DNA of 63,794 bases, counting the filler, from Asterionella formosa (Eukaryota), in NCBI GenBank assembly GCA_002256025.1. It is 15 parts of 15 records of this genome, joined end to end, with 100 filler letters (N's around TTAATTAATTAA, not from the genome) between each part and the next. Parts side by side here need not be neighbours in the genome. Positions count along the whole stretch, not along the records: positions 53,637 to 55,007 come from NKIB01002813.1; 14 more parts are not named here. One strand, given 5' to 3'. Each line of letters begins with the position of its first letter. Within the stretch, counting starts at the first letter, position 1. Made by a program: the position numbers and the translations under genes. Under the pieces are notes generated by a model. It was not told where the DNA came from and ran no database searches. It worked only from the letters and a program-made list of their open reading frames with translations. Shown in pieces: positions 1 through 63,794 of this stretch.

Positions 1-938
1 TTGGAGGAATTTAGGTTGTTTTTCCCAGGCCCTAGAAGAAGATGGAGTGTTAGAAGACCTAGCTTCCACTAACCTGTCTGTGTTTGTAGCTAGGTTCGAA
101 GCAGCGCTCACTAGTGCTGCGGCTACCAGCGCCATACTTTTGTCACGTGAGTTTCTGATGTCAGTTTTTGTGGGTGTGATCTGCGCGCCGTCCGTCTGTC
201 GAATCTTGGGAGAGTTGATGTGCATGCGATGTAGCGTGGCACTCCAATCCATTATTTCATGCGTCGTCGCATAAGAGATGGGAAGAGAGATTTGATTTGG
301 TACCATCTTCGCGGTGTATAGGAAGCTCAAAAAATACTCTGCAGATGCGTACACTTGTTTGCGAATCGCTGCCTTTTCGTCATCGGTTTGGGTGGTGCTA
401 ATATTCGCCTGGTTTTCCGCGAATGTTTTGGCTGCAAGGCGAGCGAGGAAAAAGAGTTCAGCTGGGTCATCGGTGGAACTGGAGGTGGGGACGTTGAACA
501 GGAAAGGCGGGAATTGGACAAGATGGTTGATGTTGGTGTTCATCACGGTATTCGCCGTGAGGTGCAAGGTGCTGAGTTGTTCCGGAGTGGTGGCATGATC
601 ATGTAAGGCGTCGTAGTTGGGAATGGTGGTTGTGATGGCTGCGAAAGCGTGTCTGGCTTCGAAAACCACTGGTTGGGCGATGTATCCCAATCCAAGGAGG
701 GCTACGTAAGCCGGCGCCGATTTACCCAATTGTTGCCTGTGAGGACGCTAAGGTTGTGGCAAAAATGGACGTTATGGTCAAGAGGGTCAATCATGGCATG
801 GAATTTAAAGAGGGTGTTAGTGAGGAGGGTTTGACGGGTTTCTGGCGAGGTTGCAAAGTGGTGAAACTCGGTCAATAGATCATTTCGAGCGGCGAGAGTA
901 TCCGTAAAATAGTTCTTCCAGGTGTTTGCGAGAATCAT
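1..938 (-). pseudogene. ORF1 (gag-position) of the YR retrotransposon, one frameshift near 725, 3' truncated
   Basis: The track ORF 938-702 (MILANTWK...GNNW) continues after a 1-nt shift as KSAPAYVALLGLGYIAQPVVFEARHAF...AWEKQPKFLQ, stop-free down to base 1. Confidence 0.7.
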
Positions 939-1279
939 GTTGTTGCTAGAGATGTTGTTTATTGATTTTAGACTATAAATTGCGAAAGGCTTGGCGATGC
1001 TTTAGACTGCTTCTCTGAATTGTTATTCAAAGAATTGTGTGCTTCACCCTTGCACTAATTCACTTCTTTAACCTCGCGTGGTTGCTCTTGTCTTCCCTCG
1101 TCTTAGCTGCCGACTCTTGGTTGTTCGATTCAACTCTGAAAGCTAGAACTTAATAGTCGCGTTGTCGCTATATTAAATTCTCAGCTTCGACTCCTTCGAT
1201 TCGCGTCACGTGGTTTGTATCATCCGGTGCTCGCCTGTTATACTAACTCCATCGCGTCCGTCCTTGTCCGTAATATCAA
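1..1279 (-). mobile_element. 5' part of a tyrosine-recombinase (DIRS order, Ngaro/PAT-like) retrotransposon: repeat A1 (963-1279) followed by ORF1, truncated at the window edge
   Basis: 963-1279 matches 54199-54515 (317 bp, 7 substitutions by eye). That second copy lies inside the B1-A2-B2 terminus downstream of a YR ORF. A minus-strand ATG at 938 follows A1. Confidence 0.85.
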
Positions 1280-1280
1280 G

Positions 1281-1508
1281 TACGGGTAATGGCATTCTAG
1301 TTGACATATACAAGTACCGGTGGTACCAGGTGGTAGGGGCAGTAGGGTACCGTTACGGTACCAGGTACCTGATACAAGGTACCCTGCTACCTGGTACTCT
1401 GGTATCTGGTACCAGGTACTCCGAGTACCACCTGGTAGCCTCCTTGTTCGTCATTTACCTACCGGTACAAGGTACCAATACATAACTACCGGTAGTAAGT
1501 ACCGGTAG
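1281..1508. repeat. Cluster of TA-flanked micro-palindromes (TACCGGTA, TACCAGGTA, TACCTGGTA, TACTCCGAGTA)
   Basis: Read directly, e.g. TA CGG TA CCAGG TA CCTGA TA CAAGG TA ... TA CCTGG TA CTCTGG TA TCTGG TA CCAGG TA CTCCGAG TA. Similar clusters occur upstream of most genes. Confidence 0.9.
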
Positions 1509-1730
1509 CAGACATGGAACATTGTAATAGTTTAGCAATTCATTAGCATGGAGTGCAACTTTAAAAGTGTGCGACAAGGTGGTAGATAAACAAATTACTG
1601 GTACATCTCATAATGAATTCCTCAGGGATGATGACAAATACAACGAAGACAGCAAGCAGAGAAATGTGATGACAAGACAATCGTGATTTCGTAAGACAAG
1701 AACGAGAAGAGAGCCTTCGGTATATCTCCC

Positions 1731-2510
1731 ATGAACAATAATGCATCTTGGTCAATCGCACATTATCCAAGCCACAAGACGACAGCGGAAACTTGCAAGG
1801 AACGAGCGGAATGGCTTCAATTGACGAAACACAAACAGTTCAGTCGATTGTTGTATTCGAACCCTGTCTGTTTCTTAACAACCACCATAGCTGCATCAAC
1901 GTCAAGAGTCTCGTCTCGAAATGCCATGGTGCTTTCTTGGCTTACGGCAACGAACAACGAAGGGCGCTTCATGTTTAGTTTGAACAGAAGGAGGCATACG
2001 GCTTCCATGTTTTGTGAGGAAGGCGTGGAGTTTTGTTTGTCTGTTCCTGTCCAAGGGATGGAGGCCATGATCAAAGAAGTTGGTAGGACTTCAGGGAGAT
2101 TCGGAAGTAAGTTTCAGCATGACTGTCACACGGATCTTTCAGAAGTTATGGAACCTGCGGCAACAACCGATAAGCCAAAGAGCAATCGACAAAAGAAAGC
2201 ATTTGCATCAACTTGCGTGGTAGGGCTCAAGGCTGTTCCATTTGGAAATGATTCATGCAGTGACAACGAATCAGATTTATTTATTATTGATGGTACTGTA
2301 GCACAGCTCAAGTGCAAGGCATATCAAATAATAAAAGAACCACTCGTTGACAACGACCACTACATTGTATTTGCACAAGTTTCAAGCGCATTTGTACTCA
2401 AGAACTACTGGAATCCTGACAAGAATCTCTTTCAACCTCAAGAGTCCGATACTCCCCCCTATCTGACCTTTTTTGGTTCACAAACTTTTGGTTATGTGTA
2501 TGCAAAATAG
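1731..2510 (+). CDS. Flavin reductase-like (FMN-binding split barrel) protein
   Basis: 259-aa intronless ORF. LYSNPVCFLTT, RNAMVLSWLT, FCLSVP, GRTSGR..SKF and C-terminal DHYIVFAQV are typical of the flavin-reductase-like fold. Confidence 0.75.
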   Translation: MNNNASWSIAHYPSHKTTAETCKERAEWLQLTKHKQFSRLLYSNPVCFLTTTIAASTSRVSSRNAMVLSWLTATNNEGRFMFSLNRRRHTASMFCEEGVEFCLSVPVQGMEAMIKEVGRTSGRFGSKFQHDCHTDLSEVMEPAATTDKPKSNRQKKAFASTCVVGLKAVPFGNDSCSDNESDLFIIDGTVAQLKCKAYQIIKEPLVDNDHYIVFAQVSSAFVLKNYWNPDKNLFQPQESDTPPYLTFFGSQTFGYVYAK

Positions 2511-2761
2511 TGTCTTGTAGGATACGTCCTTTTCAAGCACATCTATTCCCTATGCTCTCTCGACTTTTGGGTAAAAACGGCAGTAAAATAAGCAATGCCA
2601 TGCAATTCAATGCTCTGGTGAGAATGAAAATTCTTCAAGGTTCAAGGAAACCCCCAACACTGCAGTGTCGAATCCAAAATTAAATTAATTCATGGTGTCT
2701 AGAACAGCTACATAGAGGAACATGAAACATGATAGATGGCTATAGTTGTCGCAACCTCTCG

Positions 2762-4750
2762 TCAATTATTCATAAGGACGTCATCCTGACTCCACTGGTT
2801 CTTCCCCAATTCGATTCGTATTGTCCTGCTCACGTGAAAGTCATCGGTCTTTCGAAGTATTGGAAATCTATAAAAGTCAGTCTCTATCGATAAAGGTGTG
2901 ATCTTCACCATCCCATATCCATGTTGTTGGCCATCAAAATATCGATAATGACGGTTCATGGTAGAAACAATGTAATTCGCAATCGGGTCCGAAATCGCAG
3001 ATAAAAGACTGCCAGGCTTGAGCAATGATGAAAACTCGCCAAGCTTCTCATCGAGATTACCCCGAGTGCCGCTTCCAGCTATCATTTCGACGCCGTAACG
3101 TTTAAGATCACTTTGAGCTGGCGAGTAGTTAAGAAGGTCCTTCCCACCTGGGTCGTAACGAACGACATCGGCAGCATATGAAAAGTGCATGTCACCTGTG
3201 GCCCAAAAGTTGTTTTGATCCGTTCCTGTTGCATCAAGTTGATCAAAGAGTCTGGTTTCACACTCTGGCTGGCCTTCCCACGTATATTCGTGTGCGTTTA
3301 AGTATGACAGACCACCACTTTTAGGGTTAACAAGGCGGTGCAAGAAAAGTGAACCGAAAACCCATAAAACAATCCAAAAGGTAAGGCAAATAATTCCCAT
3401 GCAGGTGGCCCAGCTAAACTTATTGTGCGAGTAACTGCGAGGATTCATTTCAGTCTGGATGGAATCGTTGAGAGCATCTCCTTCGGGTTTAATTTCGTCT
3501 TCGTCCTCAATGACAAGAACTATTTCTTTTCGTTGTGTGTGAATTATTTCGTAGTGTGCTTGTTTGTGAAAGTGTATGTCGGAACAATAACAAGTTAGAA
3601 GTAACATTGCCAGCAGTATAGTGACCAGAAGACATGGAAATACCATAGCAGAGGAGAGTTTGTTGAGTGTGAAGGGCATGAAAGTTTTGCCTGATCCGAA
3701 GATTCGCCAGTTTACGTCTGTTGCGTTGGCAAGGGCATCATTAAGCCACTGGTGTTGATAATTACCAAGCAGACCGGTGTGGCCACTGAAGGAGTGAGTA
3801 TCAAGCATTATGATATCAACCAAGCCCTTTCCAAATCTGAAGGATCGAAGTGAATTTATAAACAGCTCGCCTTCATCATTTTCTTCAATAGTCACGCGCT
3901 GAGGTACCCACTCGAGTGCAGCTCGCCGACTTCCTGCTGTCGGATCAGCAGAGTATCCAACTAGATCATGATTGTCAAGGGCTACAATCCAGGGATGGCT
4001 GGCTCTAGCTGCTCGATAGTCAGGATCTAATAAGTAAAGATTATGCATCCATCGAAAGCGTTCAATCTCAGTCATATTTGAGCACCGAAGTGACGAAAGG
4101 TGATCGCGAACACTTTCATCGAGATTATCGTCAGCCGTCCCACCAAGCGATGACGACTTGAACCAGCTCCATTCTTCACAGAGTCCATAAGGTACTCGAT
4201 ATAATTCATCTGGGTCGATCTCATTGTAAATGATGTCGCCCAAATGAATGACAACGTCAATATTGCGATCGTTGGCAAGATGCCGATACATATTGAAATA
4301 GCCACTCCAGAGACTTGTACATGACAGAATGGCAGCATTGATTTCAATTGAGGATGTCGACGCTGTTTTTGTTGTTCCTATGACCGAGCGTCGACCATCA
4401 GGACTCTGGAATTGATAGTGGTACGATATCCCTGGTTGTAAGTTGTTGATTACTACTGTCGTGGTGTAGTCTGATCCTTCTGATATAATCGCGTGCCCCG
4501 ATGTAAGAGGCAACTCAAATGATTGATTTTTGTTATTCTTTTCCCAAACAGACCAGCGCACTTGAGGAATGGTCATTTGAGAGACTCGAGTCCAAATTAG
4601 GACACTATCTGCCAACGGATCTGCAGACCCAACTCCATGGAGAAAGGGAGCATGCTCTATGTCTGCTCTCAGATTCAGATCATTGAAATAGGCGCCGCAG
4701 CTTGAAATTGCAAGAAATAAGGTGAAAAGGGCAAATAATGACTGACACAT
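2762..4750 (-). CDS. phoD: Alkaline phosphatase D (PhoD) family, signal peptide plus two internal TM helices
   Basis: 662 aa with a hydrophobic N-terminus. Motifs FLHGVGSADP..DSVLIWTRV, HLGDIIY, DNHD, LDT, TGDMH and HGYGMV. Confidence 0.9.
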   Translation of the reverse strand: MCQSLFALFTLFLAISSCGAYFNDLNLRADIEHAPFLHGVGSADPLADSVLIWTRVSQMTIPQVRWSVWEKNNKNQSFELPLTSGHAIISEGSDYTTTVVINNLQPGISYHYQFQSPDGRRSVIGTTKTASTSSIEINAAILSCTSLWSGYFNMYRHLANDRNIDVVIHLGDIIYNEIDPDELYRVPYGLCEEWSWFKSSSLGGTADDNLDESVRDHLSSLRCSNMTEIERFRWMHNLYLLDPDYRAARASHPWIVALDNHDLVGYSADPTAGSRRAALEWVPQRVTIEENDEGELFINSLRSFRFGKGLVDIIMLDTHSFSGHTGLLGNYQHQWLNDALANATDVNWRIFGSGKTFMPFTLNKLSSAMVFPCLLVTILLAMLLLTCYCSDIHFHKQAHYEIIHTQRKEIVLVIEDEDEIKPEGDALNDSIQTEMNPRSYSHNKFSWATCMGIICLTFWIVLWVFGSLFLHRLVNPKSGGLSYLNAHEYTWEGQPECETRLFDQLDATGTDQNNFWATGDMHFSYAADVVRYDPGGKDLLNYSPAQSDLKRYGVEMIAGSGTRGNLDEKLGEFSSLLKPGSLLSAISDPIANYIVSTMNRHYRYFDGQQHGYGMVKITPLSIETDFYRFPILRKTDDFHVSRTIRIELGKNQWSQDDVLMNN

Positions 4751-5447
4751 GATACTCGTTTGCTGTCAACAATAGTCTCTAGAATGGACCCGTTTTCGTC
4801 TTGGCTTTCTTTCCTTCGTTAATGGTTGCTATACCCGCTATTACTATGTAGTACGTTGTTGTGGAGTGAGAGTGTGTTTACTCGGAGTACACTTTACCGG
4901 TAATTGTTTGTGAAAATACGACATTCTATGTATTTACCAGTTACGACCGGCAGTATGATCCTGATAAATCATTGGTGCAGGCTGCCCTGCCCTGCTTACG
5001 CTCGGTCATTGTCATTTTTTATTCACGCACTTGCGCCTGTTTTGAGTTTACCGCGTTTAGACGAAATAATTAGCATAAAACCTACGTCACCATTAACTCA
5101 TGATATTATCATTCAAGAGAGAATTGATGACGTTCTCTATTTAAGGCCTGCCTGTCCTGCGTCACGTTGTCCATTTCAGCAAAATTGCAGCACCAACTGC
5201 TTGCAGAAGTATTTCATGCAACAGCGACGAAGCAGCAGCACACCAAGCAAAAAGCAATTGTGTAATGTTTTACATGTATGGATCATATTTTGGCTGGTCT
5301 GAATATTTATTATTATTACCTGGCGGTAATACATCATAGCACAATTATTACATATTCCTGAATATACCGGTATTCGAATTGAACATACTCCATATTATCA
5401 AGCTACCATCCCAACTGATTGAGACCCTTCACTTTCCTCCGGCTATC

Positions 5448-6427
5448 ATGACAAGCAAAGATATATTAATACACAGACTCGAAAAACTGCTGGGCTTCGA
5501 CGGTGTTGAAGATATCTTGGAGCATCTTCTAACCATCGAATCGGAGCAGGTGAGCGCCGGGAGTTCGTTGCTTGTGAAGTAACTTTGCTCTGGAGGAAAT
5601 GGTTATTGACAGCAACTTTGCATGCAAGCCGACTAATTCACTTGATTCTATCCCTACATTGCACGGAATAGGATTTATTGGATTATTTGTCACAACTCCT
5701 CGGGAATGATGGAACTGACGTGAAATTGTTTGTAGCTGATGTTGGTCAGTTTAAAAAGGGCGAAACACTTTCACCGATAGAGTTGCCTCTATCAATCGAA
5801 GACTTGCCACCACCGGACCGAAAATTGCAGGATAATTACATAGACAGCAAATCAGTCGCAGCAAAGCCACAGAAAAAGTCTACTGCAGCAACTAAACGAA
5901 TTGTCGGAACAAAGAAACAGCAACCAGTGCCACCGGTAAAGAACCTCTTAACAACGGCACAGAAACCACCGCCGACAAATGAAAGGGAACAAGGGGTGGC
6001 GAAGCTGTCGAAAAATGAAGAAACGACAGAAATACCAGTCAAAAAACATCATCCACCCAAAGGCAAAGCATCGGTTGTTTGCGGTTGCTTTGGTACTTTG
6101 CACGCGCCCTTGACCAACTGCCTTTACTGTGGTCGAATCTCATGTTCACGAGAAGGATATGATTTCTGCGCGTTTTGTGGCTTGTTGGTGGAACGTGTCG
6201 AAGCTAAATCAGGCGATGTGGCAACGCAGCACTTGGAGCGCTTGTTACGATTTGACCGGGACTTTGCTAGACGAACGGTCGTTTTGGACGATCAAGCAGA
6301 CTATTTTAGCAACCAAACGTCGACATGGCTGACAGAGGAGGAACAGTCAGAAGCTGCAAAATCCGAGTCAGATCGCAGAACCGAGCTGCACACTCGAAAA
6401 AAGCAAAGTTTGAACTTAAATTTCTAA
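5448..6427 (+). CDS. TRIP4: Activating signal cointegrator 1-like (zf-C2HC5); exons 5448-5549 and 5672-6427
   Basis: CGCFGTLH...NCLYCGRISC...CAFCG zinc finger, then RLLRFDRDFARRTVVLDDQADYF. The GTGAGC...AG intron 5550-5671 joins the exons in frame. Confidence 0.85.
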
Positions 6428-6453
6428 TTCTACTTTTTGCCATTTACATGTCA

Positions 6454-7118
6454 TCACTTTTTGAAAGCTTCGATCACATCTGGTGGTGCTTGCACAAGCT
6501 CGATCAGAACGCCAGCCCCTCCAATAGGAGCAGCTTCATTTCCTTTAGGATGAATGAAAGTCACATTGTGTCCAGAAGCCCCCTTTCTAATGCCTCCAGG
6601 GGTAAATCGAACTCCTATTTGTTGAAAAATCATTAGTGCCAGAATGCCGCCACGTGTAAGATTTACCGAATTACCGGTACTGCTTACCTTGCCCTTGCAT
6701 CCAGGTAACTGCAGATTCTAGGTCATCTACCCAAAGTCCGATGTGATTGAGAGCGGGAGAATGTACCTGCTCCACTCACATGAGAAGACGTTTCCACAGT
6801 GAATGCGAACCTTCATTTCAACTAACACGAACTCACCTTGGGACTTTTTTCGGGATCAATGGGGGTCATGAGGTCGACTTCCACAGCCATCAACCCTTTT
6901 CCGAGTGATAAAATGTCTTCGTCGACATTTTCCGCTTCACTAACAAAGTTGCTGACTTGGGTCAAGCCAAACGTGTCTCCCCAAAGCTTATTCAACGGCT
7001 CTTTTTCTAGCGCCCCAACAGCGATTTGTTGAAGACCCAATATCTGAAACGGCCTCGATATAGAAGACATACAGCGTCTCCCAATGTATTGAAATACATG
7101 GCGTTGAATCGAAAACAT
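6454..7118 (-). CDS. VOC/glyoxalase-family protein, probable methylmalonyl-CoA epimerase with mitochondrial presequence; exons 7118-6837, 6766-6688, 6614-6454
   Basis: Spliced product [14 protein letters not shown]...ENVDEDIL...VEVDLM...[11 protein letters not shown]...[15 protein letters not shown]...FIHPKG...GVLIELVQ. Two GT-AG introns. Arg-rich N-terminus. Confidence 0.85.
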
Positions 7119-9516
7119 AAGGGAAAGGCCTGATGCTGATGTACTTGGATTTTTCTCTTGACAGGAGTTGTCATAAATATTTTGTTTTTATGATTTTAGT
7201 CGCCAATGTATTAATTATCGGAAAAACACCTGCTACCGGTACTCCGAGTACATGATAGGCGGAATAGTCCATTGAAATGAGAACCCCTCTTTATGATTGT
7301 GTATTGCTTTATGGATGTGATTGCCGGGGTGGTACCTGGTAGCTAGTAGCTACCAGTCCAGTACCAGGTATATCCAAGTTCCCTAGTGAGCGAAGCGAAC
7401 TCCTCATCTGTGCTAAATAGACGAGTACCTGTAATAGACCTACCTGTACATCAATACATTCTTTTCACCATCCCGTAATGGGTAAAATTAAGCCCAACGA
7501 GCAGTTCTCCATTATTTCCCTTTAGGTGTCTACCGGTATTATTTGTCGACTTGGGACATGTCCATACCTTTTTGAACTGACAATATTGGTATATATGTAC
7601 ATGAAAAAACCCATGTTATAAGAGCGTTTACCACTAGTATACATTAGCTATTCGAAAAATTAAACCCGCTTTAACTGGTGTGGGTTTAAGGTTCTTGTAT
7701 TTGAACCCCTGGCTCGAACTAGGGTTTAAAAATAAGTTTCATCATAAAATGAATATGTATATCGCTACTCGGGGCCTTCACCATTGAACTCCCTTTCCAT
7801 ATGCTTGTTAGATACAGTCATTGGTCAAAGAATATCAAAGCTCTCTAGAGTTTTGCAATGCTTCCAATGCAACATGGGCAACAGCATGTTGATTCTTTGA
7901 ACTGCCTCAAAAAAGATTTACTGGAGCTCTATTTCACAGATTGTCATGCACAGCAATGACATTAATAAACATAATGAACAAGAGGAGGGATTCCAGTACT
8001 AACAAACAAGAGGATGCATTGCTACAAAAATTTAACATTTAAAAATTTACGTTGAATGTATATTCAATGTCAGATAGTAAGTAATCTAGATATTTCGATC
8101 ATTAGAGCACAACGACGATATTATCAATCATATCACCAACATAATTTGTGTTATAAAACACACATGCTATAATATTTTATCATTATCAGAGCATGCCCAC
8201 TACTAGTAGTACTGTAATGTCCAAGCCATGTAAAAAGTCTATGTTACATTACACCAGTATTATATATTTTATTCTAAATGAACTTATGCAATAGGTAAAT
8301 AGACTTAAGTGAGAACTTGAATACACCAAATTGGTTACTAATTGAAAGCATGAACTTTACATGTATTGTACCATACTATGACCATTGAGGGTCACTATTA
8401 GATCAGATGAGACTGATTGTTGTAAATTGAGGTGGAACTTGATGATGTTGGTGGCTATTGCGGAAGCTGTTGTAGTAGAGGGCGTGGTAGGTGTGAGTGG
8501 TGGAAAACCAATAACAACAACAGGTGAAGGAGGGAAGTTGGAGCAAACAGATTATTTTTGGGATGACATACTTGGGCTGTACTCACAGCAAATTGAGATA
8601 CAAATGTCTCCTGGTGTAGATTCAGTAAAAATGGATGATATCAGTCTCCTCGTTTGAAGTAGCTAGTTTCAACTCCTGACTATTCTTGGTATCAGGAGTT
8701 GCTGACAAGTGTGCACAAGCATGATTGAAAGTACAGCAACTCAAAAAACTTCCAATTGTAAACAAGTTTACGAAGCGACAGAAATTATGGAAGTGGAGGA
8801 GGGAGGAAGCAATTATGTCAGCAGTTTTTCCATAACACAAAAAACTGTTTTTCTTCGGCAGGAACGCGAAGTTGGGATTAGGGATGTAAGGTGGCTAAAC
8901 TATTTACGAGGGTTGAGCAGCGTAGAGTCAAGGTGGAGTTTTGTTGGTGTAGGTTTGTATGGGATACTAGCCATGACTACCCTGCTACTAGAACTTTGAG
9001 CTGTACCCTTCTTCACTGCCCACCACACTTTAATTGACAAAGTGTTTGAGGCATATATTCCAGATGGAACTGTGACACAGATTGTCAATCAAATGATTTC
9101 TGATCATCACACTAGTGGTCATCCACTACTACTAGGAAATAGTATTCAGATTATAACGTTTACTAGCATGCATGATAATGATATATTAGCTAATTTCATG
9201 GTCTCCATTTTTCTAAATATCATATGGTCCAACTGTCCGACCAGCAGTATATTTATTCTTCCGGTAGCAGCAATGGTATTGTCGCTAACTTTGTCCTCCA
9301 CAGTAGTACCAGTGAATTATTAGCGCTAGCATCAACTACAGGGCGGTTTTACTGTGAGTTTAATTGTTTATGACTATTACATTCCTAGTGATAGTTTTCC
9401 TGTAGTAAAAACAAAACAAACAAGAAGTATTCTTGAAAACAATTATTCTTTCTTCTATACAAAGAAGAAAGCTTGTATCTAATTCTTTAAAAATTGATCG
9501 AAATTAATTTTGTGAT

Positions 9517-9745
9517 CAGGCCAACACTAAACGTGAACCAAACCACAAACATAACCATAAATAAAGGATGTAATTTTGATTAGGTTTTGGTTTCTGTCAG
9601 ACTGACAGAATAACAATGCTAATGGTTTCAGGGAAAACCTAAATGTTGTCAACCACCCATCGACTGTGATGTAGGATGACATAAATAAAATAAATTAACT
9701 TTTAAAAATGAAATATGAACATTCCTATTCAGGAATTAGAAAGCT
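9517..9745 (+). repeat. Dispersed repeat, probable TE terminal region; inverted homolog at ~50230-50440
   Basis: 9631-9673 matches the reverse complement of 50293-50335 at 39/43 nt, and similarity extends on both sides. Confidence 0.7.
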
Positions 9746-10798
9746 AGTTTTTACTACAATTGTGGAGTCGTCATGGTCAACAATTAAGGTGTATTAGTAA
9801 CCGGTTATGAAAATGATAATAAAAACTATTCTAAAAAGATAAATGATGAGTTAAAATCAATCATTGTTTTTGGCCTAGTCCCTTGAAGACTACAGTATTT
9901 TGTAGAATGGCACATATGTAGGAGTAAGACGTGTTTGCATGCAACAACAAGGCATTGAGGTTTCATCTGTGGAATTGAGCCCCATTGTGGTTTCCCGATT
10001 TTACTATATCTCCTATCTCAAAGCGAATGTATTAGCTACAATTAAAATCATTAGCAATTCTTTGAATTTATCAATTTGTCTAGTATAAAATAACAACTGA
10101 GGGGAATTTGACATGTTGATTGTCATGAAATCAGCATTTTAATGTTTTTGTTGCCACTGTAATTACAATATACATGATTGACAACTATAACAGTACTTGT
10201 ACAAGGTACTTCAGGGTCAAGGGTATATCAATATATTGTTTATACATATGTCATATATACTATCAGTACTGCTACATGACAATGACAATGTGTAATTGGA
10301 TTTCTGCTTGCTACATTCAAAGTAGTCAATACAGAATCCTTTTTTTAGGTTTTTGGAAAAAAATTGTCTAAACACAATGTGCTTACTGGTAGTTAACTTA
10401 TTGGGTTATGGGCACAGAATCCCCTGTAGCAAACACATCTGCATTGGGGTTTTCACTCCTGTTAGCATGGTTTTTTAGGGTTACTGAAACCAAAAGACTC
10501 TTTGGTTGTCATTTCGACCCACCATTAGAAACAGCCTCATATCACACATATTTGTAAAAGCCCAGATTAACATGTTGCTCTTGTTGACTCAATATGGTTT
10601 CCAACTTTGTATTTTCGGAAAGTCGGATATCTTGGAAATATTCCAGTCAAGCCCAGCTGATGTACCCTTTGCTAAATAGCCTATGCTCATTGAGTGCAAT
10701 ACAACTGTACCAAAATAGTATCAAGACAAGTTCAGTGAGTGAAAACAGTTCAAGCTACTTTCCATGTTTTCCCAGAAAACCTGTCCCATAGAAGCAAA

Positions 10799-12157
10799 TC
10801 ATGATTTTGTTGTTGATTTTGCATTGAATACTTGCATGCTGAATGACTTTTCAAAGTCACCAAACAAAGCCTTCTGTCCAGTCGCACTCTGGAAAATAAG
10901 GCAATGGTCATGCGGAATCCCTTTAGCAAGGAAGCGCAAGTGCCGAAGATGTTCCACACCATAGATTCTTTTAAGAGATGAAAAGAAATGCTTGCTTCGT
11001 GCTCGCCGAGTTGGCCCTTGGAATTCGTCAGATTCACAATCAGACTTTATGGGAAGAGTATCTAATTCTCCAGTCAAATAAACAACGTCACGGCTACCAT
11101 ATCGTTGTACCATTTCTTGTTTACCACCGACCTCTTCCAACGCCCTATCAAAATAGGGAGTTGGGAGTCGACCACCTTGTTCAAGGCCCCATTCCCATTG
11201 GTTGTAACCTGGGCACTTTGATGTTTTTGATTCATCAGGAATACCAAATGTCCCATTAAGAAATCGACGACCGTCCAAATAGCAGAAAGATCTTGGGTTC
11301 GCAGCAACAACACGAATTGATATCATTTTTTGCCAAAGCTCACTCCCAGACGTCAGCGCCCATCTATGGGTAAATTGCCCTCCAGCGGAATGTCCTGCAA
11401 CGATGACTCTCTGCAGACTCGGAATCCGATCCATCATGATTTCAATGAGTACATCTATTGCATGGTACGAACTTATATTTGCATTCGAAGCGTCAGCTCC
11501 ATATCGCCACGTATGCGGAATCGGATCCGTGTCATTCCAACGAAGAAGTGGCACAGGCGTAGGCATGGTTCCATCCTCGGGTGCAAGGAATATCGGTGCA
11601 ATCACCAGTATGGAATCTCTCAAATTAGTAGGAAGTGATGAAACCGCGCAGCAAAGATAATCGTCGGCATTTCGGCCAGATCCATGAATCACAATCAATG
11701 CAATTCGGACAGTTGGGTTATATTGTACATCCGCAGTAGAATAATATGCGAGTTGGGGCGATTCTGGTTCAACGGAAAGGGATCGGATTTGGCGCCAAGA
11801 AGGGTCCGTCACCGAGCATAGGTTATAACGGGGAAGAGTATTTGGTTTTTCTTCTATGGTGCTGTTATTCAATACGCAAGTAAATCCATCCGGTGAGCAT
11901 GAATAGTCCGGACCACACCCCGTAGCTCCGTTTCTGTCGCAGCACACGCCTGTTCCGTTGTGGGGTTGTTCGCCTTCTGAAATACATGATGACGAACCAA
12001 TAGCATCAGAAATTGGACAACAGTGATTTAAATCGGGACATACACCTCCTCCTTCTTCAGTAAGGCAAGCTCGCCATGCCTCAACGGAAACACCAGTGTA
12101 GCAGTAAAATAAGGCCCCAAAACTAATCCCAATCGAAGGTTTTCGAATAATGTTCAT
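10799..12157 (-). CDS. Secreted alpha/beta hydrolase with N-terminal Cys-rich (granulin-like) domain
   Basis: Signal-like N-terminus; C-x-C-x-CC-x-C-x-CC-x-C-x-C-x-C module; IHGSGRNA oxyanion motif; GHSAGG nucleophile elbow; late Asp/His candidates (GELD, PHDH). Confidence 0.85.
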   Translation of the reverse strand: MNIIRKPSIGISFGALFYCYTGVSVEAWRACLTEEGGGVCPDLNHCCPISDAIGSSSCISEGEQPHNGTGVCCDRNGATGCGPDYSCSPDGFTCVLNNSTIEEKPNTLPRYNLCSVTDPSWRQIRSLSVEPESPQLAYYSTADVQYNPTVRIALIVIHGSGRNADDYLCCAVSSLPTNLRDSILVIAPIFLAPEDGTMPTPVPLLRWNDTDPIPHTWRYGADASNANISSYHAIDVLIEIMMDRIPSLQRVIVAGHSAGGQFTHRWALTSGSELWQKMISIRVVAANPRSFCYLDGRRFLNGTFGIPDESKTSKCPGYNQWEWGLEQGGRLPTPYFDRALEEVGGKQEMVQRYGSRDVVYLTGELDTLPIKSDCESDEFQGPTRRARSKHFFSSLKRIYGVEHLRHLRFLAKGIPHDHCLIFQSATGQKALFGDFEKSFSMQVFNAKSTTKS

Positions 12158-13208
12158 TGCTTCCCCCTTTGATTTTGCTCTTGCCGTAAACTTGGAGAGG
12201 AACAGGGCGTGCCTGATGGGCGAGTGGGTTCATTCGATGTGGCGGATTTGACAAGTAATCATCAAACCAGCGGACTGATCTTCGGTCGTCAATGCCAGCA
12301 GCAGGGAGTGTTATAACCGGTTTGTATACTTGACTCATACAACTCCGGCTTTGCCCCACCAGCAATGGCTGACCTATCATATAGAAGAATATGTAGAAAC
12401 AAAGGAGCACGTTTTTATCAGCATGCTGGTACCTGGTACCAGGTACGTATAATAGGTGGCCATATTTGGTCTATGTTTTTTAATTTCGCTCTCGTCGTAG
12501 GGAGACCATACACATGTACTATGTACCTGGTACTGTAGGTACCAGGTACAGGTAAGAAGAGATCGAGTGTCGTTGAATCGGGACCAGCGAGGCCGGAGGC
12601 GAAACAAAACTAACTGGTTCCAACAGTAGCTATGCACCGGTTGGACGAAGATTATGAATGTACCGGTATGTCGGTATATATTTAGGGGTAGGGTACATTT
12701 ATGATGTGGTCCGGGTTCGGAGTACGCCATAGGATGATGGCACGTCGGACTATCTCCACGTACACATCAACAGGTATGCACAGTACGGACGAAATTTTTT
12801 TTCCCCTTTTCAGATCTTAGTACTCAACGTGCTACTATCTACCGTGCATAAAGTGCATGAAAGCGTACCGGTAAATACAGCGGGTGTCTCGAACACGGTT
12901 TTTGGTACCTGGTACTGGACATACTAAGCAAAAAAGAAGGTGCGATTTATGATCATGGCACATGATTCCATGGTATCAAATCAACCGTTGCATGCACTTG
13001 TGGCCTGCCCGCCTCCCATGTCATCAAGTATGTATGTAGAAGGAAGCAGGAAGTCGGAATAAGTGTCAAACATCCTCGCACCCACCACAAATTCAAAGTC
13101 GCCGTGGCATCATTGCCACTAATTCCACAATTTATTTGTTCGACAGCGTAATACGGCATATCTGCAACCGATTGTCTTTTCGTGTTCTGATAATTGCTTG
13201 TGTCTAAG

Positions 13209-14656
13209 ATGTGTGAAGGCTCTACTGCATTATCGGAGGCTCGAGCGGCGATTCTTGACCTCATTGGAAAGAACCCTCGTGGTCACCTAGACGCCACTAT
13301 TCGAGCCGAGTTTTCGAAGCTTCTCCATGAGTATGCTGCAATGGACTTTAGCGATCCCTCTGACGCTGTCTTTGCTATCGGAGCCTCGATCTACGGTGTT
13401 GAAATAAAAATGAGTGACACTAGTAAACATGCTGCAGCTGCGCCAGTGATTGTTGACTTTGCCTACATGAAGCAGTTCATGAAGGATGTCTTTCTTTCTT
13501 ATGATGTGCCAGAAGAACGCGCCGACATTTGTTCTAACGTGCTAATTGAATCAGACCGTAGAGGGATCGACTCTCATGGTCTAGGTAGGCTCAAACCAAT
13601 TTATTGCGACCGTATTGACGAGGGCATTTTGTTTGCCAGCAAACCAATTGATATTGTCAAGGAAACGGAAACCACTGCTCTCGTCGATGGAAATCTAGGG
13701 TTAGGACTTTACATTGGTCCCCATTGCATGCAGATAGCCATTGATAAAGCAAAGAAATATGGTGTTGGCTTTGTCGCGTGCCAAAATTCCACCCACTACG
13801 GTATTGCTGGATACTACGCCACAATGGCAAGTGAGAATGGTTGTATTGGTTTCTCCGGGACCAATGCCCGCCCATCTATTGCGCCAACATTTGGTGTGGA
13901 ACCCATGTTAGGCACCAATCCATTATGCTTTGGTATTCCATCGAACGATGAGTTCCCCTTTGTCATTGACTGTGCCACCTCGATAAACCAGCGTGGTAAA
14001 ATTGAACGATATGCGCGTGAGGGACTCCCAACACCAAGGGGTGCTGTCGTTGATGATCAGGGTATTGAACGCACTGATACAGATGGAATTCTCCGTGACA
14101 TGGTTCTTGGGAAGTGCTGCCTTACTCCAGTTGGTGGAGCCGGGGACAAGTTAGGAGGGTACAAAGGATACGGATGGGCTACAACGGTTGAACTACTGTG
14201 TACAGCGTTCCAGTCCGGCCCTTTCGGTGAGGATGTGTGTGGGATCGATCGAGAAACAGGCAAGTCGAAGCCCATGCCCCTCGGTCATTTCTTTTTGGCG
14301 ATTGACATTGAAGCACTGTGTCCTCTTCCTGTCTTCAAAGAGAATGTCAGTCATCTCCTAAAGGCACTAAGAGAAAGCAAGAAATCACCTGCTGGACCTG
14401 GTAGGATATGGACTGCTGGAGAACCTGAGAGTAAGTCCAAATGATTCAATTTGTTATGGTGAACTGATTGTTTATTTGATTCCTCGTCCTTATGTTGTGT
14501 ATTTTTTATTTTTGATCAGACGATGCACGTGTTCAGCGTGATGCTCAGGGCGGAATGGTTGTTCCCTTGTCTCTACAGAAAGATATGCAAGCCCTCCTCG
14601 ACAGTCGTCCAGGGCTTAAAGAAAAATACGGGAAGCTACCATTTGTTGGATACTAA
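13209..14656 (+). CDS. Ldh_2 family (malate/L-lactate/L-sulfolactate dehydrogenase type 2) oxidoreductase; exons 13209-14430 and 14520-14656
   Basis: Motifs RGIDSHG, NSTHYGIAGYY, GTNPLCFG, D.ATS, GYKGYG and GHFFLAID. The GTAAGT...CAG intron restores the C-terminus. Confidence 0.9.
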
Positions 14657-15256
14657 AGAATTCGGTGATGCCCAGGAACTTGGATTGTTACAAGTTGAAT
14701 TTCTGCGATATTAAGTCACTCTCACGAGTTACTTCATCCCGGCATTTGTTCCCAGTAGTGTTTCATTGCGTCCACAGTCATGGCGGTCATATTTACTAAA
14801 AAAACACCATGACATTATACTGGAATAAAATGCAAGTCTATAGTTGATAGAGATACATAGAGTGGCATCAAATGAAGCACATTTTTATGGAGACTTAGCA
14901 TGAATAGTGAGAGGAGCACACTTTGTTCAAGCCAGTACAGTTGAAAGGGTTCACTTGCTTAGCTCCCATCTCCTCATTCCTATATAAGTTTCGTTTGCAA
15001 AATTTGTCCTAGGTATTTTAGTACACGGCACATGTGGAGTTGAGAAGAATTAATGTGTGATGTTCTCCATGCAATCCCGAGGTGGGTACATCTGTAGTCC
15101 CAGCCAGTATACCTCGATTATATGTACTCCCTCATATAGCTAATCCCTTTTGTGGTTACCAATTACTCCTACCACATTGTCTAGTTACTTGCACGAGCTA
15201 TGCTATGGAACAGGGGTACCAGTACCAGGTCCGATATGCAAATGTACATTTTACTA

Positions 15257-16560
15257 CAGTGAAACCTCCCTATAGGAAACACCCTCTACTATATAAGATA
15301 CAGGTATGGAGATCATCACAGAATAATGGAGATGGTTTTGTAATCATCACGCAAATGGATATCCAATCAGTAGACCCATCCGACAAAGCAAAGTTTTGTC
15401 AATTTCCAAAGCATTCAAAACATATCATAATTTTAAGGCACCTTATGGCAGGCTTGAAAAATGGAAGAAAAGACAGAATGTCAACAAATCCTATGCTTTT
15501 GTGGAGAGCCTGGTGGGAATGTATGAATTGGTAAGACTGAAGAATGGAAAGCTTTATTGGCTATTTTGTTTGATGGGTACTAGTATACTCCAGCTGACAT
15601 TCTCAACATGGATGAGATTGCATTCTTTTATCATGCTCTCCCCAATTCAATGCTCAATCAAGTATTGAAATCATGCAAAGGAGGAAAATTAGCAAAGGAT
15701 CAAGTTATAGTTGCTTTTACACCACCCAATGCAGCTGGGGGAGAACTACAGCTGCTCTTAGTACTAACTGGGAAATCCAAGAAGCCTCATTTTTTTCAAA
15801 ACATTGATTTGAGCCGCCTCAGAGTTGTCTACAAATCTAGTAGCAAAGTGACTAATCCTATTTTCAATGAGTATCTATTGGATCTGAATGCACATAAGAT
15901 CTCTCAGAACAGAAAGATTATTTTATTCTTAGACAATGTCCCTGTCCACATTGTTGTTGATGAGGGTGCAAGCTCAAGGCTAATACATGTAAAGGTTCAA
16001 TTCTTCCCTCCAAACTTAGCAAGTGTGTTTTGCAACCGTTGAATTCTAGAATCATTAGAAGCCTAAAAGCTCTTTCCCGTAAGCATCAAGTTTTGCAGTT
16101 GTTATTACATTAGTAGCATTATTTGTTATTAGGTACCTTAAGACTACTCAAGTGTTCGTAGGGTACTAGCCCACTTGGCGCTTCCTGGAATTGACAGCCT
16201 AGGTTGTTTAAAATTCTTAACCTTCTGAGTATCAAACCGACAAATATGGTGACTTAAGTAAAGAGCTGCTGTAAGGCAGGGAAAATTTTGCAAGAAGTTA
16301 CAATGCATTGAAATGGGAAAATATGCAGCAGATCTAGAAGCAAAGAAATTGCAGATAATTGATGCAATGAAATTTACAGCTATATTGTAGGGAATTGTTA
16401 CAACTGAAACAATTCCAAAATCCTTTAAAAGACATGGTTTTGATAAAGTACGTGATGAAGAATGTGTATTAGTACCAGAGGAAATTGAAAATGAAGAGGA
16501 GGGCGGAGCTGATGGACAAGAGAGGAGGCTTGGAGAAGACAATATTCATTATGTACAAGA
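15257..16560 (+). mobile_element. Degenerate pogo/Tigger (CENP-B HTH + DDE_1) DNA transposon
   Basis: TA|CAGTGAAACCTCCCTATA TIR-like start at 15257. Frameshifted FKAPYGRLEKWKKR, NMDEIAFFY..LP, GKSKKP, IILFLDNVPVH, FFPPN...LQPL. No right TIR found. Confidence 0.85.
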
Positions 16561-16844
16561 TGGTATTGGTAAATATGCAATCCCATGTGCTGAATCTTTA
16601 ATTGCAAATTTGGTTTCCCAATATTTTGATGAAGGTGGTATTATGGCCACATTGTTAGCGATGAATTTGTGTCCAATAAGGGAGCTGGCGATGACCAGAC
16701 GCGGTGTGTACCGGTACGTGCTCGCTCATCATCATACAATAGTAAGTGCCAGGTACAAGTACTTGGTACACAGCACTGTCGAACAAAAACTCCCATCATT
16801 TTGAAAAATAAAACCAGGTCCCGTTGCATTACATTGTCCTCACC

Positions 16845-17219
16845 ATGCCTCCGATGAAGATTCCTGGCCCTGTGGCGGCTAAGGGTCTCTACCGAAAGCT
16901 GCTTCGTTCTCACGCAAAGTACCTGCCGACAGAAATGAGATTGTTGGGCGATCACTATGTCAAGAGTGAATTCAGATTACACACAAAGGTCACCAAACAT
17001 GACACGCTTGATATGTTTTACACGGAATGGTTAGGATACTTGAATGCACTAGAACGTGCAGCACGAACGCGAGAGGCAGCGCAGGCAGGCAATCTTGGAG
17101 GTGCAAATCCATTCCAAATTGGGAGCAATATTCCAACAGGGTTTGAGTTTAACGATGAACAGAAGGCACAATTGGAGCTGTTGAAAGAAGAAGCCCAAAA
17201 ATTGTGCAAGAAGAAATGA
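16845..17219 (+). CDS. SDHAF3: Succinate dehydrogenase assembly factor 3 (ACN9/Sdh7, LYR family)
   Basis: LYRKLLRSHAKYLP.EMRLLGDHYVKSEFRLH...F..EW..Y signature. Confidence 0.85.
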   Translation: MPPMKIPGPVAAKGLYRKLLRSHAKYLPTEMRLLGDHYVKSEFRLHTKVTKHDTLDMFYTEWLGYLNALERAARTREAAQAGNLGGANPFQIGSNIPTGFEFNDEQKAQLELLKEEAQKLCKKK

Positions 17220-17454
17220 GGACTCATAATATGATTGTTAGTCACACTTGGAAACGCGTATGTCCGCCTATGATGAATGATCAGAAATGCTATGTTTGGA
17301 TTTTCAGTGACTTTTTTCATGTCACCCGTCGAAACCTTCATGATTAGTCAATCACTGCGGTTGCTTCACATAAATGTAGTATGAGCATTCCAGAATTAGA
17401 GATCAGTTCATATGAATTGTGAAAAATAAATTAATTTATATCAGTCTTATTCTA

Positions 17455-18993
17455 TTAATCTTGAGATGGGCCAGCCTGTGTTTCGCTCACTTCTGTGTGG
17501 GACAAAGACAGTTCCATTTCTCCATCTAGCTTGTTATTACCTCTACTTGTCGTGTCGTCATCTACCTTCAAACTGAACTTTGTCTCACCACCACCTACCT
17601 TTTCGGAAATGCCATACCTTGCCACGTGATAGAGCCACTCAACATTAACCACATGCAACTTCCATTCTATAGCTTTGTCAAACTTTGGCCCCTCAGCCTC
17701 TTTGCAAATCAGATGCGTATTTTGCGGTTTCAAATTAGCCGTGTAGGTCGCTCCCAATGTTTCAATGAGTAGTAGTATTCCCGTACGTTCTGATCCTGAA
17801 AATCCAGTCAGAGCGACAATGGTAGATTCGGGTAAGGTCGAAAACGGCCAGGGTTGAGGTTGAAAAAGTAGAGGCCTTCGCTTAGGAATGACAATTTTTT
17901 GCTCCGTGATTGCTGTTTTCAACCAAATCGGAGTCACTGGAACGACCGAGCAAAGGTCCTCCTTTTTTATGTGTGCCAGTATTGGATTAAGAGTTGCGTG
18001 TAGTGGGGTGTAACCTCCCCAACTTATCATGTAGAGGGTTCTCCGTTGTGCGTCAATATTGATCTTATCAGTCCTTAAGGATTCCAGCAGCTTCGATGAT
18101 AACATCTGGCCCCCATGGGTAGAAATGCTCGATTTCAATTCTTCTGAATCCCAATCGATGCAACCATCTGGAGGAGCAATGCGAATTATGCAGAAGATTG
18201 TTCCTTGAAATAGCCCCGTAGATACGCGACGAGCACTTAATTTTTTCGGATTGGCCGACTTCGAAACTTGTCTCTCATATTGCGGCTCAAATTTTTGAGG
18301 TGGCTGCAGCTCCTGAGTATTCCAAGATGCAACAATCCATCGAGGGGAGACATAGGCTGGTCCATTTGGGTGGTGCAGAGTGACAGTGCGAGCAGCCTCG
18401 CGCAATACATCGTCGGACTTGTCCTTGACTATGATATGAGTTATAACTTCATTGAGCTCCCAATAGTTTGTCCCCATGCCTCGCCTTATTAGTTTAGATA
18501 GTTTGAGAAGCTCACCAGAGTCATTATCAAATCCAATCGGATAAAATCTGCAAGATGCAAAGAGCATGGACCTTTCGCCCAATGCCAAAATCAGGTCAAG
18601 ACTTTTCTCCAAGGTCAACTCGGGCACTGCGTTCTCCTTCAATGTCAAGTAGTTTTCCTCCCTCGCTCTTACTCCGGTATTGGCGCATTCTTCAATCCAT
18701 TCGGGCGTAACAATTTGGATACGAGGACATGCTTTTGCTGTGAAATACTTTTCTCCATGTGGGCTAGTAGCGACTAAGTGTGTATTTTGAGAAGTATCCA
18801 AGTGACGAGTGAAAGCTCCGCCTAGGTCATCAACTAGCTGATGTAGTTTCACCTTGTAAGCCGCGGTTAGACCTGAGAGGCAGACAACGACCCCTTTCAA
18901 AGGCAATGCCTCCTTTCGATGGCGAGAGGGCTGGGCGTCAACCTCTGTACACGGCTCTGGAATTCGTTTTCTACTGTTTCCTGCTTTAAACAT
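17455..18993 (-). CDS. Multi-BRCT protein, TopBP1/Rad4-Cut5/Dpb11-like
   Basis: 512 aa with four BRCT-like repeats (CLSGL...LGG...THLVA...TPEWI; THII...SPRWI; HGGQ...TPIWL; LTGFSGSER...LGATY...THLIC...G.KF.KA.EW...VEWL). Confidence 0.8.
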   Translation of the reverse strand: MFKAGNSRKRIPEPCTEVDAQPSRHRKEALPLKGVVVCLSGLTAAYKVKLHQLVDDLGGAFTRHLDTSQNTHLVATSPHGEKYFTAKACPRIQIVTPEWIEECANTGVRAREENYLTLKENAVPELTLEKSLDLILALGERSMLFASCRFYPIGFDNDSGELLKLSKLIRRGMGTNYWELNEVITHIIVKDKSDDVLREAARTVTLHHPNGPAYVSPRWIVASWNTQELQPPQKFEPQYERQVSKSANPKKLSARRVSTGLFQGTIFCIIRIAPPDGCIDWDSEELKSSISTHGGQMLSSKLLESLRTDKINIDAQRRTLYMISWGGYTPLHATLNPILAHIKKEDLCSVVPVTPIWLKTAITEQKIVIPKRRPLLFQPQPWPFSTLPESTIVALTGFSGSERTGILLLIETLGATYTANLKPQNTHLICKEAEGPKFDKAIEWKLHVVNVEWLYHVARYGISEKVGGGETKFSLKVDDDTTSRGNNKLDGEMELSLSHTEVSETQAGPSQD

Positions 18994-19618
18994 GATTTGA
19001 TTTTTATGGATTCATCTATGGATGGTTAACATGTGATTACAGGAAGGCTCAGTCGTCTGATGAAATTGTTGCAACGAAGGCAAGACACCAATGGAAGCGT
19101 TTTGAACAAGAATCGAAGTGTTTATTCATTGACAACTATCGGTAGTAGCCACTTAGGTTTATGCATTGTCGTTGCAAGGCATAAACTAGTCTACCAGTAC
19201 ATATCGTATGTATACATGCTGATATGGTTGCAATAAACAATATACCGGTATTTTGTCGTTAACCTAATACTGGTAAACGGGAAGGGATAGCTGTATCTTC
19301 ATTGTCGGGCAAATCATGCATGGGTCCGGTACGCACCGGTAAATAATAGAACCGCCAGTGGAACGATGTTTAAGTATTACCTTTTGATAGATCTATATCG
19401 TTAGACAAAGAAGACTTTAGAAAGAGATGCTCGTTTCTCTTTCCATTTCTATATTCTTATTGTGAGTTTACTAATCTAGTTTAAGGTTGTTCTGTTTGAA
19501 CAAACAAACAAACTATTCTCCAAATGCTGTTTGCATTTCTAGAAACTTACAATCATAGATAGACCCATGTCTATCTCACACTTACTGATCATAGGTATTT
19601 AACCATGATCATTCATTT

Positions 19619-21200
19619 TCAAACTATCAGTCTTCCGAAATAGCTAAGGAGGGGAAGGCCAAATAAGTAATTCTGATCTGCTATGTTAACAAGATGTTGG
19701 TTTTGGTAGACAGTTGTGATGTTTGAGATGAGAAAGTGAGAGTATTTTGCTTGGTTGGCCTGGAGAGTAGCGCCATGGATGTAGGAATTGCGTTTATCAC
19801 ATTGGTCAGAAGCATATGCACAAAGGGTATTGAAAAGCAAGGGGGCAAGTCCATTAGGGTGGAGTGAACTTTGGATTCTTGTGGGAAGCATTGTTTTTGA
19901 TAAATAGACATACTAGCTCTCCCCATGAAAGAGCTAAGTACCCTCTGATGGTCTGGTTCCATCCTATTTTTGTTTGGTATTGGAAGGCAATGTAAGTGGA
20001 GGTAGCTAGCAAAGAAATCAGTGTGCATGGGTGCTGGGCGAGGCCAAATAGGGTCGGATTTGCCATGCTCCCAGGAGTAGTTCCATATTCCAGGCACGAT
20101 GTCTGGCATTCTAAGTTTTGATTTGAAGTGGGTTGCAAGTATGGACAATTTCATGGCGCAAAAGGCTTGGGAATGAGAGCAAGTCAGGACACAATCACAA
20201 GATTCAGTGTATTCATGACAACAAGGGCAGAGGGGAGAATCGATTTCACCCGCGGTAGAGGGCCACGTTTGTGGGTCATTGGTCATTAGCAAGTTTAAAG
20301 ATTGCCAGTTTGCGGCCATGGGGTATAAATTTGACGGCATGGGAGGAGGATGTCCCATCAATGAATAGGGAAGTTTCGTGAGACCAGTTGTGTTTTGTTT
20401 CGAAGTAATGGAAATGTCGAGGTTGATGGTAAGCTATTCGAGAGGTTAGTTCCATGTTGGAGGATACTGGGCGACCTGCAATTAGCAAGGCGGCGAGAAA
20501 ATGAAGGGTAAATTATAGTCTGGAGTGATGGGGCAGAGAACAGCGTAAGCTAGATGGGTGAGGGTACTATCTGCTTGAATATTGAGTTAGCTGGAAAGGA
20601 TAAGTATTTGTAGGGGTCCTGTCACCTTTGTTTTGATGACATTTGACATTGACAATGGTGATGTCGACTAGAATGGATGCTACAACTTTTTTGGCGGTGT
20701 GGACGAGATCCCAATCATGTTGTAGGCTAGAGTGGATTGAGTGATTGGTATGACGAGAGCTTCATTATCGATTTGTGCCCTGGCTCTGTATAAGGCTGAT
20801 GGAGTGAGCATATTGTGGTAGTGTAAGATGACGCAAAGAGCATGGCATGATCCAAAAAGACCAATAGCTTCGGTGCAGAATGAGGTAAGGGTAGTCGCAG
20901 TGGATGCAAGGGTATTCATCACTGTAATGTGAAGGGTGGCTGCTTGTTGTGCAATGAAGAAACCAAGCAAATGAGCCGCTGGCTGGTGTTACGAACTGAT
21001 CCATCAGAGGCAAGAACAAAAACATTGGTGACTATATCTAGAAGTAGAAGAGAGAGGTTATTGAGGAGGGTGACTGTACCCAGAAATTATTGTTCTATTG
21101 GGGTCAACTGAGAGAGGTAATAGGTTGCTTGCAAAGTAGAGTTCAGGGATGTTGAGAGGGGTGCGAGAGGAGCTGAGGTTGCGGAGTCCAGGAAGAAACA
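19619..21200 (-). mobile_element. Degenerate 3' part of a non-LTR retrotransposon ORF2 (RNase H + C-terminal zinc knuckle)
   Basis: Frameshifted SDGSV/GSFAW, TEAIG, NIQAD (RNase H-like), then SPLCPCCHEYTESCDCVLTC, QTKIGWNQTIRGYLA..W and RNSYIHG. Confidence 0.75.
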
Positions 21201-21828
21201 GTGACAGGGACATTTCGAGTCTAAATACATCACTTTTTCGAATTTATGTCTAAAGTGATGTATTTATGCTTCTTTTGGGGGAATTTATTTGGGTCAAACC
21301 AAAGTTTATGTGTTCTAAAACAAGATTGATTCTAATTATCAAATAATTTTATGATCAAACCAATAATTTTCTGAGTTTGCAACAATATTTTTTTACCGAC
21401 TAGCCCTCATAACGGGGGTAAAATGGCGAAATTACATCGCTTCACGGCAAAATTATGCTGGTCTCACCACATAATTAAATAAAGAGTACCCGTTAAAAAC
21501 TGTAAGCCACCGTTATTTTACTCCATCATCTGACTGAAAATATTTAAGCAATTTATCAATCGAAACTGATGCAAGGACGAAGAGTATGTTAGACGATGCA
21601 CTCTACTCAACGAATAAGCAATCAATTTTGATTCAGTGTAAAGAGCCATGAAGATTAAATTTTTTCAGACGAGTCATTAAGATTATTGCATATCGTTGGC
21701 TGACAGTGCATATTTTTCCGATTGCTGCTTATGCTGACAAGCTACTATGGAGTGACACGTGATGTGGCTGTCTGGTAACAATACACCCTTTGTCACAAGA
21801 ATAGCTATTTGAGGCATAAACTTTGAAA

Positions 21829-22046
21829 CTGTGTGGTAATTTAGTACCTTAAACTAAGTTTGTTCCTTATCTCCTTGTTTTCTGAATCTGTGTGGTAATT
21901 TAGTACCTTAAACTAAGTTTGTTCCTTATCTCCTTGCTTTCTGAATCTGTTTGGTAATTTAAGTACCTTAAACTAAGTTTGTTCCTTATCTCCTTGTTTT
22001 CTGAATCTGTGCGGTAATTTAGTACCTTAAACTAAATTTTTCCTTA
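21829..22046. repeat. Tandem repeat, ~3.7 x 59-60 bp
   Basis: Unit CTGTGTGGTAATTTAGTACCTTAAACTAAGTTTGTTCCTTATCTCCTTGTTTTCTGAAT starts at 21829, 21888, 21947 and 22007. Confidence 0.95.
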
Positions 22047-22154
22047 CATCTAAGACGCGAAATACGCCACTTTTCGAAATTTCGTCTACGTATGAGTGTT
22101 AATTATGTGGTACTTCACATGCATTAATGCCACTCTTCACGTAAAAAAGATTAC

Positions 22155-22242
22155 TTTTAACGGTTTCATGTGAAGTTTTAACTGTTTCATGTGAAGTTTT
22201 AACGGTTTCATGTGAAGTTTTAACTGTTTCATGTGAAGTTTT
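22155..22242. repeat. Tandem repeat, 4 x 21 bp with alternating variants
   Basis: TTTTAAC(G/T)GTTTCATGTGAAG at 22155, 22176, 22197 and 22218; variant order G,T,G,T. Confidence 0.95.
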
Positions 22243-22323
22243 CACAATGAATTTTGAACGCGAGACTGAATTAGTTGATGTTTCAAATAATTCATTTGAA
22301 AGTTCAATTGATTTCGTTCAAAC

Positions 22324-22423
22324 NNNNNNNNNNNNNNNNNNNNNNNNNNNNNNNNNNNNNNNNNNNNTTAATTAATTAANNNNNNNNNNNNNNNNNNNNN
22401 NNNNNNNNNNNNNNNNNNNNNNN
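22324..22423. other. Artificial contig linker N44-TTAATTAATTAA-N44 (13 more between 44744 and 62431)
   Basis: Identical 100-nt spacers carrying six-frame stops start at 22324, 44744, 46210, 47676, 49142, 50607, 52072, 53537, 55008, 56473, 57938, 59403, 60868 and 62332. Confidence 0.98.
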
Positions 22424-25400
22424 CAACAGTGGTGAGACATACTACTATCATGCTGACACCCAAGAAACTACATGGGAAAAGCCAACCCTGCCACAGGAGG
22501 ATGTTGTAGTCGGTATGCCGGATGCAAGCAATACAGCAATGTCTCCAGAGAGTCGAGATGAGCTGATCGACCTAGTTCATTGTAAAGAACATAATCCTGT
22601 TGAGTGTTCTCTTCCATCGGGGTGGGTGGCTCAGGTAGACCCCAGCAGTGGTCATACTTATTACTATCACGCGGAAAGCCAAGAAACTACTTGGGAAAAG
22701 CCAATCGTGTTCTTGGATGATGTTATTGAAGACATGCCTGATCCAAGCGAATCAACAATGCCATTTGTGAATCAAGATGAAATAAGTTCTTTTAATCTTG
22801 TCACAGGGTCAGAGGTATCCTTGCTAGATCATGGTTTGGGCAAGGAATCTGTTGAGGGGTTGCTTCCATCTGGGTGGGTTGCTCAGGTTGACCCTAGCAG
22901 TGATCAGACTTACTACTATAATGCGGATACCCAAGAAACTACGTGGATGAAGCCTGTCCTGCAGCCAGATGCACTCGCTACAGATACCGTTGCAGGTGAT
23001 GTTTTCATGTTAGCGGGTATTTTGAAAGCAGGCGAATCACACGAATCTTCGTTTGAACGTGTCATGGCCGAAAAGCATGTGGAAGACGATGGTCCGGTGC
23101 TCTCACGCAAAAACTCTATCGACAAGTTGCTTTCACATGAGTTGGTAGCCCCGATTGTCCCCAGTATTGAACAGACCACATGGGAGAAGACGATCCTGCC
23201 TCTGGAGGACGTTGTAGAAGATACAGTTACGACGGGAGATGCACGTGATGATTTAAATTCTGAAAAAGTCACGATTGAATCTGTGGTCCTAATTTCTGAT
23301 AAAGCAGTGCATTCTGTTGACCCAGTTGAAGACTCTATAGGTCCACTGAACCTGTTTGATGCAGGCCTCACAGTTTCTGTGCGGGAATCCTCTACCTTTG
23401 AATCCGGTCTCGATGATGGGTGCGTTGAGGAATCAGTGTCGACGTCAGCTTTGTCAAATCCCAATTATTCCTCTCTTCCAGAAGGTTGGACTGAACACAT
23501 TGATCCCTCCAACGGAATGACATATTTTTACAACACAATATCGGGCGAAACATCATGGGATCGACCCGATCAATTTGAAATGGGTATCCCTGATTTTGGA
23601 GGGAGAGACTTTGAACCAGAGAATGAAGTTAAATTCGATGAAACTGAGCGAGCTCCCGAAGAAGAAGTACACGTCATAGATGATGGGCGAAATAATCCTG
23701 AGGTGACATTGCATCATGACATGGAAAAGGAAATTGACTGGCATTTGGTACAAATGGATGATTCGTCTTGCATTGAATTTAATCAAGCCCAAAACCCAGA
23801 ATCAACTGTCCCCGTAAATGAGGATTCTGATGGTGTGTTAGTGGTTGAATCCGATGCTCTGCCAGTTGGCTGGGTAGAATGTATTGATCCTTCGTCTGGA
23901 AATCCATACTTTTTGAATGGCGAAACCAGTGAAACGACATGGGAAAGGCCTGTGAGAACAAATCGTGTAGCACTAGTGGACTATAAAGCCGTAAAAGAAG
24001 AACCCGAAACCGAGATTAATTCCACTACAGAATTACAGCCGGAGCCCAGAATCTTGAACGTAAATGATCGCACAGGAATTGTCGAACAAAGACACAAAGA
24101 TGCCATTACTTCTGTTCCCGACACTAAACTCCCCTTGGGATGGGTTGAACTTTTTGATGAGACGTCAGGCAAGCCATATTACCTGGACGAATCTACTGCA
24201 GAAACAACATGGGAGCGACCTTCGACACTGAAAGAGCCACATTCAATCATGATAGCAGAGAATACACAACTTGCTGGTGATCGTTTCAATGAGAATACGA
24301 TTTATGAATCTGTGCCCGTTGTTGACTTCAAAGGAACTCAAGTTGAAGGCTTACCTACAGATAGTTTAGTTGATGATAAATTACCAAAACAACATGGGGA
24401 CATAAGGGAAATATCCAAAACGAAAACAGAAGCAATGCCAAGTGTCGAAAATGATTTGCCTGAGTTGCCTTGCGGGTGGGTTGAACTTGTGGATCCATCA
24501 ACCGGTGATGTATACTATTTCAACGAAGCCCAGAACTCGACAATATGGGAACGACCAGTAACGGTGTCTCCTTCGTCAACTGCAGAAAAAGAAAATTTGA
24601 ATAGAAAAGCGAAACGGCCCCTTCACTGCTTTGCCACTTTTGGCTTTGGTGGAAAACTTTGCATTCTCAAGCAAGGCTCGCAAAGAAACGTCCAAATTCA
24701 TTCTATGATGAGACTTGTTCCATTAGATCCATTTGTTGTGTCTGTGTCTGAGAAAGTCAGGATTGGAGGAATTGGCCCTCTGAATGAAATGGATCCCAAA
24801 TTAGTTTCATCGTACATTCAGACGAGAGCATCTGAAAACAACGGAGTTGATTTGCTGTGGAACTTGATACGTGTCGCATCTCACTCCAACGGTCGCCTTC
24901 GAAGCGAAGATGGTGTGAGCAATCCTCATAGCCCGGAGGCAGCTGTATTAGAGATCATACTTTCTGGTTGTGAAACTCAGGATATGGGTACATACTATCC
25001 AATTGCTGGATCCCTGACTGCAGTCGACAGCCTGTTGTTGAAAGGGAAGCGAGTTCAAGCCGTTGATGCAGCTATAGAGGGAAAGAATTTTGCCATGGCC
25101 TTGCTGATTGCCAGTATGTGTGACCGGGATACATTTCAGCGTGTTACGAGAAAGTATGCAGAGGAAACATTAATGAATGGGAGCTCCCTTCACACACTTG
25201 CCATGCTTTTCTCTGGACAGCTTCAACCACCATCCGATAGCGCGCTCGATCGAACTGGTGGATGTGGGGCATTGTGGAATGATTGTGGTGACACGATTTT
25301 GCAAACTTGGAAGCATAACCTTGCTGCAGTCATGAGTAACCGAGTTCTTGGCTGGGATCGCGTTGTTCTCTCCCTTGGGGATCGCTTAATGGAACTTGGT

Positions 25401-27305
25401 GATGTAGAATCAGCTCACTTTTGCTACATGGTATGCGGTTGTCCTGTGACATCGTTGCTTCACCCTTCGTCAAGGATGTCATTGGTTGGATGCGACCACT
25501 TTGTCCCTCTAGATGCATCTTTGATGACCTCTGAAGGAGTCTCTGGGTTTCAACGGACCGAAGCTTATGAATGGACAAAGCGGCAAGGAAATCAAAAAGC
25601 TGTCATTCCCAGCCTTCAGCCATTGAAATTGATTTATGCAATGCGCCTTGCTGACTCGGGATTTACTGAGCTAGCCGCCCAGTATGTCAATAGCATCCGA
25701 AAATCTTCTCAGATTCTTCCACTTTCAACCAATGATCCATTTACAATTCGTGGCGGCCCTTTAACAGCTTGGGCTTGTTCCGAACAATACATCTTTATCA
25801 ATGCATTGACAGAGTTGGAAAACCGATTAATCTTTCAAAAGAATCCTTGTTTTATAGTAGGAAGCATCGGACAAGTGAAACAAGTTGTGTCCGCACCAGT
25901 GTCAGCTCCATTATTGCAAACCATTCAGAACCCACAAGAAGTTGTGAGTCCAATGCAGAGGCGAAAGAGTAAGAAACCCCTGTTAGACAAGTCAAGCACT
26001 TCATCGGGAAAATCTTTGGAAAGGGGAAGTGTAAAGAAGGCAGCATTGGTGCACACATCAGCTGAAAAGCTTACTCAGCCAAAGAGATCTAAGAATGTAT
26101 CTATGCCAAGTCCTCCTGTTGTGGCGACTCAGGCGCATTCCTCGCCTCCCGTGATGTCGGGCTCGATCGATGCACATCAATCAGAATCAGAAGTTCTTCA
26201 GACCCCTGTTTCTCAGCCACTAACTCCTATTGCCGTGCCTCAAATCTCCTTGTCACAATCAGTCCTCTCTACGATGCTTCCTTCGCACGACGAAAGTGAT
26301 ATGAATATGAGTTTCCTTTCGGCTAAATCAAGCATTCTGGACAACTCGCCTGTGTCAAAAATTGCAAATGATTTGACAATTGTATCTACATCTGTTGGTA
26401 CAAACCACAGTTTGTCAAACTCAATATCTTCTTCTGGACAAATCAAACATACCCAGTTTGCAAACACATATTCATCAGGTCAACGAAGTGATTTGACAAT
26501 TGTAGCTACATCAGTTGGTACAAACCACAGTTTGCCAAACACGATATCTTCTACTGGACAAATCAAACATGCCCAGTTTGCAAACACATTTTCATCAGGT
26601 CAACAAATTGTGAAGTCACTGCCTCCGGATAGTGGTTTGAAACCACCCATGGTCATGCCACCAAACTCGGTTCGACTGCCCTTTGCTGAGCCAAAAGAAG
26701 TTGGTACAGAGCATTCAAATGATGCGCCTGCCAGAGCAAAACCAAAGTCTCTTGAGAAGAGCCACATCATGCCATCACCTAAATCAGCCCCTGCCCAATT
26801 GACTAGCACACCCACTTCGGCCCAAAGAAACAGTATCTGGGGAATGGGTCTAAAATCAAGGGTGATCAATTGGCTAAACCCAGATGCAACCACCGCTGAT
26901 ATTGGTGAGTCAATGAAAGCTTACTATGACAAAGAACGAAAGGTATGGGTCTTCCCTGGGGAGGATCCTGAGGAAATAGCAAAGCCTGTTGGACCTCCTC
27001 CAATGGCTATGTCGACTCCAACAAGAGATGTCAGTAGCTCCACACAAAGTGATGACAACTCCTTGGACCCGTTAGCTGCCATGATGGCTCCTCCAAAACG
27101 AGCCCCTTCCTCACTTAATCGACCAATGAGTACTTCTCATCCTGTACCAATGCAAGGAATGATGATGCCTCCTGGAGCCAGTACTCTTAATGTTTCTGCT
27201 TTATCCAAACAAGCAGGAATACAGTCGCCTCCTTTCATGATTTTTACACCAAGCACAGTGAACAAATCAAAGAATGAAGAGAATAATATGGAGGAAAAAA
27301 AGTAG
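22424..27305 (+). CDS. SEC16: Sec16 (COPII ER-exit-site scaffold) with N-terminal WW-domain array; 5' incomplete
   Basis: Six full WW repeats (LPxGW...D..SG..YY...TTWExP) plus a partial one at the contig start. Sec16 core FGFGGKL, LGDRL...AHFCY, RTEAYEW, LQPLKLIYA.RLAD.G; C-terminal YYDKERKVWV. Confidence 0.88.
26369..26604 (+). repeat. In-frame 120-bp (40-aa) tandem duplication inside Sec16
   Basis: DLTIV(S/A)TSVGTNHSL...QFANT(Y/F)SSGQ occurs twice, with units at 26369 and 26489. Confidence 0.9.
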
Positions 27306-27527
27306 TTACACTTTAGTCAAAGAAGAACAAAATTATGTTCATATATTTATAATGCAATTGAAATTGGATCATAAAGTATTGAGCCATGTACCCAAGTATG
27401 TTACCACCAAAAACCTTTACCCTATGCTACCGCTCAAAGTAGTCTTGGGTTAGGGTAATGTTCAACAAGCAAGTATTATAGAGCTTCCTTGCCCATACCA
27501 CTATATAGGTATGATAATGACTTTGTG

Positions 27528-27781
27528 AAGGTTACATTGTCATCATTTTGCCTCATAACGATGACTCAATATTTTAGTTTTTAATGAGGTTTTTTCAATC
27601 TTTCATTTTTCACCCAATTAATACACTATTGTTGACACCAAAGAAATTCATTCCAAGGTTACATTGTCATCATTTTGCCTCATAAGGATGACTCAATATT
27701 TTAGTTTTTAATGAGGTTTTTTCAATCTTTCATTTTTCACCCAATTAATACACTGTTATTGACACCAAAGAAATTCATTCC
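27528..27781. repeat. Tandem duplication, 2 x 127 bp
   Basis: AAGGTTACATTGTCATC...GAAATTCATTCC at 27528 and 27655, near-identical. Confidence 0.95.
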
Positions 27782-28211
27782 ACAATATTATTAGTTCATT
27801 ATTGATTTCTAATCATTTTTTATTATTCAATTATGTGTTTTATTTCTATAATATTTGTTTCTAATGATACTCTATCAATATTTGCTTCGTTTAGTGCCAA
27901 ATACAACAATTATGATTTGTTTGGCTAAAGTAAAAATTCCTTACGATTGTTGCTTGACAGCCTACTGACAATCACTACTTGTTGCTTCTTGTATTTAAGA
28001 CATAAATAGATGTCAGCATCTATATTACATGTATGTGCTTTCTCACATAATTTTTGTTTGTTCATTCTTCCTGCTCATCATTACCAACATCAACGCTTTC
28101 CTCAGCATATCAACCACTGCAGCAGCAGGAGGAGGTAGAACTATAGGGTGGACCATAGCAGCAAGAACATCCAGTGTTGGGCGTCTGTGAATGAAAAACA
28201 TGTTAGGCCAA

Positions 28212-28882
28212 NNNNNNNNNNNNNNNNNNNNNNNNNNNNNNNNNNNNNNNNNNNNNNNNNNNNNNNNNNNNNNNNNNNNNNNNNNNNNNNNNNNNNNNNN
28301 NNNNNNNNNNNNNNNNNNNNNNNNNNNNNNNNNNNNNNNNNNNNNNNNNNNNNNNNNNNNNNNNNNNNNNNNNNNNNNNNNNNNNNNNNNNNNNNNNNNN
28401 NNNNNNNNNNNNNNNNNNNNNNNNNNNNNNNNNNNNNNNNNNNNNNNNNNNNNNNNNNNNNNNNNNNNNNNNNNNNNNNNNNNNNNNNNNNNNNNNNNNN
28501 NNNNNNNNNNNNNNNNNNNNNNNNNNNNNNNNNNNNNNNNNNNNNNNNNNNNNNNNNNNNNNNNNNNNNNNNNNNNNNNNNNNNNNNNNNNNNNNNNNNN
28601 NNNNNNNNNNNNNNNNNNNNNNNNNNNNNNNNNNNNNNNNNNNNNNNNNNNNNNNNNNNNNNNNNNNNNNNNNNNNNNNNNNNNNNNNNNNNNNNNNNNN
28701 NNNNNNNNNNNNNNNNNNNNNNNNNNNNNNNNNNNNNNNNNNNNNNNNNNNNNNNNNNNNNNNNNNNNNNNNNNNNNNNNNNNNNNNNNNNNNNNNNNNN
28801 NNNNNNNNNNNNNNNNNNNNNNNNNNNNNNNNNNNNNNNNNNNNNNNNNNNNNNNNNNNNNNNNNNNNNNNNNNNNNNNNNN
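28212..28882. other. Scaffold gap (run of N, no linker)
   Basis: Continuous Ns. Confidence 0.98.
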
Positions 28883-29089
28883 AATCAATCTACATTATCA
28901 CATTAATAATCTTATTAGAAATTAGAATTCAACATTAGAATCACTTCGGTCTAGTAATTTTGTAGTCCTCAACTTAATTTATTTGATTAGGGTGTGCCAT
29001 TATGAATCTAATTGAGAATAATGATTGTTTCACTAAAATAAAATTTTAAAATAGATTATCGAATGATCCTATCCAATACTAGCTAACTG

Positions 29090-30270
29090 ACTATGTAACA
29101 GTAGCAAAGCTGTCAAATCCAATGCTCCTCCAGCAGGTATTGGTGATAGTATCAATTGACACTCTCTGGCCTATGCCATTTCTACCCATTGTGCGTGCAA
29201 TGTGGTGACTTTGCACCCTGGCATAATCCACATTGGCGACTATGTAGTCTTCCCAGTATCCTCGCATGTACTAGTCCTTGAAGGGCTCATTAACTCCTAC
29301 ATCCAACATTTTGTTCTAGAAGTGTAGTAGCCTGGGAAGATGTAATCAACCTCAGTGCCGCAATTTTTAATTGTATTGACACATTGTCCTTCCTTTTGGA
29401 CAGTAAAATAATTCACGATGAGGTGATAAGTCTTGCCGCCTTTTTCCAAAGAAAACAATGGATGCCAAACTATTTCGATCCATCATAAGAATATGTCTGG
29501 TGTATCAACCCAAGCTTTGGGTTGACAAGCATATTTAATACCAACCAGAATTTTTTTATTGTTGTCTAGTAATCCCAATTGCCTGGCAATAGGTAAGTCC
29601 ATTCTTTGTTCCTGTAAATACAACGAATGGTGGCAATTTCTCGCCGCTCATTTTCACACCTGACAGCACAGTGCAGCAATTCTAATTCCCTGCTGTGGTT
29701 TGAAGCCCGATGGTCCTTTCGCCATGGTTCACCAAAGTTGTTGATCCAAATATGTCAAAATTGATGTTTGTGTCATTTTAATTTACAATGCTTCCAGAAG
29801 GATATTCGAATGTAGCGATTTGATTGTTGACATTGGCAACGAAATCCCCAATCTTTTCCTGATCCAGCCTTGTACTATTTTGGGCAGCATGAGTCACATA
29901 CCTAATGAAAATGTCCTTTGGGAAAGCCAGCACTTGATCCGTTTTTTCAAGTGCACATTTCCGTACCCAGCAGGTTGCCTCTTGAGCTCAACACTACTAA
30001 GCATCCTACTAGTGGTACAGTCCCTATCTTGACACTGCAACTGTTCAAAATGTAACTTCAAGCCTTTAAAGTCCTCAGCAGCAGTTTTTGGAGAGTGGCC
30101 CTGGTGAGCGCTTTTTTTCATCCACACCTGCCCTTGAATCAAACATTCTTCCTGCATGGGAATCTCCGTCATCACAGATGGAACCACAACCATTGCATTG
30201 TCCGGTGGCTTGGACTTCCAGCTCCAGGCAGTTGCTTTGATGTTGTTGGGCTTGCTGTTGCTAATCATAC
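29090..30270 (-). mobile_element. Degenerate pogo-like DDE_1 transposase
   Basis: Minus-strand fragments NDTNINFD, GVKMSGEKLPPFVVF, YACQPKAWVD, IPGYY and LDVGVNEPFKD, with many stops and frameshifts. Confidence 0.75.
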
Positions 30271-30718
30271 TTTGACCATAATCATCAACTTTAAAAAACT
30301 CACATCTTTTGAATTAGGTAGCTTCTTTCCAAATTAAGCAGACCTAATTTAAGCTGCAAGCATCATCTACATTTAGTTGCTAATGTGCTTGATTATAGTT
30401 GTGTGTGAAATTTGACTAAAATATTTTGAGTCGAAACATGGGGTAAATTCTATTATATGACTCCTACCTAGGTCTTAGGTGGTACCGGTACCAGTACTAC
30501 GGACTGTGTATGGTATGTACGTAAGATCAGTTACCGATATACCGGTAGCCTACCGGTAGTATTGTTCTTGTTGTCAGGTGCATGATAAAAAAAAGTTATT
30601 TCCATCCGCTCCCCGTTGTTATACGCGTAGGTAGTTGTGACTGCTGGTTGTTCGAGAGGCAATCATAGTAGTAATAGCACCGGTAGTGCTGCAGCCCACC
30701 TCTTCCTCCATCATAGCC

Positions 30719-33700
30719 ATGTCGGACTCTTCAGCAATAGTAGCAGAAGCAACGATCGAAGTAGAAGCAGAACCATTAATATCAGCGGAAGCCGACGAGG
30801 AAGAAATTCCGATTTCGCTGTCGCAACAGCTCCATTCAGATTTGTCCAAGCTCACTCACGATCCAGCCTTTGTGGACTCGCTGCGTCCCTTCGTGGAGGA
30901 GGTCGACGCGTATATATCGCTATCTGGTGCAGCGCACGTTCAGCTGCCGCCCCTGGATTGGAACAAGCTCTTCCGGAAGGCATATTCCATCTGCCTGTGG
31001 GTCCGGGTTTCCGTGGAAGTAGACCCCGCGCAGACCGCCGCCACACCCACTGCCACACCAACTGCGACTCCCGCTCGCAAGCTCCTGTATCGCTTCAGCA
31101 CACACCCTGAAGATGTGGCGGGAGTGGGGATTTGTGTCACACTTGGGGACTGGCTCTTGCATCCCGACGGAGTGACTGTCTCGACGACCTGTACCGCCTT
31201 CTCGCTCCCGCCCAAACAATCCCTGGCACAGCTCCCGCTCTACCTCAAGGCCAACACGTGGCAGCTGCTGGCCATTTCGCACATATTTCCCTACTTGAAA
31301 AAACCGCAGTGGACCATCTCGGTCGATGGCACGAGCATGGGGGTGGCAGAAGTGCTTTACCCGGTCCTGGACTCTAATGTCATTATGGGATACTGCACTC
31401 TCACAAGCCATTTTACAGAAGGAGGCGTTGCTGTCCTGCAACAGTCAGAAGATGACTCCAATAAGTCCGCTACTGAACTCACTAATACTGGAGTCAAACA
31501 GAAACTCACTATGACTTCATTGGATGTAGCATCCATCGCCATCTACCCAGAAGTGATCCCGACACCCATGTTGGCACTCTTGGCCTCAGCTGGACCACAC
31601 TTATCTCTTCAATCACATGGAACTATTGTCACACTTTTGCCTCCAGTGGATAATTGGACCAAAGGATCTAGTTTACGTGGTGTCAATGTTGGTATACCCC
31701 TTGGTGTCAGTGGCGGGGCTTTGGAATTGCAGCGATTGGCATCCAGACGCATTTTCTATTTTTCCGCCGCCAATGCCAAGACGTTTTTTAACAAAATTAT
31801 TATTCCCATGAAATATTTACCAGGAGAAACAGAATCCACGCCTAAAGTTGGACTCATACAACCTGGTGTTGTAGGACAGAGAGATGACGATGATCCACCT
31901 CTCCTATACATCTTCGGACAAGATGTGGTACTACAGCATTTGCTGAGCAAATACTTGATGCAATGCAAGGGACCAATTGATACACAATTATTGGATGCTT
32001 CTAAACTGGCATCACTAAGCATTCTGGAACAAGGTCTTCTGCCAAGTATGGTGTTACCATTCTTTTTGGCCAATGCTCCTCCAGCAATGGGATTGCAACT
32101 CCAACAGCCACTTTACAAAAAATCATTGAAGATGCTGTATAATTTGTATACCAATGATGGATTATGGGCCAGCAAATTAATTCTGTTACTTTCGACCACC
32201 ATTCGCCATGGTGGTGGACGAGTTCATGAAATGGTACTCCAAACAGGCTTATTGCACGTGTTGGGAAGTACCTTGAGACGGTCTTTATTGCGTGCACAAC
32301 AGCTAAACGTATATGCATATTCGACATTAGACGAATTCTTGGCCAATGTCGTTCCTGATACGCCCTATTGGCGTCCTTCGCATGCCCAAGCATGCCCCAA
32401 AATAATTCCACTGGACATTTTGCCTGCAATGGCTAATCTGATTCAAGTATGTTGTGGTCTGCGAGCAGATCAATCAACACGATGGACATCATTAACATAT
32501 ATTGAACGATCTTCTGACATGGCCATGACGGCCGTCTTTGGACTAGCGTTGAATTTGGACATTTGGGGCAAACAATGCGGTATACTATTGGGTGTGGTTT
32601 GTGAAGCCTATGCAAATGTCCAAGGTGGGCATTTGTTACGACACGAAATACCTATCCAAACCATGATGGATTTGTTACGAACCAGACTCACGATACACGA
32701 AGGTGATGATACGTTGTCGACACATATGGCCAATTTAGTTCAACACATGTTGTTGAGTTCATTGTCGAATCGAACCTATATTGGACAAGCCGAGCGCGAC
32801 ATTGCCTGTTGTATGGGAGTCTTGTCAGATTCACCATTGGGGAGTTTTGGCGGTCATGTTATTTTGTGTTCATTGTTCAATATAATGGATTGGTGCAATC
32901 AGGGCAAGGACAGTGATGAAAAAATGCACATTGCCTCTCGATTGGCACGGAATCTAATCATGAGTCAATATCACGATGTCGTGGCTCCCATGCTCCTGTC
33001 TCGTTCATTTTTTTGTTGCCCAGTAAGTACTACAACAACAACAGCAGGGAGCTGGGAAGCTCATTGGCGAATGGCACTCACTATTTTTGCGTGGGTGTCG
33101 GCCATTGCTGGAGAGGAAGGAATCGTTGCAGCCCAATCGACAGGATCACTTTTGTTGGCGTCAGGTGTGGCGGGGAGTTTGACTTCTTGCGTTGCAGAAG
33201 GTGTTGGTGATTTGTACTTACCGGCACCAACCATGACATTAATGGTTGGCAAACAAGAATCGTGGACATATACTGACCTTTTAAGCGACCGTTTGGCTGT
33301 AATGATGCCCCTCCTTCCTGGGTTGGTAATGAGTCTCTTGTCGTCGCCTACTGATGTTAAGGCCTTGCAGACCCTGAAAGAACTAGTCACGTCCGTGAGT
33401 GGTGCCATGCATAGGGTAACGACGGCCATGACACAATCGACACGACGTTCTCGGAAAATAGTAATTTCCGCTGCTTTGAGCCACGTAATGATGCAGCATG
33501 GTCCATATCTCTTGATTTCGGCAGTGTTATTTGAACACTCTATTCGGCCGAAAAGACTCGATTCTGAATCAGATAAAAATGGCGAGGATCAGCGTAGCGG
33601 GGAGCTCGAGAATCTTAAGGAGTGCCAGAAGGAGATAATCATGGCGCTCACAGATTTGATCGAACAGGCAATGAACGGCGAGGCTTCGTCGACCATATTG

Positions 33701-36700
33701 TGGAGCGTGGTATTATCAACGTTAAAAGAATCGGTCAAATATAGCAAAGCAACAGACAATTTGCAAAAGGCCGAAGATTTTGGCAAGGTTCTGGCCCACG
33801 ACATGCTCTGTCGTATTGTGGGCATCATCCTTACTAAAGCGCAGAAACGCGAGTATGAATGGGAAATGTGGTCCGATGATATGTGCTATGCTATCGCAAG
33901 ACTGGTTGATTTGGTAGAAGAAAAGGATTTATTGCTTATTACAACGGGAGATAAAATTTCAGGCTCGGAGGACAAGTCGTTTTCGGACGACCAGATTACA
34001 CTATTGTGTTCCCTTTTGACTGTCTTGAAATACGGTCGCGACATGACAGGATGGTGCCAATTATTACTTCCTACTCCACCTGAACCCTCGAGCGAATCCA
34101 CCAATAATGAAGAATCCTCTGTATACTTAGACTTTGGTCCACCCCGTGACGATAGCTCGAATTCGGCACGAGTCGACGAAAATGGAATCAGTATGGCGAG
34201 CCTAGATGCCCGCCATCGTTTTGTTCCATCCGAAGCCCCGGGAGCATCCTCAAAGTTGCTGTTGCCTATATTGCAACCTTGTCTTCGAATCGTATTGGCA
34301 TCTCTTGGGAAAGTTCGGTCTGGGACCAATATTACTTTTCCCGACAAGGTGCCTTCTGAAATTTCTCTTCTCTCGCATATATCAGAAGAGTTAAAAGAAA
34401 CACTGACAGCTGCCATTGTGGGTCTTTCGTTTCCAAATGCTCGTGACGTCTCGCTCAACGGTATGGCCTATCTTCGTCGTGCCAACGAGTATCACAAAAA
34501 TGTTCTGGACAAGGAGGCATGCATAGCTTGTTCTAGTCTCTTTGTTGCGTTGGTGGAAGAGATTCGTGTTCGGTATGAAGGCGAACGCCGCAAACGTGAT
34601 CGTGCTCTCTTTGACGCCTACGAAGATGATCAGACAGGAGCTGCGTCAGCTTCACAGGAGGTGGAGCGCTTGCTATTGGGTGACGTTGGGGTGATTCCAG
34701 GAATGCTCGCTCCTCCAAAGGCGAGAAAGGAAGAACGCAAGGAGATGGAAGAGATTGACTTCTCATCAAGTGAATACGACTCAAGAGGGGCTGACATTGA
34801 TACGCCTACGTCAGGAAGTGAAGACTTTGTCATGTTTCACGAAGCGTACACGGCTACTGATAGCAAGGGCTGGGACAATTTATTTCGTTCAAGCGGTGGT
34901 CAAGCGAAGATGGGATGGGATAAGTATAAGGGCCTTGGATCAGCATTGGAGGATTGCTCGTTTTTGATAAAATCTTCCCCTTCCGATGGAAACGCTGTCA
35001 CTTCGGAAGCACAAGCTGATATGTTACTGGCTCTGTTGGGACCATATTTGGATACATGGGACGAAGGTGCCGCCAGGGAAGCAGCCGAAACCGAAATTGT
35101 GAAGCTGTTTGACGACGCAAAGATCTCGGACAAGGTCGACATAGCATCTCGTCAAAATCGTCAAAACGATTCAGCTGCCGAAGCAATGAGCACATATATC
35201 GAGATGTCGTCATCCGAAAAGGCAAGATTGTCTGAGGTAATGAATGTATTCTTGCCCTCCCATCGCTACAGCTGCCAAGCTTACGCCGGACGGTACTGTT
35301 GGTCCAAGTACTTTGAACAGGTCGAACTTGATGATAGTTGCAGTATGGACAGCCTTTGGGAGCGTGGCATATCTGATGGTAATCGGGACATTAGAAGTCG
35401 ACTCATTACAATGCCGTGCAACCCGCAATTCAAGAGGTATTTACCCAAGCATCTTGATCATGGTATAGACGAGCCAGTCACAGGACCACTCCCAGGGGAG
35501 CTCAGTGATTTTGCGATCACTGAACAAAATGACGGCGAGGAAACGGCCGCCCTTTCGAGAGCTACTGTTGAGGAAATCCATAGTGCCCTTATGGGTGCAG
35601 GCAACCTTGCTATTGTTGACATTACTAAGAAAGAAATATCTGAGGATGAACTTCCAGATTTATTGCTGGACGAAGGCATTGATAGTAACGATGACGATGA
35701 AGAGTTTGGCGATGGATCGCTTGGCTTTCCGTCACGAGAAGAAGAATCTGACGAAAGCTCTGGCAAATCCGAGGGAGGGGATACATCTGCTACTGATTCG
35801 TCAACATTCGACGAAGGAATTGACATTGACGACCCATACAATTTGATACCTACGAAAGCTGTGGACAGGCCTCATAGCGGCGCTCACCACAATATCGCGT
35901 CGAGCCTATACGCACATCCACCGGATAATTCCTCTTCTATTTTGAGTTTAATGCATTCAGCAACAGCTGCAAACATGATTGAAAAAGCTGTTGAAAATTG
36001 TCTACACGTGAAGGCTGAAGGTAGCAGAAAATGCACCATGTTACTCAGCTCCACACACCTGATCCTCGAGTATGATGCTGAAGCGGAAGGACTATATGAA
36101 GGAGAGATGATGGCAGTTCGAGAAGAGGCAGATCGCCAAAGACTTGTTGAAGAGGTTGGTGGCATATCAGTGAATCCTGATTCCGCTCAGAAGGAAGGAA
36201 TAGAAGAACAGCTCGAACGCAGGCAGAAAGAGATGGCGGCAGTGCGGCCAAAGTCTATTCGATGGAATCTTTCCGAGCTTTCGCATGTATACCTCCGAAG
36301 GTATAGATTACGAGACTCTGCGGTAGAGATGTTTTTCATTCCCTCGGGTGGAAGCTCCTATGGTGGCTTTGGCCTTTTCTCCCCTGCGACTTCACTTTTC
36401 CTCGATTTCGGTTCAGGAAAAGATGGAAATAAGCGACGAGATCAGGCAGCAAATGCCATCATGAAACGATCGCCTCCACAAACTATTAAACAGTTTCCTG
36501 AAAAGAGCGTACACTTCCTTCACGAGCAGCTGAGTCGACTCACAATGGGATGGGTGGAAGGTCGTATTACGAACTTTGACTATCTCTTGCACCTAAACAT
36601 TTTGGCAGGCAGAAGTTATAATGACTTATGCCAGTATCCAGTAATGCCCTGGGTGTTGAGCAATTATACTTCAGAAGAGATTCCTGATCTCGCAGATCGA

Positions 36701-38992
36701 TCCAATTTCCGTGATTTAACCAAGCCTATGGGTGCTTTGAACAAGAGGCGTCTCGAAGATTTCATGGAGAGATTTGAAACCTTTGCTGATCCTACGATTC
36801 CACCATTCATGTACGGAAGTCATTATTCGACATCTGCCGGAGTGGTATTACACTTTTTAGTGCGAATGCATCCTTTTGCTGGTTTACACAGACAGCTTCA
36901 AGGTGGAAACTTTGATGTTGCTGATCGCCTTTTCAGTTCAATCCCTCGGACCTGGGATATGTGCACTGGTTTTTCAGCCGCTGAAGTGAAAGAGTTAACT
37001 CCAGAATGGTATTGTAATCCTGGCTTTTTGAAGAACTCTAACCAATTTATGCTCGGAACATCACAAGACAAGGAAACAATTAATGATGTTACCTTGCCTC
37101 CTTGGGCCAAAGGCTCACCGGAGCGATTTATAGAGATCATGCGAAATGCGTTGGAGAGTGATATATGCACAGAAATGCTTCCTGATTGGATCGATTTGAT
37201 TTTTGGACGAAAACAGCAAGGCCCAGAGGCTATCAAGGCTCACAACGTTTTCTTCTATTTAACGTACTATGGTAGTGTCGACGTGGCCTCAATCGAAGAC
37301 GAAGGCTTGCGTCAGGCAACTGAGCTTCAAATCGCACATTTTGGGCAGTGTCCGATGCAGCTTTTTGTACGACCACACATTCGAAGGACCACTGAGATTC
37401 GGCCATTTAGCACCTTTTACCAAATGCTAAGTGCCTACTCTCAAGGAGTGGGAACTCATGACCGTCGATTCGATTTGAAGCCTGATGGAACACAACGCTT
37501 ATTCGGTGAGCCTATCTTCTTGCCTTTCTTCTCCACCCCCAAAAGCCACATGGTTCATCTAGATGCCCCACCTCCTGGTCCGCACGTTCCGTTAATTGCT
37601 GTCCGTCTCGCTGGTATAGACCGGTGTTTGGCTGTTGACAGAAATGGGATTTTCCACTCCTTCCGCTGGGCTTGGAAATCCGATGTTCCCGAGTCCTCTG
37701 AGGACCAGGGGGTTTCTGAGGTGGTAAAGCATACAGACATGGTCGACAAGGGTTGCTTCATCGCCCAACGAGAGCTACCCCGATTCAGAACAGTTCCTCG
37801 TTTGATTCACGTCAAAATCTTCAAATCATATATTGATTCGATACCAGCAATTGCAATCTCAAAGACATTGTTTGCTGGTAGATCTGTTCTGCTTGTCCTG
37901 AGTGACGCTGATGGTCGTGGTGGGTTGGCTATGCAACTTGTTGATCCTGCTAAGGCATCGATCAAGGGTGAAGCTATTGTTCCGTCTGTTCACTCAGCCT
38001 TAATTACTTGCATTGCGATGGATCCGATTGGAACTGCTGCAGGGCATGGTGGAGTGGGTGGCGAGCTTGCAATGGTCGGATCCGCCGACGGAAGTTCATC
38101 ATTGTGGCGCTTTATGTCATCGCATTTCTTACCATTAAGACCACGAATTCGTATGAGAGGACACGCAGGTGCCCGAATTCATTCTGTCGCATTGAGTAGT
38201 GCTATCCATGTTTGCGCATCGGCGTCCGCCAATCGACTCTGCATATTTTCAATTGGAAATGGTTCTATGATTCGCTCTTGGGGTCCCCCATCTGATACTT
38301 TGGAAGGTTTTGACGATGCCATCACCAAGACGGTCTTCGCTGACACTCCAGCTTTGTGCTTGAGTGTGCAGGGATTTGTCTGCACCGTTTGCAAGACATC
38401 TATCTTTGATGAACGCAAAGAAATCATTCGCGAAGTTGTAACTCTACATTTGTTCAGCTTGGAGGGAGTCAGTATTGGCAGCAAAGCTTTGGAATCGTGG
38501 AGGGGAACTCCAAACAAGATCACTTCTACCCCTGATGGAACATCAATTTTTGTTTGTGGTGGACGAGGTGTTACTATTCATCGCTTGTCAACCATCACTC
38601 CTCTTGAATTTATTGACGAATGGCATATAACCGAGACTGAGGAGCTCGATGGTGACCTTCCAAGTGCTTTTGATGTTGACTTTGGCCCATCGTTAATGCG
38701 ACCTGTTATCGGTGCTGTGGCCTTGAGTGCAGGTGCTCTTCGCTTGCATGCGTTATCTGGAATTTCAGCTTGGAGTGAACGCCACAAGGCCCGAGCCGGT
38801 CTTGGCCTCGGACACGCCCTATCAAAGCCAGCAGGTCGCATTAAGAACGCACTTGGTAGAGGCTTAGGCTATGGAAAGTCAGCTCTCGGGATGGGAAAAG
38901 ATGTTGCCAAGGAAGTTTCCTCTGACGTGAAGGAGAGGGGAGTTGGAGGCTTCCTTGCTGGAACTCTGTTCCGGAAAAACCAGAAATTGTAG
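30719..38992 (+). CDS. BEACH-domain protein (neurobeachin/LRBA-like: ConA-like, PH-BEACH, WD40), intronless
   Basis: ~2757 aa from ATG 30719. [13 protein letters not shown] (PH); [58 protein letters not shown] and FGQCPMQLF (BEACH); C-terminal WD repeats. Confidence 0.95.
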   Translation: [2757 protein letters not shown]

Positions 38993-39478
38993 TGCCACCT
39001 ATAAATATAGTTCTTTGCAGTTCGCTGTGACGAACACTCTGTATTCAAGGATTTATAACGGCACGGGACCCACTCTTGTACAAGTATATACGACTCTGTC
39101 TGATTTATAAGATATATGTAGTGAGTGATCAACAACATAAATGTGTGGTACTCCACCAGGTAGGACCGAAAGAACAATTTGATGAGAAAACGGTGTATGC
39201 TATTTAATTAAACCCCCAGCTGATGTGGCACCTCCGGTTTATTAGTATGTTCTCTGTTTGGACAAGAACATCCATTTCCAAGACTCCACGTGGAGTTCGA
39301 GACGTTTCTGTCTATTGCCGGTACCAAAGTCCGATTTGGCTGATGGCATGGCGAGCGAGATTCACAACATCAATTTATGACTAACGGTATCACTGCTTGT
39401 TGTTATTACCGGACTCCGTATTATAGACTCTTATTCCTGACCAGCGTAGTTGCGTTTCTGCTCTAAAGCCTCTTCCTC

Positions 39479-40427
39479 ATGAGTCCACTTGCGCGTCTGA
39501 TAGTGTCCCTAGCACTGCAATCATCACTTTTTTGCCATGCCTTTGTCCCTTGTGTCGAAAGAAGGATTCCGTTTCTGACATCAACGACTCACATCAGAAT
39601 GTTTACAGGGATTGTCGAAGAAATGGGCACGGTGGTTTCATTGCAAGAGCGAGAGGATATGGAACTGTGGGATGGAAGCAAAGGGAAAGGAACTGAATTG
39701 ACGGTCAAGGCAAATGTGGTCTTGGAAGGAGCTTATCTGGGGTAAGGACCAAGCTATTTTGTCGTTGTTTGTACATGTTACTACGCCATGCCATGCTATG
39801 CTATGCTATCATATGGATGTATCCATGAAACAAAAGGACTCTTGGTATTAACACAAATATATGCATATATGCAGATGCTCCATTTGTGTCTCAGGAGTAT
39901 GTCTCACGGCCACCCATTTATCTCCCACGGAATTTAAAGTTGGTCTTGCCCCTGAAACATTAAAGCGCACCTACTTTTCGACTCTGCAACCAAATACTTT
40001 GGTAAATTTAGAACGAGCATCCGAAATTGGAGGTCGCAACAGTGGTCACTTTGTACAAGGACACGTAGATGGGACAGGAACTATCGTCAACAAGTACGAA
40101 GAAGGTGATTCTCTTAACATTGTCGTGCAGACCTCACCAGATATATTGAAATATGTTGTGGAAAAGGGATTTATCGCTATTGATGGTACTTCCTTGACGG
40201 TTGTGAACGTAAACCCTCTTGCCCAAACATTTCAATTCATGTTGGTAGAGTATACACAAAAGAAAATTATTATTCCGCTCAAAAGTGTGGGAGACAAGGT
40301 GAACATTGAAGTGGACGTTTTGGGCAAATACAGTGAATCGGCCTTGGCGGCTGTCCTACCAAGATTAGAAGCATTAGAGGCAAAAGTTGCTAGCTTGGAA
40401 AAGGAATTGGGAAACAATAAAAAGTAA
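39479..40427 (+). CDS. ribE: Riboflavin synthase (alpha type), plastid-targeted; exons 39479-39741 and 39875-40427
   Basis: MFTGIVEEMG, SICVSGVCLT, VNLERA, GHFVQGHVDG, KGFIAIDGTSLTV, VNIEVD. Signal peptide ending CHA-FVP (ASAFAP-like) plus transit peptide. Confidence 0.95.
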
Positions 40428-40740
40428 AATGAATCTATGTTCAACGGCCAATGTAGGCGCTTGAGTACTACTTTACAAAATAGTACTAATATGAGTGGCA
40501 GAATCATTATTATTCGCTGCTGGTGCTTTTGATAAAAAGAAAGGTATGTGTATCCATTATATGAATCTTTGCCATGATAGAACATGACATCTTGTCAAAA
40601 CGTTCCCATCAATGTCATGACGCCTACCAGTAGCCATTATGTAGAATAAGGATCACCCTCATGTTATTGGAAATAGACTAAGTGGATGAGTCCTACGACG
40701 CACACACAGTCGCTGTAGAGGAAGGGAGATACCTCAAAAC

Positions 40741-41094
40741 TTAAAACTCAATCGAATCACATGCAATGGTAATTTCTTGTATTGCTTCGTGTTCACAAAT
40801 GGTCTCAGGACTCTTAGCTGCAGCTGATGATGATGATGATGCTGGCACATAGCAGGCGTAAACGACCATTGGTAGAACAAAGTTAATCGTGAATAAGCTA
40901 CCCACCATGCCCATGGGATCTTCCATCAGCACAACAATCAGACCAGCTTGAAGGAATAGCCACGAAGAAATCAACAGGAAAATCGAGAGGAAGGCCGTTA
41001 CACTCACTTTATGTGAAATCGAGATAGCAGATGCTGAACATTGTGATCCATGGCTTGCTTCAACTGGAATGGCTTCAAATGCAATTGCCCTCAT
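40741..41094 (-). CDS. Hypothetical small membrane protein (two hydrophobic segments)
   Basis: 117-aa ATG ORF with two TM-like stretches and a motif cluster upstream. No family recognised. Confidence 0.4.
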   Translation of the reverse strand: MRAIAFEAIPVEASHGSQCSASAISISHKVSVTAFLSIFLLISSWLFLQAGLIVVLMEDPMGMVGSLFTINFVLPMVVYACYVPASSSSSAAAKSPETICEHEAIQEITIACDSIEF

Positions 41095-41899
41095 GGTTCA
41101 ACGGGAGAGAGAGTCTGATGACTGATGTGCTTATTATGTACGCGGAGTTCTGCCGATACAAATTTATTATGAAATTATGATGTGGTCCCTCGAAAAAGCA
41201 AATATTTCACAAGATTTTTGTTCGTGATGGATTCGTGTAAATACATTAATTGCCGATGGGAAGTGCAACACTTCGAGCAGTATTTTTTTTAGCATAATGG
41301 TGTCACCAATTGCCTTTGCTGCAATCTGTGTAAAATGTCGATATATATATTCATATATGGATAAACATGAACATATACAATCATGTGTTTGATGTTGAGC
41401 AGCTGATTATATTTGTTTCCACGAAAATGTATTCTAAAATAATCGATTCTGCTAGAATTGACATCATACAGGTCTCCTATGTACCAGCGGATAGTTTCAG
41501 TACCTGTAGATAGTTTCAGTACATGTACTCAGTACCCTTGGTACCAGGTACCAGGTACCAGGTACCACCAGGAAACTGCTTTGAACCTTCTATTTCACTA
41601 CGGTACATTCAATCGATTAGTATGTACGACTAATACTGAAATATTCATTTCTATCACCTTACCAGGTACCAGTTGCTCCAGATGTTCACGAGAGGTGGAG
41701 GATTATGATTGGACGAACGATTCAACCAGATTCCATCAACAACTATCTTATATATATGAATGTTTATAATGATGCATTTATCCATTATTGAGGTTCAAAG
41801 CAGTTTATAAAAATATTTTAATAATGGAGAATTAATTTATGTTCTACATCGAAGACAGATTACAACATTTCATAATTATTATAATGAAATCACACAAAA

Positions 41900-44050
41900 T
41901 ATTTACATACTATAGTTCTTGTGATGAGAATTCATCGCCAAACACTGCTTCATGGCCCTACACCCCCTCCTCTCCTACCAGCTGCACCATCACTGTCAAG
42001 GGGAAGGGCATGAGCAATACTTCTCTCATACAAGTTGCAACATAATACCTTTCAAGAAGCACCTGATGTTTGTTTGGAATGGCTGCGTCACTGTCACATT
42101 TTAACCACAACACAAGTGTTCTCAACTCAGAAATGTTGAGCGCTTCTTTTTCCTTTGGTCATGCTCTCACAGTCTCCACACAATTCAGAAGGGCATCATA
42201 TTGTTGCTGGGCAGCTATCTCTTTGGCAGTTTGGATACTTGTTGTACTCTGTTTTGATTTGATCGCCTTTTCAAGCATTTCAGATCCAAATTTGCAGGTG
42301 CCACGTGAACAAATTTACCTTGAGGAAAGCTTCTTGTGATTGTCAACAATGGCTGTTTGTGCTGTTGCCTTTCGCTTTTGTATCTGCTCTGTTGCATTAA
42401 CTTGATCTGCTCAGTCGCATTAACTTCATTCCTTGCACTCTCGCAATTTTGGTGTTCAACAATTGAATCAGTCAGCCGTCGAGAAAGTCCGGTAAAAGGT
42501 TTCAAATCATTAGGGAGTATATTAGTGTTGCCAATTGGATGTTTGTCCCCCCAAGATGTCAGCTGTATTTCTGCCTCCAGCAAGCAATTGTAGATGAGTG
42601 GTCGTAGTGTTGCCAACTGGATGTTTGTCCCCCCAAGATGTCAGCTGTATTTCTGCCTCCAGCAAGCAATTGTAGATGAGTGGTCGCCAGCATCATTCAG
42701 AAATTGCAGTTCCAATTGATACTATATTGGCAAAGAGAGGAGTAGCAAAGCCAAGTTTAGAATGCTGATAATATCATACTTTTCAATAACATAAGGAAGG
42801 TCTGTCTGCAACTTCACTGTAAGTAAATACTTTTGCTATACCAATGTTCATCTTAAAACTTCCATTCTGCTGGTTGGAATCTCCGACTTGCCAACATGAG
42901 GTGCCATAAGGCACACCAATGCATACACTCCATGGGTTAGCAGGATTCTTTATTTATTCCAAGAAAGTCAAGTCGAAAAGTGAGCCATGTCCATCAAGGA
43001 GTAGAAGGGAGCAATGCCACATCAGTTCTGTCAAACACTTCACTTTTATCGATGACCTTCAGCATAGCAACAAGGAGATTTGCAGTGATAGACAAACTTT
43101 CAGAGCAACAGCACATAGTTGGTAGTTTTTGCCTATGAAACTCACACACAGCAGGACCCTGCAGATGTTGTTTCCCCTCACCCCCTGTATTTGATTAAAG
43201 GTAATATTCTTCCCCCACCCAGTCTGCAAATCCATAAGTCCTTGCACCCAACCATACTCCAGTTCCTTGGCAGTGACAATTACAGCACGCATTAGGGGTT
43301 CCACAGTAGAAGCCATAAATCCCAGAACAGTGAAATGGGCATCTTTCTGAGCACAACTTTGTTGAGACCTTGCAGCTCCACCAAGTACCAAGTTTTTCTC
43401 CTCTCGATAGTGGCTATCCTTGGTTTGACTTGTATTGCTTCCTACCTCATCAACAAATATGATTTTATCAGGGTGCATGAATTTGTATTGTGATTTCAGC
43501 TCAAATGCTTCATTGTCCAGTTGAATACTGCTCCCTTCTTGATTGAACCAGCCAAGCTGGCTGTTCCAATTTCGTTGCAATTAAGGTCTTGGAAAGATCC
43601 TCATAAACATCATTATACATCTGCTGAAAGTTCTGGACAGTACAACGCTCAGTTTGTTTGACAACAAATTTGGCTTCTCTCTTTGATTCCACCAGATGCC
43701 CATTTCTCTGCATGAATCCTCTACTTTTGCTTACCAGGTCCCAGCAAGTTTGACTCTGCTCCCTCCTTATGAATATGTTTCAATGTTCTACAGTGTTTGA
43801 GTCTCCAGCCAATCACTTTTGTCAAAATTGATTTTCCCTCAACAAGAAAATGCTTGGCAAGTTCAAGTCCCTGACAGCATGTGATGGGTTGCCGCATTTT
43901 GGCCAGTTGTTCTATCATCTCAACAAATCTATGCATGGCTCAACACTCGATCATTGGCGAAGCTGTCAATCTGTTAAGAAGTTCTCCTCCTGTGCTATTC
44001 ATTTTGCGCTTTTTTTTGCTTTTGATTGTTTCTAAATTTAATTTCGACTC
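41900..44050 (-). mobile_element. Degenerate pogo-like (DDE) transposon of the stramenopile type
   Basis: HPDKIIFVDEVGSNTSQTKD, HFTVLGF...EPLM, LLLDGHGS, VCIGVPYGTSCWQVGDS.QQNGSFK in shifting frames. Confidence 0.85.
42523..42686. repeat. Tandem duplication, 2 x 82 bp, within the decayed transposase
   Basis: TAGTGTTGCCAA(T/C)TGGATG...GAGTGGTCG at 42523 and 42605. Confidence 0.95.
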
Positions 44051-44375
44051 AGGAGGAATATTTCATCTTTGTACCAACAGAACCTACAATCTACACGAAA
44101 AAATCTGGCGCAGTCTTGATAACAATTTCGTTGGGACGAAATTCTGAGGCTACAAGTGTGACTTGAACAAATATGACAAGAGGGAGAGGACACAGCCAAT
44201 AGATACTCCTAATTGCACATGCACTGGATGATCTACCATTAGCCTCGTCCTACTATGGTAAAAAAATACGCCTAGATTTTCTATTGAAAACAATCAACTG
44301 ATGAGTTAACCAATTCACTTGCATGATGAAATTTTAATCTGTTGCGTCTTCCTCAATTCTGTGTGATTCCTACAT

Positions 44376-44743
44376 TCAGAGCATTGTAGCAACTGCGTGG
44401 CAACCAATCGGTCCCATGCTTGTTCCGCCTAAAAAGAGCTCTTGGATCCCCTGAGTATCATTGACTCCATATGACGTTTTTCTCCTTCTCAGTTCATCTT
44501 CTAGAATGCCTTCTGTTACTGACCCTGATTGGTTTCCAGTGCCTTCAAATACAGTTTGGTCAAAGCGCACCCTCTCTTGATCCCATAAGCCAACGCCATG
44601 GCTCCTTCTTCCCGAATGCGATTCCCTGCCAAGTAGAGCATATGCAAGGCAGATTCAAACAAAGCACATGCCTATGATCTAATACCATCATCGCCGGCTT
44701 GGTTGAATCCAAGATCCAACGATCCCAAAGCGCGGTGTGCTGA
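44376..44743 (-). pseudogene. RNI-like leucine-rich-repeat gene fragment
   Basis: LGSLDLGFNQAGDDGIRS*ACAL...LHMLYLAGNRIREEGAMALA...LTKLYL, frameshift, then IQELFLGGTSMGPIGCHAVA. In-frame stop at 44672-44674. Confidence 0.75.
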
Positions 44744-45200
44744 NNNNNNNNNNNNNNNNNNNNNNNNNNNNNNNNNNNNNNNNNNNNTTAATTAATTAAN
44801 NNNNNNNNNNNNNNNNNNNNNNNNNNNNNNNNNNNNNNNNNNNTCTAGAGAACAGGTGCCTGCTGATGTGGTGAGAACTGACCGTTCGAAGCGCCATGGT
44901 TGTTGTCAAGGAGGTAGAAGTGAACAGGATCTGCTGAAAAATTAAGCAAGACCACACACACCAGTTAGTATACTTGGGGACGAAACATACGGGGTGAATG
45001 TTTCTTAGGAGTGGAGGACATGTCTTGCATCGGCGTGTATTTTCGATGTCCTTCTGCTATCCTGGTATGGTCCCAGGTACCAGGTACTGGAATGCTTGCC
45101 AAATATGCAAAAAAAAGAATGGGTGGGGGTACATATATACCAGGTACTATTACCCAGTGCCGCTATATGTTCTACCATGCAGGACCGAAAGAGTTGAGTA

Positions 45201-45852
45201 CCTGTGCAAGTTGCGGTAATTTTGGTCAATCTAAAGATTTAGCTGTCTTTATCCCAGATTAAAATGTTTGTTTAATTAATTAAGCAAAATTACCGTAATT
45301 TGCTGTTACCAGGTGCCAGCCAGTCCCTTAACCTACCGTTGGCAATTTCCTGTAAAATGAGAAATTTAGCAATTTTTCTTTCTAGCAAAAACCGTCTTCT
45401 ACTTTAACTCCGAGATATGTACCGTGCTTTTATACCTTAGTCTACCTGCCACTAAAAGGACAAATAATCGTGTGTACGGGTCTGTCACGGCTATGTATGT
45501 ATCGGGTATGCACAGACTATAGCTACCGGTATATACAATACCGGCATACCGGAATGCTGTTCTGTATATACCAGCAAGTTGCGGTAATTTTGCTGAATCT
45601 AAAGATTTAGCTTGTTTAAATCCCAGATTAAAATGTTAGTGAAAGCAAAATGAACGCAACTCGCAGTATCAGCAACCTGTTGCCCTGGTGCTAGTGTGCC
45701 CCTACATTGTGCTTAGCTATCGTAGCAGGAACTGGTATGGAACTACCGGTACTTGCCTGCAAGTTGCGAAAAGTTTGCTGAACTAAAGATTTAGCTTTAT
45801 TTTTATAGAATATTAAATTTTTTATTTAAGCAAAATGACCGCAAGTTGCTGG
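45201..45852. mobile_element. Three copies of a ~100-bp MITE (45201-45306, 45571-45666, 45756-45852) with ~23-bp TIRs, consensus TA|CCAGCAAGTTGCGGTAATTTTGCT...AGCAAAATKACCGCAACTTGCTGG|TA
   Basis: Shared interior CTAAAGATTTAGC. Imperfect TIRs in each copy, with TA at most ends. Confidence 0.8.
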
Positions 45853-46127
45853 TACTTTGGTACCTGTAACTCCTACCAGTAACCAGCACCCGGTAACCAG
45901 TACCGTTATATGTATTGTAAAGTGAGCTGGTGCCGCTTGCTCGGTGGGTTGCTTCTGTGAATCCATTGCTTTGTGCTCTGTCGAACGGAATTCTTTCCAT
46001 CGCCAGACCGACGACGGCCAAACAAAGATTCGTTGCCTTGCATCATCACCCCATATATGTCGTCCAGCCAGCAACAGCGCACAATGTGTCATTTTTCGCT
46101 TCCGCCTAAATCAAAAATACATTGACC

Positions 46128-46209
46128 ATGATGAACGTTCCCGGTGCCGTCCTCCTCGCTCCTTCGGCCGATACCAAGTATGACATGATGTACTACTTGA
46201 AGGGTGCCG
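46128..46209 (+). CDS. 5' end of a gene cut by the linker; possibly mitochondrial phosphate carrier
   Basis: ACC-ATG start, MMNVPGAVLLAPSADTKYDMMYYLKGA. The YYLKGA end resembles the lead-in to TM1 of phosphate carriers, but only 27 codons are visible. Confidence 0.35.
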
Positions 46210-47775
46210 NNNNNNNNNNNNNNNNNNNNNNNNNNNNNNNNNNNNNNNNNNNNTTAATTAATTAANNNNNNNNNNNNNNNNNNNNNNNNNNNNNNNNNNN
46301 NNNNNNNNNACGTTGAGGACCATGAACATACCGTATGTGTGCGTAGAGCCAACAAGCAAGATGAGCGAATTGATGAGAGGAAATTGCATGTATTCACATA
46401 ATATCGAGAAACCTCATATAGAGACACACATGTAATGGAATTATACGTATATAAATAGAAGGGAATTCGGAGTATATGATACACTGGTTAGAAGCAAGCG
46501 GTTTGGCAGACATGAAATAACCTTCATATCACACATACATACAGGGTACCAGGTAGTTACTAATTTAAGGTGTTTTCTACCCAAAATTTATACGTACATT
46601 CGTATGTGTGTACAGTTACCATCTTGCCAGATACCCGGTACTCCGACGAACTCATTTCTGATTGTACTGGTGTGGACCGTATGAATGATATGGCGGTACA
46701 TGTAAATAATTTTTAGTATTTGAGAAAGGCAGAGGCGTTGAGCCGTTGAATTCAAGGAGTTACTACCGGAAGGTGTCTCTCACGACTATACATACATACC
46801 CGCAAATAGTATACACTAAACGGCAGTTATCTGGTGGTTAGTCTACACTTTTTGTATACTTTTAGACTCTACTCAATTCCTCTCACGTACCAGGTTCCAC
46901 GATGCTCCTCAGGTAGCCGTACAAAAGTATACACTCAAGTGTATACTTTCCACTTCAACTATCGGGGTGTGCTTTGTGGACGTACAATGTCATTAGCGCA
47001 GTACCAGGTAGGAGGTATTTGATATTCTACACCACCAGCCAGCGGCCGTTTTCAATTCCCGACTCGATCAACTAGTACCAGGTACCAGGGTACCGGTATG
47101 CTGGTATAGGTACAAATGTACCAGTGCCAACTCCCCTAAACCCTGGTACCTGGTTTCCAGGTAACATACCTGTACTCCGGCACCTGGTAAAAGGGGTACT
47201 CACCTGTTACTGGTAAAATTCAACCCAAGTTGTATTTTTCTGTAGACCCCTGGTATTGTCCTACTCGGGACACCTGGTACCTTGACAGTATTGACAACAT
47301 TTTACCGTGGTAAAATTAGGTACTGACCTCCAAGAATTTCAACCCGGTTGCATTGGCGGTTGAATTTTTCCTCTTCTTTTGGTTGAATTTTCAACTCAGA
47401 TTAGTCGTATATTGTTGTAACCTCTTGGGAAATTCAACCACTGCACCATCATAAATCAATCTTATTTGTCCATGTACGTAAGATTTATATATAGTACTAC
47501 CTGGTACTCGGAGGACCAGGAACCACCACCAGGTAACTGGTGCCATACTACCGGTAGATGGTTGCCCACACACCAATATTTATAGAAGGCTTCCTGAATA
47601 GACTATTTACAGGTAATATAGACTGATATATACATAAACATCATATATATTTTAAATTAAAGCAAAACTAGGCAGNNNNNNNNNNNNNNNNNNNNNNNNN
47701 NNNNNNNNNNNNNNNNNNNTTAATTAATTAANNNNNNNNNNNNNNNNNNNNNNNNNNNNNNNNNNNNNNNNNNNN

Positions 47776-48424
47776 AAGAATCTGTAAAGACCGAATCGTA
47801 TGCAGGATTACCAGATCTAAGTAGAGCAGGATGACCCTTGTGGGTACTGCATCCCTTATACCACTCATCAAAGGGCATATCACGACAGTCTTGACAAGCC
47901 TGAATGTAGTTACCAGTTTGATTGTGAGCCTTATGAATGCACCATACTGCAGTACGAAATCCCTTATGCTTTTCAGGGGCATTCCAATCCCCACGACATT
48001 TTATAAGATGCCCCATGACATCATAAACTTCCTTTCCACCAAGATCCAATAATGTCATACTTGATGCATTGTATTTCCACCATACATACATTACAAGGGA
48101 TTCTACCTTCATCGATGGACAGTTTGCAGGACATTTGTCCCTAAGCATCAACAGTGACTCATAATCACCAATCAACTTGAAGAATTTTGTAAGACCACGA
48201 AAGTGAACCTCATAGCTTAGCTCTGTACGATACCGGAGTGCACTTGTACCAGTCAATTTTGCGAAGCGTCGGTCAACAGATGTCTTTTTCAATTTGTCCA
48301 AAGCATTCAGAATTCCTTGGGCTACTTTATCTTCAATATCTGCTGGTGTATCCTTGGCATATAAGACATCCCGAGGTAGATTGGCAAGCTTTTTAGTCTC
48401 ACCGCGTGTATTCTTCTTACTCAT
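47776..48424 (-). mobile_element. N-terminal part of a probable Crypton-like tyrosine recombinase ORF, truncated at contig end
   Basis: Stop-free for 216 codons. T..SY..HF.GL..FF (core-binding-like helix), W..P....FR.AV..IH, CxxC-x9-CxxH and GNP. The catalytic domain is not in the contig. Confidence 0.5.
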
Positions 48425-49241
48425 TCTGACAATTCAAGTATATGGATGCGAAATTAGCGAGTTAAGTGAACAAATTATTCATCAAATGTTGGCGGGCTGT
48501 AATTTTGAGGATCACATGTATTCCTATACAGTTATGTATATTTATATAGTTGCACGGATTTGATATAGTCTGGTGCAATTCAGGTTACTCTAAGTAAAGT
48601 GGTGCAATTGGTGGTGCAATGGTGGTGCAAATGCCAATGGGCAGTTGAATTTACAAATAGTTTTTCCAGTTTCATCCCGTTTTGGAAAAAGTCCCGGTAG
48701 ACTATCTTGCCTACATCATACAGTACCTGGAAACCGGTACCTTGCACCGTCATATGTCGCCAAATTCATACGTATGCGACCATTTTTCAGTTAGTGGTTT
48801 GGTTTGGAGGTAGGGTGGTGATCTATGCGAGAGTTTATCATGAAACCCCAGAGTAATAAATTATTTTAGTTTACGATACTTGGTAGTAAGTATATCATGT
48901 GATTTTACCTTCCATACTGAATAATACGTATGTATACTGATGACCGGTACCTGGTGAAGTATCTAACTAGAAGTAGTAGTATTTGTTGAATATATGAGCT
49001 TATTAATTAATCTTTATGTACAACTCATTTCCTGAACTGACATCAAAGTATAGAATGGGTGTTAGTCGAGTTCTCTCATTATACAATTCCGATGTATTTA
49101 ATATAACCCTAACCCTAAATACATCTGTATCGATGTGCAGGNNNNNNNNNNNNNNNNNNNNNNNNNNNNNNNNNNNNNNNNNNNNTTAATTAATTAANNN
49201 NNNNNNNNNNNNNNNNNNNNNNNNNNNNNNNNNNNNNNNNN

Positions 49242-49612
49242 GTCCAGACAAGCGCCGCAGCTTGGCAGCAAGCGACATGACTGAACAAGCGCAATCACCA
49301 GCACGAAGCTGATTGTACACAAGGCGAATCGCAGCAAATTCAACTGCACTATTGAACCGCCGTGGCTTGCCTAAATGAAATGTATGCTTCTTTCATAACA
49401 AACGACCCTCATCCGACAATGAAGCTTCTACATCAGTATAACCAGTCTCAAAAGCATGAAGATAGCTTTCAAGCGTCGAATATTGTTGGCAATGATGCCA
49501 CACAACTTATGTGCAACAGCTTTGATGTTGCCGGGGAGTTCCCATGCTTCATCCATGAAGTCGCGTTTTCTTGCAAAATCAAGAACTTCTCCTTTTTCAC
49601 TTTACGGAAATA
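49242..49612 (-). mobile_element. Degenerate N-terminal DNA-binding region of a pogo-like transposase
   Basis: Minus-strand RKRDFMDEAWELPGNIKAVAHK...NIRRLK and IRLVYNQLRAGDCACSVMSLAAKLRRL resemble tandem HTH regions; stops present. Confidence 0.4.
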
Positions 49613-50229
49613 ATGATCATACTACTATGAATTAGAAAATTGCGCGCCAACCTGTAGAACCAATTTACGTGGGTCTAATATAAGGGAAATCTCTCCAATT
49701 TTCTGCCCCCCCCCCCCCCCCCCCCCCAAAGTAATATCAGCCAAATTCATGCCCATGATTGCACATTGGGGGGGGGGGGCAAGAAAATGAATTATATGGC
49801 ACAACAAATCGATGATGATTTGACAACAATCATCATGACATCTTCCACTCATTTGTATTGTATACTAGTCAAATAGAATCGAAAAATCGCTAGTGTATTG
49901 TAAACGATTTTAATTGTGACTACTGCATTCGTTTAGATGTAGCAGATACAGTAAAATCGGAAAACCACAAGTGGGCTCGACAACAAAGACAATATCTGGA
50001 TGCCTTGGCCTTGTTGTCGCATTCAAACGCGTCTTATTCATACATATGCGCCGTTCTAAAATGCTGAATTTCCTACAAAGGATCAGGCCCAAAACAAAAA
50101 TTGAATTATAATTCACTATTTATCTGCTAAGAATAGTTTGATCGTCATCGTCATACTGTTATTTCCACCACCTCCAGCCAGTCACCATAGTCTGAGTACA
50201 TTTTAATTGAAAACACAACATTGGTAAAA

Positions 50230-50440
50230 TCTAACGAATTCCCAAATAGGAATCATATTATTTTTTGTAAAAGTAGTATATTTTTGTCTTCTTACATCAC
50301 AGTCAATGGGTGGCTGACAATGTTTAGGTTTTCCCAAAAACTGTTTGTATCACTTTTTTGCCTGTCTGAACGAAACCAAAACCAAACCAAAATTTTGTTT
50401 TCGGGTTTTGGTTTTGGTCCCCAGTTAGCTAGAACCGGCC
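50230..50440 (-). repeat. Second copy of the dispersed repeat at 9517-9745
   Basis: Reverse-complement match, e.g. GGGAAAACCTAAACATTGTCAGCCACCCATTGACTGTGATGTA. Confidence 0.7.
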
Positions 50441-50759
50441 TAGCACTGCCATACATTGCTATATAGCCCATATACTTAGAGCAAGATCATAGTCACAGTC
50501 CATTTTCTGGAGACTTATCTCAAATATGATCTATACCTTCACTATACTTCTGATCATGCCATCACGGGGCTGGCTTTAATGGAGGTCGATACAGCATGCA
50601 TATGCANNNNNNNNNNNNNNNNNNNNNNNNNNNNNNNNNNNNNNNNNNNNTTAATTAATTAANNNNNNNNNNNNNNNNNNNNNNNNNNNNNNNNNNNNNN
50701 NNNNNNGGTTTTTTGTCTTTTTCGATTTTCACTTTTGCCGATCTCAAGCAAAATGCAGA

Positions 50760-51060
50760 TGCCCCTGACACCGCCTTTTTTGCCACAACTCAATCTTAAC
50801 AAGCGTACGAGAAAGAGTTTGACAGTAGAAGAGCATCAAACGATTCTCGACTCTGCTTTACGGAACCTCAAATAAGGACCTGGCTGGTGGAAGCACCAAA
50901 ATAGCTGGTCGGCTCATGTTGATGCCTGTAACCGTTAAATTCTTTTCACGTAGGTAAGTGTGAATAGGAGTACTGTAAAACGTATATGGAATCGTGCGAT
51001 CGCCTCATACTATTCAGAGGATAATAATAAATTTGCCTCGCTTTCCCCCCAAAACATAGC
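50760..51060 (+). mobile_element. Fragment of a mariner-type transposase N-terminus
   Basis: VNRSTVKRIWNRAIASY near 50959-51010 resembles the HTH of plant/stramenopile mariner transposases. Heavily decayed. Confidence 0.45.
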
Positions 51061-51092
51061 TTGGCGCGCTCTGATATTAAAAAATTATTACA

Positions 51093-52071
51093 TCATGTGT
51101 GTATTATAACACAAATTATTTTGGCTATTTGATGCATAATTATTCCATTTCGGATGGGATCTGAAAATAGTAGTTTGGCCTGGAACATTACTTTCAATTT
51201 TAACATGATAACAAAAGTCAAGTCAATCCTTACAATGGAAACAGGCCCAATACCATCTTCAAGACTTTTTATTCTTGCTATTTCTATCGCTGAATTCGTA
51301 ATGCTCTTTACGTAGCTAGTTGGCCCCCTTCGGTAAATCAGGATGAACCAATTGATACAAGGGTGCATCCTTACTCCGTAATACATGGTGCCCAATCTCA
51401 TTAGGGACACCTGCTATAGTCCATTGACCATTTGATGATGAAGCAGAGAATTGAACTTTACAGGAAGGGATGGTGAATGGTTCTTGGTAGGCGATATCCT
51501 CAAATTATCAGGCGAGGTACTAGGCACCAACATCCTTGTATCCGGAATCATTCCTTCGAAATCAATCTCTGTTGAAATACCCTCAGTTACATTCATATGT
51601 ACTACTTTACTCATCTTCTTCTGTTTGTTTTCTGTATGTAATGAATCACTTGCAAAAACAATTTTTCGTGCCAACGAAAACTGCCTTGTTTCATATGACC
51701 TTGTTAAAATGTCATGCTTTAATCAATGTAATTGTCCATTGACACGCTTACTGGGTCGTTTCAATTTGTCTTTCAAAAAAAACTCCGAATACCTACCAAA
51801 GAAATTAAGAGGTTATCCAAAATTCCTAATCAGATGAGGGTTATGTTTCATTCCATGAAATTTTGCCATTCGTAAGCCAATTTGAGATATCATTTCCCGT
51901 TGGGGACCAATCATAATCTTAGTACCTGACATAAAACTCTTAACCCTTTCCTCTAAAATATCAATACATGTTGATGTATACTGCGGTATGAATAAAGTGT
52001 CATTGATAGAAATACATAACCATAACAGCAATGTGAAATCCTTTTCTAGGTGCATGTGCTCTGAACCCATC
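51093..52071 (-). mobile_element. Pseudogenised Plavaka/CMC-like transposase C-terminal region
   Basis: One frame with stops: LRMAKFHGMKHNPHLIRNFG*PLNFFGRYSEFFLKDKLKRPSKR, matching the KFH..H.P..I..FG...N.....E..K.P motif. Confidence 0.6.
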
Positions 52072-53907
52072 NNNNNNNNNNNNNNNNNNNNNNNNNNNNN
52101 NNNNNNNNNNNNNNNTTAATTAATTAANNNNNNNNNNNNNNNNNNNNNNNNNNNNNNNNNNNNNNNNNNNNAGCACGACACTGACTTGTAAACCATGATG
52201 GTACTTCATTTTGATTTGGTTGTTGTTGGTCAATTGGCGAGAGGAAAATATACCAATGTGATGGATTATTGTTGGTTTTTCGTTTATTTGTGGCGTTTTC
52301 AGTCAAAAAATATTTTAGAGTTCGGCAACGGGACCGGTCGTGAGAAGCCGACATGTTATTTCAAGGCATGACCCAGGTTAAATAGTGTACTACCGGCAAA
52401 CCCAGCCAAGGCATTCGCTCACAAGAATGGTCGACTCCGAGTGTTCAAACGTTGATAAGAACTGCAGAAGACAAAACCGGTATGGTGTGATAGAAAGCTG
52501 GTGGATAGGTACAAACTAAGCATGTTTCTTTTTTCCTAAATGGACTGAATAGGCAGGAGGCCGTCGATTTATTTCACCCAATGATATTAGACGAAAAGTG
52601 AACTTCACTCCTCAAGCAAGCTTGCCGTATTTACGTTATGTTTTGTGGTGCCCAAAAAAGGGAACCACATGATGATGTCGCTCACAGAGGGGGGACAGCC
52701 AGCATCTGCGGCATGTTTCATGTCCTAGGTCTTGAGTATGTACAGCTGATGTCTACCAGGGATTAGAGACCAGTACGGTACCTGGTAGTACTGCTGGAAC
52801 TACCGTATGGAAAGTAACTACAAAAGAAAAGGGCCGGGTGGTGGTACGCACCATGTTGTCGTTCATTTTTGCGACCTTATAACAGGAGGTATATTTTAGG
52901 CGACTCGTCCATGCATTCTTTGGAGTGAATAATTTCCGCGGGAATGGAAACATGCATTGGTTTCAAGTTGCAGAGTACGTACCCAGCACAGGACTACCTG
53001 TACCTGGTACCAGGTAACCTTGGTACCAGATACCAGGTACCAGGTACCGATACATTGACAAGGGTGTCTTTTTTCCCGCAGGAACATCGTCATTTATGAT
53101 GATCTGAAAGGACTACCGGTACCAGGTAGTCTACCTGGTACCAACTCACTCGAATTGCCGGTACACGCATGTGGTCTATTTTTGGTACCAGGTACCAGGT
53201 ACAACTTCGTGATCAATCGTCCTCTCGGTCTTGCACAATTATGACATTTTGCCGTGATGATAACGAGCCCCGGTACTCTAGTGTACCGGGGTTTCGTACC
53301 TTCACAGTTTGCCTACCGGTAATCATTTCAAATCAGGGGTTTATTTGATTTGGTTTTACATCCTGCCTTACCGCACATTTGGGCGAGATGCATTTTATCT
53401 TGATTGAAGTGCATTGAAACTGTAGCCGAATATGCACATAGGCCATGACGATTCGCTCGTGTTCGCTGTCTAAAGCAGGGTCCCAGGTATCGTCCTGCAA
53501 TTGCACCCGGTGTGTCCCCTGCGCGAGCTCGGAGTCNNNNNNNNNNNNNNNNNNNNNNNNNNNNNNNNNNNNNNNNNNNNTTAATTAATTAANNNNNNNN
53601 NNNNNNNNNNNNNNNNNNNNNNNNNNNNNNNNNNNNCTGATGCTGGATTAAACCTAACGAGAGCAGCGGCAAAGAATGAAGGTTTCCAAGCAACCACTCT
53701 TCGCGCACCAGTGCAAATCTGTCTGCAATTGGTTTCTGCAAAGAAACGTCGTCATTGTTCGTCTTTTCTATGTCATCTGTACGACGACAAGGTGCGCAAC
53801 ATAGTTACGGTACCTGGTACCGGTACCTGGTACTGGCATATCATGCACTCCGGAGTACATAGTAAAAGGTACCAGGTACCAGGTAGCTCGTTCGAATGTC
53901 TCACTAG

Positions 53908-55007
53908 CGAAGTAACTTCGACACAATTACCGTCTCGTCCGTTTCGTCTTTCTCCATATGTAGTCTGTGTAGAACTAGCTTTGTGGGTACTTAGCTGCAA
54001 TATATAAAATCGACCCATCAAATACTAGAATAGCGAGCCAGAAATACTAAGTAGAAGTAGCATAAATGGTTTTTGAATTCGGTGCTGAGTACCGGTAAAC
54101 GTGTCCCTTTTCCAAAATCCGGGTTCAAAATGCGGATCCAATCTCCGGGTTCTGCGGCAGTCGAGTTGCGCTTTGCCGTGGGAGGGACGTAGGGTGGGTG
54201 ATTTTAGACTATAAATTGCGAAAGGCTTGGCGATGCTTTAGACTGCTTCTCTGAATCGTTATTCAAAGAATTGTGTGCTTCACCCTTGCACTAATTCACT
54301 TGTTTAACCTCGCGTGGTTGCTCTTGTCTTCCCTTGTCTTAGCTGCCGACTCTTGGTTGTTCGATTCAACTCTAAAAGCTAGAACTTAATAGTCGCGTTG
54401 TCGCTATATTGAATTCTCAGCTTCGACTCCTTCGATTCGCGTCGCGTGGTTTGTATCATCCGGTGCTCGCCTGATATACTAACTCCATCGCGTCCGTCCT
54501 TGTCCGTAATATCAACGAAGTAACTTCGACACAATTACCGTCTCGTCCGTTTCGTCTTTCTCCATATGTAGTCTGTGTAGTACTAGCTTTGTGGGTACTT
54601 AGCTGCAATATATAAAATCGACCCATCAAATACTAGAATAGCGAGCCAGAAATACTAAGTAGAAGTAGCATAAATGGTTTTTGAATTCGGTGCTAAGTAA
54701 ACGTGTCCCTTTTCCAAAATCCGGGTTCAAAATGCGGATCCAATCTCCGGGTTCTGCGGCAGTCGAGTTGCGCTTTGCCGATCCACTTTCTAGTCACGAC
54801 GAATTATGTTAGATGAGCCGTGGCATGCGCGTCTCGCCCTGCCATTGTCGATCGAGATGTGAATGCTATTGTATTTGCCGGCGGATGGAAGAATGTCGTT
54901 GTCGTGATCATCTTTTGGCTAACTGACTTCGTAAATTCCGCCACTTGCTTACGGATGTAAATTAGAAATGCGTCCGATTTCCAGCGACCAATTAGCATGA
55001 CCATGTA
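53908..55007 (-). mobile_element. 3' end of a Ngaro/PAT-like YR retrotransposon: YR C-terminus, B1 (54780-54516), A2 (54515-54199), 20-bp spacer, B2 (54178-53908)
   Basis: B copies are identical except 2 substitutions and a 6-bp indel. A2 matches 963-1279. The YR motif lies upstream. Confidence 0.92.
54804..55007 (-). CDS. Tyrosine recombinase C-terminal fragment (5' truncated)
   Basis: MLIGRWKSDAFLIYIRKQ is the GRW.S.AF..YIR motif containing the catalytic Tyr of DIRS-order YRs. Confidence 0.9.
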   Translation of the reverse strand, partial: YMVMLIGRWKSDAFLIYIRKQVAEFTKSVSQKMITTTTFFHPPANTIAFTSRSTMAGRDAHATAHLT

Positions 55008-56148
55008 NNNNNNNNNNNNNNNNNNNNNNNNNNNNNNNNNNNNNNNNNNNNTTAATTAATTAANNNNNNNNNNNNNNNNNNNNNNNNNNNNNNNNNNNNN
55101 NNNNNNNATATTATTACTTATGTGGATTTGACTTGGTATTACCCATCCTTTGACCAAGCAATTCCTGCTCCAGATATCGTCTTGCCATTCGGGTACTTCT
55201 TCTACAAGGAGTAACTTTTAGGCTCTAAGTAATTTGTTGACTAATTTTTATTCTGGGGCAATATGGGGCACATCGAATTTTTCGGCAATAAAAATGCCGA
55301 TTTTAGCATGACAGCCAGAATAACAGTAATATATATACATTGAAATGGTACAACAAGCATCAACCATACAAGAATGATTGTTACCACATGAAACAGCAAT
55401 GAAAATTGAACATGATGTTTGGAGCAACCAAAGTATGAAATGCGATGATGTAATAAGTAGCATCAAATGAGAAATAGAAAAAATTGTTTTGGGTTAGAAA
55501 TGAAGCAAAAAAAGGAGATTCAGTGGAGACACATGCATTGTGACATTGTAGTAGTGTACTGACACAGGCAACATTGACTTTCCATCACCAAACAATCAAA
55601 GACTGAAATAAGAAGAAAAAAGCTGAACCCAGTTTAGACCTGCATCATTATCAACTCCGCCCCTCAAGCTGAGTATTTAAAAACAGCAAATTCAACAGCA
55701 ACGCACAGAACATGATGAACATGATGATGATGTCAATCATGTCATCTATGCTAAACCATGGGACATCACTCAGGCCATGATGAATTCAATGATAGCTTCG
55801 AATGTGCTATCAATGCAGCAATCATTGCAATCTCCAAGCACAACAACGCCAAGTACAAATGCACAACCATCTTCATCGGCTGCATCTATAGAATTTCAAA
55901 CCCCAAATGATAATGATGGTGACAACGAAAGCAGTAGTATAGCATTTTTGTTTTAAATTGATCATCTATAAACTTCATGAAAAAATGTGCCATCTGCACC
56001 TCTAATTTTCGTTGTCAATATTTGTGTTACTAGAATAATTCTTTTATGATTGTATTTTCTATGTTGTGGTTGCTATACACACCGAATTGGAAAGTGTTGT
56101 TCTCAATTTTTGTGTAGATATTTAATATTTTTGTCATGGTCAAGGCTT

Positions 56149-56243
56149 TGATGACATGATAACAGAAGCTCCAGCCGAACATAATGACTGCACTTGTGAT
56201 GACATGCTAACAGAAGCTCCAGCCGAACATAATGACTGCACTT
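56149..56243. repeat. Tandem repeat, 2 x 48 bp
   Basis: TGATGACATG(A/C)TAACAGAAGCTCCAGCCGAACATAATGACTGCACTT at 56149 and 56197. Confidence 0.95.
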
Positions 56244-56963
56244 CAGTATTTTGTATAGATGGCTGCTGGATGCAATTTTTGGGGCCACCGGGTATACCCT
56301 GTAGGCCTAGTATTAGCATAAACCCTAAACCTATGGTATATAATATTTTGCGCTTGGATTGGCATGTTATAATCACATCCACCATGTTGTTATTATTCTG
56401 TTGCTTTACTCAACAATAGAATATCCTCCCATGCTGCTTCAAATGGCTTTCTTTCCTTGTGATAGAAAAATANNNNNNNNNNNNNNNNNNNNNNNNNNNN
56501 NNNNNNNNNNNNNNNNTTAATTAATTAANNNNNNNNNNNNNNNNNNNNNNNNNNNNNNNNNNNNNNNNNNNNAGACTATGATGTAAAACAGTGGAAGGGA
56601 AACACAGAGCAAGCTTTTTGCGGCTCTTGTGGAGGTGCAGCTGGTGTGATGGTAACTGAGTGTAGTAATTATTGAACAGAGCACAGCAGTGTAATATGCG
56701 AATCATGTCGAGATGCTTTTAATGCTTGGAATAATGATCAATCCAGGACTATGCCAAACGTTGGGTCATCTAAGCCGCGTATTACATGAAGTGACCATCA
56801 CATAAATAAGCCTAGTTGATTTTGAATTGATCACATGAATTAGTTGAATACATCAAAATGCTCGTTTTTGAATATATCTATATATTATCTGAATACATCA
56901 CGTTCATTATTTGATCAGAGTATCATGCATGCATTCCTGATCATCACTATATTACGTGATCAC

Positions 56964-57041
56964 CTTCACATAATTATTTGAAATACTTCACGTAATTATT
57001 TGAAATACTTCACATAATTATTTAAAATACTTCACTTAATT
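56964..57041. repeat. Tandem repeat, ~3.5 x 22 bp, in an AT-rich TTCAC(A/G)TAAT array
   Basis: CTTCAC(A/G)TAATTATTT(G/A)AAATA at 56964, 56986 and 57008, plus a partial copy at 57030. Confidence 0.9.
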
Positions 57042-58062
57042 CTGTAATTTAGTTCACATTGCCTAAAAATTTTGTTCACGTAATTTTATAATATAGTTCA
57101 CATAATGAATTAAATTTGTTTACGTAATTTAAAAGTACAATCAAATATGTTGATTTCTAATTCAACTGCCGGTATTTCACATTACATGGGAAACAAATCT
57201 CGATATGCAATCAAACAAAGCAGTTCTTTCAGAATGGCATCTTCAGTCTTGAGAAGGCAGGCATCATGAGATGTCTGTAAGGACAATGCAAGACAAACAG
57301 AAACCATTCATTCTGAATGAAAAAATTATTCATTCTTGAAAAGGCATCATGGTGCGAAATCGCAACAGGAATGTATCACACTGGCTTCCTCCTTGTCCTT
57401 GAAATGACTTCTTCATTGACCTGCAAAGATTTACAAAAGAACAGTGTGTCAGTAATTCAATTAATAGAACTAGCAACAGCAGAAAGCAACACACACATGT
57501 GCTTTTCAACTGTTTCACAGAGCAGACAAATTGACAGCAGAACACCGGCATTAGCCAGCCACCAGGCAGCACCGCAACTCACTGATGCATTAAAAAAGAT
57601 GGCTCCTGTTGTGAAATGGACAGCTAAAATGTAAAATAAATGTAGACAACAATAACAGAACCATGTGATTTCTCTCTCGCTTTGCTGATACAATTATGAA
57701 ACTGAAGATTAAGCTCACCTTGAAGGCCTCCATTGCGGGTCTCCATATTGCTGTGTCATTTCATCTGCTATCACTCATACTTTCCAAAGAACACTGCTTT
57801 TCTGAAAAGGCCTGTTCAAATGTCAAATGAATGTTGAAAACAACAGCATGACACATCATGAGTTATCCCTCGCTTGGTGATATAATTGCAAAAATAGCAA
57901 GCAAATAAATCTTACCTTAAAAGCATCGATTGCTTACNNNNNNNNNNNNNNNNNNNNNNNNNNNNNNNNNNNNNNNNNNNNTTAATTAATTAANNNNNNN
58001 NNNNNNNNNNNNNNNNNNNNNNNNNNNNNNNNNNNNNTGGTCAAGTCAACACAAAACACTTC

Positions 58063-58464
58063 ACAAAGCGACAGACATGGACCTGTTGCAGTTGAAAAGT
58101 TGATTGGCAAGATCAGAACTCTTCGTTGCGCAATGGACTTTGATTTTAAGTTTGTAATCAGCATTGACAACGATGATTAATTATCAATATTTAATGATGA
58201 GGGAACCAGAAACTATTTCTAATGAAGGGAAATAAAAATCTAAAATGATGACTCGTCTTCTTTGACAAAGCGACAGACATGGACCTGTTGCAGTTGAAAA
58301 GTTGATTGGCAAGTTCAGAACTCTTCGTTGCGCAATGGACTTTGATTTTAAGTTTGTAATCAGCATTGAAAACGATGATTAATTATCAATATTTAATGAT
58401 GAGCGAACCAGAAACTATTTCTAATGAAGGGAAATAAACATCTAAAATGATGACTCTTCTTTGA
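58063..58464. repeat. Tandem duplication, 2 x ~202 bp
   Basis: ACAAAGCGACAGACATGGACC... at 58063 and 58265. Confidence 0.95.
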
Positions 58465-59762
58465 TGTGTGCAAAACAAATATTTGGTGAAAAGTAAATAT
58501 CTAACACACTACAAGGTACGGGCGGCTACCCGATGTACTTTGCAGGTGCACCCAGCCATAAGAAAAATAATGATATCGGCGGGTTGCACGACTCAATCCT
58601 CACAACAAGCAGCAGTCGTACATACATACATATTTATTCATAGATAAATATATATATAAACATGACTTTGGTGCTTCCTATTACTGGTACAGTAGTCAGT
58701 TTTCAGAAAGTGAAAATTGTGTGGTTGGTTACTGAGGGGTGGTTTTCCTTTTTGCTTTATGGAGCAGGAAAGGAAAGATTTATTTCTCCATATTTAGTTT
58801 GGTTTGGTAATTTTTTGTGATGCTATTGCCCTAGCATCCAAATCCTGTCCATAACTACAAGTGCTCCTTGTGTGCCAACAAAATCGACTCCCATGACATG
58901 TGCTGCCCTTGATGCTTTGCCTAGGACTCACCCTTCTACTCAACCTTAGAGTAAGAGAAATAAACTATTTTTATGATAATTGAGTCATGGTGGTAAAGGC
59001 GAATTTCCTAGGATTTCCAACCCTCAAAATAGTGACCCAATTTTCATAGACTAGATATCTGCTGGGTGGGTGAGTGTGGTAAATGTTGATTTCAAAGGCT
59101 TTTATGGGTTGTACAACACACTGTTGCTGTGTTGCTCCTTGGACAGCTGAGCTTGTTGATGTACCACAAAACAGAATCTACTCAACATTCTTTATCATGT
59201 ATATAATATATGGTGTATGTCAGTCATATTCAGTAGACTACTCCGAGTCCATAAAGATCCAGACGCGGACTAAAAAAACGAAAGTTTGCTTTGAATCAAC
59301 AAATTAACAAACACACCCATCATTTTCATTGTTGAAAATAGGATTGTTACGGTATGTACCGTTTGTCTCCTGCTCTTCACCACAATTGAACTTTGTATCA
59401 TANNNNNNNNNNNNNNNNNNNNNNNNNNNNNNNNNNNNNNNNNNNNTTAATTAATTAANNNNNNNNNNNNNNNNNNNNNNNNNNNNNNNNNNNNNNNNNN
59501 NNGCCTATTTGTGACTTCCTGCACAACACAACAAAACTTGCCACAACGACGAATCAAACGGGTTTCGAATATGAGGAGTGGTTGGAACGAAGAGACTTGT
59601 CATAAACATGACACTTCTGTCCGACTCGGTCGATGGAGCAAAAGAAACGACACCAGCGTCCGGTTATTTGCAAATGGCTGTACTTGATTAAAAACAAATA
59701 ACCATTTTGTTAGTAACTATTTATGAGTAAATAAAAATTCTTACTTCCATCTTTCCCCATAG

Positions 59763-59929
59763 GAATCAAGCAAAAACGCATTCGTCTCACAGTAGCCGAA
59801 AAGGAGCGTATCTTTCTGGACGCGCTTCAGTCCTACGATGCCACTGGAAGGCAAATGCTCAAGGATGACGAGTTTGACCTATTGAAGGAAGATTTGCAAT
59901 GGAACGGATCTGAGCATATATATAGCTAA
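59763..59929 (+). pseudogene. PGRL1: PGRL1 (PGR5-like 1) family gene fragment
   Basis: LTVAEKERIFLDALQSYDATGRQMLKDDEFDLLKEDLQWNGS matches the PGRL1 E..FL.ALQ.Y...G..MS.EEFD.LKEEL.W.GS motif. A stop follows after four more codons. Confidence 0.7.
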
Positions 59930-60510
59930 AACAAGGAAAGACGACACAACAATTAACGTGATGGCTGGTTGTTGAGGATACCGGTATGTGATATGCATCA
60001 ATCCATATCACAAATCATATTATAGTGATGTACATATCAACACATCCGTATACTTAGATCCTATCCAATGTATAATACTATCATATTAACTGTTGACTTT
60101 AATTGTATACATGAAACGACAAACATATATATTAATTAACATACTTTATGATTGCTTGATTTGTATTCTGTGATGTATCGATAACACTTGCGTACATATT
60201 TTATTGTATTTTATTGTCATGGTACTATTTTAACATGATCATATTTTGATCAAAATTATATCATAAACATTTTATAAAATCATCATAGTTTTATGATCAA
60301 TGTATCATAGCTCTGTGATGTACTTTATTCAATATTACGTATCATACTTTGGTGATGTATGCATCGATGTAACCTTATCATGATATCACAGTATCATCTT
60401 ATCAATCATGATGAGATGATTGGGAAGCAACTGTATTCTGCATCGTGCTACAGGGTATATTATTATATCTCGCAATTTAGTAGCGAAGTCGCTTCGCCTG
60501 TAATGTACTA

Positions 60511-60867
60511 AAGTCGACAGTGCACATACCGGGTACCGGTACTCAAACGCTAATCAGGTTTGAGGCAACGGACAGTTGTTCGAACGAGCGAATGATGATA
60601 CGGTACCAAATTTTCCAACGAAAGAACTTGTCTCTCTATTGATGAGGATGACACGGACACAGACACCGACTTTTACAGGAGCAAACAACAATGAAGAGAC
60701 CCACTTGTCGCTCTATTGATGGTAAAAAAGATGCGGACATGTTCAACAGTGAATACAAGAACAACATACCATTGAAAACAAGTCGACAGTGTGTGCACGC
60801 ACACGCCAAGCAAGTTTGAGGCAACGGACCATTCCAACAAGCAAATGACGATACAGATATCAAATTC
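60511..60867. repeat. Two diverged copies of a ~90-100-bp unit (60511-60612, 60780-60867)
   Basis: AAGTCGACAGTG...GTTTGAGGCAACGGAC...AATGA(T/C)GATAC is present in both. Confidence 0.8.
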
Positions 60868-61639
60868 NNNNNNNNNNNNNNNNNNNNNNNNNNNNNNNNN
60901 NNNNNNNNNNNTTAATTAATTAANNNNNNNNNNNNNNNNNNNNNNNNNNNNNNNNNNNNNNNNNNNNTACACTCATGAGTTATCCTGATTGTAATTTTCC
61001 TTTCCATATTTTTACTAATGTTTCTGATTTTCAATTAAGAAACTTTCAAAGAATTTCGCTCTATGTCATTGAATGCGGTTCTGCATTTTCACACTGAACA
61101 TCATATTTTTATCTTTATTACCCTACACAGAAACTCAGCGTGTTCTCCGGTGGAGGATTTATATTGAAGAATATCTTCTCACTTTTCACAATATGAAGGG
61201 TACTGATAATGTGAAATATTACAGATTCTATCTCTCGCCTCCCGAGGCTTGAGTCTTTGGTGGGGGATGATATTGGACCGAAATCTTCAGCATCAACATC
61301 CATTTCTACTTTCTCAATTGAAGTAGATGATGAACCTTTGTTTACCTGTTCCCTCAATCATCCAATTTTGGCAGACAATATTCAATATCCTCTGGAATAT
61401 TACTCCATACATGATAGACAATTGCTGGATATACAATTGATTCTCAATCAAACAACTCATCTCATTCTCAATCAACAAACCAAACACATCTGTTAAAATT
61501 TCCCTCTATCAATTTTCATCATATACATTTAATGTATTTTGTGAAGAATCCAGGAGATACTTGACGTATTGTTATTCCTACATCACTATCGAATCCTATT
61601 ATTTATTGGTATCATCAGATGTTAGCTCATGTGGGTATG

Positions 61640-62331
61640 ACAAGATGAAATGCCACAGTTTCTACACATTTTATTATCCTCCATTAAAAGCAAGAGTGGA
61701 ACATATTGCAAGCATATATGAAACATGTCAAAACGTACAAAATTACCTGATGCTTGGTTTTGGTGAACTTCCACCAAGGAATGCATTGTTATTACAATGC
61801 TCAGAAGTCACAGTGGATTTCATTGGTCCATGGAAGATAACATTGACTGCACAAGCGATTGAATTTCATGCTCCAACTTGAGTTAACACAGTCACCAATT
61901 TACCAGAAATTTCACATATCAATAATAAGACATCAGAATATATTGCGATGAAATTTAAAAATGATTGGTTGGACGGATATCTCCGTCCAGAAGGTTGTAT
62001 ACATGACAATGGAGGTCAATTTACTGGTATTCCTTTCATACACATTAAAAGCCTATGTACAAGTCATGTTAAAGGCTCATCCTCCAATCAAGGAATTTCA
62101 AGTTCAGAATATTGTGGATACCAGTTTGCTGCATCATATGCAGCTCGAGCTACTATTTATAGTACATTGTGTATTTTCACCAGGAACATGGGTTTTCCAA
62201 CATGATTTGATTACAGATATGTAATTGATATTGGGATATCAATGTCGATAAGTGATAATTGACAAATGACTACGTCGTGATAATTTCCGTCGTCGTTCTT
62301 GCGATTACAAGGTTGTTGATGAGGTTTTAAT
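61640..62331 (+). mobile_element. Degenerate Ty3/Gypsy integrase
   Basis: GFGELPPRNA...VTVDFIGPWKI, TVTNLPEI, AMKFKNDWL..Y.RPEGCIHDNGGQFTG; stops and deletions present. Confidence 0.85.
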
Positions 62332-62431
62332 NNNNNNNNNNNNNNNNNNNNNNNNNNNNNNNNNNNNNNNNNNNNTTAATTAATTAANNNNNNNNNNNNN
62401 NNNNNNNNNNNNNNNNNNNNNNNNNNNNNNN

Positions 62432-63794
62432 ATATCAGTGCCCTGATTGGCTATGGTATGGGAAACAACCTACAATCTATGAACACTTGATCCAATTTGG
62501 ACGAATTGGATATGTCACCATAAGAACTCCTGTGAATAAGCTTGATGATAAAGCAATAAAATGTGTCATGATTGGATACTCTGAAAACCACTCAGGTGAT
62601 ACCTACCGACTCTTTAACCCTATAACCAAGAAGGTGATTCAGAGCCGTGATGTAAAATGGATTGAATGGCACGGAGAAACGAAACCTACTAATGATATGA
62701 CCATGTTCAAGACTGGGATTGATGAAATTGAGTTTGAGGAGGAACTTGACCAATCTGTTGCGCCAACTCCGACTGTCATCCCAGATGATGAGACTGGATC
62801 ACTTTCGACTCTTAATGACTTGCAGGTCTCTGAAGTAGGGAGGAATGAAGCTTCAAATACTTCAAAACCTGCTATTACAAGAGCTGAACGAGAGCTCAAG
62901 AAACTTGGTCATGAAACTGCTCCAATGATGTTTACACTACGTTCTGGAAGATTGCATACTATTGTAGATGATGATGATGATCTGGATTCTAAGCCTACTT
63001 CATCCATGGAGGTTCATAACATCTACAGCTCTACACTTGCATCAGATCCAGGTGAACCCAAGACCTACAGTGCGGCACTGAAAGCAGATGACAGAGAAAA
63101 ATGGATTGTGGTACAAGAAACTTGTGGAGCGTCTGATTCTCATTGGAATGAAACAGAGCAAAGTGGATCCATGCATTTTCTTCTTGAAACGTGATTTGAA
63201 ATTGGTTCTAATTGTTTGTATCTATGTTGATGACTGCATTGTTGCAGGAGAACAAGCCGATGTTGACTGGCTTAAGGCTGAAGCCAAGAAGCATTTCACC
63301 ATAAAGGAACTCAGACCAATCAAGAAACATTTAGGAGTTTGGTATGACTTGGGAGAGGATGCTGATGGAAGATTTCTTGAATCTACTATGGAGGATTTCG
63401 TTGAAGGAATGTTTGAAGACTATAAGAATCTCTTTCGACATTATCCCGCAATTGCACCAACTCCCAGATTGCCAGGTACAAGTTTGTCCAAGAATGATGC
63501 CCACACTGTTCTACATAGTGAATACAGATCCATGGTTGGAAAAATCTTATACTTTGTAAAGAAGATATCTCCAATTTGTGCCAATGCATGTCGAGAATTG
63601 TCTCAGCATCTGGAGAATCCAGGAGAGGCTCATTGGAAGGCAGTTCAACGTCTGTTGGGATTCTTATATGCAGACAACAAACATCGACGTATGAAGATGC
63701 GAACCCCTAAAGAAATGCGCCCTATGGATGTTGTTGACAGTGCATTTGCAATTAACCCTGATACTCGCAAAAGTACAAGTGCATATCTCGGAAC
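62432..63794 (+). mobile_element. Ty1/Copia pol fragment (integrase C-terminal SH3-like region, RT, start of RNase H) with an internal RT deletion
   Basis: KLDDKAIKCVMIGYS...YRLFNP...SRDVKW, EPKTYSAAL. A second frame from 63109 reads WYKKL...DPCIF...IYVDD...YRSMVGKILY...HWKAVQRLL...DSAFA.NPDTRKSTS, open to the end. Confidence 0.95.

Follow-up and report, generated by a model that had tools for sequence, protein, structure and literature searches.

TA-delimited CC(W)GG units as candidate excision scars of TA-targeting transposons in Asterionella formosa

The non-coding DNA of the Asterionella formosa sequence analysed here is strewn with short, palindromic TA-CC(W)GG-TA units, and the best-supported explanation, to which we assign a probability of roughly 0.6, is that these units are scars left by the excision of TA-targeting cut-and-paste transposons of the Tc1/mariner/pogo type. 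Scars of this type are usually regarded as rare oddities of individual sites, and to our knowledge they are rarely seen in such numbers. The whole stretch of DNA that was analysed, hereafter the window, comprises 63,794 nucleotides, filler included, in which 15 parts of 15 records of the assembly (GCA_002256025.1) are joined end to end. The window is eukaryotic and intron-poor, with uninterrupted ORFs and a GC content of about 41%, and its ORF products include a 2,783-aa BEACH protein as well as WW/Sec16-like, PhoD, Ldh_2 and BRCT proteins. From 44744 to its end it is a chain of unrelated, unplaced contigs of about 1.37 kb, joined by N44-TTAATTAATTAA-N44 linkers; one further linker of this kind is found at 22324, and a gap of 671 Ns at 28212. 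Throughout, ‘coding’ denotes 12 ORFs (23,143 bp) that either gave Pfam hits or reached 250 aa, and ‘non-coding’ denotes all remaining N-free sequence (38,748 bp). Searches for structured RNAs in the window returned no tRNAs and no Rfam families at the gathering threshold. For population data we used contigs from four independent public runs of different studies, labelled as algae or freshwater metagenomes; all four carry the sequence, in contigs that are continuous with the flanking genes.

Within the N-free segments of the window, 176 cores of two to eight nucleotides between TAs have the form C...G, compared to 57.96 ± 7.45 expected from 200 dinucleotide-preserving shuffles, the highest of which gave 79. 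Three cores dominate. Against the dinucleotide shuffles, CCGG was found between TAs 25 times (0.36 expected), CCAGG 22 times (0.16 expected) and CCTGG 11 times (0.20 expected), and these 58 TA-flanked occurrences are referred to below as canonical units. A count of this kind had been proposed along with the original prediction, which read the DNA as tiled with transposon footprints, and when run on the window it places all three cores far above expectation. Among the 16 possible palindromes of the form TA-XY(N)rc(XY)-TA, XY = CC accounts for 60 occurrences and the runner-up, CA, for 7. The most over-represented hexamer under an order-1 Markov model is GGTACC, counted 98 times on both strands against 14.1 expected (z = 22) and present at 49 sites in the window; CCGGTA and ACCGGT are also among the most over-represented hexamers under this model. 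A wider class of terminus-compatible cores, defined as a prefix of CCWGG followed by a suffix of CCWGG, numbers 104 against 14.4 ± 3.5 in 100 shuffles (maximum 24), a count in which the TA flanks are partly a product of how the search was constructed.

None of the 58 canonical units falls within the 23.1 kb of long ORFs, and all 58 are located in the 38.7 kb outside them. The density of TACCGGTA is similar in scaffold intergenic DNA (15 per 20.8 kb) and on unplaced contigs (10 per 17.9 kb), and TACCWGGTA occurs 14 times in the former and 19 times on the latter. Footprints had been expected to make up a large share of the regulatory DNA. Because terminus-compatible units total only 631 bp, about 1.6% of the non-coding DNA, this description is too strong, dense as the units are locally.

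Most of the canonical units, 50 of 58, are located within 13 intervals (3,826 bp in total) that had been listed beforehand as clusters, which are thereby confirmed as real. Apart from the patch at 1281–1508 described below, these are 7230–7450, with five compatible cores including three canonical ones; 12425–12550, between divergently oriented ORFs; 12865–12920; 16705–16770, close to the pogo-like remnant on its right; 19240–19340, a sparse cluster with one canonical unit; 30480–30560, immediately upstream of the BEACH-domain ORF (30641–38992); and 41480–41670, which includes a perfect (GGTACCA)x4. On unplaced contigs, unit chains at 45060–45910 are interleaved with three MITE copies on a single contig (44844–46209), a loose cluster spans 46540–47550, and the densest cluster, 52750–53320, holds 10 canonical units and 9 GGTACC sites. 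A weak cluster at 48720–48960 has two GGTACC sites and no canonical unit, and that at 53805–53886 adjoins a repeat, unit A, on the repeat's left. The clusters from 45060 to 53886 belong to five separate contigs and their adjacency is artificial, because the window is a chain of unplaced contigs from 44744 onward. The segment at 19381–19600 is high-copy and has no TIRs.

The patch at 1281–1508 is tiled, in degenerate form, with TA-delimited C...G cores. A high-copy repeat unit ending at 1279 lies on one side of it and a flavin-reductase-like ORF (1695–2510) on the other. When split at each TA, it yields 32 pieces, 28 of which are 2–8 nt long. The prediction that these would for the most part have C first and G last holds for 16 of the 28 short pieces, 6 of them canonical (CCGG, CCAGG or CCTGG), and GGTACC occurs seven times within the 228 bp. 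Strictly terminus-compatible pieces make up 9 of the 32. The remainder include CAAGG (twice), CTCTGG, CCGGTGG and CCCTGC; pieces such as CAAGG and CTCTGG would need imprecise repair or later mutation if they are scars. The patch is single-copy and gap-free both in run X2, where one contig of 3,926 bp crosses 1254–5179 at single-copy depth with one difference and no gap, and in run X7 (1376–2046).

A source for the dominant cores may be present in the window itself. One TA-flanked TIR family can be defined there, a MITE of about 100 bp with three diverged copies, all of them on a single small contig. It starts with CCWGCAAGTTGCGG and ends in ...CWGG adjoining TA, and the inverted ends of its copies begin CCWG(T)GCAAGTTGCGG. 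The copies are 96–106 bp long and non-coding, with an AT-rich interior and inverted ends of about 20 nt, and all three are on the plus strand. Copy 1 (45201–45306) has TA on both sides, a left end reading CCTGTGCAAGTTGCGG and a degenerate right TIR; copy 2 (45571–45666) also has TA on both sides, with CCAGCAAGTTGCGG at its left end and ...CGCAACTCGCAG, one G short, at its right; and copy 3 (45756–45852) has the ends CCTGCAAGTTGCG ... CGCAAGTTGCTGG, with TA following on its right. On its left, copy 3 is flanked by TACTTG instead of TA, which leaves an extra CTTG unexplained. TA thus directly abuts five of the six MITE ends, and ends of different copies match at 14 of 16 TIR positions. The family is multi-copy in the genome, as 8–20 contigs per run end at its internal segment, and in both X2 and X7 the consensus of the loose ends at 5185 gives the right end of other genomic copies as ...GCAACTTGCAGG, followed by TA. 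Another MITE-like end, at 43732 (CCAGCAAGTTTGAC), was set aside for want of a partner.

Fusion of the end letters of these MITEs as CC+GG, CCA+GG and CC+TGG gives exactly the three dominant cores. The suspicion that the enriched cores might match no TIR termini is therefore answered, with the caveat that the match involves one TIR family and that agreement in ‘CC’ alone would be met by chance roughly 1 time in 16. The third end letters of copies 2 and 3 are complementary where the overhangs would meet (CCA...AGG and CCT...TGG), and one-base microhomology of MITE ends may be what yields CCAGG or CCTGG. The 3+3 fusion CCWWGG has no occurrence between TAs in the window.

The window also carries a frameshifted remnant of a pogo/Tc5-type transposase (15327–16039, plus strand), a member of the TA-targeting Tc1/mariner superfamily. 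Its domains are HTH_Tnp_Tc5 (15327–15665, E = 2.8e-5) and DDE_1 (15584–16039, E = 4.9e-11), and it is multi-copy, with a depth 4–6x that of single-copy sequence in bins from 15342 to 16675. Full-length relatives of 465–520 aa have the same domains; those of about 515–520 aa reach up to 59% identity, and one of 293 aa reaches 72%. An inverted-repeat search of 14300–17300, together with a search for TA+C...G+TA pairs whose ends agree at 13 or more of 16 positions, gave nothing convincing as TIRs of the remnant. A direct similarity, CCAGGTCC..., at 15225 and 16815 was considered as its ends and judged too short. Because these TIRs were not found, the chain from transposase to MITE to scar is one that we infer, in which the pogo-like enzyme would mobilise the MITEs.

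If the units are scars, their origin can be pictured as follows. Elements with inverted repeats CCWG... / ...CWGG would integrate into a TA site, duplicating the TA, and the candidate sources in the window would be the short MITEs with such ends together with the decayed pogo-like transposase. In elements of this superfamily, cleavage is staggered by 2–3 nt; presumably with the same stagger here, the exit of an element would leave two or three end letters on each flank, and end-joining would then produce TA-CC+GG-TA, TA-CCA+GG-TA or TA-CC+TGG-TA. Such scars would be near-palindromic because the element ends are inverted repeats. Each event would add 6–7 bp and one new TA, and repeated events at tolerant intergenic spots could give rise to chains and to degenerate patches such as 1281–1508, with growth mainly by re-insertion. 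The patches would be shaped further by imprecise repair, by point mutation afterwards and by some local duplication or slippage of the 7-bp unit, and selection would exclude the units from coding sequence.

A direct view of a unit and its absence is offered by two copies of repeat unit A (53908–54178 and 54516–54780). These are 97.4% identical over 271 columns, and their sole indel, of 6 bp, is CCGG+TA at a TA, read as AGTAAACG in copy 2 and AGTACCGGTAAACG in copy 1. Copy 1 thus contains TACCGGTA at 54090–54097, where copy 2 has an unoccupied single TA (54698–54699), and the context has no neighbouring repeat that could slip. The single-TA alternative state is seen in this one case, which is between paralogues and not alleles and is unpolarised in direction. 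Unit A forms a satellite-like repeat with unit B (54199–54515), and B is also found at 963–1279, ending where the 1281–1508 patch starts. The self-comparison of the window gave 21 local matches, and indels were checked in four aligned pairs: the two A units, 963–1279/54199–54515, 49812–50394/9572–10137 and 51068–51140/8120–8192; the matches outside these pairs are tandem or coding repeats. A clean unit indel was absent from 49812–50394/9572–10137 (about 71% identical) and from 51068–51140/8120–8192 (82%).

Between strains, one difference of the unit type was observed. An isolated TACCGGTA at 7531–7538 is directly preceded in run X2 by an extra 7 bp, TACCGGG (depth 172.6/172.6), and run X6 has the reference state (insertion depth 0 of 5.85). 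This is the sole indel in a 3.3-kb X2 contig (5159–8472), which has one other difference, a SNP; over the roughly 8.4 kb of X2 contigs from 1254 to 9660, one unit-type indel and two SNPs separate the run from the reference. The additional core, CCGGG, does not correspond to a clean prefix and suffix fusion, and the unpolarised difference at 7530 could be a deletion between two 6-bp TACCGG repeats. At both 54090 and 7531 we infer the direction of change. Among the 12 strain indels listed of 35, this is the only one of unit type; the others listed are changes of 1–25 bp, several of them in 14804–15188 beside the pogo remnant. The expectation that intergenic indels would be mainly a core plus TA is therefore not sustained by the indels listed. 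Apparent ‘skips’ of 50–300 bp (8479–8780 and others) have non-intron ends and short anchors and were treated as contigs from paralogous loci. No orthologous site was seen at which one genome carries the element and another shows the scar.

Taken as a whole, the original prediction is partly supported. Its attribution of the units to TA-specific TIR elements agrees with the MITE termini, the pogo remnant, the one paralogue pair and the one strain indel. The missing CCWWGG, the TACTTG flank, the 9 of 32 compatible pieces in the 1281–1508 patch and the single unit-type change among the 12 listed strain indels weigh against a pure scar model.

The rival that survives best is a cryptic mini- or microsatellite, in which a chance 6–7-bp unit (GGTACC/GGTACCW) spread by slippage and unequal exchange and then decayed, with no transposon involved and with a palindromic look that comes only from a self-complementary unit. 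Period-7 stretches are indeed present: TRF reports GGTACCT x8.7 at 1357–1419 (72% matches), GGTACCA x4 at 41540–41567 (perfect) and GTACCAG x6.7 at 53000–53048, so that such stretches in the window have 4–8.7 copies, 72–100% matches and scores of 52–60. The claim that the DNA is not a fixed-period satellite accordingly holds for the most part, the units being mixed and mostly singletons, with these short period-7 stretches as exceptions. CCWGG units are preferentially in arrays, the isolated units being 8 CCGG to 1 CCWGG and the non-isolated ones 17 to 32 (Fisher p = 0.0035), and at 23 of 96 edges of canonical runs the outer TA follows GG, versus a background of 7.5%, which a GGTACC-based repeat would also predict. 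Adjacent W letters are alike in five of seven pairs, which is not significant, and the 7530 polymorphism is open to a reading as slippage. These observations suggest that local duplication or slippage adds further copies of the 7-bp units, or else that insertion favours existing scars. We conclude that local duplication or slippage probably contributes to the arrays, and the proposal that they were built only by repeated insertion and excision is not supported in view of the array bias of CCWGG and the perfect period-7 runs.

As the full account, however, a satellite is unlikely. Of 139 runs of C...G cores, 113 consist of a single core, 19 of two, 5 of three, 1 of four and 1 of six, and 9 of the 58 canonical units stand entirely alone, the nearest GGTA or TACC being more than 25 bp away. 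Such isolated units and singleton runs, dispersed over unrelated contexts, are not expected from tandem slippage, and they therefore support the reading as scars. The arrays are very short and heterogeneous, with unit types mixed, and those spanned by contigs show no length change between populations: there are no gaps at 1281–1508 (run X2), at 7230–7450 (runs X2 and X7), or at 1376–1508 and 12425–12517 (run X7), in a comparison that covers few arrays at low divergence. Nor does a satellite explain the TA versus TA-CCGG-TA states in the non-repetitive context within unit A, or the match of the cores to the termini of a resident TA-flanked MITE.

Alternatively, the patches could be decayed terminal or subterminal pieces, or nested and truncated copies, of transposable elements rich in GGTACC-like transposase-binding motifs. 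Patches do adjoin the B unit at 963–1279, the A unit at 53908 and the MITEs at 45201–45852, and a 21-mer of the array at 12426–12446 is found at many loci, with 24 loose ends at 12426 in run X2 and 11 in run X6. Subterminal repeats bound by a pogo-like transposase have been described for Lemi1/Emigrant in the excerpted text of one report (PMC1636448). However, the contig across 1254–5179 has single-copy depth, and the 1281–1508 patch is therefore not part of a high-copy element. No patch is bracketed by a TIR pair, the interiors of the MITEs in the window have no GGTACC units, and isolated 8-bp units are not usefully regarded as pieces of an element. We consider this origin quite improbable.

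Clusters of palindromic transcription factor sites (TACCGGTA, TACCWGGTA and GGTACC), kept by selection and regulating neighbouring genes, would account for the confinement of the palindromic units to DNA outside ORFs and for the placement of 1281–1508 before 1695, of 30480–30560 before 30641 and of 12425–12920 between divergent ORFs. Against such a function, the units are equally dense on unplaced repeat contigs and in scaffold intergenic DNA, come or go as 6–7-bp indels at TA, and have variable half-site spacing and high local copy number. A metagenome scan for the flavin-reductase-like protein retrieved related loci on four contigs (22 kb) whose flanks are not alignable with the window; these contain neither TACCGGTA nor TACCWGGTA, although the relatives are distant (39–60% amino-acid identity). 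We regard regulation by such sites as highly improbable. A reading as GTAC-core (SBP-type) sites was dropped because isolated TACCGGTA units often have no GTAC. Finally, GGTACC is a common cloning site and part of the window consists of linker-joined small contigs, but an assembly or cloning artefact, such as concatenated KpnI-site linkers, is given practically no credence in view of four independent runs from different studies whose contigs are continuous with flanking genes at single-copy depth.

The scar explanation is in kind known biology, and it is the scale and arrangement for which no description was found in the open-access literature searched. The same search returned no description of massed scar arrays, and the motif strings of the units matched only primers and unrelated sequences. 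The canonical footprints of Sleeping Beauty are ‘cag’ or ‘ctg’ between TAs, as quoted in the excerpts of PMC5224488. Stowaway scars are described in part of PMC1925063 as TA, one to four TIR letters from each side, and TA, with re-insertion beside an old scar documented, and the excerpted account of a pogo-superfamily element gives excision footprints of 0–4 bp (PMC9976928). Like the Sleeping Beauty, Stowaway/Osmar and Passer footprints in these partial sources, the units in the window would consist of a few end letters between two TAs, with variable and imprecise outcomes. Unlike known scars, which come site by site or from assays, they rank as the top non-coding words and are assembled into chains and patches that reach about 230 bp. 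The cores are 4–5 nt long (2+2 or 2+3) and have no 3+3 form, which also differs from known Tc1/mariner/pogo footprints.

The MITEs of the window resemble Stowaway and Emigrant/Lemi1 MITEs in being about 100 bp long, non-coding, AT-rich inside and TA-flanked, with inverted ends of about 20 nt and a pogo-like transposase family in the same genome (PMC1636448, in excerpt). They differ in a TIR sequence that is unrelated to those it was compared with, and are represented by three diverged copies and the ends of other copies. With cryptic simple sequence and short minisatellites the arrays share short stretches of period 6–7, and they differ from a minisatellite in being mostly singletons, in irregular unit order, in units at a naive TA and in the absence of length variation in spanned arrays. 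In rice, a comparison of O. sativa and O. glaberrima identified excisions as a source of small intergenic rearrangements, mostly deletions or filler DNA, with 8 of 94 ‘perfect’ (PMC4423477, in part); the build-up of scar arrays is not described in the excerpted sections of that survey (PMC4423477).

We also entertain, tentatively and at somewhat less than even odds, a broader possibility in which scars form a self-reinforcing, genome-wide class with arrays at hot spots and a turnover comparable to that of point substitutions. The reasoning is that each scar would provide a new TA, set symmetrically as GG-TA-CC, which would be used again; scars would therefore pile into arrays and supply the most over-represented intergenic words. 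Their position just upstream of genes might also let the patches serve as raw material for promoters. If scars can come to dominate the word statistics of intergenic DNA and build arrays, their formation would be a measurable, sequence-creating mutation that adds 6–7 bp and a new target per event, and a possible mechanism for the birth of short tandem repeats. The scars would also preserve the history of transposon movement after the elements have gone, and simple genome-wide counts of TA-core-TA matched to TIR ends would provide an index of earlier cut-and-paste activity in microbial eukaryotes. Motif discovery would call for caution as well, since scars could be mistaken for regulatory elements.

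A second palindromic core, TACTC[C/G]GAGTA, has three matches (1417–1427, 4879–4889 and 7240–7250) against 0.01 expected in 100 shuffles, and it resembles the Stowaway scars quoted in the excerpt of PMC1925063. If formed in the same way, this core predicts a second family ending CTCC...GGAG, of which no element was seen in the window. This vocabulary, with which ACTCCGGAGT at 53847 is grouped, follows the layout of the main units: TA, end letters, a central ambiguous base, end letters and TA. Lastly, TACATGTA occurs at 6 sites against 1.25 expected and may be a third, weaker scar-like case.

The window shows short length differences between sequencing runs and the reference next to its pogo-like remnant, the frameshifted transposase at 15327-16039. 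Relative to the reference, contigs from public sequencing run X2 have deletions of 2, 25, 4, and 7 bp inside 400 bp (14804-15188), immediately to the left of the remnant, and these deletions are common in part to runs X6 and X7. The 4-bp deletion in X2 corresponds to the loss of one copy from a CCAG CCAG doublet. The sequence CCAGGTCC occurs four times, at 15225, 14401 (minus strand), 16815, and 43734, and it looks like a GGTACC unit without the A (GGTCC). Related GGACC/GGTCC variants are found at 45070, 47520, and 53489.

The MITE family of TA-flanked elements of roughly 100 bp extends beyond its three copies in the window. A 35-bp piece at 5150-5185 has exactly the sequence of a family segment that is internal and subterminal, and in other copies it runs on into the CCGCAACTTGCAGG end; at this position, each run has 8 to 20 contigs that depart from the window sequence both to the left and to the right. 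Copy 3 (45756-45852) is flanked on its left by TACTTG (45750-45755), not TA, and on its right by TACTTTG. This arrangement may stem from a duplication of greater length or from repair.

High-copy sequence is found at several places in the window. A satellite-like repeat at 53908-54780 has the order A (271 bp), a 20-bp spacer, B (317 bp), and a second A. A further copy of unit B, with 97.8% identity, lies at 963-1279, and bins across 1-1334 have a depth tens of times that of single-copy sequence in the population runs. In other copies of B, the unit that follows is A and not the GGTACC patch (1281-1508). The segment 19381-19600 is also very high-copy, its contig depths adding up to ~350 times the single-copy level in each of the four runs; a search for inverted ends at this segment detected none.

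The right third of the window (44744-63794) is a pseudo-molecule of 13 pieces, each ~1,365 bp, joined by linkers of the form N44-TTAATTAATTAA-N44, a six-frame stop type that also occurs once at 22324-22423. Adjacent pieces are unrelated to each other, and any feature crossing a linker is artificial. The last small contigs hold a Copia-type retrotransposon fragment (62433-63792) with SH3_retrovirus and RVT_2 domains, and telomere-like CCCTAA repeats (n=2) lie at the extreme end of another small contig (49105-49141). Unrelated tandem duplications with 93-100% identity are located at 21824-22242, 26366-26604, 27528-27782, 42523-42686, and 58060-58461, with periods of 59, 21, 120, 127, 82, and 202 bp.

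Follow-up and report, generated by a model that had tools for sequence, protein, structure and literature searches.

A probable transposon excision footprint in the outer B repeat of a putative tyrosine-recombinase retroelement of the diatom Asterionella formosa

A 1371-bp contig of the Asterionella formosa genome assembly (GCA_002256025.1) holds two nearly identical repeats that disagree at a single TA dinucleotide. The inner repeat, B1, reads ...CTAAG-TA-AACGTG, whereas the outer repeat, B2, reads ...CTGAG-TA-CCGG-TA-AACGTG. This raises the question whether the six bases were gained by B2 or lost from B1, which process made the change, and whether similar traces are found in the surrounding DNA. 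The window, by which we mean the whole stretch of DNA that was analysed, is 63,794 bases long. It is made up of 15 contigs and is not one molecule; the joints are 100-base spacers of the form N44-TTAATTAATTAA-N44. Two of the contigs are large (22323 and 22320 bp) and 13 are small, including the contig that carries B1 and B2 (53637-55007). The coordinates of all features are given in Table 1.

The retroelement that carries the repeats

B1 and B2 are sharply bounded direct repeats. On the minus strand, the contig runs from the end of a tyrosine recombinase (YR) gene through B1, A2 and B2 into host DNA, and the stop codon of the recombinase lies 23 bases before B1. Judged by this arrangement of the sequence, we assign B1 and B2 to the B repeats of a putative split-direct-repeat tyrosine-recombinase retroelement of the Ngaro/PAT type (order DIRS). 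PAT and Ngaro YR retroelements are described in PMC4157794 with split direct repeats in the order A1 ... B1-A2-B2, the internal repeats being located downstream of the YR gene. The contig shares with these the order YR gene, B1, A2, B2, and A1 is found at the 5' end of the element in contig 1. There, a second S segment has host DNA before it and the first ORF of the element (ORF1) behind it, and we therefore identify it as A1. It differs from the S segment of the 1371-bp contig at 7 of 317 bases, and an A1 followed by ORF1 is also present in the metagenome loci L001, L002, L004 and L005. The element has a unit of approximately 6.5 kb and putative RT/RNase H-like and YR-like ORFs, which would also be shared with Ngaro and PAT elements. 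It is unlike them in that its putative RT ORF falls in no Pfam family, its YR scores below the Pfam cut-off and a 20-bp linker is placed between A2 and B2. The earlier note had spoken of a retroelement terminus; this was right in substance, although standard profiles recognise the two enzyme domains only weakly.

The part of the YR gene that is present in the contig, its last 67 codons, is 100% identical to the end of P0002, a protein of 385 aa from public data. P0002 gave a weak match to Pfam Phage_integrase (E 0.0033, 17.7 bits), which is below the cut-off of 27.1. Among its Atlas neighbours (0.97-0.98), 14 of the 30 named clusters are in sets with Phage_integrase. The alignment of P0002 relatives has invariant R164, H301, R304, W327 and Y335, which we take to fit the catalytic pattern of tyrosine recombinases. 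Searching the P0002 profile against PDB sequences gave no matches, and Pfam assigned no families to the 67-aa recombinase end or to the ORF of contig 1. The AlphaFold model of P0002, made with a 10-row alignment, had a pLDDT of 36.7 and was too poor to use.

The layout of the element was drawn from nine metagenome loci encoding relatives of P0002. In these loci, the recombinase gene is followed by B, the 317-base S, a 719-codon ORF, a 1009-codon ORF and again the recombinase gene. Two of them, L005 and L007, belong to one metagenome contig of 6,646 bp that both starts and stops inside the recombinase gene, and the retroelement unit is therefore estimated at approximately 6.5 kb. With E allowed up to 10, the 1009-codon ORF (P0025) still matched no Pfam family, and it gave no meaningful sequence match in the PDB. 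RVT_1 and RT_RNaseH are present among its Atlas neighbours (0.94-0.96), the RVT_1 set accounting for 17 of 30 hits. P0025 also has YLDD-type and ADALSR-type motifs, presumably reverse-transcriptase-like and RNase H-like, respectively. The high-copy element appears to be a divergent lineage that would be missed by standard annotation.

It should be noted that the ends of the 6,646-bp contig overlap by approximately 126-156 bp, a stretch over which they show 2 mismatches and one gap of 30 bp. The overlap could stem from head-to-tail copies, from a circular form or from an assembler walk through the A repeat.

B1 and B2 were also considered as the repeats of an LTR retrotransposon. This was rejected, as only 337 bp separate the two repeats and the YR gene is located outside the pair. 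The repeats are furthermore without what we take to be the usual end letters of LTRs, contrary to the LTR reading. A fragment of a Copia-type retrotransposon is found elsewhere in the window, at 62433-63792, where it runs off the window end (Pfam SH3_retrovirus, E 4e-17; RVT_2, E 5e-9).

Table 1. Location of the retroelement parts, the TA site, the related open reading frames and the MITE copies. Positions are those of the window unless a metagenome locus is named.
Feature	Position	Strand	Remarks
Host flank outside the element	53637..53907	.	Low-copy in the public runs; stack of TACC(W)GGTA words at 53809-53885
B2, outer (3'-terminal) B repeat, 271 bp	53908..54178	-	Has all three private changes: A at 53973, G at 54087, +6 bp
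TACCGGTA (TA, CCGG, TA)	54090..54097	.	Insertion of 6 bp in B2; B1 and the family have a single TA
A2: 20-bp linker (54179-54198) and 317-bp S segment (54199-54515)	54179..54515	-	
B1, inner B repeat, 265 bp	54516..54780	-	Identical to family copy L001
Unoccupied TA of B1, ancestral state	54698..54699	.	Same reading in 6/6 outgroup copies
End of the tyrosine recombinase gene, last 67 codons and stop	54804..55007	-	Contig ends inside the gene
A1: second S, 5' end of the element, contig 1	963-1279		97.8% identical to S of A2
1009-codon RT/RNase H-like ORF, P0025	L007:865-3891		
719-codon first ORF, P0026	L001:1931-4087		No recognisable family
MITE copy m1	45201..45306	.	TA on both sides; ends CCTG...ACAG(rc)
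MITE copy m2, 96 bp	45571..45666	.	TA on both sides; left end begins CCAGC
MITE copy m3, 97 bp	45756..45852	.	Right end ...GCTGG followed by TA; left end CCTGC, nearest TA 4 bases off

Polarity of the six-base difference

A BLAST alignment of B1 and B2 has 271 columns, 2 mismatches and 1 gap. B2 has A where B1 has T at 53973, and G where B1 has A at 54087. The exact 6-bp indel and the two substitutions reported in the earlier note were thereby borne out in every detail. The gap slides by up to 3 bases (GTA...GTA), so that it can be described in four equivalent ways, "CCGG plus a second TA" being one.

We aligned B1 and B2 with six B copies from the metagenome loci. CCGGTA is absent from all six, including L006, a B copy of approximately 85% identity; the TA that is duplicated in B2 (TA-CCGG-TA) is single in B1 and in each of these outgroup copies. 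All six carry A at 54087, and five of them carry T at 53973, with a gap at that position in L006.

The public runs were checked using contigs of X1, X3, X6 and X11, which come from four studies, aligned on 53637-54515 at a likeness of 88; this stretch takes in B2 and not B1. The 24 runs listed consist of Logan contigs, in which rare variants are dropped, and not of raw reads. In the four runs, B and S are high-copy: their contig depths add up to tens to hundreds of times the depth of the unique flank. X11 has zero cover on 53637-53906. Every contig that reads across the site in the four runs has the form without CCGGTA. This form is aligned in X6 and X11 and is seen as clipped ends in X3 and X6. 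At 54087, the share of A in the four runs is 572.9/572.9, 94265/94650 (X3), 192.4/192.4 and 9.09/9.09 depth units; at most 384 of the 94650 units in X3 are not A, which is about half the unique-flank depth of 736. At 53973, the share of T is 505/505, 93834/99696, 106.6/122.9 and 9.09/9.09 depth units. Among the contigs listed for the four runs, from which rare variants drop out, none has the private letters of B2 or CCGGTA at the site. The assembly is the sole source of the CCGGTA allele of B2.

Because the six B copies and the run contigs across the site are without CCGGTA, we read the indel from these sequences as a derived insertion in B2, and not as a deletion in B1, with a single TA as the state of the family. 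The six bases had been taken as an insertion in the earlier note, and this interpretation holds: rather than most family members carrying CCGGTA, not one of the six independent copies does.

All three changes between the repeats are private to B2, and the remaining 809 bp (the recombinase end, B1 and S) are identical to L001. Paired terminal repeats, such as LTR pairs, are expected to be alike at integration and to differ by later mutations, and an outgroup polarises the changes. B1 and B2 form a pair of this kind, in which each change is polarised by the outgroup copies. Unlike in the usual dating of LTR pairs, the three changes are confined to the 265 bases of B2 (p = 0.015 if changes fell evenly), and the substitution at 54087 is only 3 bp from the scar TA, with a chance of approximately 6% if the two were independent. 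B2 may be older than B1, the rest may be a collapsed consensus, or the repair of the scar may have been mutagenic nearby. A flank preference at -3 as the cause of the A-to-G change was uninformative, with many sites stacked on each other. The description of the retroelement as young, also from the earlier note, fits the 809-bp identity to a metagenome copy, but this identity may only reflect a collapsed consensus, which leaves the age uncertain.

TA-bounded words in the window and a candidate donor

TACCGGTA is found 25 times in the window, compared with a mean of 0.31 and a largest count of 2 in 100 dinucleotide-preserving shuffles. Only a poly-C run is more over-represented among the 8-mers of the window. 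A sister word, TACC(A/T)GGTA, is found 33 times (CCAGG 22, CCTGG 11). Among words of the form TA-x-TA, CCGG (25), CCAGG (22) and CCTGG (11) are far above all others of their length, and words that would represent one end only, TA-CC-TA or TA-CCA-TA, are not enriched in the window. TA is present on both sides of 25 of the 116 CCGG sites and 33 of the 116 CC(A/T)GG sites (22-28%); the control cores CATG, CTAG, GGCC, GCGC, CGCG and ACGT have 0 to 6 TA-flanked sites each. The letters between the TAs are constant, and the flanks beyond them are unrelated from site to site, except where words stack. Stacking of the words leads to an excess of GGTACC, with 49 occurrences versus 6.8 expected. Overall, there is approximately one scar-type word per kb of window.

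None of the 29 sites of the two large contigs is located in a Pfam-supported ORF (such ORFs make up 38% of the bases; P about 1e-6), and the 35 kb of retroelement sequence in the metagenome loci are free of scar words. The word thus behaves like a small insertion which only non-coding DNA tolerates. The TACCGGTA of B2 is exceptional for this retroelement.

Three copies of TACCGGTA at 30483-30558 are located just upstream of an open frame of 2783 codons (30641-38989) that includes the domains BEACH and PH_BEACH. Dense stacks of the motif are also found approximately 20-45 bp from both outer boundaries of the retroelement, at 1322-1510 near the 5' boundary (1279, contig 1) and at 53809-53885 near the 3' boundary (53908). 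A single insertion into a motif tract could have its two ends in contig 1 and the 1371-bp contig.

All pairs of TA that are 60-3000 bases apart in the window were scanned for an inverted repeat of 24 bases immediately within them, whatever its letters. The scan gave 2 matches only, both starting with CCAG. One of them is a cluster of MITEs (miniature inverted-repeat transposable elements) at 45569-45854 in contig 3; the other, at 47076-47189, seems to consist of stacked copies of the motif. The cluster holds three MITE copies, 96-106 bp in length, with ends of the form CC(A/T)GC...GC(A/T)GG and with TA abutting five of the six ends. The copies are decayed; two have damaged ends, and m3 has no TA directly at its left end. 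At the sequence level, the inserted letters would fit these ends (CC + GG and CCW + GG), in a match that spans 2-3 terminal bases of three decayed copies.

Stowaway-like MITEs are derived from Tc1/mariner elements and target TA. The MITEs of the window are likened to these on a length of approximately 100 bp, terminal inverted repeats and TA flanks. They are unlike Stowaway-like MITEs in that the window yielded neither an autonomous partner nor a transposase; no transposase families were found among its 18 + 46 ORFs. An element occupying the TA of B2 was found in none of the six metagenome loci and in none of the contigs listed for the four runs.

Origin of the insertion

We suggest that the site in the outer B repeat of the YR retroelement is probably a footprint, left on excision by a cut-and-paste transposon that targets TA and has CC...GG ends. 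The transposon would probably be of the Tc1/mariner/pogo type and a short non-autonomous MITE. We infer that an element once occupied the TA of B2, that the MITE family was its donor, and that cutting and repair took the following course. In brief, the tyrosine-recombinase retroelement would have integrated with its B repeats alike, or with a B2 already present from an older copy. A transposon would then have entered the TA of B2 that matches 54698-54699 of B1, with duplication of the TA. At a later excision, the non-transferred strands would be cut by the transposase a few bases inside the element, so that each flank keeps TA and CC(W). If end joining kept two element bases per side, the product would be TA-CC + GG-TA, and the site would have gained CCGGTA. 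The same event could also give the sister word, TA-CC(A/T)GG-TA, if overhangs of three bases overlapped at the last base. With one-end words not enriched, the end-joining repair would have to be unusually uniform.

According to PMC6943129, excision of Tc1/mariner elements produces 3' overhangs, the joining of which leaves 2-4 bases from the start or the end of the element, placed between two TAs, and the footprints of Sleeping Beauty are TACAGTA or TACTGTA. The words of the window share with such footprints the two TAs around a few terminal bases and the small, fixed gain at a former TA. They also share the paired forms that differ only in a central A or T, here CC(A/T)GG. They are unlike Sleeping Beauty footprints in having CCGG or CCWGG, 4 and 5 bases, instead of 3. 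They are unlike Tc1/mariner footprints in general in being as frequent as approximately one per kb and stacked into GGTACC-rich tracts, and are known here from sequence. The earlier note had proposed that the motif is added de novo. The gain in B2 was confirmed, but the letters stay the same whatever the flanks and agree with the ends of the MITE, so that they are better read as left by a transposon.

An artefact of assembly or polishing is unlikely. The six bases, and perhaps both substitutions, would in this case have been written into B2 from reads of another B copy or haplotype; the locus may then be without the six bases, or only some of the sequenced cells or chromosomes may carry them. 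The small contigs measure 1366, 1366, 1366, 1365, 1365, 1365, 1371, 1365, 1365, 1365, 1365, 1364 and 1363 bp. Descending order is kept by 12/12 of the others, and the contig with B1 and B2 is exactly 6 bp too long for its place, just as the earlier note had seen from its 1365-bp neighbours. The sole internal indel of the contig is also one of 6 bases. Since excess and indel coincide, the six bases were on balance probably added after the contigs had been ordered. It does not follow that both alleles are among the reads, as had been supposed: a correction step that replaced a collapsed family consensus using locus-specific reads would give the same +6 result, and gap closing or similar edits after sorting could equally alter the length of a contig (contig 2 has one run of 671 N). 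Mis-mapping is possible at the depth of B and S, and the three private features of B2 are absent from the listed contigs of the four runs, but this silence is weak evidence given that Logan contigs drop rare variants. Moreover, the two junctions of B2, with the flank on one side and with the linker and S on the other, are each present in independent runs (X6 record 24, X11 record 11). A random error does not produce the most typical word of the genome together with a clean duplication of TA, and the insertion must therefore exist in some B copy.

Two further alternatives accept the insertion as real but need no mobile element to have been there. In the first, a transposase, either domesticated or free, could nick or cut at TA, with a repair that adds fixed letters; this would be the de novo addition of the earlier note in its literal sense. 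The words are indeed very uniform and enriched only in the 4- and 5-letter forms, no occupied allele was seen at the B2 site in the six loci or the listed run contigs, and the window ORFs include no transposase families. However, fixed letters need a template, and the end of a transposon is, going by PMC6943129, the only known source of constant letters between duplicated TAs; a MITE with fitting ends and TA flanks does exist in the window. We consider such TA-specific break-and-repair quite improbable, and replication slippage, a templated patch or gene conversion from the nearby motif stack the least probable of all. The stack is 205 bp away (53809-53885), and the closeness of the substitution to the indel could mean a single patch. 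On the other hand, the insertion is not a tandem copy of neighbouring bases, no sequence that spans the junction is repeated elsewhere in the window over more than 11 bases, and slippage leaves unexplained why 22-28% of CCGG and CCWGG are TA-flanked with unrelated outer flanks.

If the site is an excision footprint, as we prefer to read it, B2 as a single site is an ordinary, well-known kind of mutation. For most TACCGGTA-type words of the genome, the status as insertion is only guessed, and it is the polarity that the B2 site supplies. The scar of B2 turns a statistical excess into one documented mutational event, which took place after the retroelement family arose. New at this site are the firm polarity and the presence in the same window of a candidate donor, the TA-flanked MITE of approximately 100 bp with CC(A/T)GC ends. 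If the scars are equally common genome-wide, transposon excision would contribute in a major way to the small insertions and new CpG and CWG sites of diatom non-coding DNA. A search of the literature outside subscription journals found no description of such scars in diatoms.

Based on these observations, we speculate, while holding the scenario as a whole to be rather doubtful, that MITE insertion and excision are frequent and have led to uniform 6-7-bp scars at approximately one per kb, outside confirmed genes where tested, and to GGTACC-rich tracts. The family would then still be active, as it marks a repeat of a high-copy retroelement with copies that are 97-100% alike. The additional 6 bp of the contig would record a culture or a diploid with both scarred and unscarred B2, and the two substitutions of B2 would be by-products of mutagenic break repair.

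Two other kinds of TA-bounded sequence were observed. A third near-palindrome, TA-CTC(C/G)GAG-TA, is present in three copies (1417-1427, 4879-4889 and 7240-7250), and CTCCGGAG is present once, at 53848-53855, adjoining the motif stack. The near-palindrome may have been left as a scar by a second family of transposons, one whose end letters differ. At 41540-41566, three head-to-tail TACCAGG units are closed by a TA, with TACCAGGTA at 41542, 41549 and 41556. This run is a 7-bp microsatellite and looks as if built from stacked scars.
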